Shown: positions 1-64,000 of the stretch, piece by piece | Position numbering within the stretch: the stretch's first letter is position 1 | How the letters are laid out: each line of letters begins with the position of its first letter | Origin: Nanoarchaeota archaeon SCGC AAA011-D5 | Lineage (GTDB): Archaea > Nanobdellota > Nanobdellia > Pacearchaeales > GW2011-AR1 | Direction of reading: 5' to 3' | Length of the DNA: 64,000 bases | NCBI GenBank assembly: GCA_000405225.1 | Contig: ASMP01000001.1 | Span: forward strand, 136,496-200,495 | Made by a program: the position numbers and the translations under genes | The notes under the pieces: model-generated | What the model saw: only the letters and a program-made list of their open reading frames with translations | What the model was told of the DNA's origin: nothing | Databases searched by the model: none

Positions 1-7
1 GGCATTC

Positions 8-199
8 ATGTTAAGCAAAAAAAATACCGCGGTTTTTTATTATGACTTTTGCAAGGAAAGTGAAATTAAAAATATTGTTAATAAGATAGAGTTAGCAGCC
101 AAAAAATCCGGAAGGAAAATTAAAATATTAAAAATTAAAAAAGCCGGTGAGATTGCCCCTTACAAATACAGAATTCGCGTGGATTTCAAAGTGCTTTAA
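8..199 (+). CDS. hypothetical small Lys-rich protein; frame is open to the window edge so it may be the 3' part of a longer gene
   Basis: 63-aa ORF from track, no recognisable motif, convergent with the ATPase gene. Confidence 0.25.
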   Translation: MLSKKNTAVFYYDFCKESEIKNIVNKIELAAKKSGRKIKILKIKKAGEIAPYKYRIRVDFKVL

Positions 200-213
200 G
201 GTGGTTTTTGGTT

Positions 214-1527
214 TTAAAGCCTTTTTTCTTCCCTGATAGCTGTCGGAGCCTCTCCGCCATGCCATGTGAATCTGGGACGCACTCGTATTGAATAAATTCT
301 CTCTGAATTATCATCTAGAATAATCGCACTTCCCTTCAAACTCGGAAGGTCGTCCATCTGTTTTTTTATGCTTTCCAGTATGTAGGACTGCATTATGTAA
401 TTAAGTGCCTCAACGTCCGGCTTAGAGGTCACACGATGGGCTATCACCACATCTGACTGAGTCATTACGTCACGATGGATTTGGCCTGGCTGCTGGGTAG
501 CCAAAACAAGGGAAATTCCCGGCTGCCTTCCCTCTCTAAGAAGCTGAATCAGGGCATCTGTTGCAGCTGTTTTTTCTGAAAGAGGCAGGAATTCGTGAGC
601 TTCATCAATGAATATCCAGACCAAAGGATTTTCTCTCTTCAGTTCTCCTGAAAAGTATTCAAGGCCGCGTGAAACAGAATCAATTTCTTCTTCTTTTCTT
701 GAAGCCATTCTTTGGTTGAATATTTTTCTTGAGATAAGGCTTATTGCCAGAGCCCTTATGTTAAAGGCTCCGACAGCATTGTAGACGCTTAAATCTAGGA
801 CAGTGGTTGTTCCTGCGCTTATCAGATTTTCAACCTTTGTGGCTTCCATGTCTTTTTTTGCAAATATGCCCCAGGTATCGGCTGCCTCGAATAAACTAGT
901 TGCGGCATCTCTTGTCTCAGAAGAAGTTTTATCGTCTTTTCCCAATGAATCAAGAACGTCGTCTAAATCATAACCTCCCTGCTCTTTTAGCTTTGTAATG
1001 GTCCTTTGTATGAGAACAGAGACAGGATTGACAATGCCAAGCCCAAAGGTAAGAATCCAGTCCTCAGCTGTTAACTCTGCTACATCCAAAGCAAAAGAAT
1101 CGTCTGCAGGAATCCCTTTTTCCAGATATGAATCATAATGGCCGAATGGAACAAAAATCTTTACAGGAAGGTTCTTTTGCTTCAGGCCCCATTCCTGCAA
1201 AAGATCTTTATCTTTTTCATTTTTAAATTTCATAGTCCAGTATATTCCCATCGTGTCAAATATCAGGGAACATATGTTCTCCCTGATTTCTTTTGGAAGA
1301 GATGAAAGCTCTTCTGCGATGACTCCAAGAGTGTAAGATTTTCCAGAGCCCCTCTTCCCAGCCACAAGAACGACATGGCTTCTTGCTACATCCATAAAAA
1401 TTTTGTTGCTAAGAGAAGTGTATTGACCCATGCGAACATATCCTTTTCCAAGATATATGAGACCGCGGTCACCAAAAGCTTTTTTATCCGAAGCCTCCCT
1501 GCCAACGACAATGTCATAAGCCATCAA
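214..1527 (-). CDS. HerA/FtsK-like P-loop ATPase (DUF87 / COG0433 type)
   Basis: Walker A GKRGSGKSYT, Walker B-like VWIFIDEAHEF, LATQQPGQIHRDV region; size typical of archaeal DUF87 ATPases. Confidence 0.75.
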   Translation of the reverse strand: MMAYDIVVGREASDKKAFGDRGLIYLGKGYVRMGQYTSLSNKIFMDVARSHVVLVAGKRGSGKSYTLGVIAEELSSLPKEIRENICSLIFDTMGIYWTMKFKNEKDKDLLQEWGLKQKNLPVKIFVPFGHYDSYLEKGIPADDSFALDVAELTAEDWILTFGLGIVNPVSVLIQRTITKLKEQGGYDLDDVLDSLGKDDKTSSETRDAATSLFEAADTWGIFAKKDMEATKVENLISAGTTTVLDLSVYNAVGAFNIRALAISLISRKIFNQRMASRKEEEIDSVSRGLEYFSGELKRENPLVWIFIDEAHEFLPLSEKTAATDALIQLLREGRQPGISLVLATQQPGQIHRDVMTQSDVVIAHRVTSKPDVEALNYIMQSYILESIKKQMDDLPSLKGSAIILDDNSERIYSIRVRPRFTWHGGEAPTAIREEKRL

Positions 1528-1591
1528 AAGAAAAAGCGGAAGATGTTTATAAAATTACTTCTGCAAGAGAGTGTTAATCATTTTCTATATT

Positions 1592-2149
1592 TTAAATAAC
1601 TCTTGGGTCTCCGTGTTCTTGTTTGTTCTTTAATATGCGCCTGAATTCATGATAATGAGAAGATATGGTTTCAAGTCTTATTCTTCCTAATTTTATCGGA
1701 TTCCAAATTGCTACCGAAGGAAGTGAATATTTTCCATCATACTTTTTTATTGTTATTCTCGATTCCCAGTAGTCTGTCCATTTCTTTTTTATTGCTTCTT
1801 CTGACTTGCCTTTGTTTCGAAACAGATGAGCCTCTTCGACAACATAAGCCTTATCAGATGGCAGAAGTCTGAAGCTAAGGAGAACCAGACGATCTTCTCT
1901 TACTAAATGATATGCAAGGGAACCCCAGATACCTGGAAATTCACGATTGTTTATCCAAGAATCAGGCAAAGGATCAAGAAGTGTGCTTACAACACTTTCA
2001 TGGGCTTCATCAGGAAGATTGAGCCCACCTATTTGGTCTATAAAAAGACTTACTGGCCGTATCCCCCTTAACCCATATCTTTCTCCCGTTTTCATTCCTT
2101 TATATGACTTCGGTGTTGTATAATGATATACTATAGGAAGATTATTCAT
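1592..2149 (-). CDS. hypothetical protein, same-strand neighbour between rfcL and the HerA-like ATPase
   Basis: 185-aa ORF, normal composition, short intergenic gaps to both neighbours; no motif recognised. Confidence 0.5.
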   Translation of the reverse strand: MNNLPIVYHYTTPKSYKGMKTGERYGLRGIRPVSLFIDQIGGLNLPDEAHESVVSTLLDPLPDSWINNREFPGIWGSLAYHLVREDRLVLLSFRLLPSDKAYVVEEAHLFRNKGKSEEAIKKKWTDYWESRITIKKYDGKYSLPSVAIWNPIKLGRIRLETISSHYHEFRRILKNKQEHGDPRVI

Positions 2150-2183
2150 GTTGTAAATTAAGAATATAAAGATTTTTTAAATT

Positions 2184-3383
2184 TTATTGGGTTGGATTAT
2201 GGTCTTTACTAAGATACTCCACTTCTTCCTCAGAAAGCCTGAGTTCTTTCTGGACTTCAGGGCTCAGGAGGAAATGTTTTATCATTGCAAACTCGGCCAT
2301 TGCTCTTTTTTCCCCTATGTGGACATATTGTGCATATTTGGCTGCAATGGCCTTCTTTTTTTCTATCCTCTTATTGCTGAGCCATATCTTTAAAATTCTT
2401 GTTGGCTTTTTATAGCTTGTAAATCCTGTTTTGATATTCTTTTTTGAACTGGAAATTCCGTAACTCAGCAATGCATTTTCATAAATGAGAAAACGCCAGT
2501 ACTGCTGCCTGTAAATCCTTTTTTTGAAGATATCCACCCTGCTCAGCATATCTATCGCTCTTGCAAGCTCTTCTCCGGAATACTCTATTGGAAGATTTTC
2601 TTCAACCCATAGCATTATCTCTTCCAGAGGCATATTCACAGAATCAAAAAGCTGCAACATGCTTTCTGTCGGCTTTCCCTTGAAAATCATCCTCAAGGCA
2701 GAGAAAATATCCATACCCTTGTTTCTTTCATCGAAGATTATTTCCTCTGGTTTTGGCATGCCTGAAGCCGTCTGTAGGTCATTTATTGCAGCCCTTAAGT
2801 CTCCGCGGGCCTTTACGGCGATATTTGTAAGGACATCTATATCAAGGAATTTTTTTTCTTTTCTCAGGATTGATATCATGGCGTTTTTTATCGTTTTGTA
2901 GTCTATCTCTTTTAACTGAATGAGGTCTGATTTTTTTCTCAGCCCGGTAAACTTCCTGTTCCAGATGTCATTTGCAGTGATTATCATAGGATATGCGGAA
3001 GATTCCACCAAGGCGAGGAGCTCAAGGAGGCCTCCTCTGTCTGTTTCTGAAATCCCGTCAACTTCGTCAACGAGAATTATCTTGTTCTTTTTTGTCAGGG
3101 ATTTTTGCTCTGTTGCAGGCTTTAATATCTCCAAGAGTTTTTCTCTGTTCCTGAGATCAGAAGCATTCAATTCAAAAAGCTCTGCTTTATTTTCATTTGC
3201 AGTAGCATATGCGAGGCTTGTTTTCCCTGTTCCAGGAGGCCCGTGGATTATCACAGCCCTGTTTCCACCACCTATGCCGAATTTTTTCAAGAACTCTTTC
3301 AGAAAAAAAACAGCCTGCTCCTGGCCCTCTACTTCTGAAAAATTCTTTGGCCTGTATTTTTCTGTCCAGGTTATTTCTGCCAT
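2184..3383 (-). CDS. rfcL: replication factor C large subunit
   Basis: TEKYRPKNFSEVEGQ box, Walker A GPPGTGKTS, ILVDEVDG; start moved to MAEITW (3383) so it does not overlap rfcS. Confidence 0.85.
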   Translation of the reverse strand: MAEITWTEKYRPKNFSEVEGQEQAVFFLKEFLKKFGIGGGNRAVIIHGPPGTGKTSLAYATANENKAELFELNASDLRNREKLLEILKPATEQKSLTKKNKIILVDEVDGISETDRGGLLELLALVESSAYPMIITANDIWNRKFTGLRKKSDLIQLKEIDYKTIKNAMISILRKEKKFLDIDVLTNIAVKARGDLRAAINDLQTASGMPKPEEIIFDERNKGMDIFSALRMIFKGKPTESMLQLFDSVNMPLEEIMLWVEENLPIEYSGEELARAIDMLSRVDIFKKRIYRQQYWRFLIYENALLSYGISSSKKNIKTGFTSYKKPTRILKIWLSNKRIEKKKAIAAKYAQYVHIGEKRAMAEFAMIKHFLLSPEVQKELRLSEEEVEYLSKDHNPTQ

Positions 3384-3408
3384 TTTAACTAAAACTGCGA
3401 TATTTTCA

Positions 3409-4368
3409 TTATTTTCCCAAGCCCGCAAGCACAAAACTTGCCAGAAGGGATTGCAACTGAATGAAGGGGTCAGAGCCCTCGACCATTCTGAACTCTGCCT
3501 CGCCTGTTTTTTCTATAAGCTTCACCTTTATTTCAGGCTCTACAGGGAGATTCCAGATTTCTTTCTGGACAGATTTTATCACATCCTGACCGGAAATGCT
3601 CTCCCTGAGCATCACATCCAGGAGTTTCTCTCTTGATTTCTGGAAATCTCCAGAGATTGCGTAGTCTAATACAACCCGTATATCTTTTGGCTTTGCGCTG
3701 GAAATAATAGTTGACACAAGGTCATAATTTATTGACGGAGATATGGATGCTGTTGATTGCAGGATGTTTATCATTCTTCTGCAGTCTCCCTCGCTCCCCT
3801 CATAAATTATCTCAAGGGCATCAGGGTTTATTGTTAATTTTTCCCCTTCTGCTATTTTTTTAATTACTTTTTCTATGTCTTTTTTTTCCAGAATCTTGAA
3901 CCTAAAAATTGCACAACGAGATTGTATGGGGTCTATGACTTTGGTGGAATAATTGCAGGAAAGGATGAATCTGCATGTCGTCGAATAATTCTCCATAGTT
4001 CTCCTCAGGGCCTGCTGCGCTTCAGGAGTCAGGGCATCGGCTTCATCCAGAAAGATTATTTTGAAAGGGACGTTTCCTATAGACTTTGTCCTCGCAAAAT
4101 TTTTGACTTTCTCCCTTACAACATTAATCCCGCGCTCATCAGAGGCATTCAGTTCCAGATAATTTTCATGCCAGTATTTACCAAAAATTTCCTTGACAAT
4201 TACCAAGGCCAGAGTTGACTTTCCTGTTCCTGGGGGCCCTGCAAAAAGGAGATGAGGTATGTTAAGGGAATTCGTGAGGGATTCGACTTTCTTGACCGTA
4301 TTATCCTGCCCGACAATTTCTGAGAATTTTGAAGGTCTGTATTTTTCTGTCCAGATTTCAGAAGCCAT
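3409..4368 (-). CDS. rfcS: replication factor C small subunit
   Basis: TEKYRPSKFSEIVGQ, GPPGTGKST, IIFLDEADALT, SRC motif PIQSRCAIFRF. Confidence 0.9.
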   Translation of the reverse strand: MASEIWTEKYRPSKFSEIVGQDNTVKKVESLTNSLNIPHLLFAGPPGTGKSTLALVIVKEIFGKYWHENYLELNASDERGINVVREKVKNFARTKSIGNVPFKIIFLDEADALTPEAQQALRRTMENYSTTCRFILSCNYSTKVIDPIQSRCAIFRFKILEKKDIEKVIKKIAEGEKLTINPDALEIIYEGSEGDCRRMINILQSTASISPSINYDLVSTIISSAKPKDIRVVLDYAISGDFQKSREKLLDVMLRESISGQDVIKSVQKEIWNLPVEPEIKVKLIEKTGEAEFRMVEGSDPFIQLQSLLASFVLAGLGK

Positions 4369-4480
4369 TTTATATGTTATTTAAGGACAAATTTATTCAA
4401 CTTGTCACACCAATTTTACCTTTGGTGCAAGGCATAATTTTCTAAGAGTGTCTGGCTTATAAATATTGTTGTGCTTTTGC

Positions 4481-4597
4481 TTACACAGACCTTTCACGCC
4501 TTAATTTTCTCTTGCGTTTTTCCTTTCTAAGGCGCTTTCTCTGCCATTTCCACCGCATCTGCCCTTTCTTTTTCCATCGTCGTGATGAGCGTTTCAT
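4481..4597 (-). CDS. rpl41e: ribosomal protein eL41 (38-aa ORF; the 25-aa version from the internal ATG at 4558 matches eL41 length)
   Basis: Not in ORF track. Hand translation MKRSSRRWKKKGQ-MRWKWQRKRLRKEKRKRKLRRERSV; last 25 aa align about 14/25 with eukaryotic eL41 [25 protein letters not shown]. Confidence 0.5.
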   Translation of the reverse strand: MKRSSRRWKKKGQMRWKWQRKRLRKEKRKRKLRRERSV

Positions 4598-4655
4598 AAT
4601 TGATTCTGGCGAAAACTATTTATAAAGATTTCCAATTGCCTATATTTAGCTAAGG

Positions 4656-5087
4656 TTATCTGGTGACTATGTGAAGAAAAAGAAGTCTATCAAGAGCTTT
4701 TTCATCCCTGAATATATAATCTTTTATTTTTGATGCCAGCATTCTTCCATCATTGTCCAATGCCAGTTTAATCTTTTCGGCATCTTTTGACAGAATTGCT
4801 TGATTGATCACTATTATGTGCCCTCCTATGATTTTTGGATTAATTAATACATTCTCTCTTTTTATATTCAGATCATTATCCTCGTCTCTTTTGTTGTTAA
4901 TTTCAACAAAAAATGATTTTTCATTTTTTCTGTGAGCTAATAGTAAAGTTATGAGCTTATGAAAAACATAACTCAAGTTAATATAATCAATACTATCAAT
5001 AATCTTCTCAAATTCTAAGAGATTCCTAAAAATCTCTTCGTGTTCCATTTTTAGATGAGTTACACTATTCATAAAAAATAAAAGCAT
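4656..5087 (-). CDS. hypothetical protein (weak hemerythrin/HHE-like His-Glu pattern)
   Basis: 143-aa ORF; MEHEEIF...HKLITLLLAHRKNEKSFF helical His/Glu pattern only. Confidence 0.35.
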   Translation of the reverse strand: MLLFFMNSVTHLKMEHEEIFRNLLEFEKIIDSIDYINLSYVFHKLITLLLAHRKNEKSFFVEINNKRDEDNDLNIKRENVLINPKIIGGHIIVINQAILSKDAEKIKLALDNDGRMLASKIKDYIFRDEKALDRLLFLHIVTR

Positions 5088-5173
5088 AACTTTTATATAA
5101 AATCTTGTAAACTTTTACCAGTGATAAAAGTAAAAATTGACTTTTTCATAAAATTTTGCAAATTCTGTAACAA

Positions 5174-5782
5174 TTACTTCAAAATCTTACCAGTTTCCAG
5201 ATGCCACAGGTATAAATCAAGCTCCCCGAGGCCCAGATTTGTTTTTTCAGCAATTTTTTCCAGAACAGACTCAATTTCAAGATATTTTTTTTCTGTCAGT
5301 GTTTTTGGCTTTTCAGTTAATCCGTTTCTAACAAGAAAGTCAATTATATGGAAATCTATTATTGCATAATTACTGAAACCTATATTGCGCAGGAAATGAG
5401 ACGCTTCTTTCATTCCGAGGCCCTTTATGTTTTTAACAAGAGATTCCCTGATATTTTCATCTTTAAGGTTTATTTTTTTGAAGTTTTCCCTTGCTTCAAT
5501 GATAAACTTTGCCCTTGAATTTGGAAACCTATGTCCCAAACGAGTCAATAATTTAGATAACTGTTTCTCAGATAAATGCAAGAAACCGTCTCCAATTTCC
5601 TTCTGTATTTTTATTCCGCCTCGCGCATTGAAATTTGCAGTAAGAAGGCAGAAGCAGAGCTCCTTGAAAATTTCCTCATTGGATTTTGCACCCAAGTCCC
5701 CAAATTCTTTCATTCTTTGGGAAATTATTTTGCTAATAGAAGAAACTTTCAGCTGCTCAATTTTGAAAATTATCTCTTTCAT
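5174..5782 (-). CDS. ogg: 8-oxoguanine DNA glycosylase/lyase, archaeal Ogg2-like HhH-GPD enzyme
   Basis: GLGMKEASHFLRNIG hairpin-helix with Lys and downstream AIIDFHI Asp; about 200 aa; 4-nt overlap with nth. Confidence 0.65.
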   Translation of the reverse strand: MKEIIFKIEQLKVSSISKIISQRMKEFGDLGAKSNEEIFKELCFCLLTANFNARGGIKIQKEIGDGFLHLSEKQLSKLLTRLGHRFPNSRAKFIIEARENFKKINLKDENIRESLVKNIKGLGMKEASHFLRNIGFSNYAIIDFHIIDFLVRNGLTEKPKTLTEKKYLEIESVLEKIAEKTNLGLGELDLYLWHLETGKILK

Positions 5783-6399
5783 CTTATTTTTCTGATGTTT
5801 TCAATGATTTTATCTTTTTGTTTCCTGCTTGTATGGGTTTTTCCAAAACGCACAAGAGTTAAATTAATTTTGTTCCAGTATTTTTTAGGGAATAGTCTCC
5901 TTAGCTCTTCCTCTACTTTATGGGGGTTTTTATTCCTTGCCCAGCCAAGTTTTCTTGAGATATAAAAAACATGCGTGTCAACAGGAAGCGCATCTTTTCC
6001 CTGTTCGGCTAAAAAAACATTTGCAGTCTTTCTTCCAACACCCGGAAGCGAAAGCAGCGCCTCAAAATCATAAGGAACTTTACCTTTGAAATTTTTAACC
6101 AGATATTGAGAGCATTTAATGATGTTCTTAGCCTTAGTCTTATAAAAGTTTACAGGCCTTATTATCTTGCTGATATTCTTTATCTTTCCTTTAGCCAGCT
6201 TCTGGGGATTCTTGTATTTTTCAAATAATTTTTCTGCTACAGGAATTGTTGTCTCGTCCCTGGTTCTCGCAGAAAGAATTGTTGATATAAGAATTTCATA
6301 GTCATTTTTCCAGTCTTCAGCAGCCAGACGCATGGGTCTTCCAAGCCCGGCAAGTTCTTTTAACTGTTTCATAGCTGTTTTTGTGTCCATTTTAAACAT
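5779..6399 (-). CDS. nth: endonuclease III-like DNA glycosylase without the C-terminal 4-Cys cluster
   Basis: ILSARTRDETT, LPGVGRKTANVFL (catalytic Lys), VDTHV (Asp); C-terminus has no Cys residues. Confidence 0.8.
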   Translation of the reverse strand: MFKMDTKTAMKQLKELAGLGRPMRLAAEDWKNDYEILISTILSARTRDETTIPVAEKLFEKYKNPQKLAKGKIKNISKIIRPVNFYKTKAKNIIKCSQYLVKNFKGKVPYDFEALLSLPGVGRKTANVFLAEQGKDALPVDTHVFYISRKLGWARNKNPHKVEEELRRLFPKKYWNKINLTLVRFGKTHTSRKQKDKIIENIRKIR

Positions 6400-6413
6400 A
6401 ATTTAAATCAAAA

Positions 6414-6426
6414 ACGCCCCGACCGA
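6414..6426 (-). repeat. copy A of the tRNA-Glu 3'-end core (plus-strand acgccccgaccga)
   Basis: 13/13 identity to the 3' end of both tRNA-Glu genes; lies between the toxin gene stop and the nth start. Confidence 0.8.
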
Positions 6427-6448
6427 ACTACGACAGGGCGTAGGACAT

Positions 6449-6772
6449 TTATGTAAATTTAAACAATTTTTCATAATCCTTATGATCCATCCAGTCAAGA
6501 ACTATGGCTAAAACTTCAACTTCATTATTTGTAATGGTATAAAGCAATCTCCAATCCTTTCTAAGATTATAAATCCAAAGATTATTTATATTATATCTCT
6601 GAATTAATTCTTTTGGAATTAGATTCTTTTTTACATTTCTTCCAAAGAAGGCATCTTGTCTTATTTTATTAAGAGCATTTTCTATTTCCTTAAAAAGTCT
6701 TTCATCTTCATCTTTTAGTCTCTCAAATGCTTCCTTCAAATCATTATCTGCGAAGATTACTTTGGATTCCAT
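6449..6772 (-). CDS. RelE/ParE-family toxin
   Basis: C-terminal LWIYNLRKDWRLLYTITNNEVEVLAIVLDWMDHKDYEKLF resembles the RelE/StbE pattern; 16-nt overlap with upstream partner. Confidence 0.6.
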   Translation of the reverse strand: MESKVIFADNDLKEAFERLKDEDERLFKEIENALNKIRQDAFFGRNVKKNLIPKELIQRYNINNLWIYNLRKDWRLLYTITNNEVEVLAIVLDWMDHKDYEKLFKFT

Positions 6773-7065
6773 TCCAGGTTTTTTCTATCTTTGTATTTTT
6801 TATATAATGCTGGATTCCAGATATAAACAACATATCCTTCATTATCATAAGCAATTTTTAATGTGCTTTCAAGGTATTCCATAATCACTTGAAAAGTTTG
6901 CCACATCACTTTTTTTGGTAGTTTATTAAAAAGCTCTGTTTTCTTGTAAGCACCAGAATTATCATCAATGAACTTTTCTACCATTAAAACAGTTTGAAGA
7001 GTTGGGCTTCTGGCTATCTCATTAGTTTCTGCATAAGTTTTCCTGCCCTTTATTTGCGGTTGCAT
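6757..7065 (-). CDS. putative antitoxin/partner of the RelE-like toxin
   Basis: Overlaps toxin start; start set to MQPQIK (7065) because a TTTATAAAG box lies about 25 nt upstream; no family recognised. Confidence 0.4.
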   Translation of the reverse strand: MQPQIKGRKTYAETNEIARSPTLQTVLMVEKFIDDNSGAYKKTELFNKLPKKVMWQTFQVIMEYLESTLKIAYDNEGYVVYIWNPALYKKYKDRKNLEWNPK

Positions 7066-7133
7066 TATAGTATCAATTGATATGACTTTATAAATCTTTT
7101 TCTTTTTCACCTATCTTTAACCTGAAGTTATAG

Positions 7134-7144
7134 CGCCCCGACCG
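7134..7144 (-). repeat. copy B of the tRNA-Glu 3'-end core (cgccccgaccg)
   Basis: 11-nt match at the boundary between the lipoprotein unit and the toxin-antitoxin unit. Confidence 0.6.
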
Positions 7145-7202
7145 TAACCAGTATAAAGTTTTACGGGTTAGGTACAATAAGGTGTAAGAAAGAAGTTTAG
7201 AT

Positions 7203-7733
7203 TTATTTTTTCTTTGTTTTGTTTGCAGAATCTAAATCTTTAAAATAAACTTCAGCAGCAACCAAATATCCTTCTACCCTAATGCTATTAACTTCTTGGA
7301 TATTATACTTTCCACTATTTACTATAGCCTCTAATCTTGGGTTAATCTCCTCTTGTATATTATTCAAGTGATTTTTATCACTATGAATAAAAATAACTCT
7401 TAATCTTGTATTATCACAATCTTCATCTTCAGCTACACTATACTTAACTTCCGCTAAAGTTAAATAAACATCTGAATAAGCAGTCTTAACAGAAATAATA
7501 TTATATCCTCCCCTATTGATAACATTTTCCAGTTTCTCTCTAATCTCCTTTTGTTGATTATTCCAGTGATTTTTATCACTGGTTATTGTCATAATCCTGA
7601 CGTTTTTTCCATCCTTTATAGTTTGACAAAAAACATTTTTTTGTTGTGTTGTTATAGTATCTTGACCACATCCAGAAAAAGCAAGTGCTCCTCCCAGAAC
7701 CAATGCAGCTAAAGTATTCTTTATTTTTCCCAT
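7203..7733 (-). CDS. lipoprotein with an internal two-fold domain repeat
   Basis: Signal peptide plus lipobox-like AFSGCG; repeated segments ITSDKNHWNNQQKEI...GGYNI and IHSDKNHLNNIQEEI...GKYNI. Confidence 0.6.
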   Translation of the reverse strand: MGKIKNTLAALVLGGALAFSGCGQDTITTQQKNVFCQTIKDGKNVRIMTITSDKNHWNNQQKEIREKLENVINRGGYNIISVKTAYSDVYLTLAEVKYSVAEDEDCDNTRLRVIFIHSDKNHLNNIQEEINPRLEAIVNSGKYNIQEVNSIRVEGYLVAAEVYFKDLDSANKTKKK

Positions 7734-7758
7734 AAATTATTTAAAAATTCTCTCTTTT

Positions 7759-7809
7759 TAAACTTTATGGTTTTGTGTTACTTTCAAGTTAAGACACGCC
7801 CCGACCGAG
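7759..7809 (-). repeat. copy C: tRNA-Glu 3'-end core (7796-7809) plus 38-nt trailer/promoter module (7759-7796)
   Basis: Core 14/14 identical; trailer 37/38 identical to 8302-8339 next to the real tRNA. Confidence 0.85.
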
Positions 7810-7865
7810 TGTGTATCAAAAGTGATACAAGCCCCAGATATTTAGAAAAGTTTAGAGAAGTAAAT

Positions 7866-8276
7866 CTAATGAATAATCTCTATATCATCTGGATCAACAA
7901 TTCCCAATCTATCAGAATTAAATAATTCTTCACCTGAAATCCTTCTCTTTAACCTCAATGGAAATCTTATTTTTGTTCCAATTTCAATAGTTGCTGCGAG
8001 ATTGTACGCTGTGTGGGATCCTGAACTTCCAGACATATCGTCTACATCCACCTCAATTGTATAAATCCCCTGTGGTGTTTCGACTCTTAATCCATAATTT
8101 GGATTTCCTAATTTAACTGACTCGTTTCCGAATAATGCTCCACTTGATTCTTCAATTCTTGAAATATTCCCATATTCACTAAGAACTCTTCCTTCCACAA
8201 AATTTTCAGGTTTTATTCCACAACCAACCACACCCAATGTCCCAGCCAAAATAAGGCTTGTTAATATTTTTCTCAT
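7866..8276 (-). CDS. small lipoprotein
   Basis: Signal peptide and LGVVGCG lipobox-like Cys; unrelated in sequence to the neighbouring lipoprotein. Confidence 0.6.
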   Translation of the reverse strand: MRKILTSLILAGTLGVVGCGIKPENFVEGRVLSEYGNISRIEESSGALFGNESVKLGNPNYGLRVETPQGIYTIEVDVDDMSGSSGSHTAYNLAATIEIGTKIRFPLRLKRRISGEELFNSDRLGIVDPDDIEIIH

Positions 8277-8341
8277 AAATTTTTGATGAGTTTCCTATTT
8301 ATAAACTTTATGGTTTTATGTTACTTTCAAGTTAAGACAAA

Positions 8342-8459
8342 CGCCCCGACCGAGATTCGAACTCGGGTCACGGCCGTGCTTCATCGCTTCGCTCTGAATC
8401 AAACGTCAAAGCGTTGCCATTTGAGAGGGCCGCATTCTTGGCCTCTGAACTATCGGGGC
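8342..8459 (-). tRNA. tRNA-Glu(CUC) with a 45-nt intron after position 37
   Basis: Hand-folded: GCCCCGA/TCGGGGC acceptor, D arm GTTC..GAAT, anticodon stem CGGCC/GGCCG, loop CTCTCA[intron]C, T arm CCGAG TTCGAAT CTCGG; exons nearly identical to the intronless UUC isoacceptor. Confidence 0.85.
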
Positions 8460-8460
8460 T

Positions 8461-8505
8461 TTGCTCCGGAGTTCTGGTCATTCAAGACCCATGAACTATC
8501 GGGGC
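8461..8505 (-). other. orphan tRNA-Glu 5' fragment directly upstream of tRNA-Glu(CUC)
   Basis: GCCCCGATAGTTCA (14/14) then a diverged D loop and GAATG, followed by the palindrome CTCCGGAG; no matching 3' half adjacent. Confidence 0.5.
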
Positions 8506-8643
8506 TTTTATATTTTAATGAGAAGAAGATTGATATTTAAATTTTTGTTAGTGTTACAAATTTTAATTTAATCTTAATTGTTTTTATATTTATATAGGCA
8601 TATTTACATCAAAAATTCCTTCTTCTTCAGAAAAAAATCAGGC

Positions 8644-8898
8644 TTACTTCACAAGGGAGACGGCATCGTTGGGCCTGACTTTTTCAGGGACTTTTATGCC
8701 TATGTGGTCGCCTTTCTTTGCCGCTTTTACAGCAGTTCTTTCTATCTGCATGCTTCCGACCTTGACCTCAACGTCAGTTGTGTGGCCCTTTATATGGATC
8801 TTGTCTCCAACCTTTAAGCCAGAGGAAAGCTTTATGGCAGCAACCCCGACATGGCTAAAGTAACCCGAAATTCTTCCGATTTCTTTTTCATCCGCCAT
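8644..8898 (-). CDS. small beta-barrel protein resembling EF-Tu domain 2
   Basis: 84 aa; GDKIHIKGHTTDVEVKVGSMQIERTAVKAAKKGDHIGIKV resembles translation-factor domain II. Confidence 0.5.
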   Translation of the reverse strand: MADEKEIGRISGYFSHVGVAAIKLSSGLKVGDKIHIKGHTTDVEVKVGSMQIERTAVKAAKKGDHIGIKVPEKVRPNDAVSLVK

Positions 8899-9002
8899 GA
8901 TTTACCTAAGAGGCAGGGATATTTAAATTTAGTGTTGGTTATCTGGTTATCCATGTCTTAAATCCTAATAATGCTTAAATATGCAAAACACCTGTAAAAT
9001 TA

Positions 9003-9161
9003 ATGGAAAGTGAAGCCGAATGTAAGAAATGCAAAGGAACAAGAAGAATCAGGGATAAAGACGGAACAGTTCATGTTTGCTATGACTGCCTTGAAAAAGG
9101 CAAGATGGACCAGCACGATAAAAACCCGAAAACAGCAGCAGATTACAGGATAAAATTATAA
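9003..9161 (+). CDS. small zinc-ribbon protein (52 aa)
   Basis: Not in track; hand translation MESEAECKKCKGTRRIRDKDGTVHVCYDCLEKG... with CxxC...CxxC. Confidence 0.4.
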   Translation: MESEAECKKCKGTRRIRDKDGTVHVCYDCLEKGKMDQHDKNPKTAADYRIKL

Positions 9162-9217
9162 TTCCTCTCACAACTTCGCTCATTCTAGTTAGACAATTGC
9201 TTCGCGAAATTGCTCGA

Positions 9218-9290
9218 TAGCCCTGCCAGGATTCGAACCTGGGTCTAAGGCGCCAGAGGCCTTCATACTTGACCGCTATACTACAGGGCT
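9218..9290 (-). tRNA. tRNA-Gln(CUG)
   Basis: Hand-folded 73 nt: A1-U72 acceptor AGCCCTG/CAGGGCT, anticodon stem AAGGC/GCCTT, loop CTCTGGC, T arm CCAGG TTCGAAT CCTGG. Confidence 0.85.
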
Positions 9291-9411
9291 TTTATACAAA
9301 TTAGACAGATTCAGCAAGTTTAAAAGATTTTACAACAAGTATTTTGACGCATACCGCCATAATGTCTAACTCGTTAAATTTATATTCATATTCTTCCATT
9401 ATTATAGCAAG

Positions 9412-9870
9412 ATGATATGGAAAACGCATCTGGCAATAGGGCTTGCCGTTGCACTTTATTTTTTAAGTCATGTAAATAAGCCCATGATATTTTTTCCAGT
9501 CGTTCTGGCCTCCAGTTTTTTTCCAGATATAGATTCAAAGTTTTCTTATATAGGAAAAAAGGCATTATCCAGGCCAGTTCAGTGGACTGTTTCTCACAGG
9601 GGAATAATTCACAGTTATACCCTATGTATTGTCCTTTCACTTCTCATAGCTTTTTTTTATCCTGTTTTTGCTCTCCCGTTTTTTTTGGGATATAGCTCCC
9701 ATCTTTTTGCAGACAGTTTTACCGTTCAAGGAATAAAACCTTTTTGGCCCCTCAAGGCTGTTTCCAAAGGGCCTGTAATCACAGGAGGAAAGATAGACAG
9801 GGTTATTTTTTATACTTTTGTTCTGATAGATGCGGTCTTTCTCGGGACAGTACTTTACAATTTGTTTTAG
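9412..9870 (+). CDS. membrane-bound metal-dependent hydrolase, YdjM/DUF457-like
   Basis: Multi-TM; N-terminal THLAIG, DIDS, HRGIIHS motifs. Confidence 0.6.
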   Translation: MIWKTHLAIGLAVALYFLSHVNKPMIFFPVVLASSFFPDIDSKFSYIGKKALSRPVQWTVSHRGIIHSYTLCIVLSLLIAFFYPVFALPFFLGYSSHLFADSFTVQGIKPFWPLKAVSKGPVITGGKIDRVIFYTFVLIDAVFLGTVLYNLF

Positions 9871-9916
9871 ATTTCAGATTAGAAAAATTTTTATATACAA
9901 ACATCTTTCATCTTGA

Positions 9917-10204
9917 ATGAATATGATATTAATCATTGTAATAGCTGCCCTGCTGCTTATTTATCTTGGACTTAAATGGAATAACATAAGAACGAAAATT
10001 GCCTTCTTTTTTATACTCTTTGGATTCCTGTTCTTGTTATTAATCTTCTTTGTGATCAGCGGACGCCTGGATTATTCAGCAATAGGGCAGACCTCTTCAT
10101 CCATAAAAGGCTATTTTCTGACTGTTAAAGGGCTTGCCGTAAATGTTTTTGAAGCTACAGGAAGGATAATAGGCCGCCTGAATGCGGGGAGCTCAACCGG
10201 TTGA
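9917..10204 (+). CDS. small membrane protein
   Basis: Two hydrophobic helices; first of three consecutive small membrane ORFs. Confidence 0.4.
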   Translation: MNMILIIVIAALLLIYLGLKWNNIRTKIAFFFILFGFLFLLLIFFVISGRLDYSAIGQTSSSIKGYFLTVKGLAVNVFEATGRIIGRLNAGSSTG

Positions 10205-10208
10205 AAAA

Positions 10209-10406
10209 ATGAAAATCCAAATGATTATAATAAAATTCCTGATTCTTGGAGCATTATTCATAATAAGCAACCAGAATCTTCACCTTGGAATTTTGCAGGA
10301 AAGGGAACTTTTTTTTGATACCTATCTGGGATGGGTTACAAACATAGCAAGCCAAATCCTGGATGTCACAGGGTACGTGATAAAATTCCAGTGGCTTCCC
10401 AAGTAA
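10209..10406 (+). CDS. small membrane protein
   Basis: Start set to MKIQMII just after the previous stop; one TM helix. Confidence 0.35.
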   Translation: MKIQMIIIKFLILGALFIISNQNLHLGILQERELFFDTYLGWVTNIASQILDVTGYVIKFQWLPK

Positions 10407-10437
10407 TATTTATAAACCAAAATAACCATCATAGGAT

Positions 10438-10692
10438 ATGGCTGGAAAAACAAGAGCGGTGACGGGAAGAGCCCAAAAAACCTCCCCCTTAAACAATAAA
10501 ATAAGCATTTCATGGAGAAGTTTTATCGTCTTTTTAGTCCTGTTTCTGGTTTCATTCTTGTTATATGTTCTTTCGTCAACCCCTCTTTTTGAGAATCTTT
10601 TTCAATTACTATCTATTATTTTCGGGTTTTTATCCCTGGCACTCCTTATAGTGGTGCTGGTTTTCTTAATTCTCAAATCAGGAAGAAGATAA
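10438..10692 (+). CDS. small membrane protein
   Basis: Basic N-terminus followed by two TM helices. Confidence 0.4.
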   Translation: MAGKTRAVTGRAQKTSPLNNKISISWRSFIVFLVLFLVSFLLYVLSSTPLFENLFQLLSIIFGFLSLALLIVVLVFLILKSGRR

Positions 10693-10756
10693 TTTTAACA
10701 CTCTTTATCTAAAACCTTAAATTTTTATACTATATTTTTGCTCTATTCATATAAAA

Positions 10757-10830
10757 GCCTCGGTAGCTCAGCTGGTAAGAGTGCGTCCTTGGTAAGGACG
10801 AGGTCCCGAGTTCAATTCTCGGCCGAGGCT
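10757..10830 (+). tRNA. tRNA-Thr(GGU)
   Basis: Hand-folded 74 nt: GCCTCGG/CCGAGGC acceptor, anticodon stem CGTCC/GGACG, loop TTGGTAA, T arm CCGAG TTCAATT CTCGG. Confidence 0.9.
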
Positions 10831-10868
10831 CTGCTTAAGTTTATAAAACAGGTATCTTTAAAATAAAA

Positions 10869-11363
10869 ATGGGAAAATCAGGAATAGGAATGGGTTTGGA
10901 ACAGCTGAAAATTGATTATCTAGCATTGCATAAAAAATATGGTCTCCCGGGTTTCAAGGAGATGAACGAGGATTTCTATATAGAGAAGATTGCAGAAAAT
11001 GAGACAGACATACTTATAAGAGAAGTGAGAAGGATGGTTGGGGACAGGCTCATGAACTATATGAGGTTCATTGAAAATCTTCTGAATCCCGTGAATGCTC
11101 CGATGTTTGTCTTCCCTATAATAAAACTTATGGGGCCAGAAGAAAAAGACAAGCTTTCAGATATCTACAAAAAACTCATACAAAACGAGATTAAGTTTGT
11201 GGAGAGGGACCTGGAATTTGACGAAGCCCAGGAAGCAGGGTTTATAAAAGAATCTTATAAGTTATGGCAGGGCATGAAGAAACCTTTGGTTACTATCTTC
11301 GAAAAAGTGGAAAAAAGCTGGGGGGCAAAAACAGAGGAGAACAGCAAAGAGTACCTCGGTTAG
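10869..11363 (+). CDS. hypothetical protein
   Basis: 164-aa ORF with normal composition; no motif recognised. Confidence 0.45.
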   Translation: MGKSGIGMGLEQLKIDYLALHKKYGLPGFKEMNEDFYIEKIAENETDILIREVRRMVGDRLMNYMRFIENLLNPVNAPMFVFPIIKLMGPEEKDKLSDIYKKLIQNEIKFVERDLEFDEAQEAGFIKESYKLWQGMKKPLVTIFEKVEKSWGAKTEENSKEYLG

Positions 11364-11392
11364 GGCAAGTACAAAAGCAACTTTAATGAGAA

Positions 11393-11839
11393 ATGGGAAT
11401 CAAAATTAAAGAAATTGATATATTAGATATATTAACGCTTGAAAAAGCATCTTTTTTAATTTCTAAGTATTCATGGGGAAATAATTACCCTATTAAACCG
11501 ATTGATGAAGTTAGCAAAGCGGAATATTGTATTGGAGCTTATAATAACAACGAACTTATTGGATTTGCAGCTGTTAGTCGTTTTGGTAGTCCTGACGGTA
11601 AGGACAACGGTAAATTGTGGTTAGGATATGCGGTTGTTATTCCTGAATTTCGCCGACATAGCATTTTTCAAAAGTTATACGGTGCCCGTATGAACTGGGC
11701 AAGAGAAAAATCAGAACCTCTTTTCGCCTGCACAGATAACCCCATTATAAAAAAATTTTTACTCTCACGTGGATGGAATCTGTTAAGAAAAACGCGAGAT
11801 GAATCAAATGCTCCATGTCTTGTGTTTAAGCATAAATAA
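11393..11839 (+). CDS. GNAT-family N-acetyltransferase (probable)
   Basis: LIGFAAVS...LGYAVVIPEFRRHSIFQKLY resembles the acetyl-CoA binding beta4-alpha3 segment. Confidence 0.5.
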   Translation: MGIKIKEIDILDILTLEKASFLISKYSWGNNYPIKPIDEVSKAEYCIGAYNNNELIGFAAVSRFGSPDGKDNGKLWLGYAVVIPEFRRHSIFQKLYGARMNWAREKSEPLFACTDNPIIKKFLLSRGWNLLRKTRDESNAPCLVFKHK

Positions 11840-11855
11840 TGTTTAGGTAAATGTT

Positions 11856-12701
11856 ATGGTCACTAAAAAAGAAATAGTTGATTACTATGATTTTAGCACC
11901 CTGGATTATCAGCTATACAGCGGCAGTCGAACTAACATCAGCATGCATTATGGCTTGTGGGATGAAACAACTAAAAATCATAAACAGGCCCTTCTTAACG
12001 AAAACAGAATTTTAGCAGATATTGCTCAGATAAAATCTCCTGATAAAGTTATTGACATTGGATGCGGTTATGGATTGAGTAGTATTTGGCTTGCACAAAA
12101 TCTTGGATGCCATGTTACAGGGATTACTTTTAGCAAAAAACAGGTAGAGTTTGCTAAAAAACTTGCAAAGTCGCGCGGAGTAGCCCACCTTACTAAATTT
12201 ATAGTTGGTGATTTCCACAGCATGCGTTTTCCCGATAAATCTTTTACTGTTGCATTTGTGATAGAAAGCATTAGCCATTCAAAAGAAAAGGCTAAAGCAG
12301 TTTTGGAGATTTATAGGGTTTTAAAAAACAATGGGAGATGTGTTATTGCGGATGGGTTTTTTCACAAAGACCCCACCAAGTTAACTGAGAGAGAACAAGA
12401 TATTGCCGCAAAATGCTTTAAGGGAGTGTATGTGCCTCCTGTTGCAAGAAAGGAAATTTTTGAAAGATATATTAAAAAAAGTGGATTTAAGAATGTAAAA
12501 TTTTATGACAAAACTTCCAATATTCTTCCTACGGCAAGGTATGTTCACCGTTTCGGATTATTACTTTACCCTCTTTCAAGACTATTTGAGTGGCTTGGTA
12601 TAAAAGCTTTAAAGACTTCCCACATGGAAGCATTCATAAATCAGTATTATGCTTTTAATGAATGTATTGGGATTTATGGAATATTTTATGGAAAGAAATA
12701 G
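11856..12701 (+). CDS. class I SAM-dependent methyltransferase
   Basis: Motif I VIDIGCGYGLSS, acidic loop, motif post-II VIADGFF; resembles CFA-synthase/type-11 methyltransferases. Confidence 0.7.
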   Translation: MVTKKEIVDYYDFSTLDYQLYSGSRTNISMHYGLWDETTKNHKQALLNENRILADIAQIKSPDKVIDIGCGYGLSSIWLAQNLGCHVTGITFSKKQVEFAKKLAKSRGVAHLTKFIVGDFHSMRFPDKSFTVAFVIESISHSKEKAKAVLEIYRVLKNNGRCVIADGFFHKDPTKLTEREQDIAAKCFKGVYVPPVARKEIFERYIKKSGFKNVKFYDKTSNILPTARYVHRFGLLLYPLSRLFEWLGIKALKTSHMEAFINQYYAFNECIGIYGIFYGKK

Positions 12702-12709
12702 ACTTTATA

Positions 12710-14365
12710 TTATCTTATCAGCATCTTAAAAACTTCTTCGAGCTCAATTTCAAGAAGGGCAACCGGCATTTTTATTCTCCAATTTTTCAGGATTTTCGGA
12801 TGTATTTCCCCAACAAAACCGAGATTTTTTTCATTCAGGTAAATTTCAGCAGTCCTTCCTTCTATAAACCAGTGCGGGGGATTTTTCGGCTCGCTGAAAG
12901 AAATTTCGGAGTCAAGAGCCAGCATTCTGAAAAAGTATTCAAGCGCCTGTTTTACGTCTGTAAAATTTCCAGGAGCAAAGGCACAAGCCAGCATTTCTTC
13001 TTCAGTCACTTTTTCAGAAACAATCTGGAAAACTTTTCCGATTTCAAATATTTTCTGTGGATACTCTGAATCAACATTCTCTGAAAGATTTTTTAGAAGA
13101 AAATGAGAAAGATTTTGCCGAAGAGCATTGTATTCTGTTTTTGAATCCCTAATGCTTGTAAGAATTGTCTTTTCTGGCAGTCCCATTTTTTCAATCTGGT
13201 CTGTTTTGTTTGTAAGGTGATAATTGGAAACCTCTATCATTCCCAGGCCAGAAAGAATTTCAGAGAATTTTCTTTTGATGGTCTCCCTGGAATCTTCTCC
13301 GCCTATTGTTGAGATATCTGGAATTTCTGGGGAAAGATTTTCATAACCATAAGCAATTGCAACATCTTCAATCAGGTCAACCTCATGAAGTATATCTGTT
13401 CTCCAGGCAGGAATTTCGGCAGTCTTGTTTTTATAATTGTAACCCATTTTCTCGAGAAGCTGTTTGAGCTGTTTTTCATTGATGTTTGTTCCCAAAAGCC
13501 CGTTGGCATTTTCAAGAGAGAGTTTCATTTTTCTTGGTGTTAAATCAGGGGTTTTTTCTTTTTTTATATATCCGTACCTGAGCTCCATTTGGTAAATTTT
13601 CCCACCCATGTCTGCCATGCAGGTCACGATTATATTCAGGCATGTTTTTAAGATTTCGAAGTCAAAACCAGAGCACTCAATAAACACGTCCCTTGTTTCC
13701 TGAGTTATTTTTCCAGTAAGTTTGGAGTTAATTACAGGAGGCATGCTCAGAATCTGCCCTTTGGAATCTGTAAAAATCGGGAATTTAATTTTTCCTGCAA
13801 GAAGATGAGAGTATTTTTTTCCTGCACTGTGCCTCTGCAAAATTTCAAGCCCAGAAATCTCTTTATCCATCTCAAGGGGAATGAATCTTATCTTGTCAGG
13901 CTCTACCGCTTTGAAAGTTATCGGAAGTTCTATCTTTTCCAGAGGATAGATTCCTATTGCAGCTCTTTTTCTTCTTCTTCCTACTGTCATGTGCAATCTT
14001 TCCTGTATATCAATTATTTCTTTTATTTTTTCATCATCGAGTTGCAATCCACGGACAATCGCACATGCAGTATATGGCCTTATGTCTTTCACAGACGAAT
14101 CCACAATGACCCCATAATTTTCTTCTGGCTTGTTTATTTTATAATTCACAAGTCCCGTTTTTTTCCCAAGGAAGGCCAGGAAAGACCTTTTGAATCCGTG
14201 ATATGAGAGTAAATCCGGCCTGTTTGGAAAAACTTCTATGCTTATCTCATCTTTTTCCTCTCTTTCGATTGGGGTTCCGAACATGGGAATCTTATTTTTC
14301 ATTTGCTCATCGAAAGTCCCTATGTCTTTTTCAAACTGTTTTTTGCTGAAAGTTACTATTGCCAT
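12710..14365 (-). CDS. pheT: phenylalanine--tRNA ligase beta subunit (archaeal type)
   Basis: EVFPNRPDLLSYHGFKRS and B3/4-B5-like layout; 551 aa; same operon as pheS. Confidence 0.9.
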   Translation of the reverse strand: MAIVTFSKKQFEKDIGTFDEQMKNKIPMFGTPIEREEKDEISIEVFPNRPDLLSYHGFKRSFLAFLGKKTGLVNYKINKPEENYGVIVDSSVKDIRPYTACAIVRGLQLDDEKIKEIIDIQERLHMTVGRRRKRAAIGIYPLEKIELPITFKAVEPDKIRFIPLEMDKEISGLEILQRHSAGKKYSHLLAGKIKFPIFTDSKGQILSMPPVINSKLTGKITQETRDVFIECSGFDFEILKTCLNIIVTCMADMGGKIYQMELRYGYIKKEKTPDLTPRKMKLSLENANGLLGTNINEKQLKQLLEKMGYNYKNKTAEIPAWRTDILHEVDLIEDVAIAYGYENLSPEIPDISTIGGEDSRETIKRKFSEILSGLGMIEVSNYHLTNKTDQIEKMGLPEKTILTSIRDSKTEYNALRQNLSHFLLKNLSENVDSEYPQKIFEIGKVFQIVSEKVTEEEMLACAFAPGNFTDVKQALEYFFRMLALDSEISFSEPKNPPHWFIEGRTAEIYLNEKNLGFVGEIHPKILKNWRIKMPVALLEIELEEVFKMLIR

Positions 14366-14368
14366 TTT

Positions 14369-14764
14369 TTATTTTCCAATGATTTTTTTAGCTATTTCTG
14401 TATCTTTCTTTAATTCATATTTTTTTGTTGGCCAAAAAGTAGCTAATCCATCATTAAAGTATCTTGGAATTAGGTGTATATGAAAGTGCGGGACATCTAA
14501 TCCAACAATTGACAAAGTTATATAATCTGCTTTCGTTCCATTTTTTACCTTTTCCATCAGCACCTTAGCCTTGACAAAGATTTTTTTTAAAATGTCTTCA
14601 GGAGTGTCCTCCATCCTTTCATAGTGTTTTTTAGGTATCAATAATGTGTGACCATAATTAACAGGATTAATATCTAAGAAAGCAAAGAAATCTGAATCTT
14701 CCCAGATTTTCACGCTTGGAATTTTTCCTTCAGTTATTTTGCAAAAGATGCAGTCTGTTTTCAT
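14369..14764 (-). CDS. HIT-family nucleotide hydrolase/transferase
   Basis: CIFCKI Zn-like N-terminus and histidine triad HFHIHLIP. Confidence 0.85.
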   Translation of the reverse strand: MKTDCIFCKITEGKIPSVKIWEDSDFFAFLDINPVNYGHTLLIPKKHYERMEDTPEDILKKIFVKAKVLMEKVKNGTKADYITLSIVGLDVPHFHIHLIPRYFNDGLATFWPTKKYELKKDTEIAKKIIGK

Positions 14765-15312
14765 TTTAATACCGATTTTAATTTTTTAATCAATTTCTTT
14801 GATTCTTTATCCCAATCTTTAATTGTTTTTACTCCACAATCCCAAGAGTCCAACCCTCTTTTAACAATATAGTTTTCTCTGTAAAAAGAGCTTCTTTTGG
14901 GAATAAGGTTTATTTGAAATCGTGTCGGGTCAATAAGAATCCATTTCTTTCCAATGTAAGTCTCAGCCACGCAATGCCCTCCTTTTCTGGGCCGATTTTT
15001 ATCTATCCCAAATACATATTTAGTAGGAATATCTAAAGCTCTTAGAAAAGTAACTAGCAATAAAGTTGTATCATGACATCCTGTATCTTTTTTATGACTA
15101 ATTATTTCATCTGCCGTCCTAGTAGCAAAAACCTTAAGCACTTTTTTACGATCTTCTTCAGAAGAGATATTTACATCTATCCATTTTAATATTTGGAATA
15201 TTTTTTTTAAGTTATCTCCTTTAAACTTACTTGCAATCTTTTTTATTTTTGGAGTAATTCTTGATTGCTTACCTTCTTTTAACCAATATGAAACATTTTC
15301 TTCCATTTTCAA
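14761..15312 (-). CDS. transglutaminase-like cysteine peptidase-fold protein
   Basis: Candidate Cys-His-Asp triad: DTGCHDTT, GGHCVAETYI, WILIDP. Confidence 0.55.
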   Translation of the reverse strand: MKMEENVSYWLKEGKQSRITPKIKKIASKFKGDNLKKIFQILKWIDVNISSEEDRKKVLKVFATRTADEIISHKKDTGCHDTTLLLVTFLRALDIPTKYVFGIDKNRPRKGGHCVAETYIGKKWILIDPTRFQINLIPKRSSFYRENYIVKRGLDSWDCGVKTIKDWDKESKKLIKKLKSVLK

Positions 15313-16832
15313 GTTTTGAGCCAGAATTTCATTTTCCTTAGCTGGTTTATGTCATTTTTGTACAATTCACGAAGGTCCTTTATGTTGTAGTAATCCATGA
15401 CCATCCTGTCAAAACCAGGGCCCCAAGCCAGGACAGGAACGTTTTTCCCTAAAAGAGGAATAACAACCTCTGGCCTGAAAATTCCTGCTCCGCCCAACTC
15501 AAGCCATGCTTTTTTTTCAGGATACCAGCAATCTATTTCCACGCTTGGTTCTGTATACGGAAAATATCCCGGGCGAAATCTTATTTTTTCAAAACCCATT
15601 TTTGTAAAAAATGCCTTTAAATAGCCAAGAAGATGCCTGAAATTTGCCTTTGAATCTATGACAATTCCTTCTGTCTGATTGAATTCGAAGCCATGGCTCC
15701 AATCAACGGTTTCGTTTCGGAAACATTTTCCTATAGCGAAGAATTTTGCAGGAAGTTCTTCCTGCTTTAATTTTGCCAGGGTCTGTGCAGAAAGAACTGT
15801 TGTGTGTGTTCTGAGAACAAGCCTTTTTGCCTCTTCTTCATCCCATTTGTATCTCCATCCGGTGCTTCCCGGAACCCCTGTCTCGTGTGCTTCTTTTACA
15901 GACTTTACTATTTTCTTATCGGGAAGTTCTTCCTTTTTTTCAAGAAAGAAAGTATCCTGCATTTCCCTGACAGGATGGTCTTGTGCAGTGAATAAAGCAT
16001 CGAAGTTCCAGAAGCTTGAAACAACGAGATCTCCCGACATTTCTTTGAAACCCATTTGAGTCCACACTGTTCTTGCATAGTCTGCAGCCTGATTAACAAA
16101 GTGCCTTTTTCCGCCGCTTATTCTTGATAAAGGAAGGCTTACCTCATATCTTCTGAATTTTTTGCCTTTCCATAGAGGCTCTTTTTTTAGCATTTCAGGA
16201 GTTATCTGCTCTATCAAATCCTTGTTCTTTAATCCCAAGGCCATTATTTCTTTTCCGAGGCTGGTCAGCTCTATGCCCATGGTTTTTTCATCAATTAGTT
16301 CTATTATTCCTTTTCTATTTTTCAGGGATTCGAGCGTATGCTGTTGTTTCTCACTTAAAGAACCATATTCCATTGGAAGGGATTCTATAAAGAGCTCCTC
16401 AGGACTTTTTTTGGAAATTTCTTCTTTTTTTGCGCCAAGAATTATCTTTCCATTTTTCAACTCTATGAATGCCTTTTTCTTTAAAGCCCCCAAAGAAGCC
16501 CTGAACTCTTCTTCTGAAAGACCGCTCTGCTTTTCTGCGTCTTCAATTTTGATAATCCTTTTTTCCTCCAGAAGTGCAAGCAACCTCCTCTCAGGAAGTC
16601 CCTTTCTCCTGTATAATGCCCCATTGACCCCGACATCAATTATTTTTCTCTGCTTCCTGGATATTTTTATCAGGCCTTTATTCTTTAGGTATTCAAGTGA
16701 TCTTATCACAGAGACTTTGTCGAGGTTTGATTTTTTGCAGATTTCCGTAACATTCTTTTCTTCAAGATGCGGTAAAATCCGCTGTTCGTTAGGACTTAAA
16801 GATTCCAGGATTTTGTTGATATTTTCAGCCAT
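15309..16832 (-). CDS. pheS: phenylalanine--tRNA ligase alpha subunit
   Basis: Class II motifs FRPGYFPYTEPSVE and GGAGIFRPEV; N-terminal winged-helix repeats typical of archaeal PheS. Confidence 0.9.
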   Translation of the reverse strand: MAENINKILESLSPNEQRILPHLEEKNVTEICKKSNLDKVSVIRSLEYLKNKGLIKISRKQRKIIDVGVNGALYRRKGLPERRLLALLEEKRIIKIEDAEKQSGLSEEEFRASLGALKKKAFIELKNGKIILGAKKEEISKKSPEELFIESLPMEYGSLSEKQQHTLESLKNRKGIIELIDEKTMGIELTSLGKEIMALGLKNKDLIEQITPEMLKKEPLWKGKKFRRYEVSLPLSRISGGKRHFVNQAADYARTVWTQMGFKEMSGDLVVSSFWNFDALFTAQDHPVREMQDTFFLEKKEELPDKKIVKSVKEAHETGVPGSTGWRYKWDEEEAKRLVLRTHTTVLSAQTLAKLKQEELPAKFFAIGKCFRNETVDWSHGFEFNQTEGIVIDSKANFRHLLGYLKAFFTKMGFEKIRFRPGYFPYTEPSVEIDCWYPEKKAWLELGGAGIFRPEVVIPLLGKNVPVLAWGPGFDRMVMDYYNIKDLRELYKNDINQLRKMKFWLKT

Positions 16833-16841
16833 TTTTTATCA

Positions 16842-17297
16842 TCACAAATTTTTAGTCATCCATGTCGGCATCCCAAGAACAAGGCCAAGACACTTTAAAT
16901 CATGCTTGTCTTTTTCCCTGTCGGTTTTTGAGATGAACCGCATTTTTAGTTTATTTTTATTACAGAGCCTTACATTTTGCCTTACGCGAGCCAGCATATC
17001 CGCCTTCCCCTCTTTTTCTGCTTTGAGAATTTCTTCTATATTTATGCCCACGGTAACATTTTTCTTTTTGGCTGTTTTTGCGAGAACCTGATTAAATCCG
17101 GAGTTTCTCTGTTTAATCCCGTCTTTCCTGCCTTCCTGGTTTATCAGCAGAACACTTATGGCTTCTTTTTCAATGACTTTCCTTGCCAGTTCATCATCAT
17201 CGCTGGCAAATACCACCTCTTTTCCGCTGCTTTTAGACTCTCTTATTTTTTTTCTGGATTCGTTAAAATCCCTGCCAGAAATTAATACATATGCCAT
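16842..17297 (-). CDS. possible RNase P protein component 3 (Rpp30-like), shortened
   Basis: Weak: C-terminal RFISKTDREKDKHDLKCLGLVLGM resembles the Rpp30 tail; only 151 aa. Confidence 0.35.
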   Translation of the reverse strand: MAYVLISGRDFNESRKKIRESKSSGKEVVFASDDDELARKVIEKEAISVLLINQEGRKDGIKQRNSGFNQVLAKTAKKKNVTVGINIEEILKAEKEGKADMLARVRQNVRLCNKNKLKMRFISKTDREKDKHDLKCLGLVLGMPTWMTKNL

Positions 17298-17344
17298 TTC
17301 TTTAAAGAGATAAGGGTATTTATAAAAATTAACCTAAAAGAACC

Positions 17345-18034
17345 TTAGCCATTTATGAGAGTTCCCCTGAAATTTTTGTCTTGGAGAACAGCTTCCAACT
17401 GTTCCAAATCTTTTCCCAGGATGTAAGTCGGAATCCGTGCCCTCATTATAATTCCCGCAGCTGTCTGGTCAAGGACAAAATGCTGCCCTGGTTCATATTT
17501 GTTCTTGTTCGCCATTCTGCAGAATTCCCGCCAGCTTATTCTCAAAATCAGTTTTGCGTCCTTATGCTTGAGAGGATTTTTATTATAAAGGCCTGCGACA
17601 TTGGTCATCGTGATAAAAACTGTCCTGAAATGCCTTGCCAGTTCTGCAGCTGTCGAATCAGAAGTTTGTCTGGGCCTGTATTCCAAAGCACCACAGAAAA
17701 TAATATCTTGTTTATTTATGTATTTTTTCAGGGTTTCTGTCGTATGCGGAATCCCGATTTCTGGGCTGATTCCAAAGAGATAATTCATGAACCTGGCATT
17801 CATTCTTGTGGCTGAAATCCCTGAAAAGCTCTGGAATTTCTCGTTAAGACCCGCCTTTCTCAGGGCAACGATGTACTTCCTGGCAATGCTTCCTCCTCCA
17901 CAGACAATTACAAACTTGTATTTTTTTGAGTTTTTGAGAATAACTTTTTTGAATCTCTGCAGAAAACTGAAATCCACTTCGTCAGGGATTATTAGACTGC
18001 CTCCAAGATTTAGAACTATCACCTTTTTTTTCAT
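17345..18034 (-). CDS. pyrH: UMP kinase (archaeal type)
   Basis: Amino-acid-kinase fold: VIVLNLGGS, VIVCGGGSIARKY; 229 aa. Confidence 0.7.
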   Translation of the reverse strand: MKKKVIVLNLGGSLIIPDEVDFSFLQRFKKVILKNSKKYKFVIVCGGGSIARKYIVALRKAGLNEKFQSFSGISATRMNARFMNYLFGISPEIGIPHTTETLKKYINKQDIIFCGALEYRPRQTSDSTAAELARHFRTVFITMTNVAGLYNKNPLKHKDAKLILRISWREFCRMANKNKYEPGQHFVLDQTAAGIIMRARIPTYILGKDLEQLEAVLQDKNFRGTLING

Positions 18035-18084
18035 GATTAAGAAAGTACAATAATTCTTATAAACCTTTTTAATTTGATATTAAA

Positions 18085-18681
18085 ATGTCCATTGATTTTT
18101 TAGTAAGACCTTGCCAAAATTTAGAAGAAGCTAAAGCTTCCCAAAAACTTGATGACCGAGTTTGGCAAAATGGATTTCAACATTATGAATGGCTTTTTGC
18201 CCATGACCCAGATTTGCTTTTAGTTGCTGTTGAAAGAGTAAGCAATCTTTTTTTAGGATATGTCGGCGTTGAAAAATTTGATTCTGGAGATTTGAGTGTT
18301 GGTGTTGGGTCTAACTACAATAGGAGTATGCCTTCTTGGAATCATGATCCCGGAGAATGGCATAAAGATGGAGGAGAAGTTTACCATATTGCTGGAGCTG
18401 CAGTTATTCCTGAAGTTGGAAAAGAAGGAGTTTTTAGTAAATTAATTAGGCAGCTTATCACTCAAACGGAAAACAACAAGTCTATTTTAACAGTTGCTAC
18501 AACTTATAATTTAAGACATCCTACTGTTAAAGATCCCTTGAAACTATGGGGTCAATTTGGTTTTAAACCTGTTCCAGAAACTTATGATCCTAACTGGAAT
18601 CATGATGGAGATAATCACCCTAAAAATATTCCTAATGATGGCTCAATTATTTGGACTTATGAGTGTTTAGGCCCATTTTAA
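18085..18681 (+). CDS. hypothetical protein, possibly acyl-CoA N-acyltransferase-like
   Basis: 198-aa ORF; LLLVAVE...GYVGVE...IAGAAVIPEVGKEGVFSKLI only weakly GNAT-like. Confidence 0.3.
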   Translation: MSIDFLVRPCQNLEEAKASQKLDDRVWQNGFQHYEWLFAHDPDLLLVAVERVSNLFLGYVGVEKFDSGDLSVGVGSNYNRSMPSWNHDPGEWHKDGGEVYHIAGAAVIPEVGKEGVFSKLIRQLITQTENNKSILTVATTYNLRHPTVKDPLKLWGQFGFKPVPETYDPNWNHDGDNHPKNIPNDGSIIWTYECLGPF

Positions 18682-18683
18682 TC

Positions 18684-18965
18684 TTATTTTACAGTAAACA
18701 ACTTATCATCTTTAACATCAAAAACATCCAACCTTACTCCAGAATCAAGCCAGCCGTGAGCATAGTTTAGTGCTGCGAAAGCATTAACATAATCTCCTTT
18801 TTTCTCGAAGTGTTTAGCATCGCTTAAGTAGTTAGAAACCATTTCAATTATTTCCTTGGCTTCTTTTCTTTTGCCATTTACTATGTTGTTTTTTGCGATT
18901 TCAATGGCCTTTGCTGTCGTATTCCTGTACCTATTAAGTTTTTCTTTTGTTATTTTGCTTTTCAT
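18684..18965 (-). CDS. DUF357-like small archaeal protein
   Basis: GDYVNAFAALNYAHGWLDSGVRLDVFDV matches the conserved DUF357 C-terminal pattern as I recall it. Confidence 0.55.
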   Translation of the reverse strand: MKSKITKEKLNRYRNTTAKAIEIAKNNIVNGKRKEAKEIIEMVSNYLSDAKHFEKKGDYVNAFAALNYAHGWLDSGVRLDVFDVKDDKLFTVK

Positions 18966-19085
18966 TTAAGAACAGGGAGGTTTTTATTTTTAAATCTACC
19001 CAAACATTCGCTGAAATAACAACTGTCAATTAAACAATCAGACTAACATAAACTTTTTAAACAAGTTCCCTTTTTCCTTTTAGAT

Positions 19086-19361
19086 ATGGTGAACAGAACA
19101 AAAGCCATTATAGCCCTCCTTGTTCTGATAATTGTCGTTCTTGCCGGAATAATTGTCTATACTTTGGTCATAAGGCCCGGTATTACAGGATATACAACCC
19201 ATGCACAGCAACAAGGAGTTGATTTTGCAATTCTTTCAATCATGCAAAGGGCAGCCCAGTGCCAGACTGTTCCCCTTACTTCCGGAAATACAACAATAAA
19301 TCTTGTTGCTATTGAATGCCTTCAGCAGGGCCAGCAACAGCAGACAGAACTTCGGCAATAG
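19086..19361 (+). CDS. small membrane-anchored protein
   Basis: N-terminal TM helix followed by a Gln-rich tail. Confidence 0.4.
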   Translation: MVNRTKAIIALLVLIIVVLAGIIVYTLVIRPGITGYTTHAQQQGVDFAILSIMQRAAQCQTVPLTSGNTTINLVAIECLQQGQQQQTELRQ

Positions 19362-19502
19362 ATGTTTTTTTATCCGTAAAATAAGACTTTTCTTTTTTTC
19401 AGTTTTTTGCTTTACCTCAAATTTCAGAATTGGTGTTTTTAACACTTTTCATAAGAAAGCTCGTAAAAAAGGTTATATTGAAGTGTTGTTAATTTCAAAT
19501 TA

Positions 19503-19925
19503 TCAATCAGTAATCCTACGATATCTACTACCTGAAACCCTGTATTTTTTATTGCCTTTTCCATCTTCCACTTCTTCAAATTCAATTGCTGCTAATCCCT
19601 TTCCATAGTTTATTCTTTTCCCTACAAGCGATGGCACAATACTTTTTCCCTCTTCTAATGAAGAAGCAATTCCTGTTGAATGTAATACCTGCGCTATTTC
19701 CTCTAATGTTTTTATAGATTGCGATCCACAAAGACCCAATAACTTTCTTTTAAGTATTCTGGTTCCTTCCGATAACTTTCTTTTAAGTATTCTGGCTCCT
19801 TCCATTTCTCTTTCTTTTCTAGTTAGAAATCTATCTCCTATTTCTCTTTCTTTTCTAGTTAGAAATCTATCTCCTGCTGCTTTTGCAATAACGCATTCTA
19901 TTTCATCTTGCCCCGTGATTTCCAT
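19503..19925 (-). CDS. hypothetical protein containing two in-frame tandem duplications
   Basis: GDRFLTRKEREI x2 and EG(A/T)RILKRKL x2 in the translation. Confidence 0.45.
   Translation of the reverse strand: MEITGQDEIECVIAKAAGDRFLTRKEREIGDRFLTRKEREMEGARILKRKLSEGTRILKRKLLGLCGSQSIKTLEEIAQVLHSTGIASSLEEGKSIVPSLVGKRINYGKGLAAIEFEEVEDGKGNKKYRVSGSRYRRITD
19741..19878. repeat. two adjacent tandem duplications (about 33 nt x2 and 36 nt x2) inside a CDS
   Basis: aactttcttttaagtattctgg(t/c)tccttcc.at x2, then ttctctttcttttctagttagaaatctatctcct x2; coordinates approximate. Confidence 0.8.
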
Positions 19926-20056
19926 AATATTTGTGCAGATATTCTCATTTATAAACCCTTCGATTATTACTACTTTATAATTTCAACAACCATTACTGGA
20001 TACACTCTAACAAAATCTTAGATAACAAGGCTGATTTTTTTACACCCATATTATAC

Positions 20057-20767
20057 CTAAAACCTAGGGGAAATTTTTCTTATTATAAACTTTATTCCAA
20101 CTGTCTCTGAAATAACTGCTGAAATAACCAGATTCCCCACAGCCGCCTTAAAGAGACCTTCATTAACAGGTATCCTGGAGGCCGCTGCAAATTTTCCCAC
20201 TATTTCTTCAATTTCCTCACGGCTCAGCTTTATTGAGGATGATTTCCTTCCCATCATTCCTATCACAAGAACATTCTCACCAGGACCATTACACTCTATG
20301 ATTTTCACTAAAGGATCTCTTATCAGAACATTGAGCTTTGCAAGATTTATCTCTTCGGGTGTTGGAATAGGTTTCAGGTAGCTGACAGTTTTAGGAAGCG
20401 CTGGTTCTGGAATTCTAAGAACAGGAGGAATTTTTTTTATATGCACTTCCTTTTTTCTATCAAGGATTTTTTCCATTGGCCTTGAGGCCATCTTGAGTTC
20501 TGGCAATAAGCCGTCTTTTCCCATTCCAGAAATCTTTTCAAACTCTTTCTTTATTTTTTCCCTGACGAGTTCTTTTATTTCCTCTTTTTTTATCCTTGGC
20601 TCTGCTGCAGGACTCCCCGGAGCTGGTTTGCTTTTTTCCTTTATGATAAATCCCCTTACCCCTTCTTTTATCTTAAGGCTACTGTAAGCCTCTGTATTCT
20701 CGATTAGCTCTTTCGTAAGCCTTAAAAGAAAACTTGCCCTGAAATCCTTAGATATTTGTTCCGGCAT
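20057..20767 (-). CDS. hypothetical protein; C-terminal part resembles the N-terminal domain of GspE/FlaI-type secretion ATPases but no ATPase domain follows
   Basis: PLVKIIECNGPGENVLVIGMMGRK resembles the ITEIMVNGP..V.V pattern; no P-loop. Confidence 0.4.
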   Translation of the reverse strand: MPEQISKDFRASFLLRLTKELIENTEAYSSLKIKEGVRGFIIKEKSKPAPGSPAAEPRIKKEEIKELVREKIKKEFEKISGMGKDGLLPELKMASRPMEKILDRKKEVHIKKIPPVLRIPEPALPKTVSYLKPIPTPEEINLAKLNVLIRDPLVKIIECNGPGENVLVIGMMGRKSSSIKLSREEIEEIVGKFAAASRIPVNEGLFKAAVGNLVISAVISETVGIKFIIRKISPRF

Positions 20768-21377
20768 TTGTGTCCTTTCCTAATCTCCTGCCTTTTCCCA
20801 TTCCAGATTTTTCAGTAAACCTTATTCCGGATTCATCAACAAACTCTCCGGGCTCTTTTGATTTTTCAAACTCCCCAAACTCCATTGTCATTTTTTGCAG
20901 CGGAGCCCTTCCAACAGGAAGATTTGATTGAACAGGAGAACTTGCCGAAGATGGGAACTGGATTTTATCTTTTCTTTGATTAAGAGGTTGGCTTATTGTC
21001 TGGCCATAACCTATTGGCTCATCTTCAGCCCTGACTTCATGAATCAGGGCCAGACCTTTTCCGATTAAACCTGCCTGCTGGGATATATTCTCTAATTTTT
21101 CCATAATTTTTTTTGCCTCCAGGTTTCCTGAAGAAATCTCATTTTTTGCAAGAGTCTTTGCGGAAATTTCAAACAAATCCAGAAGCCTTGATATCTGCGA
21201 AGACAAAGCCTCAAACTTGGCAGAAAGATTTACCATCACTTTCTGTAATTCTATGGAGTTTTTAATGAGGGTGCTTTCAGCCTTTATGTTTTTTCCAGAA
21301 TTATGGGTGGCCTCGGCAGACCTTTTTTTCCCCTTTTCAGTTTTCTTTCCAGAAGAAACCCTCTTGGCTTTATTCAT
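20748..21377 (-). CDS. hypothetical basic/coiled-coil protein
   Basis: 209-aa ORF overlapping the downstream gene by 20 nt; no motif. Confidence 0.45.
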   Translation of the reverse strand: MNKAKRVSSGKKTEKGKKRSAEATHNSGKNIKAESTLIKNSIELQKVMVNLSAKFEALSSQISRLLDLFEISAKTLAKNEISSGNLEAKKIMEKLENISQQAGLIGKGLALIHEVRAEDEPIGYGQTISQPLNQRKDKIQFPSSASSPVQSNLPVGRAPLQKMTMEFGEFEKSKEPGEFVDESGIRFTEKSGMGKGRRLGKDTNAGTNI

Positions 21378-21418
21378 TTCTTAAGGAGTGATTTATTATT
21401 TATAAATTTACTCTTAAT

Positions 21419-23944
21419 TTAGAAGATATCCAGGGTTTCTTCCACTAACTCGGCATCGCTAGGACGAGTTTCTTCCACATTTTCTTCAATTTTGGTGTAT
21501 TCTGTTCCTGGAATTACAGGAAGTTCATCGTCCAAACCAGCGTATTTTTTTATTTCCATTTCTTTGGATAAGTCTTTTTCATGGCCTTCAAGCACCATCT
21601 TTGTTTCTCCTTTCCCTGGTTCTTCCATCTCTCTCGGTTCTGCTGTTTCCGCCGTTCTTTTTTCTAATCCTGCAATATATTCTGCCATGTCTCCGGCCAC
21701 ATCGGCGTTTACGCTTATGCTGTCTATTCCCCTTTCGACTAAAAATTTGACCATTTCTTTTTTGCTCCCTGCCTGTCCGCAGATGCTTGTTTCGACATTG
21801 TTTTCTTTGCATATTTTTATCACATATGCAAGTTGACTCAAAACAGAAGGGTGTAAATCATCATAAAGGCTCTGGACCTGTTCATTGCCCCTGTCAACAG
21901 CCAGGGTATATTGCGTGAGATCGTTTGTTCCAAAAGACACGAAATCAACTCCGCCTTCTTCGCAGATTTCCCTTATGATTTGGACAGCTGCAGGAGTTTC
22001 TATCATTATTCCTATCTTTGCATTTCTGAAACTTATTTCTTTCAGGATATCCTTTAGTTTTTTCACTTCTTCCAGTGAAATCACCTGGGGAATCAAGATT
22101 CCTATGGATTTTCCTTTTTTATTATCAGAAACACGTTTCATCGCATTCAGTTCTGCTCTGAGAATCTTTGGATTTTTCAGCGAGGACCTGATTCCGTGCA
22201 TTCCGAGCATGGGATTTGCCTCAACTTTTTTAGGAGAGCCCTCAAGATCTTGAAATTCATCGCTCCTTACATCTGAAGTTCTCACCCAGATATCATTGAA
22301 ATAATCAGATATTTTATTGATGCCTCTGAAAATCATCTCCTCGTAATCCCCTATTCTTCCTTTTTCAAGGAAATAATTAGGATGTTTCCCCGATTCTGCA
22401 ATTATTCCCTCAAGCCTTGCAAGACCCACGCTCTTAAGCCCTGTTTTGGATGCACGTTCTGCAAAGCTCGGAAGATCGAGAATTATCTTGAGTTTGGTTC
22501 TTGTTTCATGTTCAACAGGCCTGATTTCTTTCTGGACAGCCTTTGAAACTCTTCCTTTGTAAATTTTTCCGGTGAACCCATCCACAGTTACTATCTCCCC
22601 CTCTTTCAGCTTCCTCGTGGCGTCCTGTGTTCCCACCACAGCAGGAATTCCCATCTCCCTGGAAACAATCGCCGCATGTGCAGTTAGCCCTCCTTCGTCA
22701 GTTATTATAGCCGCAGCCTTCTGCATCGTGACGACCATATCGGGATTAGTCATCTCTGTAACTAAAATATCTCCCTGCTTCACTTTTTTGAAGTCTTCTG
22801 TTCCATGAACTATCTTTATTTTTCCAATACCTATTCCGGGAGAAGCTGCGAGTCCTTTCAAGACCACTTCTCCATTCATTTCTTTCATGTCTTCTGAGGC
22901 AAATCTCTTTTTCAGAGTAGTTATCGGCCTCGTCTGGACTATATATATTTCATTTTTTTCTATTGCAAATTCAATGTCCTGGGGTTTTTGATAATGTTCC
23001 TCAAGCCTCAATGCAATTTCAGCGAGCTTTTTTATTTCATGATCTTTCAAGACCTGTTGCCTTGTTCTTTCTTCCGTGAGCTTCACTATCTCTTGGCTGC
23101 CAGCCGCATTTCTGATTATTGCAATTTTTTTGTTTCCTATCTCTTTTTCCAAGATTTGCAGTCCGCTTTGGGAAATGATATATCTGTCAGGTGTTATTTT
23201 TCCTGAGACAATGCCCTCGCCAAGCCCAAAAACAGCCTCTAGAATTACATCTTCCTTTTTCATGGAAGGATCCTTGGAGAATATGACTCCTGATTTGTCT
23301 GAATCAACCATCCTCTGAACAACTACGGCAAGGCTTGCATCTTCGTGCTCGAATCCTTTATTCTTTCTATAATATGTTGCTCGGGGAGTAAACAGGGAAG
23401 CAAAGCATTTTTTTACAGATTTTAGCAAATCAGCGCCCCCTTTTACATTGAGGAAAGTTTCCTGCTGTCCGGCAAAGCTCGCCTCTGCCAAGTCCTCTGT
23501 TGTGGCACTGCTTCTTACAGCAACAAAAACAGGATCAGGGGTTTTTTTGATTATGTAATGTGCTGGTTTGTCTTTTATATTTGAATCCTCTGCACCAAGA
23601 AACTCATAAGCCTCGAGAATTTCCGCGCTCATCCCCTCCGGGAATTTACCAGACTCTATCAACCCGCGGATTTCCTTTGTTATTTCATCGAGCTTTTCTG
23701 TATCTTCATAATTTATTTTTTCCAGGAGAATTTTTATCTTATCACCGAGCCCTGATGTTTTTATAAAATGGTTGTAAGCCTGCGCTGTGACAACAAAGCC
23801 AGGAGGCACGAGAATTCCAAGGTTGTAAATTTCTGCCAAATTTGCGCCCTTTCCACCGGCAACGCTTCCGGATTTTTTATTTAGCTCAGAAAACCACTTC
23901 ACAAACTCATGTTTTTCTGCCGAAACCTCTTTTTTTATATTCAT
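21419..23944 (-). CDS. ppsA: phosphoenolpyruvate synthase with an acidic C-terminal extension of about 80 aa
   Basis: ATP-grasp N-terminus GGKGANLAE, swivel His motif GGLTAHAAIVSREMGIPAVVG, C-terminal FVSFGTNDLTQY. Confidence 0.9.
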   Translation of the reverse strand: MNIKKEVSAEKHEFVKWFSELNKKSGSVAGGKGANLAEIYNLGILVPPGFVVTAQAYNHFIKTSGLGDKIKILLEKINYEDTEKLDEITKEIRGLIESGKFPEGMSAEILEAYEFLGAEDSNIKDKPAHYIIKKTPDPVFVAVRSSATTEDLAEASFAGQQETFLNVKGGADLLKSVKKCFASLFTPRATYYRKNKGFEHEDASLAVVVQRMVDSDKSGVIFSKDPSMKKEDVILEAVFGLGEGIVSGKITPDRYIISQSGLQILEKEIGNKKIAIIRNAAGSQEIVKLTEERTRQQVLKDHEIKKLAEIALRLEEHYQKPQDIEFAIEKNEIYIVQTRPITTLKKRFASEDMKEMNGEVVLKGLAASPGIGIGKIKIVHGTEDFKKVKQGDILVTEMTNPDMVVTMQKAAAIITDEGGLTAHAAIVSREMGIPAVVGTQDATRKLKEGEIVTVDGFTGKIYKGRVSKAVQKEIRPVEHETRTKLKIILDLPSFAERASKTGLKSVGLARLEGIIAESGKHPNYFLEKGRIGDYEEMIFRGINKISDYFNDIWVRTSDVRSDEFQDLEGSPKKVEANPMLGMHGIRSSLKNPKILRAELNAMKRVSDNKKGKSIGILIPQVISLEEVKKLKDILKEISFRNAKIGIMIETPAAVQIIREICEEGGVDFVSFGTNDLTQYTLAVDRGNEQVQSLYDDLHPSVLSQLAYVIKICKENNVETSICGQAGSKKEMVKFLVERGIDSISVNADVAGDMAEYIAGLEKRTAETAEPREMEEPGKGETKMVLEGHEKDLSKEMEIKKYAGLDDELPVIPGTEYTKIEENVEETRPSDAELVEETLDIF
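21445..21472 (-). repeat. 28-nt sequence shared with the rps6e 3' end (encodes ETRPSDAEL)
   Basis: ctaactcggcatcgctaggacgagtttc is 27/28 identical to 60828-60855. Confidence 0.85.
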
Positions 23945-24020
23945 ATTTAATAAAAAAATGACAGATTAATAAAGGTTTTCTTTAAAAAATATTTATAAAT
24001 ACTTTTTCCTTTGATTTCAA

Positions 24021-24881
24021 ATGGGATTTTTCAGAGCTGGGCTTGTCTTAATCGTGGGCATCTTTCTTTTCTTTTCATTTTTAGCTGCAACTTCTTTTTT
24101 TATCCTTGGCTCTTCACTAAAATATGAAAATGTGCATGAAGGCCTTTATTCAGTGATAAAGGATATTTCTGAGGGAACAAACGGTGTTATTTCGGAAGAA
24201 GTTACAGGAGAATTCAATTTGACAGATGCAGCAAAAGATGCCTTCGCTACTGCCAAAAATTACTGCAAAAGGCAGAACGCAACCTATTACAACTTCAGCT
24301 ATGAAAGGTATGCCGCCAGTATCCCGTGCGAAAAAGTTGTGAATACAACCAGCCCCGAGACATTTGTTAATGAAACTTATAATGATGTGATTTATGACAT
24401 TTATTACAAAGATTATGATTGCGGGTTCTGGAACTGCTTTTCAAAAACAAGTTTTCCTTTTTTCCTTGTTTCAAAAAAAGCCGTGGATTACTGGATGGAA
24501 AAGTTTTACCTTGTACTGATTGTCTGCCTTTTTTTGATAGGCCTTATTTTCCTGCTTGTTGAGCAAAAGGCAAATGCGCCAATAATCATAGGGGCTTTGC
24601 TCGTGATTTCCGCAGTTCCCCTTCTAAAATTAAATGATTTTCTTTATGCAATCGCAGGAAATTTTTCTGTTTTAATCAATTTGTTTTTAAGCAGCACGAG
24701 AGGCGTTTTCCTTTTTTCTTTGATATTCGGGATTCTGCTGGTTGCAACTGGAATAGCTCTAAAATCCTGGATGCCCGATTCAATAAAGAAAAAGCTCTCT
24801 GTCAAGGATGTCAAGGAAATAGTTAAAGAAGAGATAAGCAAGGAAAAACAGGCACAGCAGATAAAGAAGAAAAAGAAGTGA
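24021..24881 (+). CDS. integral membrane protein
   Basis: N-terminal TM, Cys-containing extracytoplasmic segment, three or more C-terminal TM helices, Lys-rich tail. Confidence 0.5.
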   Translation: MGFFRAGLVLIVGIFLFFSFLAATSFFILGSSLKYENVHEGLYSVIKDISEGTNGVISEEVTGEFNLTDAAKDAFATAKNYCKRQNATYYNFSYERYAASIPCEKVVNTTSPETFVNETYNDVIYDIYYKDYDCGFWNCFSKTSFPFFLVSKKAVDYWMEKFYLVLIVCLFLIGLIFLLVEQKANAPIIIGALLVISAVPLLKLNDFLYAIAGNFSVLINLFLSSTRGVFLFSLIFGILLVATGIALKSWMPDSIKKKLSVKDVKEIVKEEISKEKQAQQIKKKKK

Positions 24882-24972
24882 GAGCCCTCTTTTCATTTTA
24901 ATTATAAAATAGTAACAAAATAGCAAGATTTAAATATTAGCATAAGACGTATAATTATTAGATGGTGAAAAA

Positions 24973-25706
24973 ATGGCACAATCTTTACAAAATTTAGTAG
25001 GAGAACTATATAGGCGTACACCTTTCTATGTACATAGACAAGCACTTTTGGTGCAACAAAGTGAAGATAGAGGAAATGATGTTTTTTAATACAAGATTTG
25101 TTACGAAGACGTGGGTATAAAATATTTACTGTAGGCGTAGAAGAATGTACAAGAGAACGTGTTTTATCATCGATTGACGAATTGGCTCATGATAGTAGAG
25201 ATGGTTCTAAAACATTCTTTTACTATGCAGGTCATGGTAGTCATATAGATAGGACTTATGTAAATGGAATTACGACAAGAGGCGAGGGGTATGTTGATTC
25301 GCAAAGAATTGTGCCGTACGCATTATTTGAAAGATTAGCAAACGTAAGAGGTAAAAAAGCAGTGGTTATTGATGCCTGTTATAGCGGAGAATTTACAGAA
25401 TATTTACGAAAAGGTATGGGTCCGCCTTTACTTAAAGACTACGTTGTAATTGCCTCAACCAGAAGAGATGGTGAGGGTATAGTTACTGTTTGGACTACCA
25501 AACCGGAGGAAGTTCCACGTCATTTAATAGACAAATCTGTAAGCAATGTTGTTTTTTGGTTGTATGGTAGAACACCTCACAGAAGAAGAGTTGATTTAAG
25601 CCAAATACCCATACCGATTTTCAATGCTTTACCTGATGTGAGGACAAGGTACCCAAAAACAAATCTCGAAATACAAAGAGTTAGTGACACAGGTTTTATT
25701 TTATAA
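24973..25706 (+). pseudogene. caspase-fold (C14-like) peptidase gene split by a frameshift in a T6 run (25082-25087)
   Basis: His-Cys dyad context FFYYAGHGSHI and AVVIDACYSGEF. Upstream 38-codon ORF (24973-25089) continues into the 25098 ORF if one T is added, giving ...GNDVFLIQDLLRRRGYKIF. Confidence 0.55.
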
Positions 25707-25814
25707 GTCCACCTAATAATTCCCGAGCCGACCCTCTAATAATATCTCTGCCGACAATTGAATATAACACCTTTTCGGATAAAAATGCAGTTTTTATGCA
25801 TTCTTTTACCTCTT

Positions 25815-27842
25815 CTATTTCTCCATCCTTTTCATGAATTCCTTCAGGAATTTCTCGTGCTTTTCGCGGTCTTTTATTTCTTTTATAGAATATGTGTCCA
25901 TGTTCTCTTTTCTGTGCCTTTCTGTTTTTACAATGTTTCTCAGCTTGTCTGTTATTTTTTCACTCATCAGGACTTCGTTATTGGCAATGGATGATATCTT
26001 CTTTGACTGAGACATGAGGTTTCCCATTCCCATGAATTTAAAGGAATCTGGTTCCTGCTTTGCTATGATTGCTCCGTAATTTAGAGAAATTCCAAAGTCC
26101 ACTTTTTGCTTTGAAAGCCTATTATGTGAATCAAGAAGGTCCTTTATCCCTTGCGAGACTTTCAATGCAGAATCTTCGTTCTTGAAGGTTTTTGTCCTTA
26201 TCGGAGCAAATATAAAGAAAATGTTTTCGTTGTCTCTGTATATTGCCGCCTTATGACTTTCTGCAACAGACATCACCTTCTTAAGAATTTCATGGGCGCT
26301 TCCTTCACCGCCAGGAGCATGTTTTAATGAAGCCATATTCTTTACCTTAAGAGTTATCATGCTAACATCTTGTTTGTCGCCTTTTATTGAAAGAGCTAAT
26401 TCTGCCCTGCTGCTTCCCTGTCCATGAGTTTTTACTATTTCTTCTGCACTACCGCCTCCGTCATGGAATTTTTTTTGAGTTCCTGACGCGCCAGAGCCCA
26501 TGTAGCCTATGAAGGTTTTTTGGTATCCGCGCTTAAAAAATATGAAAGCCACAAATCCCAAAATCGCGAGTATGAATATCCATATCGCAGGGAATTTTAA
26601 AAGGCTGCCAATTGAGGTAGAGGCTTTTTTAACATCCACATTGCTTCCTGTCAAGGCCACACTGGCGCCGGTAATTTGCCCATTGGCATTTACCTCCACA
26701 TCATATTCTCCGTCAGGTGCTGTAAGAATCCATCGCTGGCTCTCATCAACCTCCAAATATGCCTGTATATTCAGGGATTGATTCCCTATTTTCACGAGAA
26801 CTGTCCTGTTGTAAGGAACATTTCCAATATTTGTTATAACTATTGTCTTGTTAATGATTTCAACAGTTGCATTTTCCTTTTTAAGAATCTTAAAATCGGA
26901 TTCGGAGATAAGCTTATGCGAAACAGCAACAACTTCCCAGGAAAGAGGTTCCTCGTTGTAATCTATCGGAAATTCAAGGACTTCCTCTGTCGGTTTTTCT
27001 ATTTGTTCCATTATCTTGCTTCCGTTGTTTTTTATCGTCAAGAATGCTGTCGAATTTATTTTAATCCCTGTTTGATCATAGAGAACAGCCCTGACCTTTA
27101 CGCTTGTTCCTGGTTCTATTTCCGGGGTTTCAAAAACTATCTCAAGGCTTGTCGGAACCTGTTTTATGTATATGTTATTATCTATGAAACCGTTGTTAGT
27201 AACGCTTCCTGACAAATCCTGTTCATATATCCTTGTTCTGAGAAGATAGTTTCCGGCTTTTATTTCCTTGGGAAACGGTATGTTTATAGAAAAAAAACCA
27301 TTGTTTACTGTTCCCTGTTGGCTTAAAACAGTGGAATTCCCCTCTAAAACAATAAGTTCTGCGTATCCGTTCGCAGGGTTCCCGTTTTCTCTGAGAGCAT
27401 TTCCAGTGACCAATATGCTTTCTTCCGGGTTAAATTCTGTTTTAGAGATGTTGCTTTGTATGCTTATCAAATCAGAGATTTTGAAATTGTTCGTAGTACC
27501 TGAGTCTGCTGCCAGGAAAGCCTTTATCGAGCATGTTCCTTTAAAATCCCCTATAATTATTCTGTCAAGTATGAGCAGGGATTCTACATTCTTGGGTTCG
27601 TTGGCAGTGAGGCCTATTGGATTTTTATAAAAATTAGTCTTGTTGTTGTTACAGACTAAGTCCATCTGAAAAGAACCAGAAATAGTTGAAGGTGATTTCA
27701 GCGTTACTGAAACAGGAATTGTGTCTCCGAGATTGTAAACAGGATTTGGCTGCTGGTTAATTATGATCTCTGCAGAAGCCAGAGGGATAAGAAAGAAAAT
27801 TGATAAGATAATTGAACTGATAATTCTCCCTTTGTTTTCCAT
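25815..27842 (-). CDS. single-pass membrane protein: large Ig-like ectodomain plus cytoplasmic domain resembling a degenerate class III nucleotide cyclase
   Basis: Signal peptide, TM FPAIWIFILAILGFVAFIFF; cytoplasmic VSMITLKVKNMASL...FGISLNYGAIIAKQ...MGMGNLMSQSKKISSIANNEVLMSEK follows the cyclase-homology layout, but the first metal-binding Asp position reads Lys. Confidence 0.5.
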   Translation of the reverse strand: MENKGRIISSIILSIFFLIPLASAEIIINQQPNPVYNLGDTIPVSVTLKSPSTISGSFQMDLVCNNNKTNFYKNPIGLTANEPKNVESLLILDRIIIGDFKGTCSIKAFLAADSGTTNNFKISDLISIQSNISKTEFNPEESILVTGNALRENGNPANGYAELIVLEGNSTVLSQQGTVNNGFFSINIPFPKEIKAGNYLLRTRIYEQDLSGSVTNNGFIDNNIYIKQVPTSLEIVFETPEIEPGTSVKVRAVLYDQTGIKINSTAFLTIKNNGSKIMEQIEKPTEEVLEFPIDYNEEPLSWEVVAVSHKLISESDFKILKKENATVEIINKTIVITNIGNVPYNRTVLVKIGNQSLNIQAYLEVDESQRWILTAPDGEYDVEVNANGQITGASVALTGSNVDVKKASTSIGSLLKFPAIWIFILAILGFVAFIFFKRGYQKTFIGYMGSGASGTQKKFHDGGGSAEEIVKTHGQGSSRAELALSIKGDKQDVSMITLKVKNMASLKHAPGGEGSAHEILKKVMSVAESHKAAIYRDNENIFFIFAPIRTKTFKNEDSALKVSQGIKDLLDSHNRLSKQKVDFGISLNYGAIIAKQEPDSFKFMGMGNLMSQSKKISSIANNEVLMSEKITDKLRNIVKTERHRKENMDTYSIKEIKDREKHEKFLKEFMKRMEK

Positions 27843-27951
27843 TAATTCTAAAGTAAGAACTTATTTATAAATATTGTTTAAATGGATAATATTAATAACA
27901 TTTTCCAGTATTTTGAAAATCTAGTGTCCTTAAATAAAATTATTGGTAAGT

Positions 27952-28131
27952 TTATGGTTTGGGTCTTGAAAAGAAAGCTACCAAAGCACCAATTACAAAT
28001 ACAATAATTGCTATTATTTGTACGCTATTACCGGTAAGTGGGAGATATGGAGAAGCGGCAACAAGAGTTGTCCCATAAAAAAATATTACTGCAGCTAAAA
28101 TCATAAGAAAAATTCCAAATCCTTTTCCCAT
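27952..28131 (-). CDS. small two-TM membrane protein (59 aa)
   Basis: Not in track; hand translation MGKGFGIFLMILAAVIFFYGTT...IIAIIVFVIGALVAFFSRPKP. Confidence 0.4.
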   Translation of the reverse strand: MGKGFGIFLMILAAVIFFYGTTLVAASPYLPLTGNSVQIIAIIVFVIGALVAFFSRPKP

Positions 28132-28229
28132 ATAATAACTAAAGAGATACTATTTATAAATTTATATGAAAATTTTATCCTTATTCTCGTATGAGATATA
28201 TTTAAAAAATAGAGCGCCTTTAATGAAAA

Positions 28230-29366
28230 ATGGACAAAAAAACGAGGGAAATGAAGGTTACACCCTGGGAAGTTTCGGGAAGCATTGACTACGGAAAGCT
28301 GATCAAGGAATTTGGGATTAAGCCCATGGGGAAACTTCCGGAAATTTTTAATGAAAATGTCCTTTTTCGAAGAAAAACTGTTTTTGCCTACAGAGATTTT
28401 GAAAAAATACTCGAGGCAGTCAAAGGTAAAAAGCCATTTGTCATGATGACTGGATTGATGCCTTCCGGCAAATTCCATCTCGGGCATATGCTTCTTGCCC
28501 TGCAGATGGTTTTTTATCAGAAACTTGGGGCTAAGATCTATATTGCTGTTGCAGACCTTGAGGCATACAATGCCAGGCAGAAAAGTCTTGAAGAGCTCAG
28601 GAAAATTGCGGTAGACCAGTATCTTCTGAATTATTCTGCTCTTGGCCTTGACTTGAACAAATGTGATATCTATTTTCAAAGCGAGAGAAGTCAAGACCCG
28701 GGAAAATCTAATGCATATTACAGGCTGGCTTCTAATTTTTCCAGATATGCCACATTCAACGAGTTTAAGGCTGTTTACGGTGACATAAGCCCTGGAAAAA
28801 TGAACGCTTCCTTATTGCAGGCTGCAGATATGTATCATCCACAGCTTCCAGAGTTTGAAGGAGGTCCTATTGCAACATTTATCCCTGTTGGAATAGACCA
28901 GGATCCCCATATAAGAATTGCAAGAGACATGGCTAACAGAGATAAGGATTACAGGTTTTTGCCTATTGCTTCTACTTATCATCTTTTTTTGCCAGGATTA
29001 AAAGGCGGCGGAAAAATGTCTTCCAGCGATGAGAATTCTTTTATTGCAATGACAGATTCTCCTAAGGAAGTAGAAACAAAGATAAAAAAATATGCCTTTT
29101 CAGGTGGCAAAGACACGAGGGAAGAACACATGAAAAAAGGCGGAAATCCCGACGTGGATGTAAGTTTCCAATATTTGAAAATGTTTTTCGAGCCAGATGA
29201 CGTGAAACTAAGGAAAATTGAAGAAGATTACAGAGCAGGAAAGCTTTTGACAGGAGAGTTGAAAGAATACCTCATAAAAAAGATAAATGCTTTTCTGAAA
29301 GAACACCAAGAAAAAAGAGAAAAAGCCAAAAAGGAGATTGAAAAATTTATTTACAAACAAAAATGA
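28230..29366 (+). CDS. trpS: tryptophan--tRNA ligase (archaeal type)
   Basis: VTPWEVSGSIDYGKLIKEFG N-terminus, HIGH-like KFHLGH, KMSSS. Confidence 0.85.
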   Translation: MDKKTREMKVTPWEVSGSIDYGKLIKEFGIKPMGKLPEIFNENVLFRRKTVFAYRDFEKILEAVKGKKPFVMMTGLMPSGKFHLGHMLLALQMVFYQKLGAKIYIAVADLEAYNARQKSLEELRKIAVDQYLLNYSALGLDLNKCDIYFQSERSQDPGKSNAYYRLASNFSRYATFNEFKAVYGDISPGKMNASLLQAADMYHPQLPEFEGGPIATFIPVGIDQDPHIRIARDMANRDKDYRFLPIASTYHLFLPGLKGGGKMSSSDENSFIAMTDSPKEVETKIKKYAFSGGKDTREEHMKKGGNPDVDVSFQYLKMFFEPDDVKLRKIEEDYRAGKLLTGELKEYLIKKINAFLKEHQEKREKAKKEIEKFIYKQK

Positions 29367-31069
29367 AAATCCTCACACTCCACGTTGATTACATAAATTT
29401 CAAACCCCTTAAAAAAGCGCTGAAGAAAATCGCAGATCTTCCTGAAAAAGAAAAAGAAGGGCAGAAAATTGGAGAAAGCCTGGTTGTTTTGACAGCTGTT
29501 GAAAAAGGAGACACTGTCAAAGAGTCTGTTGGAGAACTGGTAAAAAATATTGAAGACATAGCGAAACAGGTGAAGATAAAATCCATAGTCCTCTATCCCT
29601 ATGCTCATCTTTCAAGCAATCTAGCTTCTCCTGAAACAGCAGAGGAAATCCTCAGAGAAGCTGAAATAGAACTGAAAAAAAATTTTAAGGTTGTCAGAGC
29701 TCCTTTCGGATATTACAAAGAATTTGAGCTGAAGGTAAAAGGCCATCCCTTGAGCGAGCTTAGTAGGGAAATCAGGACAGAAGGAAAGCAGGTTCAAGAA
29801 GAAATATACAATGCTAGCCAATTATTAAGGGAGATTTCAAAATCCAAATTAGACACTTCTAAATTAAAAGACAATGACCACAGAATTATAGGACAAGAGA
29901 TGGATTTATTCAGCTTTAATGAAGTTGCTCCAGGAATGGTTCTTTGGCATAACAATGGGTTAATAATAAAAAATGGGCTTACAGATTTCTGGAGAGAGGA
30001 GCACAAAAAAGCAGGCTATCAGGAAATTTCAACTCCCCAGATGATGGATTCCAAGCTTTGGAAGGTTTCAGGGCACTGGGATAAATACAAGGGGAATAAT
30101 TTTATTTCTGAATATGAAAAAAGGCTATTCTTGCTAAAGCCAATGAATTGTCCAGGCGGGATGCTTGTTTACAAAGCAAGACCAAAAAGCTACAGGGATT
30201 TGCCCCTCAGGGTTGCGGAAATGGGTGTTGTTCATCGTGTTGAACTTTCAGGGGTTTTATCCGGATTGTTTAGATTAATACAATTCACTCAGGATGATGC
30301 ACATCTATTTTGTGCAGATGAGAAGCAAACAAAAGAAGAGATAAAGAAAATTGTTGAATTGATTAATTTCTTCTATAATAAATTTAATCTGAAATTTGAC
30401 CATGTCGAGCTTTCTACAAGACCTGAAAAAAGGATAGGAACAGATGAAACCTGGACAAAAGCCGAGAAATTACTGGAGGATGTTCTAAAGGATTTAAAAA
30501 TCAAGTATAAAGTTAACAAAGGGGAAGGCGCTTTTTACGGCCCAAAGATAGATTTTCATGTTAAAGACTCCTTAGAAAGAACCTGGCAAGTTTCAACAAT
30601 CCAGTTGGATTTTTCCATGCCTGACAGATTTGAGCTGGAATATACTGACAGAGATAACAGCAAAAAACGACCTATCATGCTTCATAGGGTCATTTATGGG
30701 AGCCTTGAAAGATTTATTGCCATCATGCTTGAACATACTAATGGCAGGCTTCCAACATGGCTTGCTCCTGTTCAAGTAAGGGTTTTAAGCTTTACAGACA
30801 GAAACGAGCCTTATGCCAGGAAAGTCATCAAGAAATTGGGAGAAGCAATTCCGGAAATGAGGATGGATGCTGATTTTCGTTCTGTTCCTGTTCCTACAAA
30901 AGTCAGGGATGCAGAGTTAATGAGGATAAATTATATAATTGTTGTAGGCGACAAAGAAGAAAAGGGAAACACGGTTGCTGTAAGAGTCAAGGGTGACAAA
31001 AGAATAAAAACCATGAAGCCTGAAGAATTCGTAAAGTCTTTAAAGAAAGAAATCCAAGAAAAAAGGTAG
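29363..31069 (+). CDS. thrS: threonine--tRNA ligase with archaeal N-terminal editing domain
   Basis: Class II motifs FRLIQFTQDDAH, GPKIDFH, HRVIYGSLERF; C-terminal anticodon-binding domain; 4-nt overlap with trpS. Confidence 0.9.
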   Translation: MKILTLHVDYINFKPLKKALKKIADLPEKEKEGQKIGESLVVLTAVEKGDTVKESVGELVKNIEDIAKQVKIKSIVLYPYAHLSSNLASPETAEEILREAEIELKKNFKVVRAPFGYYKEFELKVKGHPLSELSREIRTEGKQVQEEIYNASQLLREISKSKLDTSKLKDNDHRIIGQEMDLFSFNEVAPGMVLWHNNGLIIKNGLTDFWREEHKKAGYQEISTPQMMDSKLWKVSGHWDKYKGNNFISEYEKRLFLLKPMNCPGGMLVYKARPKSYRDLPLRVAEMGVVHRVELSGVLSGLFRLIQFTQDDAHLFCADEKQTKEEIKKIVELINFFYNKFNLKFDHVELSTRPEKRIGTDETWTKAEKLLEDVLKDLKIKYKVNKGEGAFYGPKIDFHVKDSLERTWQVSTIQLDFSMPDRFELEYTDRDNSKKRPIMLHRVIYGSLERFIAIMLEHTNGRLPTWLAPVQVRVLSFTDRNEPYARKVIKKLGEAIPEMRMDADFRSVPVPTKVRDAELMRINYIIVVGDKEEKGNTVAVRVKGDKRIKTMKPEEFVKSLKKEIQEKR

Positions 31070-31093
31070 ACAAAAATTCCAAACATATTTTAA

Positions 31094-31771
31094 ATGAAAC
31101 CATCACATTACATAGAAAAAGTCAAGAAATTCCCTGCTTACAAGCTGATGATGGAAGAAGATCCCAAGACATACCCGTGCTCTGTATTTTTTTTAAGGGA
31201 TTTTGATGAAGGAAACAATGAAACCCAGGTTGATTTTTATTCTCCTTTGAAAAAGCAGATGATAAGTTTCAAGGTTGATAAAAAGGTTGAAAGAGTGGAG
31301 AACAAGCATGCCAAGACAATAACAAACAAGAAACTTGTTCCACAGCCGTTGCCTGAAAATATAAAAATGGACATTGATGAAATGAAGTCCACCATTTTGG
31401 ACGAGATGCATAACAGGGACATGACCTACGAAATAGAGAAGGTTTTGGCTTTTTTGAATATGACAGACGGAACTCCTGTATGGAATTGCACAACATTTTT
31501 GAAAGGCCTAGGACTAGTTCAGGCACACATAGAAGACAAAAGCGCAAGCGTTTTATTCATGGAAAAGAAGTCTTTGTTTGATTTAATCAAGTTTTCAGGC
31601 GGTGCTCCAGGCATGCCCGGAATGATGGGCGCTCCGGAAAAACCTGCTGGAGGACCTATTGGAGGAGTCACTATTCTACCACCCCAGACAATTCCCTCTG
31701 AGGCAGAAACCAAGCCGAAAACTCAAAAAGCTCCAGAACCCACAAAAAAGAAAGAATCTAAATCTAAGTAA
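31094..31771 (+). CDS. hypothetical protein with Gly/Pro/Met-rich low-complexity tail
   Basis: 225-aa ORF; GAPGMPGMMGAPEKPAGGPIGG tail. Confidence 0.45.
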   Translation: MKPSHYIEKVKKFPAYKLMMEEDPKTYPCSVFFLRDFDEGNNETQVDFYSPLKKQMISFKVDKKVERVENKHAKTITNKKLVPQPLPENIKMDIDEMKSTILDEMHNRDMTYEIEKVLAFLNMTDGTPVWNCTTFLKGLGLVQAHIEDKSASVLFMEKKSLFDLIKFSGGAPGMPGMMGAPEKPAGGPIGGVTILPPQTIPSEAETKPKTQKAPEPTKKKESKSK

Positions 31772-31774
31772 TTC

Positions 31775-32086
31775 TTACCTGATTAGCATAATAAGAAAGA
31801 TAAATACTACAACTATTATAACTAGGAAAATGCCTAAAGTATATGTTAGCAGATAAAGGGCTTCTTTCTTTTTGCCATTTAAGTACCATACAATTGGCCT
31901 TCCAAAGACCAGAGTTCCTGTAAAAGCTGCTGAAAAAACAAAGAGCATAAGCATAAAAATAGGAACAATAATTGACTTTTCATCTCCAAAAGACTGGCTT
32001 AAAAGATGTATGAATGAAGCAACAGTAGTTACATAAAGAGCTGTTCCTAAAGAATTAATTGTGGCATATTTTAATATGTCTTTCAT
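31775..32086 (-). CDS. small three-TM membrane protein
   Basis: Start set to ATG at 32086 (MKDILKY); the track start at 32128 is GTG and abuts repeat D. Confidence 0.45.
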   Translation of the reverse strand: MKDILKYATINSLGTALYVTTVASFIHLLSQSFGDEKSIIVPIFMLMLFVFSAAFTGTLVFGRPIVWYLNGKKKEALYLLTYTLGIFLVIIVVVFIFLIMLIR

Positions 32087-32128
32087 AAAAATGTTACAGA
32101 GTTTTAATTTAAAATCTTTATGAAACAC

Positions 32129-32143
32129 ACGCCCCGACCGAGA
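32129..32143 (-). repeat. copy D of the tRNA-Glu 3'-end core (acgccccgaccgaga)
   Basis: 15/15 identity to 32739-32753 at the real tRNA-Glu(UUC); lies just beyond the MazF gene stop. Confidence 0.85.
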
Positions 32144-32158
32144 GTATAGAGAGCGTAG

Positions 32159-32491
32159 CTATTCTTTCAAGAAAGAAATTACTTTATTTACAATCTCTTT
32201 GAATTTTTCGGGTTTTAGGGAACCAATTTTATATTTTATCAATGATTTTTCAATAGAACCAATTTTATCAATTCTAATAAAACTTTCTCTCTTTAAATTA
32301 CCCCGCTTAAAGTCTTTATTTTCTATTTTTATCTCAACAGATTTCTCATAAGAGGAGCCGGTGATTTGATTAACTATTACGTCCTTGCCTTTAGGAATTT
32401 TAAGAATTAATACAGGTCTTCTTTTCGATTCCTTCAAACTTGAAAAAGGAAAATCTATGACAATTATATCTCCCTTTACAAGTCCTTCCAT
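32159..32491 (-). CDS. mazF: MazF/PemK-family toxin
   Basis: GDIIVIDFPF...KRRPVLIL...VNQITGS...ESFIRIDKIGSI pattern. Confidence 0.75.
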   Translation of the reverse strand: MEGLVKGDIIVIDFPFSSLKESKRRPVLILKIPKGKDVIVNQITGSSYEKSVEIKIENKDFKRGNLKRESFIRIDKIGSIEKSLIKYKIGSLKPEKFKEIVNKVISFLKE

Positions 32492-32694
32492 GCTTCATCC
32501 TCTTCTTTGTTAAGCCATGTTTTAGCAAAAGACTTTTCAGAAAGAATAGCGTCTTCAGGAATAGACTTTTTCAGAATTATTTCATCGTCTTTTCTGATTA
32601 CAATTAGTTTGTCTCCTTCATTAATCCCTTTACGTAGATCTAAAGGAATTACTACTTGTCCTCTTGAACTCATCTTTGTTGTATCAATTATCAT
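32476..32694 (-). CDS. AbrB/MazE/SpoVT-family antitoxin
   Basis: SSRGQVVIPLDLRKGINEGDKLIV swapped-hairpin motif; overlaps toxin start by 16 nt. Confidence 0.75.
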   Translation of the reverse strand: MIIDTTKMSSRGQVVIPLDLRKGINEGDKLIVIRKDDEIILKKSIPEDAILSEKSFAKTWLNKEEDEAWKDL

Positions 32695-32740
32695 AAATAA
32701 GATTAATCTTACTTCTATTTAAATCTTTGTTTTTTAGAAA

Positions 32741-32813
32741 CGCCCCGACCGAGATTCGAACTCGGGTCACGACCGTGAAAGGGTCGCATTCTTGGCCTCT
32801 GAACTATCGGGGC
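32741..32813 (-). tRNA. tRNA-Glu(UUC)
   Basis: Hand-folded 73 nt: GCCCCGA/TCGGGGC, anticodon stem CGACC/GGTCG, loop CTTTCAC, T arm CCGAG TTCGAAT CTCGG. Confidence 0.9.
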
Positions 32814-33024
32814 TCGCTCATTTCATTCGTTCACCCTATACCGCTTAAGCGCAGTCGTCCTAGGGCTTGATTGTTAATTTTCACTAGGAATTCTTTTAAT
32901 TTCAGCCCAAAATAGTTTTTAAAGATAACTAATCGGTGATCTGTAAAGTTAGCGACGCCTATTTTGTTACAAAAAGATATTCGGGTGCCAACACCTTTAA
33001 AAACTTCGACCGAAACAATTTTTC

Positions 33025-33660
33025 ATGAGAATGACACAAGGACTTGGAAGCTCCAACTGGCGCGCCGAGATGTGGGCCGAGATATTTGACAGAGCAAGAA
33101 AGAAGGGCAAAGTTTTCGAAAGGACTCTGGGCGAGCATAATTTTCAGTACGCGCTTATAAATTCTGCAGACAGATACGGAAGAATATCCGTCTCGACAAC
33201 AGGGGCGCAGTATCGCTACAGCGGGCGTTCGGTCACGTTCTGGATAAAGGACGAAGAAAGCGACGAGTTGCACGTTGGCGTATGTTACGGGCCAGGCCTG
33301 AATTTTGTATTTGAAGCCAACACTCCGGCGCCTTTCAGGGATTGTGTAGGGCTGCACGAGCACATAGAATCAAAGTTTCTGGGAAATCCGAAAAGCCACA
33401 CCCTTGCGTGCAGCGCGGAGCTCGGGGAAGTTTTCAGAAGGAAAACGAAGTTTGTCGGCGCCTACGCCAGATGGCTGGTTGAACTGCATGACAATTCTAA
33501 AACCCCTGAAAAGGGATATTTTACCCGTGCCGTGCCGGATTTCATGAGAATCTTAAGAGAAGGAAAATTATCTCCCTTGGAAATGCTGCAAGAATTCAAG
33601 GAGCGAGTAGATTCCATAAAATTTTTAAATGTCGCAGTGTCAAATAGACATCAAAGATGA
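33025..33660 (+). CDS. hypothetical protein in a conspicuously GC-richer segment
   Basis: 211-aa ORF; many GC-rich codons (gcg, cgc, ggc, acg) unlike its neighbours; its stop overlaps the 3' end of tRNA-Ile. Confidence 0.5.
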   Translation: MRMTQGLGSSNWRAEMWAEIFDRARKKGKVFERTLGEHNFQYALINSADRYGRISVSTTGAQYRYSGRSVTFWIKDEESDELHVGVCYGPGLNFVFEANTPAPFRDCVGLHEHIESKFLGNPKSHTLACSAELGEVFRRKTKFVGAYARWLVELHDNSKTPEKGYFTRAVPDFMRILREGKLSPLEMLQEFKERVDSIKFLNVAVSNRHQR

Positions 33661-33831
33661 GCCTGCTCGGATTTGAACCGAGGACCCCTGCCTCTCTTAG
33701 ATGAAAACCTCCTGTTGGTTTCCCACACTTCCAGCTTCCCAAGATTATAATCTTGGTATCTAAAAGATTCTAATCCTTATGAATCAGATTCCTATAAGAG
33801 CAGTGCTCTGACCAGGCTGAGCTACAGGCTC
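33658..33831 (-). tRNA. tRNA-Ile(UAU) with an intron of about 99 nt after position 37
   Basis: Hand-folded: GAGCCTG/CAGGCTC acceptor, A73, D arm GCTC AGCCTGGTCA GAGC, anticodon stem CTGCT/GGCAG, loop CTTATA[intron]A, T arm CTCGG TTCAAAT CCGAG. Confidence 0.7.
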
Positions 33832-33911
33832 GTGAATGACGCAGCTGCGGCGTTCACTTTTTTGGAAGAATTCTTAGATATTTAAAATTATCCTAATACT
33901 GCTAATACTGA

Positions 33912-34121
33912 TTATTTTCCCGGGAACAAAGCCTTGAGCATTTTTCTTAAGTTATCATCTAAAAAACAAATATCTTCTGCAGCTACCTTTTCAATAAACT
34001 TGGTCAAAGCACCCCTGCCGTAAAATCCTGTTTCATTTGCTTTTTTTAACAGCTTTTTTTGTGTTTCAGAATCAAGATATACTTTAATTGGTTTCTTCAT
34101 ATCCCCTCTTTTCTTCATCAA
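33912..34121 (-). CDS. ribbon-helix-helix (CopG-like) DNA-binding protein
   Basis: KPIKVYLDSETQKKLLKKANETGFYGRGALTKFIEKV fits a beta-alpha-alpha layout. Confidence 0.5.
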   Translation of the reverse strand: MMKKRGDMKKPIKVYLDSETQKKLLKKANETGFYGRGALTKFIEKVAAEDICFLDDNLRKMLKALFPGK

Positions 34122-34222
34122 AATAAAGATTTTGTCTCTTATAAATTTTACTTACATCAGAGAAGATGTATTGCAATTGAAAAAGATGAACAGGCCCTAA
34201 AGGGCATGGTTTCAGGCCTTAA

Positions 34223-35344
34223 ATGGTTCCGAACTTTTATGATTGCTCCTCTCATTATTTTAATATGTCAGGCAGAGTATGGTATATCTCGGTCAGTAAG
34301 AAAAAGATTGAGTTTAAAAAATATCCGAAAAAACAGAAACAGGTTAAGAATAAAACATCAAAAACTAAAAATGTGGTTTTTGGTTTCTTATCTTTAGCAG
34401 TTTTGATCTTTTTGATGAATTTAATCTCTGCAGCTGAAATAAATGACACTCTTCACATAAATATCCAGACAACCTATTCAAACGGGACGATTCAGTCCGG
34501 AACCTTCGTTTTCGCATTTAACATCACGGAAAACTCTAGCGCAAGCTGCCTTGGCCCTGTAGCTTATAATCATTCTACCAGCCAGACTACGGACTCAAGG
34601 GGCATTGTTTCCATATATCTCCCCACAATCGGTTCTGGGGCAGGGAACCTCAGCAGCCTGAGTTTTGACAGGCAATATTATCTTTGTTATTACAGAGATG
34701 GAACTCTGAAAGAGGTTTCCCAGTTAGGAAGGGTTCCTTATTCATTCAGGGCAGCCCAGGTAAACTTAAGTAAGGTAGACATAGATTCAAACCTGACTCT
34801 TGGAAATTTCAATGTCAGTGCCACCTCAGGATATTTCACCATTTTGGGAATAAATATTACAACACCACTCGGCCTGTTGCACGTCGTCGGAAAAGGCATC
34901 AATTCCCTTGTCGTGAACTCAACAACAGGCAATGTAGGTATCGGAACAACAGACCCTGTTAAATTCCTTGATATACGAAATCCAATCTCTGGCGAAACAG
35001 AACTTGGAATTTTCTCATCCACTGACAACTCTGCTACTATCGACATCGGCACAAATGACGACGCTGATTGGGAAATTGAGTCCAGGAACACTCTTTCAGA
35101 TGCTCTGGTTATTAAAAAGCAGGACGGTGGAAGTGTAGACGTGTTTGCAATTACCCAGACGGGATTAGTGGGAATAAACACCACAACACCGCAGAACACA
35201 TTAAATGTGTTTGGAGCAATAAATTCAACAACAGGATTTATAGTTAATTCTTCAGTTGGTTTAACAGGAAATTTTAGCGTAGGTTCTTGTTGGTTTGCTT
35301 ATAAAGGAGGAATTGCTTACGGAACTAATTGCACAGCACTTTAA
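34223..35344 (+). CDS. secreted/surface protein rich in N-x-S/T sequons (start uncertain; alternative ATG at 34265)
   Basis: Basic N-terminus, TM/signal VVFGFLSLAVLIFLMNLISA, more than 12 N-x-S/T sites, Gly/Thr/Asn-rich beta-type repeats. Confidence 0.5.
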   Translation: MVPNFYDCSSHYFNMSGRVWYISVSKKKIEFKKYPKKQKQVKNKTSKTKNVVFGFLSLAVLIFLMNLISAAEINDTLHINIQTTYSNGTIQSGTFVFAFNITENSSASCLGPVAYNHSTSQTTDSRGIVSIYLPTIGSGAGNLSSLSFDRQYYLCYYRDGTLKEVSQLGRVPYSFRAAQVNLSKVDIDSNLTLGNFNVSATSGYFTILGINITTPLGLLHVVGKGINSLVVNSTTGNVGIGTTDPVKFLDIRNPISGETELGIFSSTDNSATIDIGTNDDADWEIESRNTLSDALVIKKQDGGSVDVFAITQTGLVGINTTTPQNTLNVFGAINSTTGFIVNSSVGLTGNFSVGSCWFAYKGGIAYGTNCTAL

Positions 35345-35422
35345 GGAAAAACCATTGTGAGAAATTATCATATTGGCTGAAACAGTAATTAATTTTATTA
35401 ACACTTGTTCTTTAAGATTTGT

Positions 35423-36370
35423 ATGAAGATTGATATTTCATCATTGACTGTTTTCCTCATTGCACTTATCATATTTTTTTCCCCGACAGTCGAGGCAGAC
35501 GTGATTTCTGTGAATGCAGGAGGGAGCAACGAAACCGCAGTCACTCCTGACAAATATGTTGAGGGATTTTTTTCCGGGATTCCCGAATCAGCGGCAGAAG
35601 TTACAACACCTTCAGGCGGTGCCGGCGGCGGCGGAGCAGCCACTTCTGCAAACGTTGCATTAACTCCGGCAGAATTTAATATTAATATGGTTGTAAACAC
35701 GACAACTGAAAGAACAATCAGCATCAGAAACCTCGGAACAAGTCCCCTCACGGTGGCTGTTACCGAATCGAACCTTGGAAATCATGTGATTCTTGGAAAT
35801 AAGTCATTAATAATCCCTGCCGGGCAGTCTGTGAACCTGAAAGTTGTTTTCGTTGCCCTCAGCGAACCGGGAATTTTTGCAGGCACTATCAATATAGGGG
35901 GAAAAACAGTCCTTGTTTCACTGAACGTAAAAACACAGCTCCTCTTGTTTGACTCAAATATAATCGTGCTGAACAGGAATTACCAAGTTCTTCAGGGAGA
36001 CGACTTAAGGACCAGGGTGACTCTTACCCCTCTCGGAGATCCTGAAAGACTCGACGTTGGTTTATTTTTTACAATAAGGGATTATTCAGGCAAAATTTAC
36101 TTGACAAAATCAGAGACAATGCTCGTTGAGGAGCTGACAGAAGTAAATAGAAATTTTGATACAGGATCCCTTCCTTTAGGGAAATATGTTGTCGGTCTTG
36201 AACTCAAGTATCCTAACGGAGTTGCTCCTTCCAGCGCGCATTTCGAGGTGTTGGAGAAAAAAGTAAGTACTCTAGGCAGTGTAATACCTTACCTATTAAG
36301 CTTTATTTTATTGATATTCATAATTATCCTGCTCCTGCTGATACGGAAAAGAATAAAGGAAAAAGAATAA
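35423..36370 (+). CDS. surface protein with signal peptide and C-terminal TM anchor
   Basis: Start set to ATG MKIDISS; GGAGGGGA linker; C-terminal YLLSFILLIFIIILLLLIRKRIKEKE. Confidence 0.5.
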   Translation: MKIDISSLTVFLIALIIFFSPTVEADVISVNAGGSNETAVTPDKYVEGFFSGIPESAAEVTTPSGGAGGGGAATSANVALTPAEFNINMVVNTTTERTISIRNLGTSPLTVAVTESNLGNHVILGNKSLIIPAGQSVNLKVVFVALSEPGIFAGTINIGGKTVLVSLNVKTQLLLFDSNIIVLNRNYQVLQGDDLRTRVTLTPLGDPERLDVGLFFTIRDYSGKIYLTKSETMLVEELTEVNRNFDTGSLPLGKYVVGLELKYPNGVAPSSAHFEVLEKKVSTLGSVIPYLLSFILLIFIIILLLLIRKRIKEKE

Positions 36371-36414
36371 ATCATAAAAGAAATATCTATAAACGATTCT
36401 TTAATCTAATTTCC

Positions 36415-37602
36415 ATGTTAATTGGGCTTGTCGGCAAACCAAGTTCAGGAAAGAGCACATTTTTCAAAGCAGCGACCCTGGCGGAGGTTGAAATCGCTTC
36501 CTATCCTTTCACCACAATAAAACCGAACCACGGCGTTGGCTATGTAAAGGTTGACTGTATTGAGCGAGAGTTCAGCGTAAAATGCCAGCCAGCTCATGGT
36601 TTCTGCATCGAGGGAAAAAGGTTTGTTCCTGTTGAGCTGATGGATGTAGCTGGTCTTGTACCAGGAGCGAGTGAGGGAAAAGGCCTTGGAAACCAGTTTC
36701 TGGATGATTTGAGGCAGGCAGACGTTTTCATACACATAGTGGATGTCTCTGGAACTACAGATGAAGAAGGAAAGCCTGTTGAAAACCATGACGTGTCAAA
36801 AGACATTCTTTTTCTGGAAAACGAATTGAATAGGTGGTTTTACAACTTAATGGTAAAAGCTTGGAAGGGCTTTGTGAAAAAAACAGCCCAGGAGGAAGGA
36901 GGCAACTTTTCCGAGGCTGTGGCAAAGCAGTTTTCCGGGTTGAAGGTAAGGGAAGAGCATGTGAAGAAAGTCCTTTCGAGGCTGAGACTCCCGGAAAAAC
37001 CCATGAACTGGAACGAAGACCAGCTTTTTTGGTTTGCATCAGAATTGAGAACAGAAAGCAAGCCGACAATAATCGCCGCAAACAAAGTTGACCTTGAAAA
37101 AGCCCATCCTAATTACCAGTTTTTAAAGATGAGATTTCCGGGCCTGATAATAATTCCATGCTCTGCAGATTCAGAGCTCGCCCTTAGGGAAGCTGCAAAA
37201 ATAAGGCTGATAAATTACATTCCAGGGGAGAGGGATTTCAAGATTACGGGAGAACTCAGCGACGAACAGAAAGAAGCTCTTCTTAGTATCAGGAAATCTG
37301 TTTTGGACAGATTTAAAGAAGGCACAGGAGTCCAGGAAGTCTTGAATTATGCGGTTTTTAACTTTTTGAATTATATCGCAGTTTTTCCGGCAGGAGCACA
37401 CAAGCTTGCGGACAGCAAGGGAAGAATTCTGCCAGACTGCTTCCTTCTTCCTTCTGGCTCCACTGCGCTGGATTTTGCATACCATCTCCATACAGATTTT
37501 GGAAATAATTTCATAAAAGCAATAGATGCGAGAACAAAAAAAATCCTGGGAAAAAATCACGAGTTGAAGCACAGGGATGCTTTGGAAATAGTTACCAGAT
37601 AA
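36415..37602 (+). CDS. ychF: Obg-family GTPase/ATPase, YchF-like with C-terminal TGS-like domain
   Basis: G1 GKPSSGKSTFF, YPFTTIKPN, G3 DVAGLV, G4 AANKVD. Confidence 0.8.
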   Translation: MLIGLVGKPSSGKSTFFKAATLAEVEIASYPFTTIKPNHGVGYVKVDCIEREFSVKCQPAHGFCIEGKRFVPVELMDVAGLVPGASEGKGLGNQFLDDLRQADVFIHIVDVSGTTDEEGKPVENHDVSKDILFLENELNRWFYNLMVKAWKGFVKKTAQEEGGNFSEAVAKQFSGLKVREEHVKKVLSRLRLPEKPMNWNEDQLFWFASELRTESKPTIIAANKVDLEKAHPNYQFLKMRFPGLIIIPCSADSELALREAAKIRLINYIPGERDFKITGELSDEQKEALLSIRKSVLDRFKEGTGVQEVLNYAVFNFLNYIAVFPAGAHKLADSKGRILPDCFLLPSGSTALDFAYHLHTDFGNNFIKAIDARTKKILGKNHELKHRDALEIVTR

Positions 37603-37702
37603 TTTTTCAGGATAAATCCTGTTTTAGCCAGCAAAATATAAAAGTGCAAAAGTGTTTAGCCCGGCAATCAGGAGACACCATTATAATACCTGATAAAAAA
37701 CC

Positions 37703-38215
37703 ATGCCAAAACTAAGGCATCTTATAAAAAAAGGGAAATATGTCACAACCAGAAAAGGAAATTTTGTCAGGAATCTTTCGGAAAAAATTGTCAGAGAGAT
37801 TAGGCCTTATGCGAGAAGAATTGAGGTAGTCGGAAGCATAAGAAGAAAGGAAGAAAATCCTGTCGATATTGATGTCGTCCTCATTCCAAAGAACGAGGGA
37901 AGCAAGGATAAAATTGAGGCCATTATGGAAAAGAGAGGGAAAAGAATTTTAGGCGGAGACAGGAAAGCCTATTTTAGAATTGAAGGAGTTGAGGTTGAAC
38001 TTTATTACACTCTGTCTGAAGAATGGGGCGCAGCCCTTCTTGCTTACTCTAGCAGATTCGGTGCAGGCATCGGTTTGAGGGTTGTCGCAAAGAAAAAAGG
38101 ATTTAAACTTAACCAGCACGGGCTTTTCAGAAAGGGAAAGAGGGTCGCCGGAAAAACAGAAAGTGAGATTTATCATGCTCTTGGAAGGCCATGGAAACCG
38201 CCTGAGAAAAGATGA
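37703..38215 (+). CDS. minimal DNA polymerase X-like nucleotidyltransferase (palm plus thumb only)
   Basis: VGSIRRKEENPVDIDVVLIP (GS-x9-DxD) and ...YSSRFGAGIGLRVVAKKKGFKLNQHGLF...EIYHALGRPWKPPEKR resemble the Pol beta palm/thumb; only 170 aa. Confidence 0.6.
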   Translation: MPKLRHLIKKGKYVTTRKGNFVRNLSEKIVREIRPYARRIEVVGSIRRKEENPVDIDVVLIPKNEGSKDKIEAIMEKRGKRILGGDRKAYFRIEGVEVELYYTLSEEWGAALLAYSSRFGAGIGLRVVAKKKGFKLNQHGLFRKGKRVAGKTESEIYHALGRPWKPPEKR

Positions 38216-38421
38216 AGATTAAAATTAAAGTCATGCCAAATTCAAAGAGACAGGAAGTTATTAAAAATGAAGAAGGGTACAGAGTTTATTTGAAATCAGC
38301 ACCAGAAAAAAATAAAGCAAACGCCGAGCTTGTTAGCCTGTTAAGCAAGTATTTTAATAAGCCCGTTAGAATAAAATCTGGATTCGCATCAAAAAATAAA
38401 ACCATTGAAATTGAAAAATGA
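38212..38421 (+). CDS. DUF167 (YggU-like) protein
   Basis: KVMPNSKRQEV...YLKSAPEKNKANAELVSLLSKYF...IKSGFASKNKTIEI. Confidence 0.6.
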   Translation: MKIKIKVMPNSKRQEVIKNEEGYRVYLKSAPEKNKANAELVSLLSKYFNKPVRIKSGFASKNKTIEIEK

Positions 38422-38894
38422 AATATATATATGCAGAAGACATACAGAAAACTTCGGAAGAAATTTCAAGGCTTCTTTTTCCGCATATAAAACTGGAAAG
38501 AATGAAATGTTTTCGTAGTCATGGAAGTTCTTCCAGAGGCACAGTTGCCCGTTGCCACACGATAGGAAAACTGCTTCAGACAGCCATGAATACTGGGGCT
38601 TTCTATGCCCTTGAGTTCATTTCAGAAAGATTTGACAAGCTTCCAGAAGAAGAGAAAATAAAGACGATAATCCACGAGCTTATGCACATCCCGCATACTT
38701 TCGGCGGCGGCTTCAGGCACCATGACCATGTTTGTGAGAGAAACATAAAAGCATGCTACAGGACATATAAAGAAAAAAAGAAAAATCTGGAAAACAGCGA
38801 TATTTTCGGTCTTAAAGAACTTAAATGGAAAAATCAGGACAATCTTAAGCTGATGAAAGATATGGGGAAAAATGCTGAAAAAGATTTCTTTTAA
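38418..38894 (+). CDS. putative HExxH zinc metallopeptidase-like protein
   Basis: IIHELMHIPHTFGGGFRHH. Confidence 0.45.
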   Translation: MKYIYAEDIQKTSEEISRLLFPHIKLERMKCFRSHGSSSRGTVARCHTIGKLLQTAMNTGAFYALEFISERFDKLPEEEKIKTIIHELMHIPHTFGGGFRHHDHVCERNIKACYRTYKEKKKNLENSDIFGLKELKWKNQDNLKLMKDMGKNAEKDFF

Positions 38895-39225
38895 ACTCAG
38901 AGGAAAAAGAATAAACATAATTGCCAAAGAATGCAGTGGACTGAACAGGTTTTTGGGCTTGATGTTCAAAGATAGAGATGATGCAAATGCTTTACTTCTT
39001 GAATTCGAAAAACCAGTCAGTTTTGCAATCCACTCTTTTTTCGTTTTCTTCCCGTTCATTGCAGTATGGATGGACGAAGAAGATAACGTCGTGGAATTCA
39101 AGATTGTAGAGCCCTTCACCCCGTCTGTCAAGGCTAAAAGGCAGTACAAAAAACTCCTTGAAATACCAATGAATGAAAAATATAACAGAAAAATAAACTT
39201 CTCGTCGGTGATTAGAAAGGTTTAA
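38872..39225 (+). CDS. DUF192-like protein
   Basis: FLGLMFKDR...ALLLEF...FAIHSFFVFFPFIAVWMDEEDNVVE...YKKLLEIP pattern. Confidence 0.5.
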   Translation: MLKKISFKLRGKRINIIAKECSGLNRFLGLMFKDRDDANALLLEFEKPVSFAIHSFFVFFPFIAVWMDEEDNVVEFKIVEPFTPSVKAKRQYKKLLEIPMNEKYNRKINFSSVIRKV

Positions 39226-39271
39226 ATATATAAATTAGCTTCATTAATTTAGATAATAAAAGGAGGTGCAA

Positions 39272-39400
39272 ATGGGAAAAGTACTTGTTAAAAAGGTTGT
39301 GAAGAGGAGGCCTGGTTATCTTTACTACGTTGATGGGCAGGGAAATGTATGCGAAGCAAAGATGGCTAGAGGCGGAGGAAAAAGAAAAAAGAAAAGGTAG
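39272..39400 (+). CDS. small basic protein (42 aa) preceded by a strong Shine-Dalgarno-like AGGAGGTG
   Basis: Not in track; MGKVLVKKVVKRRPGYLYYVDGQGNVCEAKMARGGGKRKKKR; aggaggtg lies 4 nt upstream of the ATG. Confidence 0.4.
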   Translation: MGKVLVKKVVKRRPGYLYYVDGQGNVCEAKMARGGGKRKKKR

Positions 39401-39422
39401 AATCTCCTTAATATTTTAATTT

Positions 39423-39869
39423 TTATTTCCTTTTAAGATTTTTATTTACAACTTGATTTAATTTATAGTCTATAGGCCTTGGAAACTTTCTTATTGGCTT
39501 TCTTGATTTTTTATGCGTTAGTTCTGTATCTGTTCTCATAAATATGTTATGGGCTTCAATGACAAGGTTCTCTAACTTTTGACCAAGATTTGGCGTAATG
39601 AGAAGATGTCTCATATCTGTATACTTATCTTTGTCTCTTCTGTGATAAACAGTTATGTGTTCTTTATGATCCAATTCCCAGCACAAATCACTATCTCTTA
39701 TATTTTCCGGAAAAGGAAATTCTTGCTTTCTTGCCTCTCCTTTTTTAGAATAACGAATCTGGATAGTTACACTCTTTGAATCCTCTACGGTTCTTCTAAA
39801 AGTCAAACTTGCATCATAAATGTTCAAAAACTGGTTTTCTGGTATAGTGGTTCTTTTAGTTTCGTTCAT
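39423..39869 (-). CDS. hypothetical protein
   Basis: Start set to MNETKR; basic tail; divergent from kae1. Confidence 0.4.
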   Translation of the reverse strand: MNETKRTTIPENQFLNIYDASLTFRRTVEDSKSVTIQIRYSKKGEARKQEFPFPENIRDSDLCWELDHKEHITVYHRRDKDKYTDMRHLLITPNLGQKLENLVIEAHNIFMRTDTELTHKKSRKPIRKFPRPIDYKLNQVVNKNLKRK

Positions 39870-40008
39870 TATATCTAATTTTTTATGATTGACCCCTTTT
39901 ATAAATATATCTTTCCCAAAAAGATATACAATCATTTTGCTTATACATCACTACAGGACGAATCTAATCCCATTATACTTTTATAAATACAAATTTTCTC
40001 TAGTTCTT

Positions 40009-40992
40009 ATGGCAGTTATTTTGGGAATAGAGAGCACAGCCCACACTTTTGGAGTGGCTGTAGTCAGAAACGGGAAAATTCTTTCTAATGTTAAAAGCAG
40101 TTATAAGACAGGGGAAGGAGGGATAATTCCCATGGATGCTGCAAGACATCACCGGGAAAATAAGGAAAAAATCTATTCTGAATCGCTTCTTTTATCTGGA
40201 ATAAAGGAGGAAGATATCGATGCTATTGCAGTTTCCCAGGGTCCTGGCCTGGCTCCATGCCTTCTTCAGGGAATGGGGTTTGCAAAAGAGCTTTCAGAAA
40301 AATTAAAAAGGCCGATAGTTCCTGTGAATCACTGCATTGCCCATCTTGAGATAGGAAGGATTACAGGAGCGAAAGATCCTGTGATGCTCTATGCATCCGG
40401 TGCAAATACGCAGATAATAGCCTATGCCTCTGAAAAATTCCGTGTTTTTGGCGAAACTCTTGACATTGGCGCAGGAAATTTCATAGATACTTTTGCGAGA
40501 TATGCTGGCATTGGTTTTCCCGGAGGTCCTGAAATTGAAAAACTTGCCTTGGAGTCTGGTTGCAAACTGATTAAACTTCCATACAAGGTGAAGGGAATGG
40601 ATATTGCTCTCTCCGGAATCCTGACAAACTTAAAACAAAAATTAGAATCCGGAGAATACAGGCTTCAGGACCTTGCGTTTTCCCTGCAGGAAACTGTTTT
40701 TGCCATGCTTGTTGAAGTTGCAGAAAGGGCGATGGCGCATACAGAAAAAAAAGAGCTTCTTCTCGGAGGAGGGGTTGCCTGCAATAAAAGACTACAGTCA
40801 ATGTGCAGAACCATGTGCGAGGAAAGGGGGGCAAGACTTTTCTGCCCTGAAAACCAGTTTCTGGTTGATAACGCAGGAATGATAGCCTACCTTGGAGAGA
40901 TAATGTTCAAGTCTGGAATAAAGAAAAATCCAGGAGATGTTGATATCAAACCGAGGGAAAGGACAGATGATGTGAAAGTGACGTGGCGATAA
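40009..40992 (+). CDS. kae1: tRNA N6-adenosine threonylcarbamoyltransferase Kae1
   Basis: ILGIESTAHTFGVAVV, metal-binding VNHCIAHLE, ASGANT, GGGVACN; TTTATAAATA box about 25 nt upstream of the ATG at 40009. Confidence 0.9.
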   Translation: MAVILGIESTAHTFGVAVVRNGKILSNVKSSYKTGEGGIIPMDAARHHRENKEKIYSESLLLSGIKEEDIDAIAVSQGPGLAPCLLQGMGFAKELSEKLKRPIVPVNHCIAHLEIGRITGAKDPVMLYASGANTQIIAYASEKFRVFGETLDIGAGNFIDTFARYAGIGFPGGPEIEKLALESGCKLIKLPYKVKGMDIALSGILTNLKQKLESGEYRLQDLAFSLQETVFAMLVEVAERAMAHTEKKELLLGGGVACNKRLQSMCRTMCEERGARLFCPENQFLVDNAGMIAYLGEIMFKSGIKKNPGDVDIKPRERTDDVKVTWR

Positions 40993-41005
40993 TTTTCTGT
41001 AAATC

Positions 41006-42814
41006 TTAACTAGAGATGACTCCGGTTTTGTATCTTTCAACCTCGGCATTTACCATTCCATGCAATCTCCCCAAAGCTTCTTCTGCCCTTCTTCTGAAAT
41101 CTTCGTGCAATCTTTGATATCTTTCCTCAGCTTTATAAAGAATATTATCTGCTATTTTAGAAATTAGCTTTAATTTTTCATGATAATCTTCTTTTCTACT
41201 TGCAATAATTCTTCCTGCCTTTTCAGAGAATTGAGCGTACAAACTTTGTATATGTGGTATATAATTGTCTGCCTCTAATGTGGCTCTTGTGATGTTTCTG
41301 AAATGATCAAATTTAATTGCTTGGGCAACGGCTTCCGGAAAATATCCTGGATTTGTTAAAGCAGTACCTACTAAGTATTTTGCATATTCCCATCCTCCTT
41401 CTGCGAAAAGTTGTCCTTTTATAGATCTGCCAAGAATTATAAGTCCTTCAAGAGATGATCTCTTTGTTCTGTGGTGTGGACCCTGATTTTTCTGGAGAGT
41501 TCTGCATCTGTCGTAATAATTTCTTGCGTTAAATAATTTACCGAGAAGTCCCTTATACCCTTTTAATAGTTCTTCTTCGCTTAGTTCTGTTTTTGTTTCA
41601 AAATTAAACCCTAATTGGTGTGTGTTGTTCCCAGTTGAATCTCCTCTGAGCCTTCCTTCTCTTTTAAGACGATTGTATAAATCAGTTCCTTTTAGGGCTG
41701 TTAATAGTCCCGCCATTGGAAAGACAATTCCTGCTTCTTGAATAAAATTATATAATTTATCTAAAGAACCTCTTTTTTCTCCATCAGTTCCGACGATAAA
41801 TCCTCCCGAAACTTCTAAACCATATTTTTGAATTCTCCTTGCCGCTTCAAGTTGAGGCATTTGTGTGTTTTGTCTTTTTTGCATATTTTCCAAAACTTCA
41901 TTATCAACAGATTCTATACCAAGGAAGACAGAACTGAACCCTGCTTTTTGCATGCCTTCTAAGATGTCTCTATTATTGTCCCAAGCCAAGTTCATGCTCG
42001 CTTCTGTGAATAGAGAAAAGGGGTATCTTCGTTCTTTCTGCCATTCGGCTATGTGCAGTAGTAGCTGTTTGACATTTTTTCTGTTTCCGATAAAATTATC
42101 ATCGACGATAAAGACAGAGCCTTTGTGCCCTAAATTATAAAGGGCATCAAGTTCTGAAAGCATTTGCTCAGGAGTTTTTGTTCTTGGTTCTCTTCCGAAA
42201 AGTTTTGTTATATCGCAAAAATCACAATTAAATGGACAACCTCTCGAGTATTGAATTGCAGCGGAGAAATAGTTATTTAAGTTTAATAAGTCCCATCTTG
42301 GTAGTGGCGTGTTTGTGATGAGTACTTTCCCTCCTTTTGTTAATTCAACTAATCCTTTTGTCCTTTCAGACACATTTTTCTCTGTCCAGACCCCTTTTTC
42401 TGCCCCCTTTAATAAGTCTTCTAAGAAGGGCCATAGAGTGGCTTCCGCTTCCCCTGCGACAACATAATCTGCCCCTGTTTTTTCAGGGTGCATTGTTGGA
42501 AATGGGCCTCCAGCCACAACTTTTTTCCCTAGGCTATGGGCTCTTTCAACAATTTCTTTATGAGAATTTTCTTGAACAATCATCGCTGAAGTGAATAAAA
42601 AGTCTGTGTTCTCTAGGTGTTCGTCTGTTAAAGGCTCAACGTTTAAGTCTACCAGCCTTTGTGCTTCAAATCTTTCCGGGAGCATAGCCATTACAGTTAG
42701 CAATCCTGTTGGAGGCATCACAGCCTTCTTCCCAACGTGTCTAAGGGATGTTCCGTAGCTCCAAAATGTTTCTGGAAATTTAGGATAGACTGGCAAAACT
42801 TTTATCGTATCCAT
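41006..42814 (-). CDS. B12-binding-domain radical SAM protein with long helical C-terminal domain (DUF4070-like)
   Basis: CX3CX2C in YSRGCPFNCDFCDI; N-terminal Rossmann-like B12-binding region; 602 aa. Confidence 0.85.
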   Translation of the reverse strand: MDTIKVLPVYPKFPETFWSYGTSLRHVGKKAVMPPTGLLTVMAMLPERFEAQRLVDLNVEPLTDEHLENTDFLFTSAMIVQENSHKEIVERAHSLGKKVVAGGPFPTMHPEKTGADYVVAGEAEATLWPFLEDLLKGAEKGVWTEKNVSERTKGLVELTKGGKVLITNTPLPRWDLLNLNNYFSAAIQYSRGCPFNCDFCDITKLFGREPRTKTPEQMLSELDALYNLGHKGSVFIVDDNFIGNRKNVKQLLLHIAEWQKERRYPFSLFTEASMNLAWDNNRDILEGMQKAGFSSVFLGIESVDNEVLENMQKRQNTQMPQLEAARRIQKYGLEVSGGFIVGTDGEKRGSLDKLYNFIQEAGIVFPMAGLLTALKGTDLYNRLKREGRLRGDSTGNNTHQLGFNFETKTELSEEELLKGYKGLLGKLFNARNYYDRCRTLQKNQGPHHRTKRSSLEGLIILGRSIKGQLFAEGGWEYAKYLVGTALTNPGYFPEAVAQAIKFDHFRNITRATLEADNYIPHIQSLYAQFSEKAGRIIASRKEDYHEKLKLISKIADNILYKAEERYQRLHEDFRRRAEEALGRLHGMVNAEVERYKTGVISS

Positions 42815-42846
42815 AAGAAACTTAGATAATAATGGTATTTATTTCT

Positions 42847-42900
42847 ATTGATATAAAGCCGAGAGAAAGGACCGACGATGTTGAAGTTACATGGAGATAG
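42847..42900 (+). pseudogene. relic copy of the kae1 3' end (last 17 codons plus stop)
   Basis: 42/54 nt identical to 40939-40992; translates IDIKPRERTDDVEVTWR* versus VDIKPRERTDDVKVTWR*. Confidence 0.75.
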
Positions 42901-42903
42901 AAA

Positions 42904-43494
42904 TCATACTCCTATTCTAACTGCGAGAATTTGATCCTGATCCTTGGGATCAGTAGTATAAGCCACATTCTCTATAAACAATGAGGCATTATTTTTGTTT
43001 ATTAACCTAAATAGATTTGATAAGAATTCACACTCTTTAATATTTATTCCTCTTGATGGTTGATCTACTAAAATTTCCAACGCATTTATTCCAAAAACTT
43101 TTTCCAATATTTTCCTATCTGGAAATCCTTTGTAAACCTTAGCAACAGTTATATATGAATTATCAACGCCTATCCTTACCAAATCTTCTCTAAGAGATTC
43201 TTCTGTCCTTATCTTTCCAGGATACCATCTTTTAAAATAACTATTTTTGTTGAATGGCCATTGTCTAATTGAAGAAAATGCTTTAAAAAAGGCATTTTTT
43301 GATAGATTTGTCCATAGCAATCCGTTATGTGTCCAATAAACAGGAGATTTCTCCCTTAAGAGTTTGTCTAACGATTCTAATTTTGCTCTTTCGTATTTAA
43401 AATGCATTTTACCTCCTGCCTCTTTTTCATATCTGATTATTTCCTCACGAAGCTCTCGTTCTTTTACTTTCAAATCCATCTTTATCCCAGCCAT
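42904..43494 (-). CDS. hypothetical protein
   Basis: 196-aa ORF; its stop lies 3 nt from the kae1 relic stop; no motif recognised. Confidence 0.45.
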   Translation of the reverse strand: MAGIKMDLKVKERELREEIIRYEKEAGGKMHFKYERAKLESLDKLLREKSPVYWTHNGLLWTNLSKNAFFKAFSSIRQWPFNKNSYFKRWYPGKIRTEESLREDLVRIGVDNSYITVAKVYKGFPDRKILEKVFGINALEILVDQPSRGINIKECEFLSNLFRLINKNNASLFIENVAYTTDPKDQDQILAVRIGV

Positions 43495-43566
43495 TTTAAA
43501 TTTAAAATAATTTATATACTACTCTTAAAATGAAAACTTTAAAAAGCTATTTTTTCTCACTAATTT

Positions 43567-43589
43567 ATCCGATGACCTTATGGGAGGAT
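43567..43589 (+). promoter_or_regulatory. K-turn/K-loop hairpin in the L7Ae mRNA leader
   Basis: ATCC-GAT-GA-CC-TTAT-GG-GA-GGAT: 4-bp C stem, 3-nt bulge, tandem G.A/A.G, short NC stem; 47 nt upstream of the rpl7ae ATG and downstream of a CTTTAAAAAG box. Confidence 0.45.
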
Positions 43590-43635
43590 TTATTCTTCTC
43601 GTAGTCATTAAACACTAAAACAATATAAAAGCAAA

Positions 43636-43944
43636 ATGGCAGACATTTATTCGATAATCGAAAAGGCAAGAAAAACAGGAAAAGTTGAAAAAGGAACTAA
43701 CGAAGTCACAAAAGCCATAGAGAGGGGAACAGCAAAACTCGTGGTCTATGCCACAGATGTTTCTCCCAAGGAAATAGTTCAGCACATCCCTGTCTTGTGC
43801 AGGGAAAAGAAAATCCTTTGTAGGGAAGTTGACAGCAAGCAGAAACTGGGAATTGCCGTTGGAATTCCAGTGTCTGCATCTTCTGTGGCTGTTATTGAGC
43901 CAGGGGATTCTGAAAAAGACATTGCTGGCTTGAATAAAAATTAA
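43636..43944 (+). CDS. rpl7ae: ribosomal protein L7Ae
   Basis: [36 protein letters not shown]. Confidence 0.9.
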
Positions 43945-43965
43945 AACACAAAAAGAAAATTAAAA

Positions 43966-44271
43966 ATGGGCGGAGCAAAACAGCAGTACAAATCAAAACA
44001 AACACAACAGTCACAGGCTTCTAAAGGAAGCGACAGGATTCTTACAGCGGAAGCTGTTCCTGCCCTTGTCGAGGACATAATAGGAAGAACAGGCTTTCGC
44101 GGAGAGATTACGCAGGTAAAAGCCCTGGTAACTTCTGGAAGAGATAAAGGGAGATCTATGAGAAGAAACGTCAAAGGCCCTGTAAGAATAGGAGATTACT
44201 TGATGCTGAGGGAGACAGAAATAGAGGCAAGAAGAATAAAGTCCAAAGTCACAAAAGGGACATACACATAA
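43966..44271 (+). CDS. rps28e: ribosomal protein S28e with an N-terminal extension of about 30 aa
   Basis: [16 protein letters not shown]...[21 protein letters not shown]. Confidence 0.85.
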
Positions 44272-44272
44272 A

Positions 44273-44491
44273 ATGCCTACAAAACTAAATAGTTTAGAGA
44301 TACTTAGTGCCTTTGAAGAGATATTTAGAGCAGGTGTTCAATCTATTAAACTCAGTGGTTTATCTGGAGATGATGCTACGCTATGGGAAAATTGCCTTGA
44401 AAGTGAAGAAGAACACTATTTGATTGATGTGCATGAACCATCTAGAGCAAATCCATATTATTCAATTGAAATTAAATCTAAAAAAAGATAA
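44273..44491 (+). CDS. hypothetical 72-aa protein wedged between rps28e and rpl24e
   Basis: ORF with 1-2 nt spacers to both neighbours; acidic; no motif. Confidence 0.4.
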   Translation: MPTKLNSLEILSAFEEIFRAGVQSIKLSGLSGDDATLWENCLESEEEHYLIDVHEPSRANPYYSIEIKSKKR

Positions 44492-44493
44492 AA

Positions 44494-44667
44494 ATGCCTA
44501 AATGCAGCTATTGCGGGAAACAGTACGAGCCTCCGAGAGGCCTGACTCTTGTTTTCAATGACGGAACTCCCAGATACTTTTGCTCTTCAAAATGCAGGAA
44601 AAATTTTTTCCTTAAAAGAAGAAAAGTCAGATGGATTTCTAAGAAGAAAAGTAGCAAAATTAATTAG
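44494..44667 (+). CDS. rpl24e: ribosomal protein L24e
   Basis: Not in track; MPKCSYCGKQYEPPRGLTLVFNDGTPRYFCSSKCRKNFFLKRRKVRW. Confidence 0.85.
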   Translation: MPKCSYCGKQYEPPRGLTLVFNDGTPRYFCSSKCRKNFFLKRRKVRWISKKKSSKIN

Positions 44668-44777
44668 AATTTATGCCTTGTCCTAGGGTTCCAATAAAAC
44701 ATTGGAGATTTATAAGTTTAAAAACGTTCGTTTTAGCTCTAGATTAAGTTTAAAAAGTATTTTCTGAAATTTCTTTT

Positions 44778-45095
44778 ATGGAATTTTGCATAAATTGTAG
44801 TAGGCCTGTGGAATTGAATGAAAACAAAGAAAAATGTGTCTGTGGTTTTACAAACATAATTACTTCTAAAATATATTTCAGCGAGAAGATAAAAAAACAA
44901 GAAGAAAAAGGAAAAGGCATTCTTATTCCTGAAAAGTTTGGAGAAAAAGGATTTCCGCATATCTGTAAAAAATGTGGATATGAATATGCTGATGTTATAG
45001 ATTTGGGTTCGTCTTGGGCGGATGAATCAAATGTATATTTATTTAAATGTAAAAAATGCACTCACGTTACAAGAGATGCTTATGGAAGCCAATAA
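44778..45095 (+). CDS. tfs: transcription factor S / RNAP subunit M-like double zinc-ribbon protein
   Basis: N-terminal CINC...CVCG and C-terminal CKKCGYEYA...SWADESNVYLFKCKKCTH ribbon with an ADE loop. Confidence 0.55.
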   Translation: MEFCINCSRPVELNENKEKCVCGFTNIITSKIYFSEKIKKQEEKGKGILIPEKFGEKGFPHICKKCGYEYADVIDLGSSWADESNVYLFKCKKCTHVTRDAYGSQ

Positions 45096-45101
45096 TCAAT
45101 T

Positions 45102-45383
45102 TTAACAAAACTCATTTCTCTGTTCCAAAGTTCTGGGGTCTTTCCAGCTTTCAGAGAACTGAACAACAGCTCCTGTTATCGGGTTCATTTTTATGACTTC
45201 CAGGTCTTTGCAGAAAATCTCAAAATCCTGGCAGAGATTTTCTGAGTTGCAGATGGCTTTTGTATGGGAAAAGAGATGAGGATAATTAGATGATGAATTA
45301 GAGGTTGTTAATGCTAATAATAAAGTTGTTAAAAGGATTAAAATGACCATTAATGCTGTTATCAAACTTGTCCTTTTTTTCAT
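45102..45383 (-). CDS. small membrane-anchored Cys-containing protein
   Basis: N-terminal TM followed by a 4-Cys ectodomain. Confidence 0.4.
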   Translation of the reverse strand: MKKRTSLITALMVILILLTTLLLALTTSNSSSNYPHLFSHTKAICNSENLCQDFEIFCKDLEVIKMNPITGAVVQFSESWKDPRTLEQRNEFC

Positions 45384-45602
45384 AAAATTGTCATTATTTT
45401 CTTGTTTTTAAAGATATGTGTTTTTTCCTGAAATTTTGATGAAAAATTGCATTTGCCGTCGATAAATGGCGAGAAAAGTTTATAAAGCATCTTTCCTTTT
45501 TTCATAATAATAGGGTAAAAATAATAGAACTTTCTGCTCCACTTTTATGTTAAAAAGTAAGGCTGGAGCAGGAAGTGTCTAACCTATTCTTAAGTACACA
45601 AA

Positions 45603-47498
45603 ATGCCAGAAAAATACAGCGCAGAATCAATAAAAGTTCTTGAAGGACTTGAGGGAGTTCGAAAAAGGCCTGCAATGTATGTTGGCTCCACTGGCAAAGA
45701 AGGATTGCATCACTTGATATATGAAGCTGTGGATAATTCTGTGGATGAGGCATTGGCAGGAGTATGCAAAAATATCACTGTTTCTATCAACAAAGACGGT
45801 TCTGCCACAATAGAAGATGATGGAAGAGGAATACCTGTCGATATACACCCCATATACAAAGTTCCCGCTGTCCAGATAGCTCTTACAAAGCTCCATGCAG
45901 GGGGAAAATTTGACAAGAAATCCTATGAGATTTCTGGGGGACTTCATGGAGTAGGTATATCTGTTGTAAATGCCCTTTCAAAGAAGTTAATAGTGGAAAT
46001 AAAAAGAGATGGAAAAATATACCGGCAGGAATATTCAAGAGGGGATGTAAAGACCAAGCTGGAAGTAGCTGGAAAATATTCTGAAAACGGCTCTGGCACA
46101 AAAGTAATTTTCTGGCCAGACGAAACCATTTTTTCAACTGTCAATTTTGACTACAAAGTCTTGGAAACAAGATTTAGGGAAATAACATTTCTCAATCCCG
46201 GTCTTAAGATAAACTTAATAGATGAAATAAAAGGAAAAGATGAGGAATTTTTCTCATCTGGAGGACTAATGGAGTTTGTCAAGTGGATGAATGAATCTAA
46301 AGAAGTTCTTCACAAGCCAATATATTTCAAAAAAGATGTGGACAAAACGATAATAGAAGTTGCCATACAATATAATGATGGTTATCAGGAAAATATTTTT
46401 GGATTTGTCAACACAATAAATACGGTAGAGGGTGGGACGCATGTTTCTGGTTTTAAGACTGCTGTTACAAGAGTCATAAATGATTATGCAAAGAAAACAG
46501 GAATGCTGAAAAATGGTTCCAGCGAGGAAAGTTTAACAGGAGAAGATGTAAGAGAAGGATTGACGGCTATAATAAGCCTAAAAATATCTGAGCCTCAGTT
46601 TGAAGGACAGACAAAAACTAAATTGGGCAATTCTGAAGTAAAGGGATTGGTTGACTCTGCTGTGACTGCCTCGCTTTCCCAATTCTTTGAGGAAAACCCC
46701 GTTATTGCAAAGAAAATAACTCTTAAGGCGCTTGAATCTGCAAAGGCAAGGCTTGCAGCCAAAAAGGCAAAGGACCTGATAAGAAGAAAGAATGCATTTT
46801 CATTGGGCGGACTTCCAGGCAAGCTTGCAGATTGCTCAAGCAAGAAGACAGAGAATACCGAACTTTATATTGTTGAGGGAGAGAGCGCTGCAGGTTCGAG
46901 CAAAATGGCAAGAGACAAGGAAAACCAGGCAATACTCCCACTTAAGGGAAAAATATTGAATGTTGAAAAATCAAATCCTATCAAGGCACTTTCAAGCGAG
47001 GAAATTGCAAACATAATAACTGTAGCAGGAACAGGAGTTGGAGACCAGTTTGATGTCTCTAATTTAAGATATGGTAAAATAATAATCATGACAGATGCAG
47101 ATGTTGACGGAGAACACATTAAGACACTGCTACTGACATTTTTCTTCAGGTTTATGCCTAGGCTGATAGAAAATGGAAACATCTATGTCGCTCTTCCCCC
47201 ATTGTACAGAATAAGAAAAGGACAAAAGGATGAATATGTTTATTCTGACGAAGAGCTAAAAAAAGCAATTGAAAAGACAGACGCGACTAATGTAACAAGA
47301 TTTAAGGGTCTTGGAGAGATGAATTCCCAGCAGCTTTGGGACACTACAATGGATCCAAAAACAAGAAAACTGAAAAAGATATTCATAGAGGATGCAATTG
47401 AAGCTGACAAAGTATTTTCAATGCTTATGGGCGATGATGTTCCTGCAAGAAAACAGTTCATCCAGGAAAACGCAAAGGAGGCTAATCTCGATATATGA
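45603..47498 (+). CDS. gyrB: DNA gyrase subunit B
   Basis: LEGLEGVRKRPAMYVGST, HHLIYEAVDNSVDEA, Toprim ELYIVEGESAAGS, PLKGKILNVEK, IIIMTDADVDGEHI. Confidence 0.95.
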   Translation: MPEKYSAESIKVLEGLEGVRKRPAMYVGSTGKEGLHHLIYEAVDNSVDEALAGVCKNITVSINKDGSATIEDDGRGIPVDIHPIYKVPAVQIALTKLHAGGKFDKKSYEISGGLHGVGISVVNALSKKLIVEIKRDGKIYRQEYSRGDVKTKLEVAGKYSENGSGTKVIFWPDETIFSTVNFDYKVLETRFREITFLNPGLKINLIDEIKGKDEEFFSSGGLMEFVKWMNESKEVLHKPIYFKKDVDKTIIEVAIQYNDGYQENIFGFVNTINTVEGGTHVSGFKTAVTRVINDYAKKTGMLKNGSSEESLTGEDVREGLTAIISLKISEPQFEGQTKTKLGNSEVKGLVDSAVTASLSQFFEENPVIAKKITLKALESAKARLAAKKAKDLIRRKNAFSLGGLPGKLADCSSKKTENTELYIVEGESAAGSSKMARDKENQAILPLKGKILNVEKSNPIKALSSEEIANIITVAGTGVGDQFDVSNLRYGKIIIMTDADVDGEHIKTLLLTFFFRFMPRLIENGNIYVALPPLYRIRKGQKDEYVYSDEELKKAIEKTDATNVTRFKGLGEMNSQQLWDTTMDPKTRKLKKIFIEDAIEADKVFSMLMGDDVPARKQFIQENAKEANLDI

Positions 47499-47510
47499 TG
47501 TCTTGATTAT

Positions 47511-47531
47511 CCATGCTTCGTCCAAGCATGG
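47511..47531. repeat. perfect 8-bp-stem hairpin CCATGCTT-cgtcc-AAGCATGG just after gyrB
   Basis: Read directly; sits between the gyrB stop and the relic copy of its last codons. Confidence 0.7.
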
Positions 47532-47539
47532 CCAAATCA

Positions 47540-47560
47540 GAGGCTAATTTAGATATATAA
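47540..47560 (+). repeat. relic copy of the last gyrB codons (EANLDI*)
   Basis: gaggctaatttagatatataa versus gaggctaatctcgatatatga (47478-47498); with the upstream codons it reads AKSEANLDI* versus AKEANLDI*. Confidence 0.6.
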
Positions 47561-47568
47561 CAGGTAAA

Positions 47569-47952
47569 ATGTCAGAGCCAGAGGAAGAAATTCATCAAAA
47601 AGTTTGGGGAAATGAAAGATGGTTAGTGAATACAATAGACTACTGCGGGAAAATTTTAACCCTGAATGAAGGGTATAGGTGTAGCATTCATTACCATAAG
47701 AAAAAGGATGAAACTTTTTATCTTTCAGAAGGGAGAGTTTTATTGGAAATAGATGGGGAAAAAAGGGTTATGCAAAAAGGAGATGCCCAGAGAATTCCCC
47801 CATTAACAAAACACAGATTTAGCGGCTTGGAAACATCTATAATAATTGAATTTTCAACACATCATGAAGAGGAAGACACTTATAGGGAAACAGAAAGCGA
47901 AAAAATTCCTGAGGAAGAATTCAGGAAACTATTAAAAAAACTTGGTATATAA
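47569..47952 (+). CDS. cupin-domain protein
   Basis: WGNERWL...GKILTLNEGYRCSIHYHKKKDETFYLSEGRVLLEIDGE...KHRF two-motif cupin pattern. Confidence 0.65.
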   Translation: MSEPEEEIHQKVWGNERWLVNTIDYCGKILTLNEGYRCSIHYHKKKDETFYLSEGRVLLEIDGEKRVMQKGDAQRIPPLTKHRFSGLETSIIIEFSTHHEEEDTYRETESEKIPEEEFRKLLKKLGI

Positions 47953-47953
47953 A

Positions 47954-48133
47954 ATGAAAGTAAAAATAACCTGTCCAAAATGCGGGTCATCTAATGTAAG
48001 CATAATTTCTGACGTTTCTAATCTGGAAAACCCAACACCGATGTACAAATGCAATAAGTGTATGTATAAGCACAGGCTGTTCCCAAGATTTGAAAGTGAT
48101 AAAAACAGGGAATCAGAAGAGGGAGAAGAATAA
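47954..48133 (+). CDS. small zinc-ribbon protein
   Basis: Start set to ATG MKVKITCPKCGSS...YKCNKCMY; acidic tail. Confidence 0.45.
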   Translation: MKVKITCPKCGSSNVSIISDVSNLENPTPMYKCNKCMYKHRLFPRFESDKNRESEEGEE

Positions 48134-48134
48134 A

Positions 48135-48401
48135 ATGGGGAAACTGACAACGCCTGACTGGATTTTGAAAGGCGGGAAGAAGCCTGTAAAGAAAAAAGAA
48201 AAAGGAATTTTCAAAATAAGAAAATGTCCTAAATGTGGAAGTGATAAAGTCAGCGTTGTATTGGGGGCAGAGGAAGGCAATGGAAATGGAGAATGGGAAT
48301 GTAAGAAATGCAAGTGGTCAGGAAAAAATATTTCCATGGACTATGTTTCAGAGGAGGAATTTATGAAGTATCTGGATGAAAAAGGGGAGGAGGTTGCGTA
48401 A
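48135..48401 (+). CDS. small zinc-ribbon protein (resembles the preceding ORF)
   Basis: Start set to MGKLTT; [14 protein letters not shown]...[10 protein letters not shown]. Confidence 0.45.
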
Positions 48402-48403
48402 AA

Positions 48404-50857
48404 ATGGCAGAAGAAAAAGAAAAACCAAATGAAGAAAAGAAAGAAAGCGAAAGAGGAATAATAGACACCGAAGTATCTGGAGAGATGAAGAAGGCATATC
48501 TTGATTATGCCATGTCTGTGATAGTTGCTCGCGCCCTTCCTGCCGTCGAGGACGGCCTGAAACCTGTCCAGAGAAGAATTTTATTTTCAATGAATTTGAT
48601 GGGGCTTAAGCCTAACACGCAGACAAAAAAGAGCGCGAGAATAGTTGGAGACGTGATAGGTAAGTATCATCCACACGGAGATGTAGCTGTTTATGATGCA
48701 ATGGTCAGGATGGCTCAGAATTTTTCATTGAGATATCCTTTAGTATATGGACAAGGAAATTTTGGGAGCGTCGACGGAGATCCTCCTGCTGCTTATAGAT
48801 ATACAGAAGCAAAGTTAGAGGAAATATCTATGGAATTGTTGCAGGACATAGAAAAAGAGACAGTTAAGTTTACTCCTAACTTTGATAACTCACTGAAGGA
48901 ACCACTTCTTCTTCCAGGCAAGCTTCCTGCGTTGCTACTGAACGGAGCATCTGGTATTGCTGTTGGAATGGCCACAAATCTTCCCCCCCATAATTTAATA
49001 GAAGTATGTGATGCAATTATTGCCTGCATAAAAAATCCTGAAATTACAATAGAACAACTTACCGAGATAGTAACAGGTCCTGATTTTCCTACTGGCGGAA
49101 TATTACAAGGAGACATGAACGAGATGTACAAGACAGGAAGGGGTAAGCTGATAGTGAGAGGAAAGATTTCTGTTGAGGATGTGAAGAATAAAGAATTAGT
49201 TGTGATAACAGAAATTCCTTATATGCTAAACAAATCTTCTCTTGTAGAACAAATAGCAGAATTGATTCAGGCCAAAAAGATAAAAGATATATCTGATTTA
49301 AGGGATGAATCGTCAAAAGGAAAAATAAGAATTGTTCTTGAGCTTAGAAAAGGAGTTGATTCTAAGTTTGTCATAAATGCACTTCATAAATACACGAGGC
49401 TTCAGGATTCATTCAATGCAAACTTTTTGGCTCTGGTCGGAGGCCAGCCAAGAGTTTTGAACCTAAAGCAAATTCTCGAAGAGTATGTTAAATATCGAAA
49501 ATTAATTGTAACAAAAAGGACAAGTTTTGAGTTAAGGAAAGCAAAGGAGAGGCAGGAAATAGTAGGGGGACTTCTGATAGCTCTAAAGCACATAGATGAA
49601 GTTATAGCACTTATTAAAAAATCCAAGACCGTTGCAGAAGCTTCAGAAGGTTTGTCTAAAAAATTTGGTCTTACTCATAAACAATCACAGGCTGTTTTGG
49701 ATACCAAGCTTCAGCAATTGACTTCTCTCGAAAGGGAAAAGCTTCAGAAAGAGGCTGAAGAGCTGAAGAATAAAATTGAAGAGTATGAAAAAATATTAGC
49801 TGACATAAAGGAAGTCCTGAAGATAATTCTTAAGGAAGTTCATGAACTTAAGAGCAAATATGGAGATGCAAGAAGGACACAGGTTCTTAAGAGAATAAGC
49901 GAGATTTCAGAGAAAGACTTGGTTCAGGAAAAAGAAGTTGTTGTTACAATAACTGACAAGGGATACTGCAAGAGGATGGACATAAAGACTTACAAGGAGC
50001 AGAAGAGAGGCGGAAAGGGAGTGATAGGAAGCAATCTTGCAACAGGAGACTTCACAAAACAACTAATTCCCTGCTCGACTCATGATTATTTGATGTTTTT
50101 TACTGGAGCAGGAAAAATTCTTTGGTTAAAGGCATATGACATACCTGAAGCAGAAAGATATGGAAAAGGGAAGGCCTTGATTAATCTTCTGAATTTGAAA
50201 GATGACAGAATAACCAATGTCATAGCTGTCAAGAAATTTGAAGATTCTTTATTTATTGCAACAAAGAACGGACAGGTCAAGAAGATATCCATGTCTCATT
50301 TTTCAAAACCAAGAGCTTCAGGGGTTAGAGTAATAAATCTCCCAGCTGATAATTCAGACAGCGTGATAGATGTCCAGGTTGTCAAAAAAAGCCAGGAAGT
50401 TTTGCTTGCTACAAAGAAAGGACAGGCAATAAGATTTAACAGCGACGACGTAAGAGAGATGGGAAGGGCAAGCTATGGAGTAACAGGAATAAAATTAGAC
50501 AAGGGAGATGAAGTAGTGAGTTTGGAAGTATTGAGCACAGCAACTATCTTGACAATGACAAAGAATGGCTATGGAAAGAGAACAGCTGTGGAAGATTACA
50601 GGAAAACGGCAAGGGCAGGAAAGGGAGTAATCAATGTTAAAGTGTCTCAAAAAACGGGCGATGTTGTAAACACAGTATCTGTCAATGATACCGACAATAT
50701 AATAATTACAACATCAAAAGGAATGGTTATAAGAACAACTTTAAAGAACATAAGGGTAATGGGAAGGGCAACACAGGGAGTAAGAATAGTAAAGCTTCAT
50801 GAGGGAGACAGCGTCACTGATTTGATAAAGGTCCTGGAAGCAGGAAATGGGGAATAA
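48404..50857 (+). CDS. gyrA: DNA gyrase subunit A
   Basis: [31 protein letters not shown], active-site [11 protein letters not shown]-terminal beta-pinwheel repeats. Confidence 0.95.
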
Positions 50858-51025
50858 TATTAATATTGAAGACAGAAGGTAAGATTAAATTAGGAGAGTA
50901 AGTATTAATTCTTAAATAGTTACAGAATAGAGGGAATGTTAAGTATTCGGGAGATGAATAAGGTGTTAAGGGGCGGGAGTTAGGAGTTTAATAATATTTT
51001 TAAGTAAGGTTAGTTTAGGTTATTT

Positions 51026-53485
51026 ATGCACGAATTACAAAAGATTAACACTCTTGGACTTGAAAATATTAACTATGCTATTGTTGAGAAAACTCGCCCT
51101 ATGATGTATAAGGCGATGAAATATTGGGGCAAAAAACCAAGTAACATTTTCAAAGATTATATTAAACATTATTCTAATAAAAATGAGATAGTTCTTGACG
51201 CTTTTGCGGGTAGCGGTGTTTGTCCTTTGGAAGCAATACAAACAGGCAGAAAGGCAGTAGCAGTTGATTTAAATCCAATTTCGGGTTTTATAACAAAGAT
51301 GTTGGCTACCCCCTTAAATATCTCAAAATTTAGGGAAGAATGGGTTAAAGTTAAAGCAGACTTTTGTAAGTTTGAAAAAGGAGCAGAATTATTTTTAACA
51401 ACTTGCCCAAAGTGTAAAAAACAGGCAAGGATAATTAATGTTCATTATGATGGAAGCCCAACAGAAATAAGATATAAATGTTCTTGTGAAAAAAAGAACG
51501 GAACCAAAAAAATAGATGATAATGATTTAACATTAATAGAGAAAGCAAATAAAACTAAAATAAGTTTTTGGTATCCAAAGGACAAATTTCCGAATACAGA
51601 CACTTTTGATGGGGCAAAAAAGAATGTAGGGGATTATTTCTATAATCTATGGACTAAAAGAAGTTTGTATTCTCTTGCGTATATGTTTAATAGAATTAAT
51701 GATATAAAAGATGAGAAATTAAAAGAGTTTTTCAAATTTGCATTTATTTCTATGCTTCATCTATCAACTAAAATGGTTTCTGCAAGAAGAGAAAAAAGTG
51801 AAAGACCAGATAGCGGAAGTTGGGGCAGACCTGCATATTTATTTCCAAAAAGGCATTTAGAACAAAATCCCTTTTTACTATTTGAGAGAGCAATAGACGA
51901 TAGACAAGGTATCGTAAAGGCAAAAGAAAGTTCAAATGAACTTTTAGATAATAAAACAAAATTTGCAAAGAATTTTGAAGATTTAAAAGATAATGATAAA
52001 AATTTGTTAATTTTGAAAAGAAACTCTATTGAACTATCTAAATTTATTCCAAATGAGAGTATAGATTTTGTTTTAACAGACCCGCCATACGGGGGATTAA
52101 TAAAATATTTTGATTTGAGTTCTATTTGGTCTATATGGTTAAAGGGTGAAGAGCAAAATAAAGAGTTTGATATTCCCTATGATGAAGAAATAACTCTTGA
52201 TAAAAAAAGAGATTTTGATTATTATGATAAAATGTTGTATAAAGCATTTTCAGAAGTTAATAAAATATTAAAGACTAATAGATACTTAATAGTTACATTC
52301 CATAATTCACAGCCAAGAATATTTAATTCAATTATGAAGTCTTGCGTTAATGCGGGATTTGTTCTTGAAGAAATCTTATTTCAACAAAATAAAAGGGCTT
52401 CTGAAAGTGGTGTTGCCAATCCGTGGGGGACAGCAATAAGCGATTTTTATTTAAGATTTAGAAAACCAACAAAAGAAGAGAAGAAGATTGAGGGATTAAA
52501 TAGAGATGGATTTGAAAAACTTGTTGTTAATTCTGCTAAAATTGTTCTTGCAAAAAGGGGACAGCCCAGCGAATTATACAATATTTTAAGCGGGGTTTAT
52601 ATGGAATTATACAAATACGGACAATATCTTAAAGCAGATACAACAGAAGATATTGCAGACATCTTAAAAAAAAGAATTGGAAAAGAATTTGTTTTAGTTG
52701 AAGCAGATGAAGAAAACATAAAAAAGGGAAAAAGATGGTGGTTTAGTGAAGAGGAAAAAAGAAAGCATAAATTAGAAACTCCCCTGTCTGATAGAATTGA
52801 AACTGCAATAATCCAAACATTCCACGATAAAATAAAAATTTCCTATGATGATATACTACAAACACTTTTTGTAGAATTTCCAAATTCATATACGCCTGAT
52901 AATAGTAGTATAAACAATTTAATAAAAGAATATGGAACTAAACAGAAAGATGGAACTTGGATGTTAAAGAGTAGTTTCAAAAAAGACGAAAGTAAGCATA
53001 TTGTTATTGAAAGAATTTTAGCAGAGATAGGAAAAAAACTTGGCTATAAAATTTGGTGTCCTGATAAGGGAAGAGATAATAGACTTCAAGAATTATGTGA
53101 AAGTCGTCTCGGTTTTGACTTTGAGGGCAAAGAAAGGGTTGAAAAAATAGATATTCTTTGGTTTAAAGAGGATAAGATTTATTATGCTTTTGAAGTTGAA
53201 AATTCTACTTCAATAACCTCTGCTTTAGAGAGATGTTCTAATTTACCAAATGGGGAAGATACTAAAAAAATGATTTTGATACCAAGTGAGAGAGCAAAAT
53301 TTCTTAATAGAAAAATAAAAGAACCTATGTTTAAAGAGAGATTTATTTTAGATAAATGGCGTGTTGCTTCTTATGAAGAATTAGAAAAACTATCAAATAA
53401 GAAAAGTATAAGTGAAGAAGACTTTGATTTGATTTTTTCACAAGCCCTAAAAATAAAAGAGGGCATCCAATCTAAACTTTTCTGA
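51026..53485 (+). CDS. Zn-ribbon adenine-type DNA methyltransferase (COG1743-like) fused to a C-terminal nuclease-like domain
   Basis: KYWGKKPSNI...VLDAFAGSGVCPLEA...AVDLNPIS (motif X/I), CPKCKK...CSCEKK ribbon, TDPPYGGLIKYFDLSSIWSIWL (motif IV); C-terminal IDILWF...YAFEVENSTS PD-(D/E)xK-like segment. Confidence 0.7.
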   Translation: MHELQKINTLGLENINYAIVEKTRPMMYKAMKYWGKKPSNIFKDYIKHYSNKNEIVLDAFAGSGVCPLEAIQTGRKAVAVDLNPISGFITKMLATPLNISKFREEWVKVKADFCKFEKGAELFLTTCPKCKKQARIINVHYDGSPTEIRYKCSCEKKNGTKKIDDNDLTLIEKANKTKISFWYPKDKFPNTDTFDGAKKNVGDYFYNLWTKRSLYSLAYMFNRINDIKDEKLKEFFKFAFISMLHLSTKMVSARREKSERPDSGSWGRPAYLFPKRHLEQNPFLLFERAIDDRQGIVKAKESSNELLDNKTKFAKNFEDLKDNDKNLLILKRNSIELSKFIPNESIDFVLTDPPYGGLIKYFDLSSIWSIWLKGEEQNKEFDIPYDEEITLDKKRDFDYYDKMLYKAFSEVNKILKTNRYLIVTFHNSQPRIFNSIMKSCVNAGFVLEEILFQQNKRASESGVANPWGTAISDFYLRFRKPTKEEKKIEGLNRDGFEKLVVNSAKIVLAKRGQPSELYNILSGVYMELYKYGQYLKADTTEDIADILKKRIGKEFVLVEADEENIKKGKRWWFSEEEKRKHKLETPLSDRIETAIIQTFHDKIKISYDDILQTLFVEFPNSYTPDNSSINNLIKEYGTKQKDGTWMLKSSFKKDESKHIVIERILAEIGKKLGYKIWCPDKGRDNRLQELCESRLGFDFEGKERVEKIDILWFKEDKIYYAFEVENSTSITSALERCSNLPNGEDTKKMILIPSERAKFLNRKIKEPMFKERFILDKWRVASYEELEKLSNKKSISEEDFDLIFSQALKIKEGIQSKLF

Positions 53486-54293
53486 AATTAAGGATATATT
53501 GATGATGATGATTTATTTTGTAAGCATAGGGGTAACCAAAAGGATATAATGGTTTGCTATTTTGCATTAAGACCACAGACCCAGAAAATTCAAAACCTAT
53601 TTTTTGCATTAACTTAATAACATCTCCGTGAGCATTAGTTTCTTTTTTCTTGACTGTGAAATCGCTTATAATTATTGAGCAGTATTTATTTTCTCTTAAT
53701 CTTTTATAAACTTCTTTCATAATTTTCCCAAATAAGACTAAAAAATCACTATAAGATTTTTGATTTCCTACATCATCAGGATATTCGGAATAATATTCAA
53801 CCCCCTGCCTCCTTTGACTACCATCTGACCTTATGCCCATTCCCTTGTTTCTTAAAATATTGTGATAAGGCGGAGATGTTATACAATAATCAATTTTATC
53901 TATTTCAGGAATTTTCTTTAAGGAATTTCCTTTAATTATTTTAATATGCCCATTTATTTTTACCCCTAACTTTTTTAATCTTCTTTTTGCAAGTTCGCAA
54001 TATTTTTTACTTAAATCTATTCCTATGGCTTTTCTGTCTTCTAATGCAGAAGCGATTAAAGTTGTCCCACTACCCATAAAAGGGTCTAAAACCAGCATAT
54101 CCCTCTTCGTAAATAATCTTATTAATTTTCTTATGTCTTTTATAAGAAATGGAGCAGGATGTTCAAATGCGTCTTTATCTTCCGCACATCTTTCACTAAT
54201 CCAAACACTTTTAGTTAGTTGTAACCATTCCTTTCCTGTCAGATTATTTATTTTATTTCTTTTGTCGTATTTTCCTTTCATTTTTCTTAACAT
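53472..54293 (-). CDS. SPPY-type (N4-cytosine-like) DNA methyltransferase, motif I before motif IV
   Basis: HPAPFLIKDI...VLDPFMGSGTT and CITSPPYHNI; start uncertain (ATG at 54320, 54293 or 54281); 14-nt convergent overlap with the 819-aa gene. Confidence 0.75.
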   Translation of the reverse strand: MLRKMKGKYDKRNKINNLTGKEWLQLTKSVWISERCAEDKDAFEHPAPFLIKDIRKLIRLFTKRDMLVLDPFMGSGTTLIASALEDRKAIGIDLSKKYCELAKRRLKKLGVKINGHIKIIKGNSLKKIPEIDKIDYCITSPPYHNILRNKGMGIRSDGSQRRQGVEYYSEYPDDVGNQKSYSDFLVLFGKIMKEVYKRLRENKYCSIIISDFTVKKKETNAHGDVIKLMQKIGFEFSGSVVLMQNSKPLYPFGYPYAYKINHHHQYILNFRKV

Positions 54294-54420
54294 AATTTTT
54301 AGTAAATTTAGAAAGAACATCTGTTGCAGTGGTATCTAATTCAAGACAAATCATCTTGAACTTTTTCCAAACATCATCTTCTATGTAAAAATTATGGGGT
54401 CTTTTCTTATCCCTTTTCAT
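54253..54420 (-). CDS. ribbon-helix-helix protein (55 aa), candidate controller of the methylase
   Basis: Not in track; MKRDKKRPHNFYIEDDVWKKFKMICLELDTTATDVLSKFTKNYVKK...; overlaps the methylase start. Confidence 0.5.
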   Translation of the reverse strand: MKRDKKRPHNFYIEDDVWKKFKMICLELDTTATDVLSKFTKNYVKKNERKIRQKK

Positions 54421-54490
54421 ATATAATCAAAAGAATGGTAATTTATAAAACTTCTCTCCCTCTCTCCGTCTCTCCAAAGTAGTTATAGAA

Positions 54491-54628
54491 TTATTTGCCT
54501 TTCTTCAAATTCTCTTTAATGATTTTCTCTAACCAATCAGAAATATCTATCTTCTGCCTTATGCAGAATATTTTAACGTCTTCCCATAGTTGAGGACTAA
54601 CCTTAATGCTTGTTGTCTTCCTTTCCAT
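54491..54628 (-). CDS. ribbon-helix-helix protein (45 aa)
   Basis: Not in track; MERKTTSIKVSPQLWEDVKIFCIRQKIDISDWLEKIIKENLKKGK. Confidence 0.5.
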   Translation of the reverse strand: MERKTTSIKVSPQLWEDVKIFCIRQKIDISDWLEKIIKENLKKGK

Positions 54629-54726
54629 AGAGTATTATGGTATTATTGCTTTATAAACATTTATATTCAGTATTATATACTACCCAATTACTATAAGTTT
54701 AAATACTATCAGTATTATAGTAGTAT

Positions 54727-55014
54727 ATGGATAGCACACAAGACATTAAGCAATTCTCAAATACAAGAGAGCAAAGGGCAAGAGCCATATTAGAGATAGG
54801 AAACCCTGAAACTCTTGACGAATTTACCTATTTAGTTCCCTCTCAAAATTCAGACAGAAAATATAGGGTTACGCATATAGACGCTTATAGTTGCGAATGT
54901 GAAGACTTTAAGAGAAGATGTCAGGGAAAAAATCTTTATTGTAAGCACATAAAGGCAATAATTCTATTCCAAAGAATTAAGCAGAAATATGAAGTCAAGC
55001 CAGAAGTAGAGTAA
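54727..55014 (+). CDS. SWIM zinc-finger protein
   Basis: YSCECEDFKRRCQGKNLYCKHIKA (CxC...CxH). Confidence 0.55.
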   Translation: MDSTQDIKQFSNTREQRARAILEIGNPETLDEFTYLVPSQNSDRKYRVTHIDAYSCECEDFKRRCQGKNLYCKHIKAIILFQRIKQKYEVKPEVE

Positions 55015-55911
55015 GAAATAGAGTTAATCATAGACACGCCACAAAAGGACTTATGCCCTGAATGTAATTCTGAAAATCTGATTAAATCAGGGATTAGAAA
55101 AACAAAGATAGGCACAAAGCAAAGATATGAATGTAGGAATTGTCATAAGAGGTTTGTATTAAGTCCAATAAAGAACATAAAAGGCAACACTAAATTAGTT
55201 TGTCTTGCTATGGATTGTTATTATCGTGGTTTGTCTTATAGAGATATAAGCCATCAATTTAATCAGTTCTATGGTTTAAAGATTTCACACGTTACAATAA
55301 GGGAATGGGTTTTGAGATTTTCAAGAGTTATGGAAAAATACTCTGAAACAATAAAGCCACAGATTAAAGGAACTTGGAACGCAGACGAAACTTTGGTTTT
55401 AACAAAGCGTGGAAAGAATAAGCAAAATACCAACTTTGATTATGTCTGGAATGTTATGGATAATAAAAGCAAATTCCTTTTAGCGTCTGAATGTTCAGGG
55501 CGTTCAAGAAGTTCAAAAGACGCACAGAAAGTTATGACAGAAGCATATCAACAAAACGGAAAAATCCCATTTCAGATAATTGTTGATGGTTACGCTGGTT
55601 ATCAAGATGGAGTTAGAAAGACATTTAGGAATTGGGGTAACGAAAGAAAGGTTAAATTTACATCAATTAAAGGGCATAGGAAAGAGATAAACAATAACGC
55701 AATAGAAAGCCATCACTCACATCAAAAGGAATTTCAGAAAGTAAGGCGTGGAATAACAAAGGTTCAGGATTATCAAGATGGCTTTAAGGTATTCCATAAC
55801 TTTGTAAGAAAGAACGCAAGACAGGGCTTAACTCCTGCGGATAAGGTTGGAGTTGGAGTAAAAGGAAACGCTTGGGAAACTATGCTCTTGAAAGGGTTGA
55901 AATCATCTTAA
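55015..55911 (+). mobile_element. IS6-family-like DDE transposase with N-terminal zinc ribbon; first ATG only at 55210, inside the conserved HTH
   Basis: CPEC...CRNC ribbon, HTH LSYRDISHQF...HVTIREWV, DDE context WNADETLV / IIVDGYAGY / NNNAIESHHSHQKE. In frame with the SWIM ORF across the TAA at 55012-55014. No terminal inverted repeats found. Confidence 0.65.
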
Positions 55912-56041
55912 CTTTCTTAACCTTCTTATTATGTTTCTTATTTCTACAATATCCCTACGATTAATTTTTTCTGAATGAGCAATCCTATTTCTTCTTTCAA
56001 TAAATAGTCTTTTTAATATTTCTCTTTCAATATCTTTCCTA

Positions 56042-56401
56042 TTACTTCTTTTTCTTATTACCATTATCTATTCCAAAACTCATATCTAAAATAGTAGTCA
56101 ATTCCCGATTGGAAATTTTCTCTTCTACGAGTTCATTATTTAATTTTTCAGTTTTATCTTCAAGTTCTTTCATTAAATCTGAATATTCTTTTTTTATTAC
56201 TTCTTCTGCATAATAATTACCAATTATATAAATCGCAGGGAGCACTATGACTTCTATGCTTAAAAACAAAACAGCATTATCTGGATAAAAACGACTTAAC
56301 CCAATAAATGTTACTGCTGTAAGAGTTGCAATTATGGTAACCCAAATTCTTATTCTAAGCATTCCCATAATTTCAATAATCTCTTTAATATATTTAAACA
56401 T
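56042..56401 (-). CDS. two-TM membrane protein with coiled-coil tail
   Basis: 119-aa ORF with hydrophobic helices followed by a charged helical C-terminus. Confidence 0.4.
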   Translation of the reverse strand: MFKYIKEIIEIMGMLRIRIWVTIIATLTAVTFIGLSRFYPDNAVLFLSIEVIVLPAIYIIGNYYAEEVIKKEYSDLMKELEDKTEKLNNELVEEKISNRELTTILDMSFGIDNGNKKKK

Positions 56402-56521
56402 TACTTATAACTCCCGCAACTTAACAGAAGAGGAGAAAACGACTATAACTCCCTAATTCCTAACACACTACAGAATAGAAAGATTTATTAACACTTCATT
56501 TACTGAATAATATTAAGTAAA

Positions 56522-56881
56522 ATGGATAGAAAAAATATTATAATTGCATTATCACATCATCAAGATATACAAAAAGATGTTGATGCTTTAGTATTTAGAA
56601 TAGCTGGAATTGGAAAAAGAAATCCAATGATTGACAGACTTCAAGAAGTAATTGATGCTGAGGAAAAAGTAATCAACTTTATTAAAGATTCTAAAGAAAT
56701 TTGGGAAGATACAAATAGAGTGAGATTATATGCTTCCGCGTCTCTAAAAGATTATCTTATTTCTTTTAAAGAATATGAAAGATTATGGGCTTCAAGAAAA
56801 AACGAAGGAACTCCAGAAAAAGATTGGTATAAAATGCAGGATGAATTAGTTAAATATATTCGCAATTATTCTTTTAGATAA
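56522..56881 (+). CDS. hypothetical protein
   Basis: 119-aa ORF; no motif. Confidence 0.4.
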   Translation: MDRKNIIIALSHHQDIQKDVDALVFRIAGIGKRNPMIDRLQEVIDAEEKVINFIKDSKEIWEDTNRVRLYASASLKDYLISFKEYERLWASRKNEGTPEKDWYKMQDELVKYIRNYSFR

Positions 56882-57019
56882 AATTGAATAAAATCTTTCT
56901 TTAATATATCAATAAGTGAGTGTGAGAATATTGGCTTGACAAGAATTAAAATAAGGTAACAAAACAATGTGCGAGTGGAATGAGCGAACGTAATATATAA
57001 TAAAATTACAATAAACTAT

Positions 57020-58201
57020 TTAAAACTCAATATCCCCGCAAGCCACATAGACACTTGCGTTTTCTACTGACTTATGGACGTTTATTGCAAGAGGAAGTTC
57101 GTCTTCAAGTTGGTCAAAGGTTACATTAATAGTTGTTTCTGATTCTCCGTTTAAGACATTTGTAAGAGGGTAAATCACGCCTCCAACATCTGGACAGCTT
57201 CCCATATGTATATGGGCTGGCTGGGAAACATTTTCAGAGAAACCCGTCATGTTAAGGGTTACAAAAACTTGTCCATCTTCTTCTGTTAGAGTTGCTGTTC
57301 CAAATTCACCAGAGCTGTTTTGTTCTAAAAGGTTTATTGTTGTCTGGTTGATTTCTGTTTCATTTTCTTCTTCATCTTCATTGTCTTCATCATCTCCAGT
57401 TTCATCATCATCCTCTCCTGCAACAAGGAAAGCCCACCAAGGCTTGCTTATTCCGATAAATTCTCCTGTCTCGGGATCAACCTGCCCTTCAACCTTCATT
57501 TTAAGCTTGAAAACTCCTAAGAATCTTCCGTGCTTGTTTGTTTTGATATTATATACAACATGGGGAATATTTCTGTCATCTGTGACTTCTCTTAATTCAA
57601 CTGTGAAGTTCAAAGCTCTAAGCCTTTTCAGGGCAATCTCTGACGCCTGGTGAGGCATTATCTTTATGTCTGTGACATTGCCATCTTTCAATCTGGCTTT
57701 TAGCCTGTATTCGGTTTCATTGGTTTCCTCTTCAAATTTAATTTCATCTTCTGCTTCAACCTCAATTTCCTCCCCCTTTATTTCATATCTTACCCTTTCC
57801 CTAATCTCCCCATTGACTGTCCTGTTCTCTATTCTTATCTTTATTTCTGTCTTTGTTCCGTCAGCACATTCTATTTTTCTTTTGACAGATTCAACTCTTT
57901 TTCCGTCTTCTATCTTTAATTCCCTTTCAATTCTTATTGTGCAATTTCCTTCCTTTATTTCCTCCCTTTCTCTTTCCCTGACTCGTGACTTATTTTCATC
58001 ATCTTCCCTCTCTGTTTCATTTTCATCATCGTCCAGCCCACTATCCTCGTCATCATCGACAGAATTATCTTTTATGGAATCGTTTCTTCCACTATTGCTT
58101 CCAGATTTATCATCATCCTCATCTGCAAAAACTAGGGGAGCATGCAGTAAAATTCCAAATACAAGGAATGCTAAAACAAAAAGGAAAATCACCTTTTTCA
58201 T
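57020..58201 (-). CDS. secreted highly acidic protein with a CHRD-like C-terminal domain
   Basis: Signal peptide; long D/E-rich tracts; C-terminal GTATLTEEDGQVFVTLNMTG...PAHIHMGSCPDVGGVIYPL resembles the CHRD AHIH.G pattern (weak). Confidence 0.45.
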   Translation of the reverse strand: MKKVIFLFVLAFLVFGILLHAPLVFADEDDDKSGSNSGRNDSIKDNSVDDDEDSGLDDDENETEREDDENKSRVREREREEIKEGNCTIRIERELKIEDGKRVESVKRKIECADGTKTEIKIRIENRTVNGEIRERVRYEIKGEEIEVEAEDEIKFEEETNETEYRLKARLKDGNVTDIKIMPHQASEIALKRLRALNFTVELREVTDDRNIPHVVYNIKTNKHGRFLGVFKLKMKVEGQVDPETGEFIGISKPWWAFLVAGEDDDETGDDEDNEDEEENETEINQTTINLLEQNSSGEFGTATLTEEDGQVFVTLNMTGFSENVSQPAHIHMGSCPDVGGVIYPLTNVLNGESETTINVTFDQLEDELPLAINVHKSVENASVYVACGDIEF

Positions 58202-58223
58202 CTTTCATAGAACAAAAAAAGAT

Positions 58224-59441
58224 TTATAAAACTTCGCCCAAACCCACCAAACGCCAGTGCCCCTCAATGTTCCTGGCTATGCCTGCATTGTCCCCCTTCA
58301 TGGCGACTATCGGTATATTAAGGGAGAATTCTGTTTCGTTTTTCGAGATTCTTTCAACGACTCCGACAGTTATCGTTGTATTTATGCTCAGCATCATCAG
58401 TTCTTTTGTTTTTAGTGGCTCCACTTTTTTCCTGTCTCTCAGCCCAAAAACCTCGTCAAAGAGTATTGTTTTTAGTTTAACTCCATGCTGTATTTCTGGA
58501 AGCCTACCCTTAAGGGAAACGACGCATCCTGTGAGCGAATCTGCCTTTGTCAGAAAAGGATCCAAAGATGTTTCTATAGAGATGCTGGCTCCTGGAACAA
58601 CTTCTCCAACTTTCCTGTTCCCTTTATGGAGTGAGAGAATCTCTGTAGTAAGGGTTTTATATATTAAAGAGTTGTGCTTTCTCGTGCTTATTCCCGGCTT
58701 TATCTCAATTTCATCTCCAATTTTTAATTTCCCTCTTTTTAGGATTCCTCCGAGAACTCCTCCCCTCATTTCCTGAACCTTTATCCCTGGCCTGTTTACG
58801 TCGAAACTCCTTGCAACGAGGAAGAAAGGGTCTGATTCTGTATCTCTCTCTGGGATTTCTATCCCGGCCAGCGCCATAAAAACCTTGTCTAGATTTATTT
58901 CCTGCTGTGCAGATACAGGAATAACCGGAGAATTTTCAGCCATCGTTCCCATAAGAAAATTTTTTATTTCATCATGGTTTTTTAACGCTTCTTCCTTGCT
59001 GACTAGGTCTATTTTATTCTGAATTACTATGACGTCTTTTATCTTTTTTGCCTGAAGAGCCATCAGGTGCTCCCTTGTCTGCGGCTTTATTCCTTCGTTT
59101 GCGGCAATGACAAGGATTGCGGCGTCAATGATGGCTGCTCCGGACAGCATCGTTGCCATCAGCATCTCATGACCAGGAGCATCGATGAAACTGACATATC
59201 TCAATGGCTCACATTTTTGCCCAGGCATCTCTTTATTGGAAAACATATTGCCGCATTTGTAAATCACCGTCTCTGCATAACCGAGCTTGATGGTAATCCC
59301 CCTCTTCAGCTCTTCGGAATGAGTGTCTGTGAATTTTCCAGTGAGCTTGCTGAGCAGTGTTGTTTTTCCGTGGTCTATGTGGCCCACAACGCCTACATTC
59401 AGTTCTGGAAGTTCCTGAACTAGCTCCTGTGTTTTATTCAT
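58224..59441 (-). CDS. eif2g: translation initiation factor aIF2 gamma subunit
   Basis: VGVVGHIDHGKTTL, FIDAPGHE, IQNKIDL, domains II/III. Confidence 0.9.
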   Translation of the reverse strand: MNKTQELVQELPELNVGVVGHIDHGKTTLLSKLTGKFTDTHSEELKRGITIKLGYAETVIYKCGNMFSNKEMPGQKCEPLRYVSFIDAPGHEMLMATMLSGAAIIDAAILVIAANEGIKPQTREHLMALQAKKIKDVIVIQNKIDLVSKEEALKNHDEIKNFLMGTMAENSPVIPVSAQQEINLDKVFMALAGIEIPERDTESDPFFLVARSFDVNRPGIKVQEMRGGVLGGILKRGKLKIGDEIEIKPGISTRKHNSLIYKTLTTEILSLHKGNRKVGEVVPGASISIETSLDPFLTKADSLTGCVVSLKGRLPEIQHGVKLKTILFDEVFGLRDRKKVEPLKTKELMMLSINTTITVGVVERISKNETEFSLNIPIVAMKGDNAGIARNIEGHWRLVGLGEVL

Positions 59442-59478
59442 TTAAATTTTAAAAGAAGATGGTTAAAAAAGGTTTGGA

Positions 59479-60294
59479 TTAGTAAAGAGCATTAACCCCT
59501 GCAATATCTCCAGTATTCAAATCTCTTTTCTTTGTTTCTCCAAAACTTGCAAAAGCATACATGGTCTCTTCTGTGCAACTACTTGACGGATGTCCCATTC
59601 CTACAGAATGTCCAAGTTCATGTGTTGCAATATTTTCAAAATCCATTTTTCCTGCTTGTCCTGAAGAAGACCAGTCAAAGTCAACATCATCATAAATCTG
59701 ATCCCATTCCACTAATTTCCTGTTTTGAATAGGTCCAGAGAAAATTCCCCAGACAATTGTTACTGCAATTGCTCCAGAACTGCTAACATCTGCAAAAATT
59801 ACTTCATTTTTACCATTTAAATTCCCAATATTTGCCCTATCAACAGTTCCTATAATTTCATCACCAAGAATACCAACACCAGCTGCAGTTTCCCATTTAT
59901 TAATATCAAGAGCTAAATTGCTTCTTACAAATCCAGTATCTAATCCTGCATTATTAAAGGAATCTACAAGATAAGGCTCAATAGTTTTCCACTTTGACCC
60001 CTTTGCTAAAAATGCATAACAAGTAGAGCCTCCACCGCCCCTACTGGCCAAAGGAGGTTTTGCATTTTCTCTTTTGTCATGTATGAACATAAAACCTTGC
60101 ACAAGCCTTCCATCACCATCCCTTGCTGTCCCAAGGCTAAAGACACCATCAGAAATCTGAACTGCGTGTGCTGGGATTTCAAAAGAATTGCCTGCTGGAT
60201 TTTCAGTAGAAACGAAGCCAGGCTTTGCAATGACAAACATACTTACAGATAATATAAAGATTCCAAGAAACACCAATAATCTTTCCTTTTTCAT
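59479..60294 (-). CDS. secreted metzincin (matrixin-like) zinc metalloprotease
   Basis: HELGHSVGMGH plus downstream Met-turn candidate TMYA; start set to MKKERLL with signal peptide. Confidence 0.7.
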   Translation of the reverse strand: MKKERLLVFLGIFILSVSMFVIAKPGFVSTENPAGNSFEIPAHAVQISDGVFSLGTARDGDGRLVQGFMFIHDKRENAKPPLASRGGGGSTCYAFLAKGSKWKTIEPYLVDSFNNAGLDTGFVRSNLALDINKWETAAGVGILGDEIIGTVDRANIGNLNGKNEVIFADVSSSGAIAVTIVWGIFSGPIQNRKLVEWDQIYDDVDFDWSSSGQAGKMDFENIATHELGHSVGMGHPSSSCTEETMYAFASFGETKKRDLNTGDIAGVNALY

Positions 60295-60329
60295 CTTATT
60301 TTTATATATTAAAGCCTTTAAATATTTTA

Positions 60330-60695
60330 TTATCTTTTTTGAGTTTGAGCTCTTTGCTCTGGCTCCGAATCCGTGCATTGCTGAAATGAGCCAAGTGTCA
60401 TTATTCCATCTATTTCTAACCTATATGATTTACCAATTTCAAGCTTATTTTCCTCTATCCATTCGGGATTTCCCAATAATAGGTAATTAGGGACTTCATC
60501 CCCTCTTTCTTTCATGGTCTTTTCATCAAAATAAAAAAACGCCTCTCCATCAAGACCTCTCCTGTAACCCTGATAGGTTTCACATCCCGTTGAATAAGTT
60601 TTTGTTTTTCTAAAGACAAACGGCATTGAAAGAATTCCTGCAAGTGCTAAAGTTCCAACAATTGTTCCCATAATTATCTTTTTCTTAAGCCCCAT
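60330..60695 (-). CDS. membrane-anchored hypothetical protein
   Basis: N-terminal TM; 121 aa. Confidence 0.4.
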   Translation of the reverse strand: MGLKKKIIMGTIVGTLALAGILSMPFVFRKTKTYSTGCETYQGYRRGLDGEAFFYFDEKTMKERGDEVPNYLLLGNPEWIEENKLEIGKSYRLEIDGIMTLGSFQQCTDSEPEQRAQTQKR

Positions 60696-60765
60696 AAATT
60701 TCCTCAGAAATTTTTAGTTTATAAACTTTTTCCTTGTTACTGACAAAAAAGCAGAAAAATAAACT

Positions 60766-61278
60766 TTACTTTGGCTCGGCATCGCTAGGGGGAGTTTCCT
60801 TTAAATTGACGTCGCTACGGCGATTTTCTAACTCGGCATCGCTGGGACGAGTTTCCTTTTCCCTGTTTTGCTCTGGAAAAACCTCTGAAAGCGGCTTGAT
60901 CCCCTGTTTCAGAACATTCAGGTTAATCTGGACTATCTCTGGAGAGATTGTCTTGCCACGAACGGTTCTTTTTAGCCTAAGACCCTTTGGCTTTGGATTT
61001 GAAATCTTTTTTTTGCCTTCCCGCCTTGTACGCCTACGCATAGCTTTCCCATAACTAAGAAGAATTCTTTTGAGCCCTGTCTCTGGAACATTCTCGTGGC
61101 TGGTGAATCCCGATTTATCGCTGGTTCCTCTAATTTCGAGCTCATATCCTTCCAGGTCCGGAAGCAAATCCCTGCCCAGAATCTTATCGTGAAGTTCTTT
61201 TCCAACAAGCCCTTCTGCTTCCAGCTCCAATTTGTAGGTCTTTCCTGTTTTCTCTGAGATGTTTATTTTGAACGGCAT
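60766..61278 (-). CDS. rps6e: ribosomal protein S6e with a repeat-containing C-terminal tail
   Basis: MPFKINISEKTGKTYKLE...IRGTSDKSGF...; tail KETRPSDAEL-ENRRSDVNL-KETPPSDAEPK. Confidence 0.85.
   Translation of the reverse strand: MPFKINISEKTGKTYKLELEAEGLVGKELHDKILGRDLLPDLEGYELEIRGTSDKSGFTSHENVPETGLKRILLSYGKAMRRRTRREGKKKISNPKPKGLRLKRTVRGKTISPEIVQINLNVLKQGIKPLSEVFPEQNREKETRPSDAELENRRSDVNLKETPPSDAEPK
60773..60855 (-). repeat. three tandem units of about 27-30 nt at the rps6e 3' end, one nearly identical to the ppsA 3' end
   Basis: ggctcggcatcgctagggggagtttcc / attgacgtcgctacggcgattttc / ctaactcggcatcgctgggacgagtttc. Confidence 0.8.
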
Positions 61279-61401
61279 GATAAGTTAGTGTTTTAGAAGG
61301 TTTTTAAAGTTTTCAGAGCCTGAGATTGTCGCATAATCGGGACTTGAATATTAATGTCGCATGAAAGGACTTATGCTAAGAAAACCTTATTATAACCATT
61401 A

Positions 61402-61926
61402 TTAAAATTTCTCATAAACAACTCTTATTGATGTAGCATGATGAAAATAATGAAAAGGAGTATAATCAATCATCTTTGGATGAATCTTTATTAAGAGATT
61501 AAAAAGAGCAATCTTCATCTTCATATATAAATTAGTTCTATTTGTTAAGAATTTAATTTTTATAACTTTCCCTTTTATATCTGAATCAAAATCCCCGCTA
61601 TCAATCAAAGTTATCAAAGTAGTTACCCAATATTCTTTCTTATGGTCTATGCTATCCCAAGTTTCTCTGCCATAAGGGACTACAACATCAATCTTTCCAC
61701 TAACCTTTGTTATTCTAAAAAGTTCTTCCATAACTTTTAACGGGTCTTTCATATGTTCTAATGTATTCTCAAATAAAACATAATCATAAGTATTACTTTT
61801 TATTTTCAGTGGCTTTTCTAAATCTGCGATTATATTAGCCCCAAACTTTTTGTGATTATCTAAATTATCCCATCCCTTCAAGACCTTTCTTCCAGCTCCA
61901 ACATTAATTCTTTTAATTTTACTCAT
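61402..61926 (-). CDS. small SAM-dependent methyltransferase-like protein
   Basis: INVGAGRKVLKGWDNLD (motif I-like) and FENTLEHM...VSGKIDVVVP. Confidence 0.5.
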   Translation of the reverse strand: MSKIKRINVGAGRKVLKGWDNLDNHKKFGANIIADLEKPLKIKSNTYDYVLFENTLEHMKDPLKVMEELFRITKVSGKIDVVVPYGRETWDSIDHKKEYWVTTLITLIDSGDFDSDIKGKVIKIKFLTNRTNLYMKMKIALFNLLIKIHPKMIDYTPFHYFHHATSIRVVYEKF

Positions 61927-61976
61927 GATACAATATTATGACATGTTATTTTTAAGACTTGCTATCTATTTGTATC

Positions 61977-62201
61977 ATGAAGAAGAGGAAGCCGTTAGAA
62001 ATAAAAAAGAGAATTTTGCAGGTTTTAAAAGAAAATAGAGAATTATCTTTAAGAGAGTTTGACATAAAAGTTAATACTGGTTACAAAACAATAAGAGACC
62101 AAATAGAAGAATTAGAGTTTTTTGATTTGGTAGAGGTAATAAAACATAAGAAAAGTGATAAGACTGGAAGACCCTATACAAGTATTAGATTAAAACAATA
62201 A
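61977..62201 (+). CDS. winged-helix DNA-binding protein
   Basis: Start set to ATG MKKRKP; ILQVLKENRELSLREFDIKVNTGYKTIRDQIEELEFFDLVEV. Confidence 0.45.
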   Translation: MKKRKPLEIKKRILQVLKENRELSLREFDIKVNTGYKTIRDQIEELEFFDLVEVIKHKKSDKTGRPYTSIRLKQ

Positions 62202-62233
62202 ACTTATTGCCCTCTTCTTTTGTCATTATTTTG

Positions 62234-63979
62234 TTATTTTCCCCATTCTGCTTTTATTTTTCTCTTTATCTCGGCAATTTCCTGGAGAATTCTGAGCTCA
62301 TTTGATGACAGGAGATCCTTATTTTTCTTGAAATTTCTGAATTGGGATTCTGCTATGTCTGAATAAAGGAAGTTTTTGTTCCCGAGCCTTCTTTCGAAAT
62401 TTATTCCGGGAACAGAGATTGCGAGTTCCTGCCCCTCAGAAGCCACTTCCACTGCCCTGTTTTCTGACTGCATGTTTTTTATTTTTCCAACTCTTTCTCC
62501 GGATTCATCTATCATCTGCAACCTCTGAATGAGTTTTCCAGCTTCGACCCTTACGCCAAAAATAGCGGGATTGGTATTCCTGAACACATGCTCTTTCAGG
62601 ATTTTAAGTTTGCACAAAGGACTAAGTCCAAGAATCCTCTTTTTTTCTATTTCCTTTCTTTTATCTTCCTTTATTTTATGAAGATCTTCCACGAGTTTGT
62701 AAATAACATCGTTCGTGAGAATGCTTACACTATTTTTTATTTCTTCTGCCTCAGAATCAACAGACACATTAAAACCAGCAATGACCGCATCTGTCTCGTT
62801 TATCTGCAGGTTTGCCTTTGCATTTGTGACATCTGTTTTGTTTATGTTTCCTATGCCCGCCTTAAGAACAAGTATGTTCTCCTGGCTGAGAATCTTAAGC
62901 AGGGCTTCCAGGCTTCCTAGGGAATCTGCCTTCACAATTATTCCGTTCTTGTCTGTTTTTATGCTTTCTGAAATCTGCTGTGCAAACAAAGCCTTTATCT
63001 CTTCCTTGTTATTTTTATAAATCTGGAAAGGCATTCCAGGCAAAACATCTTCTTTCTCCACGAGCTGAAGTCTCAAGCCTGTCGCTGCATGCACCTTTTC
63101 CTTTGGCTGAAACTTGAACGACAATGGCAAAATCTCTTCAAGAACTCTTATCCTGGTGATTATGACATTTCCATCAAGACCAGCCACAGCTATCTTGTCA
63201 TTCCTTGAGAGCTCTCCGTCATAGAGAATCGCTTCGATGTATCCTCCCCTCTCCAATTTTTTTACCTCCAACACGATGCCTTTTGCATCTTTTCCAAGAG
63301 CCAGTTTTTCATTCAGGTATTTCTGGCTCAGGCCGCAAAGCACAAGTATCAGTTCCGGAATTCCCTCACCTGTTTTTGCAGAACAGGGAACAAGAGCTAT
63401 CTTTTTTGTGAAGTCTTCTACCTGGTAGTATAAGTCAGAGTCGAAGCCATGAGCCTGCAAAGCACCCATTAAAGTCAGATATTTCTCCTGAAAATCTTGG
63501 GAGGTATTTTTCGCCTGCGTCTCAATGCTTTTTTTCAGTTCAAGTTCATTTTTTTTCCACCCATGAATCTTGTCTATTTTATTCAGGGCAACGATAAACG
63601 GAACCCTGTTTCTCTTGAGGATCTGAATGACCTCTGAGGTCTGGGGCTTTATTCCCTCATTAATGTCAATCATGAGAATTGCCAGGTCTGCCAGAGAACC
63701 TCCGCGCTTTCTCAAGTTGGTGAATGCGGCATGTCCAGGCGTGTCTATGAATAAAAATCCGGGGATATCCAGCTTTATTCCCTGTTGCTCTATCAAAGGA
63801 CAGGAAGCCCTGAGCTGTTCTGCAGGATAAAGAGTAAAAGAAATTTTTTGGGTTATTCCTCCTGCCTCTCCTTCATGGACAGAGCTCTGTCTGAGTCTGT
63901 CAAGAAGGCTTGTCTTTCCGTGGTCTACATGACCAACAACTGTGACAATTGGCTGGCGTATTTTTATTTGAGTTTTCAT
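62234..63979 (-). CDS. infB: translation initiation factor aIF5B
   Basis: VVGHVDHGKTSLLD, FIDTPGHAAF, ALNKIDK; start set to ATG at 63979 (the track start at 64000 is TTG at the window edge). Confidence 0.9.
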   Translation of the reverse strand: MKTQIKIRQPIVTVVGHVDHGKTSLLDRLRQSSVHEGEAGGITQKISFTLYPAEQLRASCPLIEQQGIKLDIPGFLFIDTPGHAAFTNLRKRGGSLADLAILMIDINEGIKPQTSEVIQILKRNRVPFIVALNKIDKIHGWKKNELELKKSIETQAKNTSQDFQEKYLTLMGALQAHGFDSDLYYQVEDFTKKIALVPCSAKTGEGIPELILVLCGLSQKYLNEKLALGKDAKGIVLEVKKLERGGYIEAILYDGELSRNDKIAVAGLDGNVIITRIRVLEEILPLSFKFQPKEKVHAATGLRLQLVEKEDVLPGMPFQIYKNNKEEIKALFAQQISESIKTDKNGIIVKADSLGSLEALLKILSQENILVLKAGIGNINKTDVTNAKANLQINETDAVIAGFNVSVDSEAEEIKNSVSILTNDVIYKLVEDLHKIKEDKRKEIEKKRILGLSPLCKLKILKEHVFRNTNPAIFGVRVEAGKLIQRLQMIDESGERVGKIKNMQSENRAVEVASEGQELAISVPGINFERRLGNKNFLYSDIAESQFRNFKKNKDLLSSNELRILQEIAEIKRKIKAEWGK

Positions 63980-64000
63980 GTTGCATTTTAAATTTTTCAA

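Follow-up and report, generated by a model that had tools for sequence, protein, structure and literature searches.

Archaeal elements that integrate at tRNA genes through tyrosine recombinases are known to leave direct repeats of the tRNA end, to form tandem arrays and to lose their integrase (PMC8371274, PMC6563490). The smallest reported thaumarchaeal cryptic element measures 2.6 kb and encodes its own integrase (PMC6563490), and a review of archaeal tyrosine recombinases does not mention DPANN archaea (PMC8371274). In bacteria, the CIMEs of streptococcal ICE accretion arrays are flanked by attL and attR, lack integration and transfer genes, and stand in tandem at a site used by an integrase-bearing relative (PMC6323972); they are usually several kb long and tied to conjugative elements. 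The tycheposon islands of Prochlorococcus grow by repeated tRNA integration by tyrosine recombinases, with newcomers pushing older elements inward and partial tRNAs and degenerate elements left scattered (10.1101/2020.12.28.424599). Integrons, including those of archaea, gather small and mostly co-oriented cassettes at a single site, with conserved cassette ends and a variable cargo rich in toxin-antitoxin genes.

The DPANN locus described here shares traits with each of these systems. The interval 6412-8352 of the window (the whole 64-kb stretch of DNA that was analysed) probably consists of three miniature integrative cassettes in tandem, inserted by a tyrosine recombinase into the 3' end of a tRNA-Glu(CUC) gene, with the integrase supplied from elsewhere. 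Like CIMEs, its units stand in tandem and retain attL and attR equivalents while the integrase is missing. Unlike CIMEs, DPANN units are 0.15-1.7 kb long and single-gene, target a tRNA 3' end, carry short conserved arms and have no known transfer vehicle. Tycheposons are much larger and bear an integrase as well as replication modules, whereas integrase-less units of one or two genes are the norm in DPANN and the archaeal integrase family is a different one; the window units hold merely one or two small accessory genes each and encode neither an integrase of their own nor replication or packaging modules. At 0.55-0.72 kb, they are also smaller than the 2.6 kb integrase-encoding thaumarchaeal element (PMC6563490), as a first-pass annotation of the sequence had supposed of archaeal tRNA-integrating elements in general.

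The word CGCCCCGACCG has six exact matches in the window, compared with 0.07 expected from shuffles. Two are the 3' ends of tRNA-Glu genes and four are displaced copies, each downstream of a tRNA-Glu and in the same orientation; beyond these six tRNA-Glu-linked copies, the word is absent from the window. Matches on the plus strand at 6415, 7134, 7797 and 8342 delimit the array, and their spacings of 719, 663 and 545 nt bear out the unit sizes of about 0.7, 0.65 and 0.55 kb given earlier. All features listed from here on lie on the minus strand. The tRNA-Glu(CUC) gene (8342-8459; Rfam RF00005, 48.5 bits) comprises exon 1 (8421-8459), a 45-nt intron (8376-8420) and exon 2 (8342-8375), and aligns with the intron-less tRNA-Glu(CUC) of a relative (locus L001). 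It was recovered by the intron option of ARAGORN (-i) and permissive Rfam filters, having been missed by default ARAGORN and at the Rfam gathering threshold. The att core corresponds to the final 11 nt of the gene (8342-8352), and the gene is the regenerated tRNA, equivalent to attL.

Three displaced copies of this tRNA end follow. Those at 7796-7809 (14-nt identity; boundary of cassettes C1 and C2) and 7134-7144 (11 nt; boundary of C2 and C3) stand as first annotated, while the third, previously given as 13 nt, spans 15 nt (6412-6426), made up of 12 nt of tRNA and 3 nt of shared flank. The sequence past this third copy is homologous to that past the intact tRNA in L001, and it leads, as expected, directly into nth (5779-6399; endonuclease III-like, Pfam HhH-GPD 1.2e-23), the chromosomal flank of the insertion site, which is 87% identical to nth of L001. 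Judged from this homology, the third copy is the original tRNA 3' end beside its original downstream flank, equivalent to attR. Direct repeats of the tRNA 3' end enclose the insert, and the intact tRNA stands on one side. In an independent assembly, the Logan assembly of run SRR3927433, the whole array is recovered on a single contig of 1958 bp that matches window positions 6410-8367 exactly.

The site is empty or differently filled in relatives, both of which the first-pass annotation had proposed looking for. In the closest relatives, tRNA-Glu(CUC) abuts nth directly: nth begins 13-14 nt past the tRNA in L001 and L291, with synteny on both sides, and the gaps of 41 nt (L289/L292) and 111 nt (L288/L290) are likewise empty. 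Other contents occupy the orthologous locus elsewhere, namely units of 555, 1660 and 640 nt with MazEF in the last (L295/L083), MazEF and a 205-aa gene (L299), and a four-gene unit of 3.6 kb (L337). Loci L291, L295 and L299 come from samples of the Hainich aquifer. Spans of 0.6-4 kb between tRNA and nth at distant orthologous loci were also considered as cassettes. Most proved to be ordinary metabolic genes without cores, a result of gene-order divergence, and they were left out of the cassette count. The comparative data are metagenome assemblies throughout, in which repeats can be mis-joined.

Each cassette has a TATA-like box 19-20 nt 5' of its first ATG, which predicts leaderless promoters, and the cargo is of the kind that had been annotated: two proteins with a signal peptide and Cys, and a RelE-like protein (below threshold) with its partner. 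Cassette C1 (7810-8341) consists of a conserved 5' arm with a predicted promoter (8298-8339; TGTCTTAACTTGAAAGTAACA...TTTATAAA), a gene for a 136-aa putative lipoprotein with a signal peptide and Cys (7866-8276), for which no Pfam family was found, and a short hairpin ahead of the next core. Cassette C2 (7145-7795) has a C1-type 5' arm (7759-7796), a gene (7203-7733) for a 176-aa putative lipoprotein that has a signal peptide, a Cys and a 66-aa stretch duplicated internally, and a conserved 3' arm (7145-7172; CCTAACCCGTAAAACTTTATACTGGTTA). The C1 protein has 17 homologues in DPANN metagenomes, none of them beside a tRNA (0/17), and neither a tRNA nor a core lies near the relatives of either protein, C1 or C2, in other metagenomes, indicating that such genes also exist outside cassettes. 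Cassette C3 (6427-7133) contains a TATA-like box, two overlapping genes and a hairpin (CTACG-N6-CGTAG) ahead of the core. The upstream gene (6757-7065) starts at ATG 7065 rather than the listed GTG 7110 and encodes a 102-aa partner without a family match; the downstream gene (6449-6772) encodes a 107-aa RelE/YoeB/ParE-like protein whose matches to Pfam YoeB (7.4e-5, 23.1 bits), Pfam ParE (2.7e-4, 21.9 bits) and NCBIfam RelE_StbE (4.5e-5, 23.9 bits) are all below cut-off.

A fourth cassette, absent from the first-pass annotation, lies behind tRNA-Glu(UUC) (32741-32813; ARAGORN and Rfam), another attachment site, whose 3' core is the same. Cores at 32130 and at 32741, the tRNA 3' end, bound this 0.6 kb unit (32144-32740), and the displaced copy behind it (32129-32143) is identical to the tRNA end over 15 nt. 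The cassette has a TATA-like box and overlapping mazE (32476-32694) and mazF (32159-32491) genes. Both products score above the curated Pfam cut-offs (MazE_antitoxin 2.9e-8, 34.0 bits, cut-off 24.7; PemK_toxin 3.6e-13, 50.1 bits, cut-off 23.1), which identifies the pair (32159-32694) as a type II toxin-antitoxin system. A PADLOC scan of the cassette cargo returned nothing significant.

The ends of C1 and C2 recur with other genes. The 5' arm of C1 is common to C2, the L295 unit L295-A and L299, and the 3' arm of C2 is found again in L295/L083-B and L299 with unrelated cargo. Across 3.1 Mb, the 5' arm occurs four times and the 3' arm three times, always flush with a core. C1 and C2 are members of a cassette family in which both arms, 5' and 3', are conserved and the cargo is unrelated. 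Exact scans of IMG/VR viral contigs for either arm (5' of C1/C2, 3' of C2) gave no match, and in genome contigs, where the 3' arm was the sole arm scanned, its pattern matched L083 alone. The similarity between C1 and C2 could also be explained if both came from one unit through unequal crossing-over between cores, followed by divergence. The two are 85% identical over 75 nt that begin at the core, span the promoter and reach the first codons, and their signal peptides align; successive units in L083 and L226 are similarly alike over the first 25-30 nt past the core. However, the C1 and C2 proteins are unrelated in their mature parts and have separate sets of homologues, unrelated genes follow this 5' arm in two further genomes, and duplication would leave both C3 and the initial insertion relative to L001 unaccounted for. 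We consider duplication in situ improbable.

The link between core and tRNA extends to other genomes. Across 2.66 Mb of DPANN loci, every one of the 30 displaced cores lies downstream of a same-strand tRNA that ends in the core; the tRNA always comes first and the displaced copy second, and the reverse order was never seen. Displaced copies also follow tRNA-Asp genes. A hairpin precedes some cores, its 3' strand running into the core so as to mimic a T-arm, and the fold z-score is below -1.5 for 9 of 29 displaced copies. This feature would suit a conserved GC-rich word that regulates expression or directs RNA processing between ordinary chromosomal genes, for instance as a terminator or a tRNA-like processing site. 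Such a role is very improbable: the hairpin tendency is weak (mean z -0.77), there is no 5' acceptor strand for a minihelix, no RNA family in Rfam matches inside the cassettes, the word occurs nowhere else in the window, and the nearest relatives lack both the genes and the extra copies. The same weak and inconsistent tendency led us to reject the hairpin as evidence of an attC-like structure.

Cassettes are also shared between attachment sites. When different genomes are compared, MazEF, RelE-like pairs and Fic units are each found at both tRNA-Glu loci; a gene pair homologous to that of C3, for example, is present at the tRNA-Glu(UUC) locus of L174. The MazEF module runs from core to core in L111 and L295, lies behind a displaced core in L187, and in L299 sits after the tRNA and ahead of a degenerate core. 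In one MAG (CAZRBZ01), a gene-less unit of 145 nt is 100% identical behind both tRNA-Glu genes, while its outer flanks at the two loci are unrelated.

A candidate source of integration activity is a family of DPANN tyrosine recombinases (Pfam Phage_integrase 1.1e-9) with at least 163 relatives in DPANN genomes. The recombinase gene starts approximately 80-125 nt past a same-strand tRNA gene (Glu, Asp, Ser or Gln). Several genomes carry two copies, and one member of the family is encoded at L258 7878-9038. We rejected its assignment to XerA given scores of 38-44 bits against NF040815 (cut-off 220), multiple copies per genome and variable downstream genes. In keeping with the earlier statement that the units carry no recombinase, a tblastn search of the 64-kb window with five DPANN integrases found no tyrosine recombinase (best E-value 0.24), and the array at 6412-8352 contains no integrase or integrase remnant. 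Elsewhere, integrase-less units and integrases share arrays: in L268 a 3.3 kb integrase-bearing element is followed by an integrase-less unit of 1.6 kb, and in L199, L210 and L226 the tRNA is separated from the DPANN integrase gene by integrase-less units. Counting against the preferred reading, a search for attR within 8 kb behind 28 tRNA-integrase loci found repeats of at least 11 nt in L268 alone.

A recombinase beside the array in some relatives recalls integrons, and small co-oriented cassettes rich in toxin-antitoxin genes are found in archaeal integrons too (PMC9668308). For a genuine integron, with attC-bounded cassettes moved by an IntI integrase, there is nevertheless next to no chance here. 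The insertion site is a tRNA 3' end rather than attI; the boundaries are direct repeats of this end rather than attC inverted repeats with R'' and R' boxes; each cassette has its own TATA-like box, a predicted promoter, in place of promoterless genes behind one common Pc; and the window holds no IntI, the DPANN recombinase reaching 17.2 bits against the integron-integrase model TIGR02249 (cut-off 265). The earlier description of the locus as an integron-like cassette array holds as an analogy only.

Integrase-bearing elements such as that of L268 also raise the question of decay, in which the units would be immobile scars of elements of at least 3 kb after deletion of the integrase and most other genes. 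In L174 the first unit opens with the region upstream of an integrase gene, followed by an integrase stub of 33 codons; L088 has only the first 35 nt past the tRNA in common with the tRNA-integrase locus L241; some integrase-less units evidently arise by decay of integrase-bearing elements. Integrase loss and tandem arrays have moreover been reported for archaeal elements (PMC8371274) and tycheposon islands (10.1101/2020.12.28.424599). Random deletion, however, would not be expected to yield the same junction of core and 5' arm in four cassettes, and of 3' arm and core in three, with unrelated cargo and in three genomes. Nor does decay predict core-to-core MazEF units at different loci in three genomes or the identical 145-nt unit at two tRNAs of one genome, and the window array retains no piece of an integrase. 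We therefore regard decay as an unlikely, if serious, explanation for the array as a whole.

We favor serial insertion of ready-made cassettes. Each cassette would be made up of an att core and one or two accessory genes set between two short arms, the 5' one bearing a TATA box, without a recombinase, and would enter at the 3' end of tRNA-Glu(CUC) by site-specific recombination of the tyrosine-recombinase type. Each insertion would supply a replacement tRNA 3' end and displace the previous end, with all that lies behind it, downstream; the nth-side copy would thus be the original tRNA end and the tRNA-side cassette the newest arrival. Integration, whether past or continuing, may be carried out by a DPANN tRNA-targeting integrase from the same genome or from a transient element, and one pool of cassettes may serve both tRNA-Glu(CUC) and tRNA-Glu(UUC), which have the same core. 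The proposal of serial trans-mobilised insertions at a tRNA-end att core is consistent with the empty and variable sites, the cassettes shared across tRNA-Glu loci, the integrase family and the lack of an integrase in the array, with mobilization in trans, which integrase acts, the movement of single cassettes and continuing mobility being what we infer from this pattern.

In the Logan assembly of SRR3927433, no excised circle, empty-site read or within-population variant was seen. Its contig breaks at the tRNA are mostly due to repeats of 30-34 nt common to both tRNA-Glu genes, and the contigs give no evidence of excision. Apart from these breaks, the assembly has a 17-nt gap near nth (6393-6409). 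The predicted empty-site junction is ...GAATCTCGGTCGGGGCGTTTTTGATTTAAATT, and the predicted circle junctions are CTGGTTACGGTCGGGGCGTGTCTTAAC for C2 alone, CGTAGTTCGGTCGGGGCGCTATAACTTC for C3 alone and CGTAGTTCGGTCGGGGCGTTTGTCTTAAC for the whole array.

DPANN archaea are host-dependent, with genomes of about 1 Mb; to our knowledge, the ways in which they acquire and trade accessory genes are little understood. Our literature search found no description of integrative elements at DPANN tRNA genes. The sequences compared here suggest that the region behind tRNA-Glu is a repeatedly used hot spot, with one- and two-gene units gained and lost among close relatives and a cargo that includes toxin-antitoxin pairs, Fic proteins and putative surface lipoproteins. 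A widespread integrase family specific to these lineages is found beside their tRNA genes. The array is best read as a variation on already known integrative elements, comparable to CIMEs or tycheposon islands, and even on this conservative reading the units described here include the smallest att-flanked ones seen at an archaeal tRNA. Displaced copies of CGGTCGGGGCG offer a ready marker for flexible genes in DPANN MAGs, with the caution that assemblies break at these sites. More tentatively, the locus might represent a form of cassette capture in Woesearchaeota, Pacearchaeota and Nanoarchaeota that is integron-like in its working and independently evolved, with the tRNA 3' end as the analogue of attI and the arms as that of attC. 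A tRNA-parked recombinase family would then insert, excise and reshuffle very small, promoter-bearing cassettes common to all tRNAs with the same acceptor end, that is Glu(CUC), Glu(UUC) and possibly Asp. If the cassettes do move by themselves, integron-style capture would have been invented a second time, independently, with a tRNA end as its dock, and if the capture reading is true, it would give ultra-small genomes a dedicated route by which to sample accessory genes.

The 11-mer CGCCCCGACCG, which forms the 3' end of tRNA-Glu and is referred to here as the core, occurs exactly at plus-strand positions 6415, 7134, 7797, 8342, 32130, and 32741 of the window, six copies where dinucleotide-preserving shuffles of the 64 kb predict 0.07. 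The copy at 8342 is the 3' end of tRNA-Glu(CUC) (8342–8459, minus strand, 45-nt intron), and that at 32741 ends tRNA-Glu(UUC). The remaining copies are displaced from any tRNA, with exact identity to the tRNA end over 14 nt (7796–7809), 11 nt (7134–7144), and 15 nt (6412–6426) at the first site and over 15 nt (32129–32143) behind the tRNA-Glu(UUC) unit. Core spacing is 545, 663, and 719 nt at the tRNA-Glu(CUC) site and 611 nt at the tRNA-Glu(UUC) site. These exact copies confirm the proposal of the first-pass annotation that the tRNA-Glu 3' end is repeated downstream of tRNA-Glu(CUC), and the pair at 32130/32741 extends it. The intron-bearing tRNA-Glu(CUC) was missed by default ARAGORN and Rfam gathering thresholds and was recovered by ARAGORN with introns and by Rfam with permissive filters. 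A single Logan contig (run SRR3927433, an independent assembly) is identical to 6410–8367 and spans the entire first array, indicating that its internal order is not one assembler's artefact.

The three cassettes between tRNA-Glu(CUC) and nth differ in cargo. C1 (7810–8341) encodes a 136-aa protein and C2 (7145–7795) a 176-aa protein with two 66-aa repeats; each has a signal peptide and Cys, and neither matches a Pfam family. C3 (6427–7133) has two overlapping genes, for proteins of 102 and 107 aa, and the YoeB, ParE, and RelE matches of the 107-aa protein are all sub-threshold. The unit behind tRNA-Glu(UUC) (32144–32740) carries MazE and MazF, each above the Pfam cut-off. All cassette genes are directed away from the tRNA, and a TATA-like box lies 19–20 nt upstream of the ATG in every first gene, a spacing that fits leaderless archaeal transcripts from these putative promoters. 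After the last displaced copy come nth (HhH-GPD) and ogg. The array had been described as lacking an integrase, and this was borne out by the failure to find any tyrosine recombinase within the 64 kb. The sole transposase-like ORF of the window (233 aa, 55210–55911) is ~47 kb from the array, inside a low-GC (0.27–0.31) restriction-modification island at 51000–57000. This region is probably a restriction-modification or IS island in its own right; it also encodes an 819-aa methyltransferase-like fusion, a 282-aa methyltransferase, and a SWIM-type zinc-finger ORF (54727–55014).

The Nth relatives come from DPANN archaea, under the labels Woesearchaeota, Pacearchaeota, or Nanoarchaeota, and assign the window to that group; all comparative loci (L numbers) are metagenome-assembled. 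In the closest, L001 (Nth 87% identical), the upstream genes match, tRNA-Glu(CUC) is shared in intron-less form, and the nth start codon lies 13 nt past the tRNA, constituting an empty site. The flank past the last displaced copy of the window and the flank past the intact L001 tRNA are homologous, so that copy represents the original tRNA end, and an insertion of ~1.93 kb took place exactly at the 3' end of the tRNA. Further sites came from scanning metagenomes with the upstream 84-aa gene as anchor. Additional empty sites have tRNA-to-nth gaps of 14 nt (L291), 41 nt (L289/L292), and 111 nt (L288/L290). Others are differently filled: L295 (the contig also numbered L083) carries three units, of 555, 1660, and 640 nt, with a core at the end of each; L299 has MazEF followed by a 205-aa gene with a core at its end; and L337 has a four-gene 3.6 kb unit whose terminal core is 200 nt ahead of nth. 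The array locus thus varies between close relatives in both the presence and the content of cassettes, the variation for which the first-pass annotation had proposed to look.

Several other features of these tRNA genes were observed. In L299, the resident tRNA-Glu(CUC) (7512–7683) ends in CGGCGGGGGCG with its 5' strand altered to match (GCCCCTG), and the outermost displaced copy (9029–9039) is CGGTCGGGGCG; the acceptor 3' strand may have been exchanged on integration, with the 5' strand later changing to compensate. A 27-nt partial tRNA-Glu copy (GCCCCGATAGTTCATGGGTCTTGAATG, about 83% identical), comprising the 5' strand of the acceptor and the D-arm, lies on the minus strand at 8479–8505, 19 nt upstream of tRNA-Glu(CUC), and is kept at the equivalent place in L001. 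The 27-nt copy in L278 is not an independent occurrence because that locus comes from the same sample. The partial copy could be the scar of an old 5'-side event or of a partial duplication, or else a leader element. The tRNA-Glu(CUC) intron is absent in L001, 45 nt in the window, and 75 nt in L083, and ranges from 0 to >200 nt among close DPANN relatives (e.g. L297, L308, L357), indicating rapid turnover of intron content there. A tRNA-Ile(UAU) with a 99-nt intron (about 33658–33831, minus strand) was detected solely with the ARAGORN intron option, having escaped both the default tRNA scan and Rfam gathering thresholds; in several relatives it is linked to tRNA-Glu(UUC).

A 75-nt stretch that runs from the core past the TATA box and ends within the first codons is 85% identical between C1 and C2. 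The first 26 nt of this 5' arm are TGTCTTAACTTRAAAGTAAYACAAAA, and 3.1 Mb of sequence contained four examples of the arm: those of C1 and C2, one in unit A of L295, and one in the 205-aa unit of L299, in every case directly following a tRNA-Glu end, intact or degenerate. A 3' arm, CCTAACCCGTAAA(A)CTTYTATACT with five further bases between it and the core, is present in three cases: C2, unit B of L295, and L299. BLASTP detected no relationship among the cargo genes of arm-sharing cassettes, so C2 and the L299 unit are alike at both ends and not in the gene. The MazEF 3' arms are related in two pairs (window/L111 and L295/L299), and hairpins ahead of the cores followed no consistent pattern. Conserved ends with exchangeable cargo would be expected of discrete mobile cassettes, not of random deletion scars.

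A scan for tRNA-Glu 3' ends fetched 118 loci, nearly all DPANN, 21 of which have two or three same-strand core copies 30 to 3738 nt apart. Across 2.66 Mb, the 30 displaced copies follow a core-ending tRNA on their own strand, the tRNA always being first; only an isolated copy at the end of a contig departs from this. Loci were assigned by synteny: linkage to tRNA-Gln and tRNA-Thr identified the CUC gene, and linkage to tRNA-Ile the UUC gene. MazEF is found at the UUC locus in the window and at the CUC locus in L111, L295, and L299, and the C3-like pair at the CUC locus in the window and the UUC locus in L174. Fic cargo (L088, L100, L147, L174, L210) is present at both loci in different genomes, and other cargo includes MazEF, RelE-like pairs, a deaminase, Lrp-like regulators, and small membrane proteins. 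In MAG CAZRBZ01 (contigs L096 and L162), both tRNA-Glu genes are followed by the same gene-less 145-nt unit, at 100% identity, and the outer flanks are unrelated. Gene-less, tRNA-end-bounded units of 30–231 nt (L096, L162, L136, L169, L183, L163, L179, L187, L157) may represent empty cassettes, scars left by excision, or genes for small RNAs.

Among the loci of the tRNA-Glu 3'-end scan, no interval between core copies contained a full-length integrase. In L199, a Pfam Phage_integrase gene lies 263 nt past a displaced core and belongs to a family with at least 163 relatives in DPANN genomes (61–87% identity, often two per genome). These recombinases are about 385 aa at full length, and their genes start about 80–125 nt past a same-strand tRNA-Glu(UUC), -Asp(GUC), -Ser, or -Gln, with variable genes 3' of them. 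Assignment to XerA or integron integrases was rejected, as scores fell far under both cut-offs. In L268, tRNA-Asp is followed by the integrase, three genes, and a core at 3.3 kb, after which come a 1.6 kb unit lacking an integrase and a second core; in L199, L210, and L226, the integrase gene is separated from the tRNA by integrase-less units. Some integrase-less units are deletion derivatives, as indicated by the L174 first unit, which opens with the integrase upstream region and a stub of 33 integrase codons, and by L088, which has only the first 35 nt past the tRNA in common with an integrase-bearing locus.

In other metagenomes, the genes for C1 and C2 protein homologues had no adjoining tRNA or core. 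C1 lipoprotein homologues in L281 (gene 4001–4405) and L283 (4001–4465) are flanked by inverted copies of a ~35-nt motif, ccgaaaattcgttgttatcgtagttgttgaaaaa, which may reflect a different, inverted-repeat-based route for moving the same gene. No excised form or within-sample variant was found in the Logan assembly of SRR3927433, whose contig breaks are largely explained by repeats common to both tRNA-Glu genes. At 6393–6409 (17 nt), the flanking Logan contigs neither overlap nor abut, and there is no k-mer-length repeat; this gap may be a strain-level polymorphism just upstream of nth.

Serial tRNA-gene integration, partial tRNAs, and decayed elements characterize tycheposon islands (10.1101/2020.12.28.424599), and tandem integration and integrase loss are known for archaeal elements (PMC8371274, PMC6563490). 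The smallest reported thaumarchaeal cryptic element, at 2.6 kb, has its own integrase gene (PMC6563490). CIMEs are integrase-less elements that, like the window units, still hold attL and attR (the tRNA-side and outer att copies), but are known from bacteria (PMC6323972). Archaeal integrons depend on IntI and attC (PMC9668308), whereas the window array has neither. Our literature search found no description of such arrays in DPANN. The array is the product of site-specific integration at the tRNA-Glu 3' end, and its units are best interpreted as miniature att-flanked cassettes that lack an integrase and have conserved arms. The DPANN tRNA-targeting integrase family, encoded elsewhere, would serve these cassettes. 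If single cassettes are currently mobile, the system would be a functional analogue of the integron.

Follow-up and report, generated by a model that had tools for sequence, protein, structure and literature searches.

A MazEF operon between copies of a tRNA-Glu 3' end: a probable integrase-less integrative element in a DPANN archaeon

A two-gene MazEF toxin–antitoxin unit sits immediately downstream of a tRNA-Glu(UUC) gene in the 64-kb window, by which we mean the whole stretch of DNA analysed here, and comparison of this site with its counterparts in related genomes shows the unit to be an insertion, with exact boundaries, a reused target and alternative cargo at the same place. The reading we prefer, to which we give a probability of roughly 70%, is that it represents an att-flanked miniature integrative element without an integrase, lying between attL, within tRNA-Glu(UUC), and attR. 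Since the unit contains no integrase, it must either have been inserted by an enzyme acting in trans or be left over from a larger element, and the sequence comparisons lend support to both readings: it may have moved in trans as a miniature cassette, or it may be a deletion derivative of something larger. Searches of the window by tblastn with two integrase types returned no integrase homologues, so that the link to an integrase family rests on other genomes. The window has a G+C content of 37%, and the genomes related to it are MAGs that carry the labels Woesearchaeota, Pacearchaeota or Nanoarchaeota.

The MazEF unit and its boundaries

The features at this locus are as follows.

31775..32128, minus strand: small membrane protein (cluster c7), the native flanking gene, found directly after tRNA-Glu in empty-site genomes
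32129..32143, minus strand: distal core copy (putative attR), 15/15 exact, read as the displaced original tRNA 3' end
32144..32158, minus strand: cassette-side arm adjoining the distal core (minus strand CTACGCTCTCTATAC), in which half of the motif TACRC-N5-7-YGTAG is conserved
32159..32491, minus strand: MazF/PemK toxin, 110 aa, PF02452 3.6e-13, 16-nt overlap with mazE
32476..32694, minus strand: MazE/AbrB-type antitoxin, 72 aa, PF04014 2.9e-8, TIGR01439 4e-9
32695..32739, minus strand: putative promoter and operator region upstream of mazE, with a TATA-like TTTAAATA at 32716-32723 and a palindrome TAAGATTAATCTTA at 32698-32711, as read from the sequence
32740..32754, minus strand: proximal core copy, exact match, the last 14 tRNA nucleotides and 1 trailer nucleotide, minus strand TCTCGGTCGGGGCGT
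32741..32813, minus strand: tRNA-Glu(UUC) (ARAGORN, aragorn -i; Rfam RF00005, 62.2 bits), intact and without intron, the putative integration target (attB/attL side)

The 596 bp between the core copies (32144-32739) hold two overlapping minus-strand ORFs, mazE and mazF, and apart from these nothing but the TATA-like box and the palindrome. An earlier sequence-only reading of this DNA had described a unit of about 0.6 kb with an AbrB-type antitoxin and a MazF toxin alone, and the domain matches bear this out: those to PF02452 and PF04014 both exceed their cut-offs, and the AbrB/MazE gene lies upstream of the toxin gene and overlaps it. By its domains and gene order the operon is a type II toxin–antitoxin system, and presumably an active one. 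MazF homologues form 253 clusters at E <= 1e-10; among the 120 matches listed, identities range from 69 to 100% and the named homologues come from Nanoarchaeota. When the exact sequences of MazF and the flanking membrane protein were looked up, the source contig alone came back, and neither an excised circle nor polymorphism within a population was seen. The segment upstream of mazE (32695-32739) is kept in all MazEF homologues, including those without a linked tRNA. Terminal inverted repeats and a terminator-like site are both absent from the unit, and the RNA fold of its distal end is not distinctive (z -1.3).

The repeat that closes the unit, ACGCCCCGACCGAGA on the plus strand, occurs as exact copies at 32129-32143 and 32740-32754, in agreement with the 15/15 match of the sequence-only reading. 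The tRNA-borne copy had been described as carrying two trailer nucleotides and is here corrected to 14 tRNA bases and one trailer base, the MazEF unit beginning 1 nt past the intact tRNA-Glu(UUC). Allowing up to two mismatches, the 15-mer has five copies in the window against 0.01 expected (100 dinucleotide-preserving shuffles); the three besides this pair belong to locus 1, described below. The distal copy has neither a T-arm nor a 5' acceptor strand, and the other tRNAs of the window (Gln, Thr, Ile) are not accompanied by repeats of their own 3' ends.

Occupied and empty tRNA-Glu sites

A scan of one genome per species with the T-arm plus acceptor 25-mer of tRNA-Glu gave 77 loci. In L031, L047 and L016 the site is empty, with a homologue of the 31775-32128 gene within 34-54 nt after tRNA-Glu. 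From the distal repeat onward the window aligns with the tRNA end and flank of these three loci, and the window sequence preceding that repeat is not tRNA sequence. Among the genomes that share the same ThrRS plus 225-aa gene order, the tRNA-Glu position has varied contents: a Fic gene in a 949-bp unit ending in a core (L027), a 77-aa ORF (L013), a 151-aa ORF (L066), or nothing (L058). Close relatives thus have other cargo, the Fic gene and the small ORFs, at this position, and the toxin–antitoxin pair is not fixed there among relatives.

MazEF units also occur at other places, with toxins 72-94% identical to that of the window except in L007. One of 622 bp lies directly after an intron-bearing tRNA-Glu(CUC) (L015), and the L007 unit, likewise after tRNA-Glu(CUC), combines a more diverged toxin (44% identity) with an antitoxin of 81% identity. 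MazEF is the second unit after tRNA-Glu(UUC) in L201, the fourth unit in L210/211, and stands beside a different flank in L209 and L218/219. Of these, L218 and L219 are short contigs; they show no terminal overlap of the kind expected from a circular cassette and are ordinary tRNA-MazEF-flank fragments. The operon is found away from any tRNA or core as well (L198-200, L205-207, L213-215), so the module does not spread by a single route alone. In one MAG, both tRNA-Glu genes are followed by an identical 145-bp unit (L009, L040).

To place the cores relative to their tRNAs, we took the sequence lying within 5 kb of each of 79 tRNA-Glu genes and counted matches to the 13-mer CTCGGTCGGGGCG there, tolerating at most two mismatches. 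The extra core copies were distributed as follows.

Downstream, same strand: 22
Downstream, opposite strand: 0
Upstream, same strand: 0
Upstream, opposite strand: 2

Their spacings run from 81 to 4009 bp, about half of them below 600 bp. In the 22 extra copies from these 79 loci the last 10 nt of the core, GGTCGGGGCG, usually followed by T, are nearly invariant, and the 5' part is variable (CTC, TTC, ATC, CGC and others), the identity of distal copies to the tRNA extending over 10-19 nt. Identity of variable length, together with the lack of terminal inverted repeats, fits att junctions and not target-site duplications. The core is short, which counts against an att-site explanation. The earlier proposal of a targeted insertion, as opposed to a local duplication, is upheld by the empty sites, the alternative cargo, the presence of MazEF at the other tRNA-Glu gene and the positional bias of the cores.

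That second tRNA-Glu gene is also present in the window, at what we call locus 1, where it heads an array of its own.

8342..8459, minus strand: tRNA-Glu(CUC) with a 45-nt intron (aragorn -i), the putative second target
6414..8355, minus strand: locus-1 array of three integrase-less units, with cores at 8341-8355, 7796-7810, 7134-7145 (degenerate, 1 mismatch) and 6414-6428
7866-8276: cargo, 136-aa lipoprotein-like ORF
7203-7733: cargo, 176-aa lipoprotein-like ORF
6757-7065: cargo, 102-aa ORF
6449-6772: cargo, 107-aa RelE/YoeB-like toxin
5779-6399: native HhH-GPD gene beyond the array

The intron-bearing tRNA-Glu(CUC) and the core copies downstream of it agree with the suggestion that toxin–antitoxin units occupy two isoacceptor tRNA-Glu genes. 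The three units measure 530, 648 and 705 bp, and the cargo differs from that at tRNA-Glu(UUC). The 3' halves of the two tRNA-Glu genes are near-identical over 40 nt (repeat D11). Proteins of 136, 176, 102, 117 and 211 aa had no match in Pfam, NCBIfam or PHROGs. Empty sites are known for this locus too, the HhH-GPD gene standing directly after the tRNA in L068, L050 and L037.

Directly 5' of the core, five units from different genomes with four different cargos (MazEF, a RelE-like pair, Fic and an 82-aa membrane protein) share the arm motif TACRC-N5-7-YGTAG. The motif spans 15 nt and has a compensatory change, G:C to A:T, in its stem; of its 12 matches in 2.6 Mb five are at cores and seven elsewhere. 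A short motif had been noticed beside the core in both units of the window and taken for a possible cassette-side recombination site. The motif is real, and its conservation next to the core lends such a role partial support; it is complete in the locus-1 unit, but the MazEF unit preserves its first half only (CTACGC, 32153-32158). The distal end of locus 1 folds distinctively as RNA (z -3.6) because the arm is partly complementary to the core.

Integrases of the clade and the origin of the unit

Clustering of the ORFs downstream of tRNAs yielded two tyrosine recombinases (PF00589), which start 22-87 nt after tRNA-Glu. The first family, of 385-410 aa, follows tRNA-Glu in L043, L075, L023 and L012, and in L044 it stands directly after a distal core, in a tandem that comprises an integrase-less 3.3-kb unit and then an integrase unit. 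The second type is a 402-aa XerC/D-like protein found after tRNA-Glu in L030. At least 373 relatives of family 1 were found in JGI metagenomes; there the integrase is encoded 75-100 nt downstream of a tRNA-Asp, Glu, Gly or Gln gene and in the same orientation. Complete integrase elements end in a core matching their tRNA and are followed by further small core-bounded units: L118 reads tRNA-Glu, integrase, an element of about 7.3-7.4 kb, core, a 946-bp MNT/HEPN toxin–antitoxin unit and core; L160 reads tRNA-Asp, a 5.4-kb element, the core CGGTTGGGGCG, a 461-bp unit and core; and L182 has three downstream cores. Autonomous elements with the same att specificity were found in other genomes of the clade (L043, L075, L023, L044, L118). 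The integrase matches PHROG integrase families, has XerA (5hxy) as its nearest, distant PDB match (E 1.5e-4), and gave no match in the phage collection. A scan of IMG/VR viral contigs with the 16-mer ATCTCGGTCGGGGCGT produced chance matches only, inside high-GC bacterial phage genes, and no DPANN attP element.

These comparisons enabled us to propose a model for the formation of the unit, in which we infer the acting enzyme, a circular intermediate, mobilisation in trans and the activity of the toxin–antitoxin pair. A circular donor would carry a short core whose sequence also forms the tRNA gene's 3' end, and a tyrosine integrase would recombine the two, the core probably consisting of GGTCGGGGCG(T) and a variable few T-stem bases. 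The donor would restore the 3' end of the tRNA, and the original end would be displaced to the far side of the insert, beside the old downstream gene. The integrase would act in trans, its probable source being autonomous elements of this clade, 4-8 kb long, in which its gene lies 75-100 nt after the tRNA. Either tRNA-Glu gene could be used because the two share their 3' half, and repeated events at either would build up tandem arrays in which the unit next to the tRNA is the latest arrival. The cargo, a putatively self-regulated type II toxin–antitoxin operon, would favour its own retention and may serve defence. Excision is predicted to leave an empty site in which ...TTCGAATCTCGGTCGGGGCG is joined directly to TGTGTTTCATAAAGATTTT, and to yield a circle junction reading ...GAATAGCTACGCTCTCTATAC-TCTCGGTCGGGGCGT-TTCTAAAAAACAAAGATTTAAATAG.

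The alternative that survives best, unlikely as we judge it to be, is an immobile remnant: a full-size integrase element would have inserted at tRNA-Glu, an internal deletion would have left the toxin–antitoxin operon by attR, and the product would now be fixed. One indication comes from the locus-1 toxin–antitoxin pair (6757-7065 / 6449-6772), which is 82% / 77% identical in amino acid sequence to a pair that the 7.4-kb L118 integrase element carries at its distal end, just within attR; the homology begins at the pair's own promoter and no core precedes the pair in L118. Being internal to a larger element, this pair favours a deletion origin over a dedicated cassette. Distal cores also decay, being degenerate in L007, L201 and L209 and absent in L210, and both integrase gene loss after integration in archaeal elements (PMC8371274) and the decay of bacterial elements to units keeping attL and attR (PMC5704250) have been reported. 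However, the MazEF units of 596-622 bp have the same promoter-to-arm limits whichever of two tRNA-Glu genes they follow and whether they come first, second or fourth in an array, and such recurring limits make repeated independent deletions less likely than movement of a small unit. The arm motif common to four unrelated cargos and the identical 145-bp unit at both tRNA-Glu genes of one MAG point the same way.

Far less probable is homologous recombination or gene conversion between tRNA-Glu loci, or local duplication, by way of the shared 3' half and core and with no site-specific recombinase. The 40 nt of near-identity between the two genes would provide a substrate, and the paired L009 and L040 units are what such an exchange might leave behind; yet the window's two loci carry different cargo, the homology at the distal side is just 10-19 nt, integrases with matching target specificity exist, and neither the first acquisition nor the existence of empty sites nor the diversity of cargo between species would be explained. 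Direct repeats flanking the insert could also be target-site duplications made by a target-specific transposase, and an IS6-like transposase does lie inside a 4-kb unit of L072. We regard a transposon-type insertion as more improbable still, as the repeat has no fixed length (10-19 nt), the unit is without terminal inverted repeats, the tRNAs have tyrosine integrase genes beside them and not transposase genes, and in many units the distal copy departs from the tRNA sequence in its 5' part, which fits an exchange between an element site and a host site. That no mobile element is involved, the 15-mer being fortuitous or serving a resident toxin–antitoxin operon as a downstream terminator or functional RNA motif, is scarcely credible despite the T-run after the core and the weak hairpin it could form, given the chance expectation of 0.01, the absence of a terminator-like site, of a T-arm and 5' acceptor strand in the distal copy and of a distinctive fold (z -1.3), the existence of empty sites, and a motif that is no widespread terminator or processing signal but tracks the local upstream tRNA, appearing as CGGTTGGGGCG at tRNA-Asp loci such as L160.

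Relation to known systems and significance

The integrase-less att-flanked element that we favour most closely resembles elements that target tRNA and tmRNA genes. Archaeal integrated elements target tRNA gene 3' ends (PMC6563490, PMC8371274), those of thaumarchaea have att cores of 8-26 bp (PMC6563490), and the Dehalococcoides ssrA islands have 20-bp repeats and a serine recombinase (PMC3146451). With these the present units share insertion at the 3' end, regeneration of the gene, a direct repeat at the distal boundary, short att cores, tandem arrays with newer units nearest the gene and, in autonomous members, an integrase gene beside attL. Unlike them, the window unit is 0.6 kb long, without an integrase, and in a DPANN host.

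The streptococcal ICE/IME systems provide a second point of comparison, with their CIMEs and accretion at att sites (PMC5704250). Like CIMEs, the units keep attL and attR, have no integration or transfer genes and lie in tandem at a tRNA 3' end, and by analogy the integrase of a related element could in principle mobilise the window unit. CIMEs are decayed ICEs or IMEs of several kilobases, bacterial and moved by conjugation, whereas the units described here do not exceed a single operon (83 bp to 1.5 kb) and several of their cargos share one arm motif. The tycheposons of Prochlorococcus are elements of 10-20 kb with replication modules and demonstrated excision (bioRxiv 10.1101/2020.12.28.424599). 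Tycheposon islands likewise consist of tyrosine-recombinase elements at a handful of tRNA genes, with older material pushed outward, partial tRNAs between units, and integrase-less remnants and cargo that make up variable islands in small streamlined genomes; our units are far smaller and known from their sequences.

In chromosomal integrons, toxin–antitoxin cassettes are common cargo. Integron cassettes, too, are single genes or single operons lined up in arrays, and a recombination site closes each of them. An integron array was considered and rejected, as there is no IntI (the window has no tyrosine recombinase), no attI/Pc, and the array is anchored on a tRNA gene; an attC site was rejected as well, the site here being a 10-19-nt direct repeat with at most a 5-bp hairpin as compared with the 57-141-nt attC hairpin. 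The MazEF unit further differs from integron cassettes in having its own TATA box and palindrome. We raise, as a tentative idea that more probably fails than holds, the possibility that an integron-like gene-capture platform operates on tRNA genes in Woesearchaeota, Pacearchaeota and Nanoarchaeota-type archaea, in which single-operon cassettes with a tRNA-end core and arm motif would be excised as circles and reinserted at any tRNA gene sharing that 3' end by a widespread, dedicated, trans-acting tyrosine integrase. If this were true, the cargo would consist of toxin–antitoxin pairs, Fic, and small membrane or lipoproteins, and variable cassette arrays could grow in very small genomes without a recombinase for each unit.

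Little is known of how DPANN archaea, with their tiny genomes, exchange genes. DPANN lineages go unmentioned in a 2021 review of archaeal tyrosine recombinases, and we found no description of such DPANN elements in the literature searched. Our results suggest that, in Woesearchaeota and Pacearchaeota-type genomes, tRNA-Glu genes, as well as those for Asp, Gly and Gln, are active hot spots of integration, served by an abundant tyrosine integrase family of which we found no description, and that very small att-core-bounded units, many of them toxin–antitoxin or Fic modules, pile up there in arrays. This provides a handle on the flexible gene pool, namely to look downstream of tRNA genes for copies of their 3' ends, and in annotation it accounts for partial tRNA fragments and contig breaks at these tRNAs. 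The arrays of tiny core-bounded units, their common arm motif and the abundant DPANN integrase family merit comparative study.

Compared with type II MazEF (PemIK) systems there is nothing unusual in the window operon, in which the gene for an AbrB-fold antitoxin overlaps the PemK/MazF gene and a palindrome lies in the promoter. The type of event is equally well known, and it is the host that is new: a DPANN (Nanoarchaeota-type) lineage, in which such elements have hardly been described.

Short units bounded by tRNA 3' ends

The two lipoprotein-like units downstream of tRNA-Glu(CUC) share a 75-nt segment adjoining their cores, the short copies of the tRNA 3' end (7722-7796 and 8265-8339; 85% identity), with identity rising to about 95% over the 37 nt closest to the core. 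Their proteins have only the signal peptide and lipobox in common (8/20 aa), and a search for the 75-nt segment in the other loci fetched did not find it. Elsewhere, cores bound non-coding mini-units of 81-231 bp, which are found in the related loci L009/L040, L041, L048, L049, L051, L038, L201 (3710-3851) and L210 (3945-4216) and stand in tandem in some of them (two of 83 bp in L048). Several of these carry a longer, interrupted, T-arm-like terminal piece. The mini-units may represent tRNA 3' fragments that have decayed, or else material left behind by excision.

Copies of the tRNA-Glu 5' end

The 5' side of tRNA-Glu presents a mirror pattern of the 3' cores, in that the first 14 nt of the gene (GCCCCGATAGTTCA) are repeated upstream on the same strand, both in the window and in about 20 of the loci L002-L078. 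Such copies were found in 22 cases, as opposed to 0-2 in controls, and lie 45-316 nt upstream of the tRNA, mostly at 45-65 nt. In the window the region is:

8460-8506, minus: 5'-side repeat region, with the 14-mer copy at 8492-8505

Here the upstream GCCCCGATAGTTCA copy is itself preceded by a TATA-like box. The 31-51 nt separating copy and tRNA fold into a hairpin in most cases, and in L070 the 5' side of tRNA-Glu holds 91-nt units in tandem. At this length the 5'-side units cannot be gene cassettes.

The tRNA-Ile spacer and other features of the window

The following features lie upstream of tRNA-Glu(UUC):

33658-33831, minus: tRNA-Ile(UAU) with a 99-nt intron (ARAGORN with intron search)
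33025-33660, plus: 211-aa ORF, GC-rich (0.48), in the tRNA-Ile/tRNA-Glu spacer
32814-32900: GC-rich leader, ~85-110 nt, in the same spacer

The tRNA-Ile gene was detected only by ARAGORN with intron search, being missed by default tRNA and Rfam scans. The order tRNA-Ile to tRNA-Glu recurs in L201 and L213. The spacer is about 845 bp in the window (32814-33657), but in L027 and L201 it spans only about 45-150 nt. Its leader is 84% identical to the L072 counterpart; the ORF has no match in Pfam, NCBIfam or PHROG, and the spacer is not bounded by any copy of the tRNA-Ile 3' terminus.

A 28-nt repeat family (CTAACTCGGCATCGCTAGGACGAGTTTC) has one copy at 21.4 kb (21445-21472) and three near-tandem copies at 60.8 kb (60771-60855), the latter within or adjoining a GC-rich ORF. 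The low-GC block at 51000-57000 (0.27-0.31 compared with 0.37 window-wide), containing one ORF of 819 aa together with several small ones, may be a further acquired region.

Cargo of integrase elements in related loci

One such element is 7.4 kb long and sits at tRNA-Glu:

L118 1425-7480: integrase element at tRNA-Glu

It carries a 373-aa reverse-transcriptase-like gene, two large unknown ORFs (596 and 231 aa) and the RelE-like toxin-antitoxin pair, and the unit that follows it is an MNT/HEPN pair. Judged by eye alone, a 251-aa and a 293-aa ORF at the tRNA-Asp locus L160 look like an AbiEi/AbiEii pair. The cargo looks oriented to defence or addiction.

What the first reader, a model, noticed from the sequence alone, without database searches (positions are those of the whole stretch)
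40939..42900. Radical SAM gene inserted behind kae1, leaving a synonymously diverged relic of the kae1 3' end
The last 17 codons plus stop of kae1 (40939-40992) reappear at 42847-42900. Nucleotide identity is 42/54, but 15 of 17 amino acids match (VDIKPRERTDDVKVTWR* versus IDIKPRERTDDVEVTWR*), and most changes are at third codon positions. Between the two copies lies only the 602-aa B12-binding radical SAM gene on the opposite strand, with its own promoter.

The substitution pattern suggests the two ends come from diverged kae1 alleles. That would mean a segment of about 1.85 kb carrying a replacement gene end plus the radical SAM gene entered by recombination or integration at the kae1 3' end. 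This resembles elements that target and restore a host gene terminus.
Basis: partly seen in the sequence, partly recalled or inferred. Interest (0 to 1): 0.7.

Follow-up and report, generated by a model that had tools for sequence, protein, structure and literature searches.

The report
Radical SAM cassette inserted at kae1's end
In this small archaeal (Pacearchaeota-like) genome, a radical SAM gene was inserted into the last codons of the essential kae1 gene and kae1 kept a working hybrid end, while the displaced original end survives as a dead copy; relatives show this gene end is a repeated entry point for foreign genes, including a homing endonuclease.

Summary
Window 40939-40992 (last 17 codons plus stop of kae1) recurs at 42847-42900: 42/54 nt, 15/17 aa, and 10 of 12 differences are silent. 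Only the 602-aa B12-binding radical SAM gene and its promoter lie between.

Relatives settle the origin.
- Two "empty" alleles exist. In L172, kae1 is directly convergent with the 99-aa gene found in its place.
- The second copy matches the L167 native end best (48/54, against 42/54 to its own gene).
- The last 15 nt of the working kae1 end and the spacer travel with the radical SAM gene in a different kae1 background (L005).
- The same promoter|relic junction occurs in front of two unrelated downstream genes.
- The relic decays in some lineages (frameshift in L181), so it is not a functional peptide.

The kae1-to-L7Ae gap is a hot spot: 26 of 75 relatives are empty and 49 carry varied cargo. 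All 16 extra kae1-end copies in 1.08 Mb lie in this gap. Three lineages carry a LAGLIDADG endonuclease gene overlapping a replacement kae1 end.

The mechanism is inferred: recombination in the conserved terminal block, possibly break-stimulated. No recombinase was found. I rate this a new variant of a known kind.

The parts
40009..40992 (+). kae1 (KEOPS t6A synthase subunit), 327 aa, intact
   Evidence: Pfam TsaD 4e-77. NCBIfam arch_KAE1 scores 423 bits against a cutoff of 375. It is 97% identical in amino acids to L002/L007.
40939..40992 (+). Repeat copy 1: the working kae1 terminus, a hybrid. Sites 1-27 (40939-40965) match the kae1 allele of the empty-site relative L167. The last 15 nt, GTGACGTGGCGATAA (40978-40992), match the radical-SAM-linked end of L005.
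40993..41005 (.). 13-nt spacer between the convergent stop codons. It is cassette-linked: ttttctgtaaatc is shared with L005 and L002.
41006..42814 (-). B12-binding radical SAM gene (602 aa, with a DUF4070 tail), the cargo
   Evidence: Pfam hits. No equivalog reaches its cutoff in NCBIfam. It is only about 80% identical in nucleotides to the allele in L002/L007, although the flanks are 95-100% identical.
42815..42846 (-). Radical SAM upstream region, with a TATA-like AAATAAATA (reverse complement of 42836-42844). This is the right edge of the cassette.
   Evidence: Conserved in W, L171, L002, L008 and L181. Homology to the empty sites stops here. Function as a promoter is inferred.
42847..42900 (+). 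Repeat copy 2: the displaced kae1 terminus (relic), non-functional
   Evidence: It matches the native end of empty-site L167 at 48/54, and is identical at 21/21 over sites 31-51. The same junction is seen in L171, L002, L008 and L181. The relic decays in L008 and is frameshifted in L181.
42904..43494 (-). 196-aa ORFan, convergent on the relic (3 nt away). It was the original convergent neighbour of kae1.
   Evidence: Only 5 homologues were found among 5.8 billion proteins. In L167 its homologue abuts a true kae1 stop, and in L168 it abuts a relic behind a homing endonuclease gene.
43495..43944 (+). L7Ae promoter, conserved 5' leader and L7Ae gene: the right-hand conserved flank of the variable gap
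   Evidence: Pfam Ribosomal_L7Ae. It is 95-99% identical in nucleotides to L002. kae1-L7Ae-S28e synteny holds in 75 relatives.

Best explanation
A promoter-bearing, single-gene radical SAM cassette was inserted into the extreme 3' end of kae1 by recombination inside the conserved last 54 nt of the gene.

What the sequences show:
- kae1 stayed intact because the incoming DNA supplied the final codons. The working end is a hybrid: the resident allele runs up to about the ...ACNGAYGAYGT block, and cassette-linked sequence follows through the stop.
- The resident terminus was pushed 1908 nt downstream. There it sits, untranslated, against the stop codon of the gene that used to be kae1's convergent neighbour.
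- The relic has no function of its own.

What is inferred:
- Because the relic is homologous to any kae1 end, it has served as the right-hand homology arm, with kae1 itself as the left arm. This let the cassette be exchanged between related genomes that have different downstream genes.
- That exchange would explain why radical SAM alleles differ by about 20% in genomes whose flanks are 95-100% identical. It would also explain why relic copies differ from each other mostly at silent sites: each carries part of a once-functional host end.
- The primary event and later transfers were probably helped by double-strand breaks. In related genomes the same kae1 block is occupied by a free-standing LAGLIDADG endonuclease gene that brings its own recoded kae1 end.

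Shown: the duplication, the empty sites, the hybrid composition, the shared junctions, relic decay and allele incongruence. Inferred: the direction of each event, the recombination pathway (single crossover of a circular copy or break-templated copying, as against one-sided illegitimate joining), and any role for the endonuclease.
For: 1. Empty-site alleles exist. L167 has kae1 convergent on the 196-aa gene, and one 51-nt stretch of L167 aligns to both window copies. L172 has kae1 convergent on the 99-aa gene and then L7Ae.

2. The relic is nearest to the L167 native end (48/54), against 42/54 to its own gene's end. The value 42 is ordinary for two lineages: the clade mean is 37.9 and the 95th percentile is 44.

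3. The last 15 nt of the working end and the spacer are identical to those next to the radical SAM gene in L005, whose kae1 differs upstream.

4. An identical promoter|relic junction occurs in W and L171 (196-aa gene downstream) and in L002, L008 and L181 (99-aa gene downstream).

5. W against L002/L007 is 95-100% identical in nucleotides in kae1 and in L7Ae-S28e, but about 80% across the radical SAM gene. The break lies at the kae1 stop. Radical SAM distances are star-like and incongruent with Kae1.

6. All 16 extra kae1-end copies found in 1.08 Mb lie on the plus strand in the kae1-L7Ae gap, in at least 7 independent configurations.

7. A LAGLIDADG_3 ORF overlaps a replacement ...VEIKYR* end, with the displaced end downstream, in L076, L030 and L168. 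Remnants are seen in L015, L003 and L017.

8. Relic decay (L008: D>C, E>I, V>A, W>Q; L181: 2-nt deletion) excludes a conserved peptide.
Against: - No recombinase or endonuclease gene lies in or near the cassette, and none was found in the 64-kb window. The enzymatic route is therefore unknown.
- The apparent reciprocal pattern rests on about 11 sites. The 5' half of the working end matches L167 and the 3' half of the relic matches L167. The relic's 5' signature (ATT GAT ATA AAG) also occurs in native ends of other lineages, so a circular or Campbell-type intermediate is only suggested.
- L167 and L172 could be revertants (precise loss by recombination between the repeats) rather than never-occupied sites.
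- Homologous radical SAM genes also sit next to kae1 without any relic in L018, L077, L003, L017 and L005.
- A 54-nt arm at about 80% identity is a poor substrate for homologous recombination.
Confidence: 0.68

Rival explanations
1. There was one ancient, one-sided event (homology-facilitated illegitimate recombination). A donor fragment, anchored by homology in kae1, was joined illegitimately at codon -17 of the recipient. Everything since is vertical descent, plus swapping of the whole kae1-L7Ae island through its conserved flanks. The relic never acted as a recombination arm.
For: All relic-bearing alleles share one junction, which fits a single origin. Other insertions at this site have different duplication lengths: about 120 nt for the endonuclease events, 54 nt here, and about 33 nt for the acetyltransferase and other events. 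That variation is what illegitimate joins would give. The W-against-L002 divergence begins at the kae1 stop and ends at L7Ae, as whole-island replacement would predict.
Against: The same junction precedes two unrelated downstream genes that each abut the relic's stop. Both of those genes also occur abutting a true kae1 stop in empty-site genomes. This needs a crossover in or at the relic. Relic 3' halves follow the downstream background. L181 and L002 have identical 99-aa proteins but different relic halves.
Confidence: 0.2
2. This is the remnant of a site-specific integrative element. A tyrosine or serine recombinase element whose attP mimics the kae1 3' end integrated, giving an attL (working end) and an attR (relic). 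The recombinase and the rest of the element were later deleted, leaving the radical SAM gene.
For: The layout is that of a direct-repeat attL/attR pair with restoration of the target gene's 3' end. Several short relics begin at the same codon (R of RTDDV) with conserved non-kae1 left flanks in unrelated genomes: 'AACATTG|AGAACAGATGATGTT' in L008 and L039, and a hairpin followed by CYGGA|AGAACAGATGA in L030 and L073/L059.
Against: No recombinase lies in the cassette or the window. No integrase appears among the 25 most frequent Pfam families of 77 gap ORFs (the list was truncated, so this is not exhaustive). The repeats are only 78% identical. The duplication length differs between events. No kae1-end pattern was found in 2.9 million viral contigs.
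Confidence: 0.08
3. This is a local duplication, or a functional small ORF or regulatory site. The kae1 end was duplicated in place, or the 22-codon ORF at 42832-42900 (MVFISIDIKPRERTDDVEVTWR*) encodes a peptide that mimics the Kae1 tail, or the sequence is a regulatory site for the radical SAM gene or the 196-aa gene.
For: An in-frame ATG is present in W, L171, L002 and L008. Differences between the W and L002 relics fall mostly at third codon positions: 1, 2 and 8 by position.
Against: The ATG lies inside the conserved TATA-region sequence of the opposite-strand gene. L181 has a frameshift and L008 has non-conservative changes, including W>Q. The copy is no closer to its own gene than to unrelated lineages, so it is not a recent in-place duplication. 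There is no Rfam match.
Confidence: 0.04

Closest known systems
Fungal mitochondrial mobile endonuclease ORFs (mORFs) that create hybrid genes with a C-terminal duplication. Examples are Glomus atp6, atp9, cox2 and nad3, and Allomyces macrogynus atp6, as described in PMC3630166.
   Same: A foreign segment enters the 3' end of an essential gene and supplies a replacement C-terminus in frame. The native C-terminus is left downstream. The native copy resembles relatives' genes, while the two copies differ mainly at silent sites. The L076, L030 and L168 loci match this fully, with a LAGLIDADG ORF between the two copies.
   Different: In the window the cargo is a radical SAM enzyme gene, not an endonuclease. 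The genes are convergent and not fused in frame. The host is an archaeal chromosome, not a mitochondrial genome. In the archaeal endonuclease loci the endonuclease gene overlaps the new kae1 end in antisense.
Integrative elements that target the 3' end of tRNA or protein genes and restore it (attL/attR direct repeats)
   Same: Direct repeats of the target terminus flank the insert, the target gene stays functional, and serial insertions stack up (three kae1 ends in L008).
   Different: There is no integrase. The insert is a single gene of 1.9 kb. The repeats are diverged (78%). The length of the duplicated segment varies between events.
Homology-facilitated illegitimate recombination and variable islands between conserved core genes, exchanged by flanking homologous recombination (general knowledge)
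   Same: A conserved gene acts as an anchor. Cargo in the kae1-L7Ae gap is diverse (49 of 75 occupied). Sharp identity breaks fall at the gene boundaries.
   Different: The retained, repeatedly re-used partial copy of the anchor gene's terminus is not a usual feature of such islands.
Integron gene cassettes
   Same: Single-gene units accumulate at one site, with the newest next to the entry point.
   Different: There is no IntI and no attC. The cassette carries its own promoter. The repeated sequence is a piece of a host gene.

Membership tests
Kae1/TsaD (archaeal KEOPS Kae1) | Full-length match to the archaeal Kae1 equivalog model above its cutoff | tested here: met
   TIGR03722 scores 423 bits against a cutoff of 375, and Pfam TsaD gives 4e-77.
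Class B (B12-binding) radical SAM enzymes | An N-terminal B12-binding domain plus a radical SAM core with a CxxxCxxC motif | tested here: met
   PF02310, PF04055 and PF13282 all pass their cutoffs. The CPFNCDFC motif is in the translation. No NCBIfam equivalog reaches its cutoff, so the substrate is unknown.
Endonuclease mORF with C-terminal duplication (mitochondrial type) | A homing endonuclease ORF lies between the inserted and the native C-terminus | tested here: not met
   In the window only the radical SAM gene lies between the copies, and the window has no LAGLIDADG homologue. The feature is met in relatives L076, L030 and L168.
Endonuclease mORF with C-terminal duplication (mitochondrial type) | The native C-terminus is displaced downstream and is closer to relatives' native ends than to the inserted one | tested here: met
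   The relic matches the L167 native end at 48/54, against 42/54 to the working end.
Site-specific integrative element (attL/attR) | A recombinase gene is carried by the element or sits beside it | tested here: not met
   There is no such ORF in 40993-42846 or in the flanking genes. None appears among the top Pfam families of 77 gap ORFs in relatives, although that list was truncated.
Site-specific integrative element (attL/attR) | Direct repeats of a fixed core flank the insert, with the target gene restored | tested here: inconclusive
   Repeats are present and kae1 is restored. However, identity is 78%, and the repeat length is 54 nt here against about 33 and about 120 nt in other events.
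Integron cassette | An attC hairpin site and an IntI integrase | tested here: not met
   There is no inverted repeat at the cassette edges, and no integrase was found.
LAGLIDADG homing endonuclease (the ORFs in relatives L076, L030 and L168, not in the window) | LAGLIDADG domain match above the Pfam cutoff | tested here: met
   PF14528 scores 29.1, 28.6 and 34.8 bits against a cutoff of 22.5. Cleavage activity and target are not testable here.

The most novel reading that the evidence does not exclude
The kae1 terminus of Pacearchaeota-like archaea works as a recombinase-free docking site. Promoter-bearing single-gene cassettes (radical SAM, GNAT acetyltransferase and others) each carry a portable copy of the kae1 end. 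They move between genomes, possibly as circles looped out between the repeats, by homologous recombination with the resident kae1 end. Double-strand breaks made by a kae1-targeting free-standing LAGLIDADG endonuclease drive their capture and spread. This would be an archaeal, homology-based functional analogue of cassette platforms.
Probability: 0.2. Interest if true: 0.78.

Novelty: new variant of a known kind. Interest (0 to 1): 0.6.

Why it matters
DPANN archaea have tiny genomes, and little is known about how they gain genes. This locus gives a concrete, sequence-resolved route: foreign genes enter at the last codons of an essential, highly conserved gene, and that gene is repaired by the incoming DNA.

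Empty, occupied and endonuclease-occupied alleles all exist among close relatives from groundwater samples. This makes gene gain and loss, allele turnover of a radical SAM enzyme, and a possible homing endonuclease target directly testable.

It also extends the C-terminal duplication signature, known from fungal mitochondrial mobile ORFs, to archaeal chromosomes and to cargo that is not an endonuclease.

Tried and rejected
1. Relic as a conserved peptide or micro-ORF. This was attractive at first, because the W-against-L002 relic differences are mostly at third codon positions and an ATG is conserved. I rejected it after seeing the decayed L008 relic and the frameshifted L181 relic.

2. Whole C-terminal tail imported. 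The window's tail type 'KKNPGDVDIK' differs from that of its nearest N-terminal relatives. However, the empty-site allele L167 has the same tail type, so the tail belongs to the resident kae1 allele. Only about the last 25 nt or fewer are cassette-linked.

3. Clean reciprocal (Campbell) mosaic. The site table looks reciprocal. It depends on L167 as the reference, and the relic's 5' signature occurs in other native ends. I keep it as suggestive only.

4. Recoded Arg codons (CGN-CAR-CGN ends). These are found only in occupied gaps: 11 of the 11 such loci whose gap length is known are occupied, and none of the 26 empty-gap loci has this end type. This is suggestive of imported or endonuclease-resistant ends, but it is confounded by phylogeny.

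5. Searches that found nothing useful:
- Rfam on 39000-45500.
- PHROGs for the ORFans, the endonuclease and the radical SAM gene.
- PDB sequence search with the endonuclease.
- kae1-end pattern and endonuclease in viral contigs.
- The metagenome scan with the radical SAM protein, which added only one close locus, L087, equivalent to L002.

6. Composition. The insert has 37.8% GC against 36.9% for the window, so there is no foreign signal.

7. The sigma-70 promoter and terminator scan is not informative for an archaeon.
Full report
OBSERVATION. The repeat is exactly as described. Window 40939-40992 (the last 17 codons plus stop of kae1) and 42847-42900 share 42/54 nt and 15/17 aa. Of the 12 differences, 9 are at third codon positions, one is the silent CGA/AGA change, one is the stop (TAA/TAG), and two change an amino acid (V/I and K/E). 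Similarity ends abruptly on both sides. The pair is the strongest direct repeat in 39000-45000, with a period of 1908 nt. It is also the only second Kae1 hit in the window.

I built a position matrix from 85 Kae1 C-ends and scanned six frames of 1.08 Mb of related loci. It found the 85 true ends, 16 extra copies and nothing else. Chance is therefore excluded.

kae1 is a bona fide archaeal Kae1. The only gene between the copies is a 602-aa B12-binding radical SAM protein with a DUF4070 tail, on the minus strand. No NCBIfam equivalog reaches its cutoff, so its substrate is unknown. A Logan contig from run SRR3927433 (L001) is identical to window 32785-47037.

WHAT RELATIVES SHOW. The organism belongs to Pacearchaeota/Nanoarchaeota-like DPANN archaea, judging by the titles of 80 Kae1 loci from genome collections.

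In 75 loci that hold both genes, the backbone order is kae1 -> L7Ae -> S28e.
- In 26 of them the gap is only 74-174 bp. It holds nothing but the L7Ae promoter and a conserved leader.
- In the other 49 the gap carries 0.36-7.3 kb of very diverse cargo. This includes epimerases, methyltransferases, SDRs, NUDIX, a hydrogenase set, an intein-bearing IMPDH, and other radical SAM genes.

The gap is therefore a hot spot. All 16 extra kae1-end copies lie inside this gap, on the kae1 strand.

The radical SAM gene sits convergent to kae1 in the following loci:
- the window;
- L002, L007 and L087 (Kae1 97% identical);
- L008, which equals L006 (86%);
- L003 and L017 (75%);
- L005;
- L018 and L077, where the radical SAM gene is more distant.

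The closer Kae1 relatives L009-L013 (79-83%) have empty or differently occupied gaps. The relic is found at the same junction with the radical SAM upstream region in W, L171, L002/L087, L008 and L181.

THE EMPTY SITES. The 196-aa gene next to the relic has only five homologues among 5.8 billion proteins. Their contigs are decisive.
- In L167, a kae1 94% identical to the window's ends ...KKSPGDVDIKPRERTDDVEVTWR*. It is directly convergent (4 nt) with the homologue of the 196-aa gene, and there is no radical SAM gene. One 51-nt stretch of L167 aligns both to window 40940-40990 and to 42848-42898.
- L171 has S28e-L7Ae-(196-aa gene)-relic-radical SAM, like the window, but with another radical SAM allele.
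- L168-L170 have kae1[...RTDEVEIKYR*], then a 346-aa LAGLIDADG ORF, then a displaced end, then the 196-aa gene.

The 99-aa gene that takes the place of the 196-aa gene in L002 and L008 also has an empty-site counterpart. In L172, kae1 (84% identical) abuts the 99-aa gene, which is followed by L7Ae-S28e.

COMPOSITION OF THE TWO COPIES. The window relic matches the L167 native end at 48/54, its best match anywhere. Apart from the stop codon, it is identical over its last 21 nt. It matches its own gene's end at only 42/54. That value is ordinary for any two lineages: the clade mean is 37.9/54 and the 95th percentile is 44.

The working end is a hybrid.
- Its first 27 nt equal the L167/L002 kae1 allele.
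- Its last 15 nt (GTGACGTGGCGATAA) and the following spacer (ttttctgtaaatcttaac) are identical to the sequence next to the radical SAM gene in L005, whose kae1 is very different upstream.

So the cassette-linked part of kae1 is at most about 25 nt. The switch lies in the most conserved block (ACNGAYGAYGT).

The site pattern looks reciprocal: the working end follows resident then cassette, and the relic follows another source then resident. That would fit a single crossover with a circular copy, or break-templated copying. I treat this as suggestive only. It rests on about 11 sites, and the relic's 5' signature also occurs in native ends of other lineages.

TRANSFER. Window against L002/L007 gives the following nucleotide identities:
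- 95-100% in 36424-39324, in kae1, and in L7Ae-S28e;
- about 80% across the radical SAM gene, with the break at the kae1 stop;
- no homology in the gene after the relic.

Radical SAM distances among W, L002, L008 and L017 are star-like (23-32% aa). Kae1 distances for the same loci are 2.8%, 13.5% and 24%. Radical SAM third-position divergence (0.31-0.39) is lower than that of kae1 for the more distant hosts (0.41-0.49).

In a radical SAM tree, the kae1-adjacent genes of W, L002, L005, L008 and L017 form one clade, whose sister (L004/P0006) is not next to kae1. L018 and L077 belong to another clade.

The identical promoter|relic junction occurs in front of two unrelated downstream genes. Each of those genes also occurs abutting a true kae1 stop. 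This is most simply explained by crossovers within the relic, which would make the relic a portable homology arm. That is an inference.

The relic itself is not under coding constraint:
- L008 has D>C, E>I, V>A and W>Q;
- L181 has a 2-nt deletion.

The mostly silent differences among the better-kept relics fit their derivation from once-functional host ends.

OTHER EVENTS AT THE SAME SITE.
- L008 carries three kae1 ends, arranged as working end, GNAT acetyltransferase, a short relic, the radical SAM gene, and then the 54-nt relic.
- L076 and L030 carry a 347-aa ORF with a LAGLIDADG_3 domain (above the Pfam cutoff) and a C-terminal winged-helix-like region. Its 3' end overlaps, in antisense, a replacement kae1 end (...VEIKYR*). 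The displaced 40-codon native end lies downstream.
- L015 keeps a 77-aa remnant of this ORF. L003 and L017 keep only the VEIKYR end, followed 110 nt later by the previous end.
- Short relics starting at the R of RTDDV recur with conserved non-kae1 left flanks in L008 and L039, and in L030 and L073/L059. L073 has them as a 76-nt tandem array.
- The duplicated length differs between event types: about 120 nt, 54 nt and about 33 nt.

MECHANISM AND RIVALS. My preferred explanation is an insertion by recombination inside the conserved terminal block. The incoming DNA restores kae1 and the relic is inert. Later exchange between genomes uses kae1 and the relic as homology arms. Breaks made by the kae1-associated LAGLIDADG enzyme plausibly stimulate these events.

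The rivals are as follows.
- A single one-sided illegitimate event followed by whole-island swapping. This cannot be excluded. It explains the shared junction but not its presence in two downstream backgrounds.
- A decayed site-specific integrative element. No recombinase was found, the repeats are diverged, the repeat length varies, and no kae1-end pattern occurs in viral contigs.
- A functional micro-ORF or regulatory site. This is contradicted by relic decay.

L167 and L172 may be revertants rather than naive sites. Either way, the recombination runs through the repeats.

COMPARISON WITH KNOWN SYSTEMS. The closest described phenomenon is the C-terminal duplication made by mobile endonuclease ORFs in fungal mitochondrial genes (Glomus atp6, atp9, cox2 and nad3; Allomyces atp6). 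There the inserted C-terminus is foreign and in frame, and the native one is displaced and resembles relatives (PMC3630166). The archaeal endonuclease loci match this closely.

The window locus has the same architecture with a metabolic gene as cargo, so it fails the 'endonuclease between the copies' criterion. It also resembles integrase-mediated integration into gene 3' ends, but it fails the recombinase criterion.

I therefore class it as a new variant of a known kind. Interest is moderate to high, because empty, occupied and endonuclease-occupied alleles coexist among close relatives and make the mechanism testable.

Noticed in passing
L076:7264-8307 (-), L030:6283-7326 (-), L168:869-1909 (+); remnants at L015:8948-9181 and in L003/L017 (kae1 ends ...VEIKYR*): A free-standing LAGLIDADG_3 ORF (346-347 aa, with a winged-helix-like C-terminus). 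Its last ~37 nt overlap, in antisense, a replacement kae1 end. The displaced native kae1 end lies just downstream. All six occurrences are at the kae1 terminus, which looks like an archaeal counterpart of mitochondrial mobile endonuclease ORFs.
   Followed up: partly
window 43560-43625, and the kae1-L7Ae gaps of 26 relatives (e.g. L009:8985-9082): A conserved leader upstream of L7Ae (TATCCGATGA[AC]C ... GAGGA ... GTTC) follows a TATA-like AAACTTTTATAAA. It looks like the kink-turn through which L7Ae is known to bind its own mRNA. There is no Rfam match.
   Followed up: no
window 39423-39935 (-): This 170-aa ORFan upstream of kae1 is only 42-44% identical in amino acids (46-75% in nucleotides) between the window and L002/L007, although the DNA on both sides is 95-100% identical. 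It is a second hypervariable gene flanking kae1.
   Followed up: no
window 45603-47498 (gyrB); L015:10616-13801; L174:1-703: gyrB is only about 70% identical in nucleotides between the window and L002, despite near-identical neighbouring genes. L015 has a 1061-aa GyrB with a large insertion that looks like an intein. A population variant, L174, has a LAGLIDADG_2-bearing ORF at the gyrB position. Intein or endonuclease-driven allele turnover may also act here.
   Followed up: no
L073:8958-9145, L059:8958-9230, L030:7507-7581: 76-nt tandem units are made of the last 33 nt of kae1 plus a 43-nt spacer containing a hairpin (GCRTAGCTGAA...TCAGCTCYGGA). The hairpin sequence is shared by two lineages whose Kae1 proteins are each only 73-75% identical to the window's. 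Its origin and role are unexplained.
   Followed up: partly
kae1 ends of 85 loci (codons -12 and -10): Ends with both arginines recoded as CGN (CGN-CAR-CGN) occur only in loci with an occupied kae1-L7Ae gap: all 11 such loci whose gap length is known are occupied, and none of the 26 empty-gap loci has this end type. All endonuclease- and acetyltransferase-linked ends are of this type. These may be imported or cleavage-resistant alleles, but phylogenetic non-independence was not controlled.
   Followed up: partly
window 41006-42814: Divergence between radical SAM alleles is itself mosaic. Against L002, window 42113-42312 is 92-97% identical, while the B12-binding-domain part (42313-42812) is 65-81% identical. 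At least four radical SAM alleles (W, L002, L171, L181) occur in very similar genomic backgrounds.
   Followed up: no
L011:9100-10884: In the same kae1-L7Ae gap, an IMP dehydrogenase gene is interrupted by an intein-like insertion with a LAGLIDADG motif (GVFDGEGS).
   Followed up: no
window 42832-42900: A 22-codon ORF (MVFISIDIKPRERTDDVEVTWR*) has an ATG conserved in four alleles. The ATG lies within the TATA-region sequence of the opposite-strand radical SAM gene. The ORF is broken in L181, so it is probably a by-product.
   Followed up: yes
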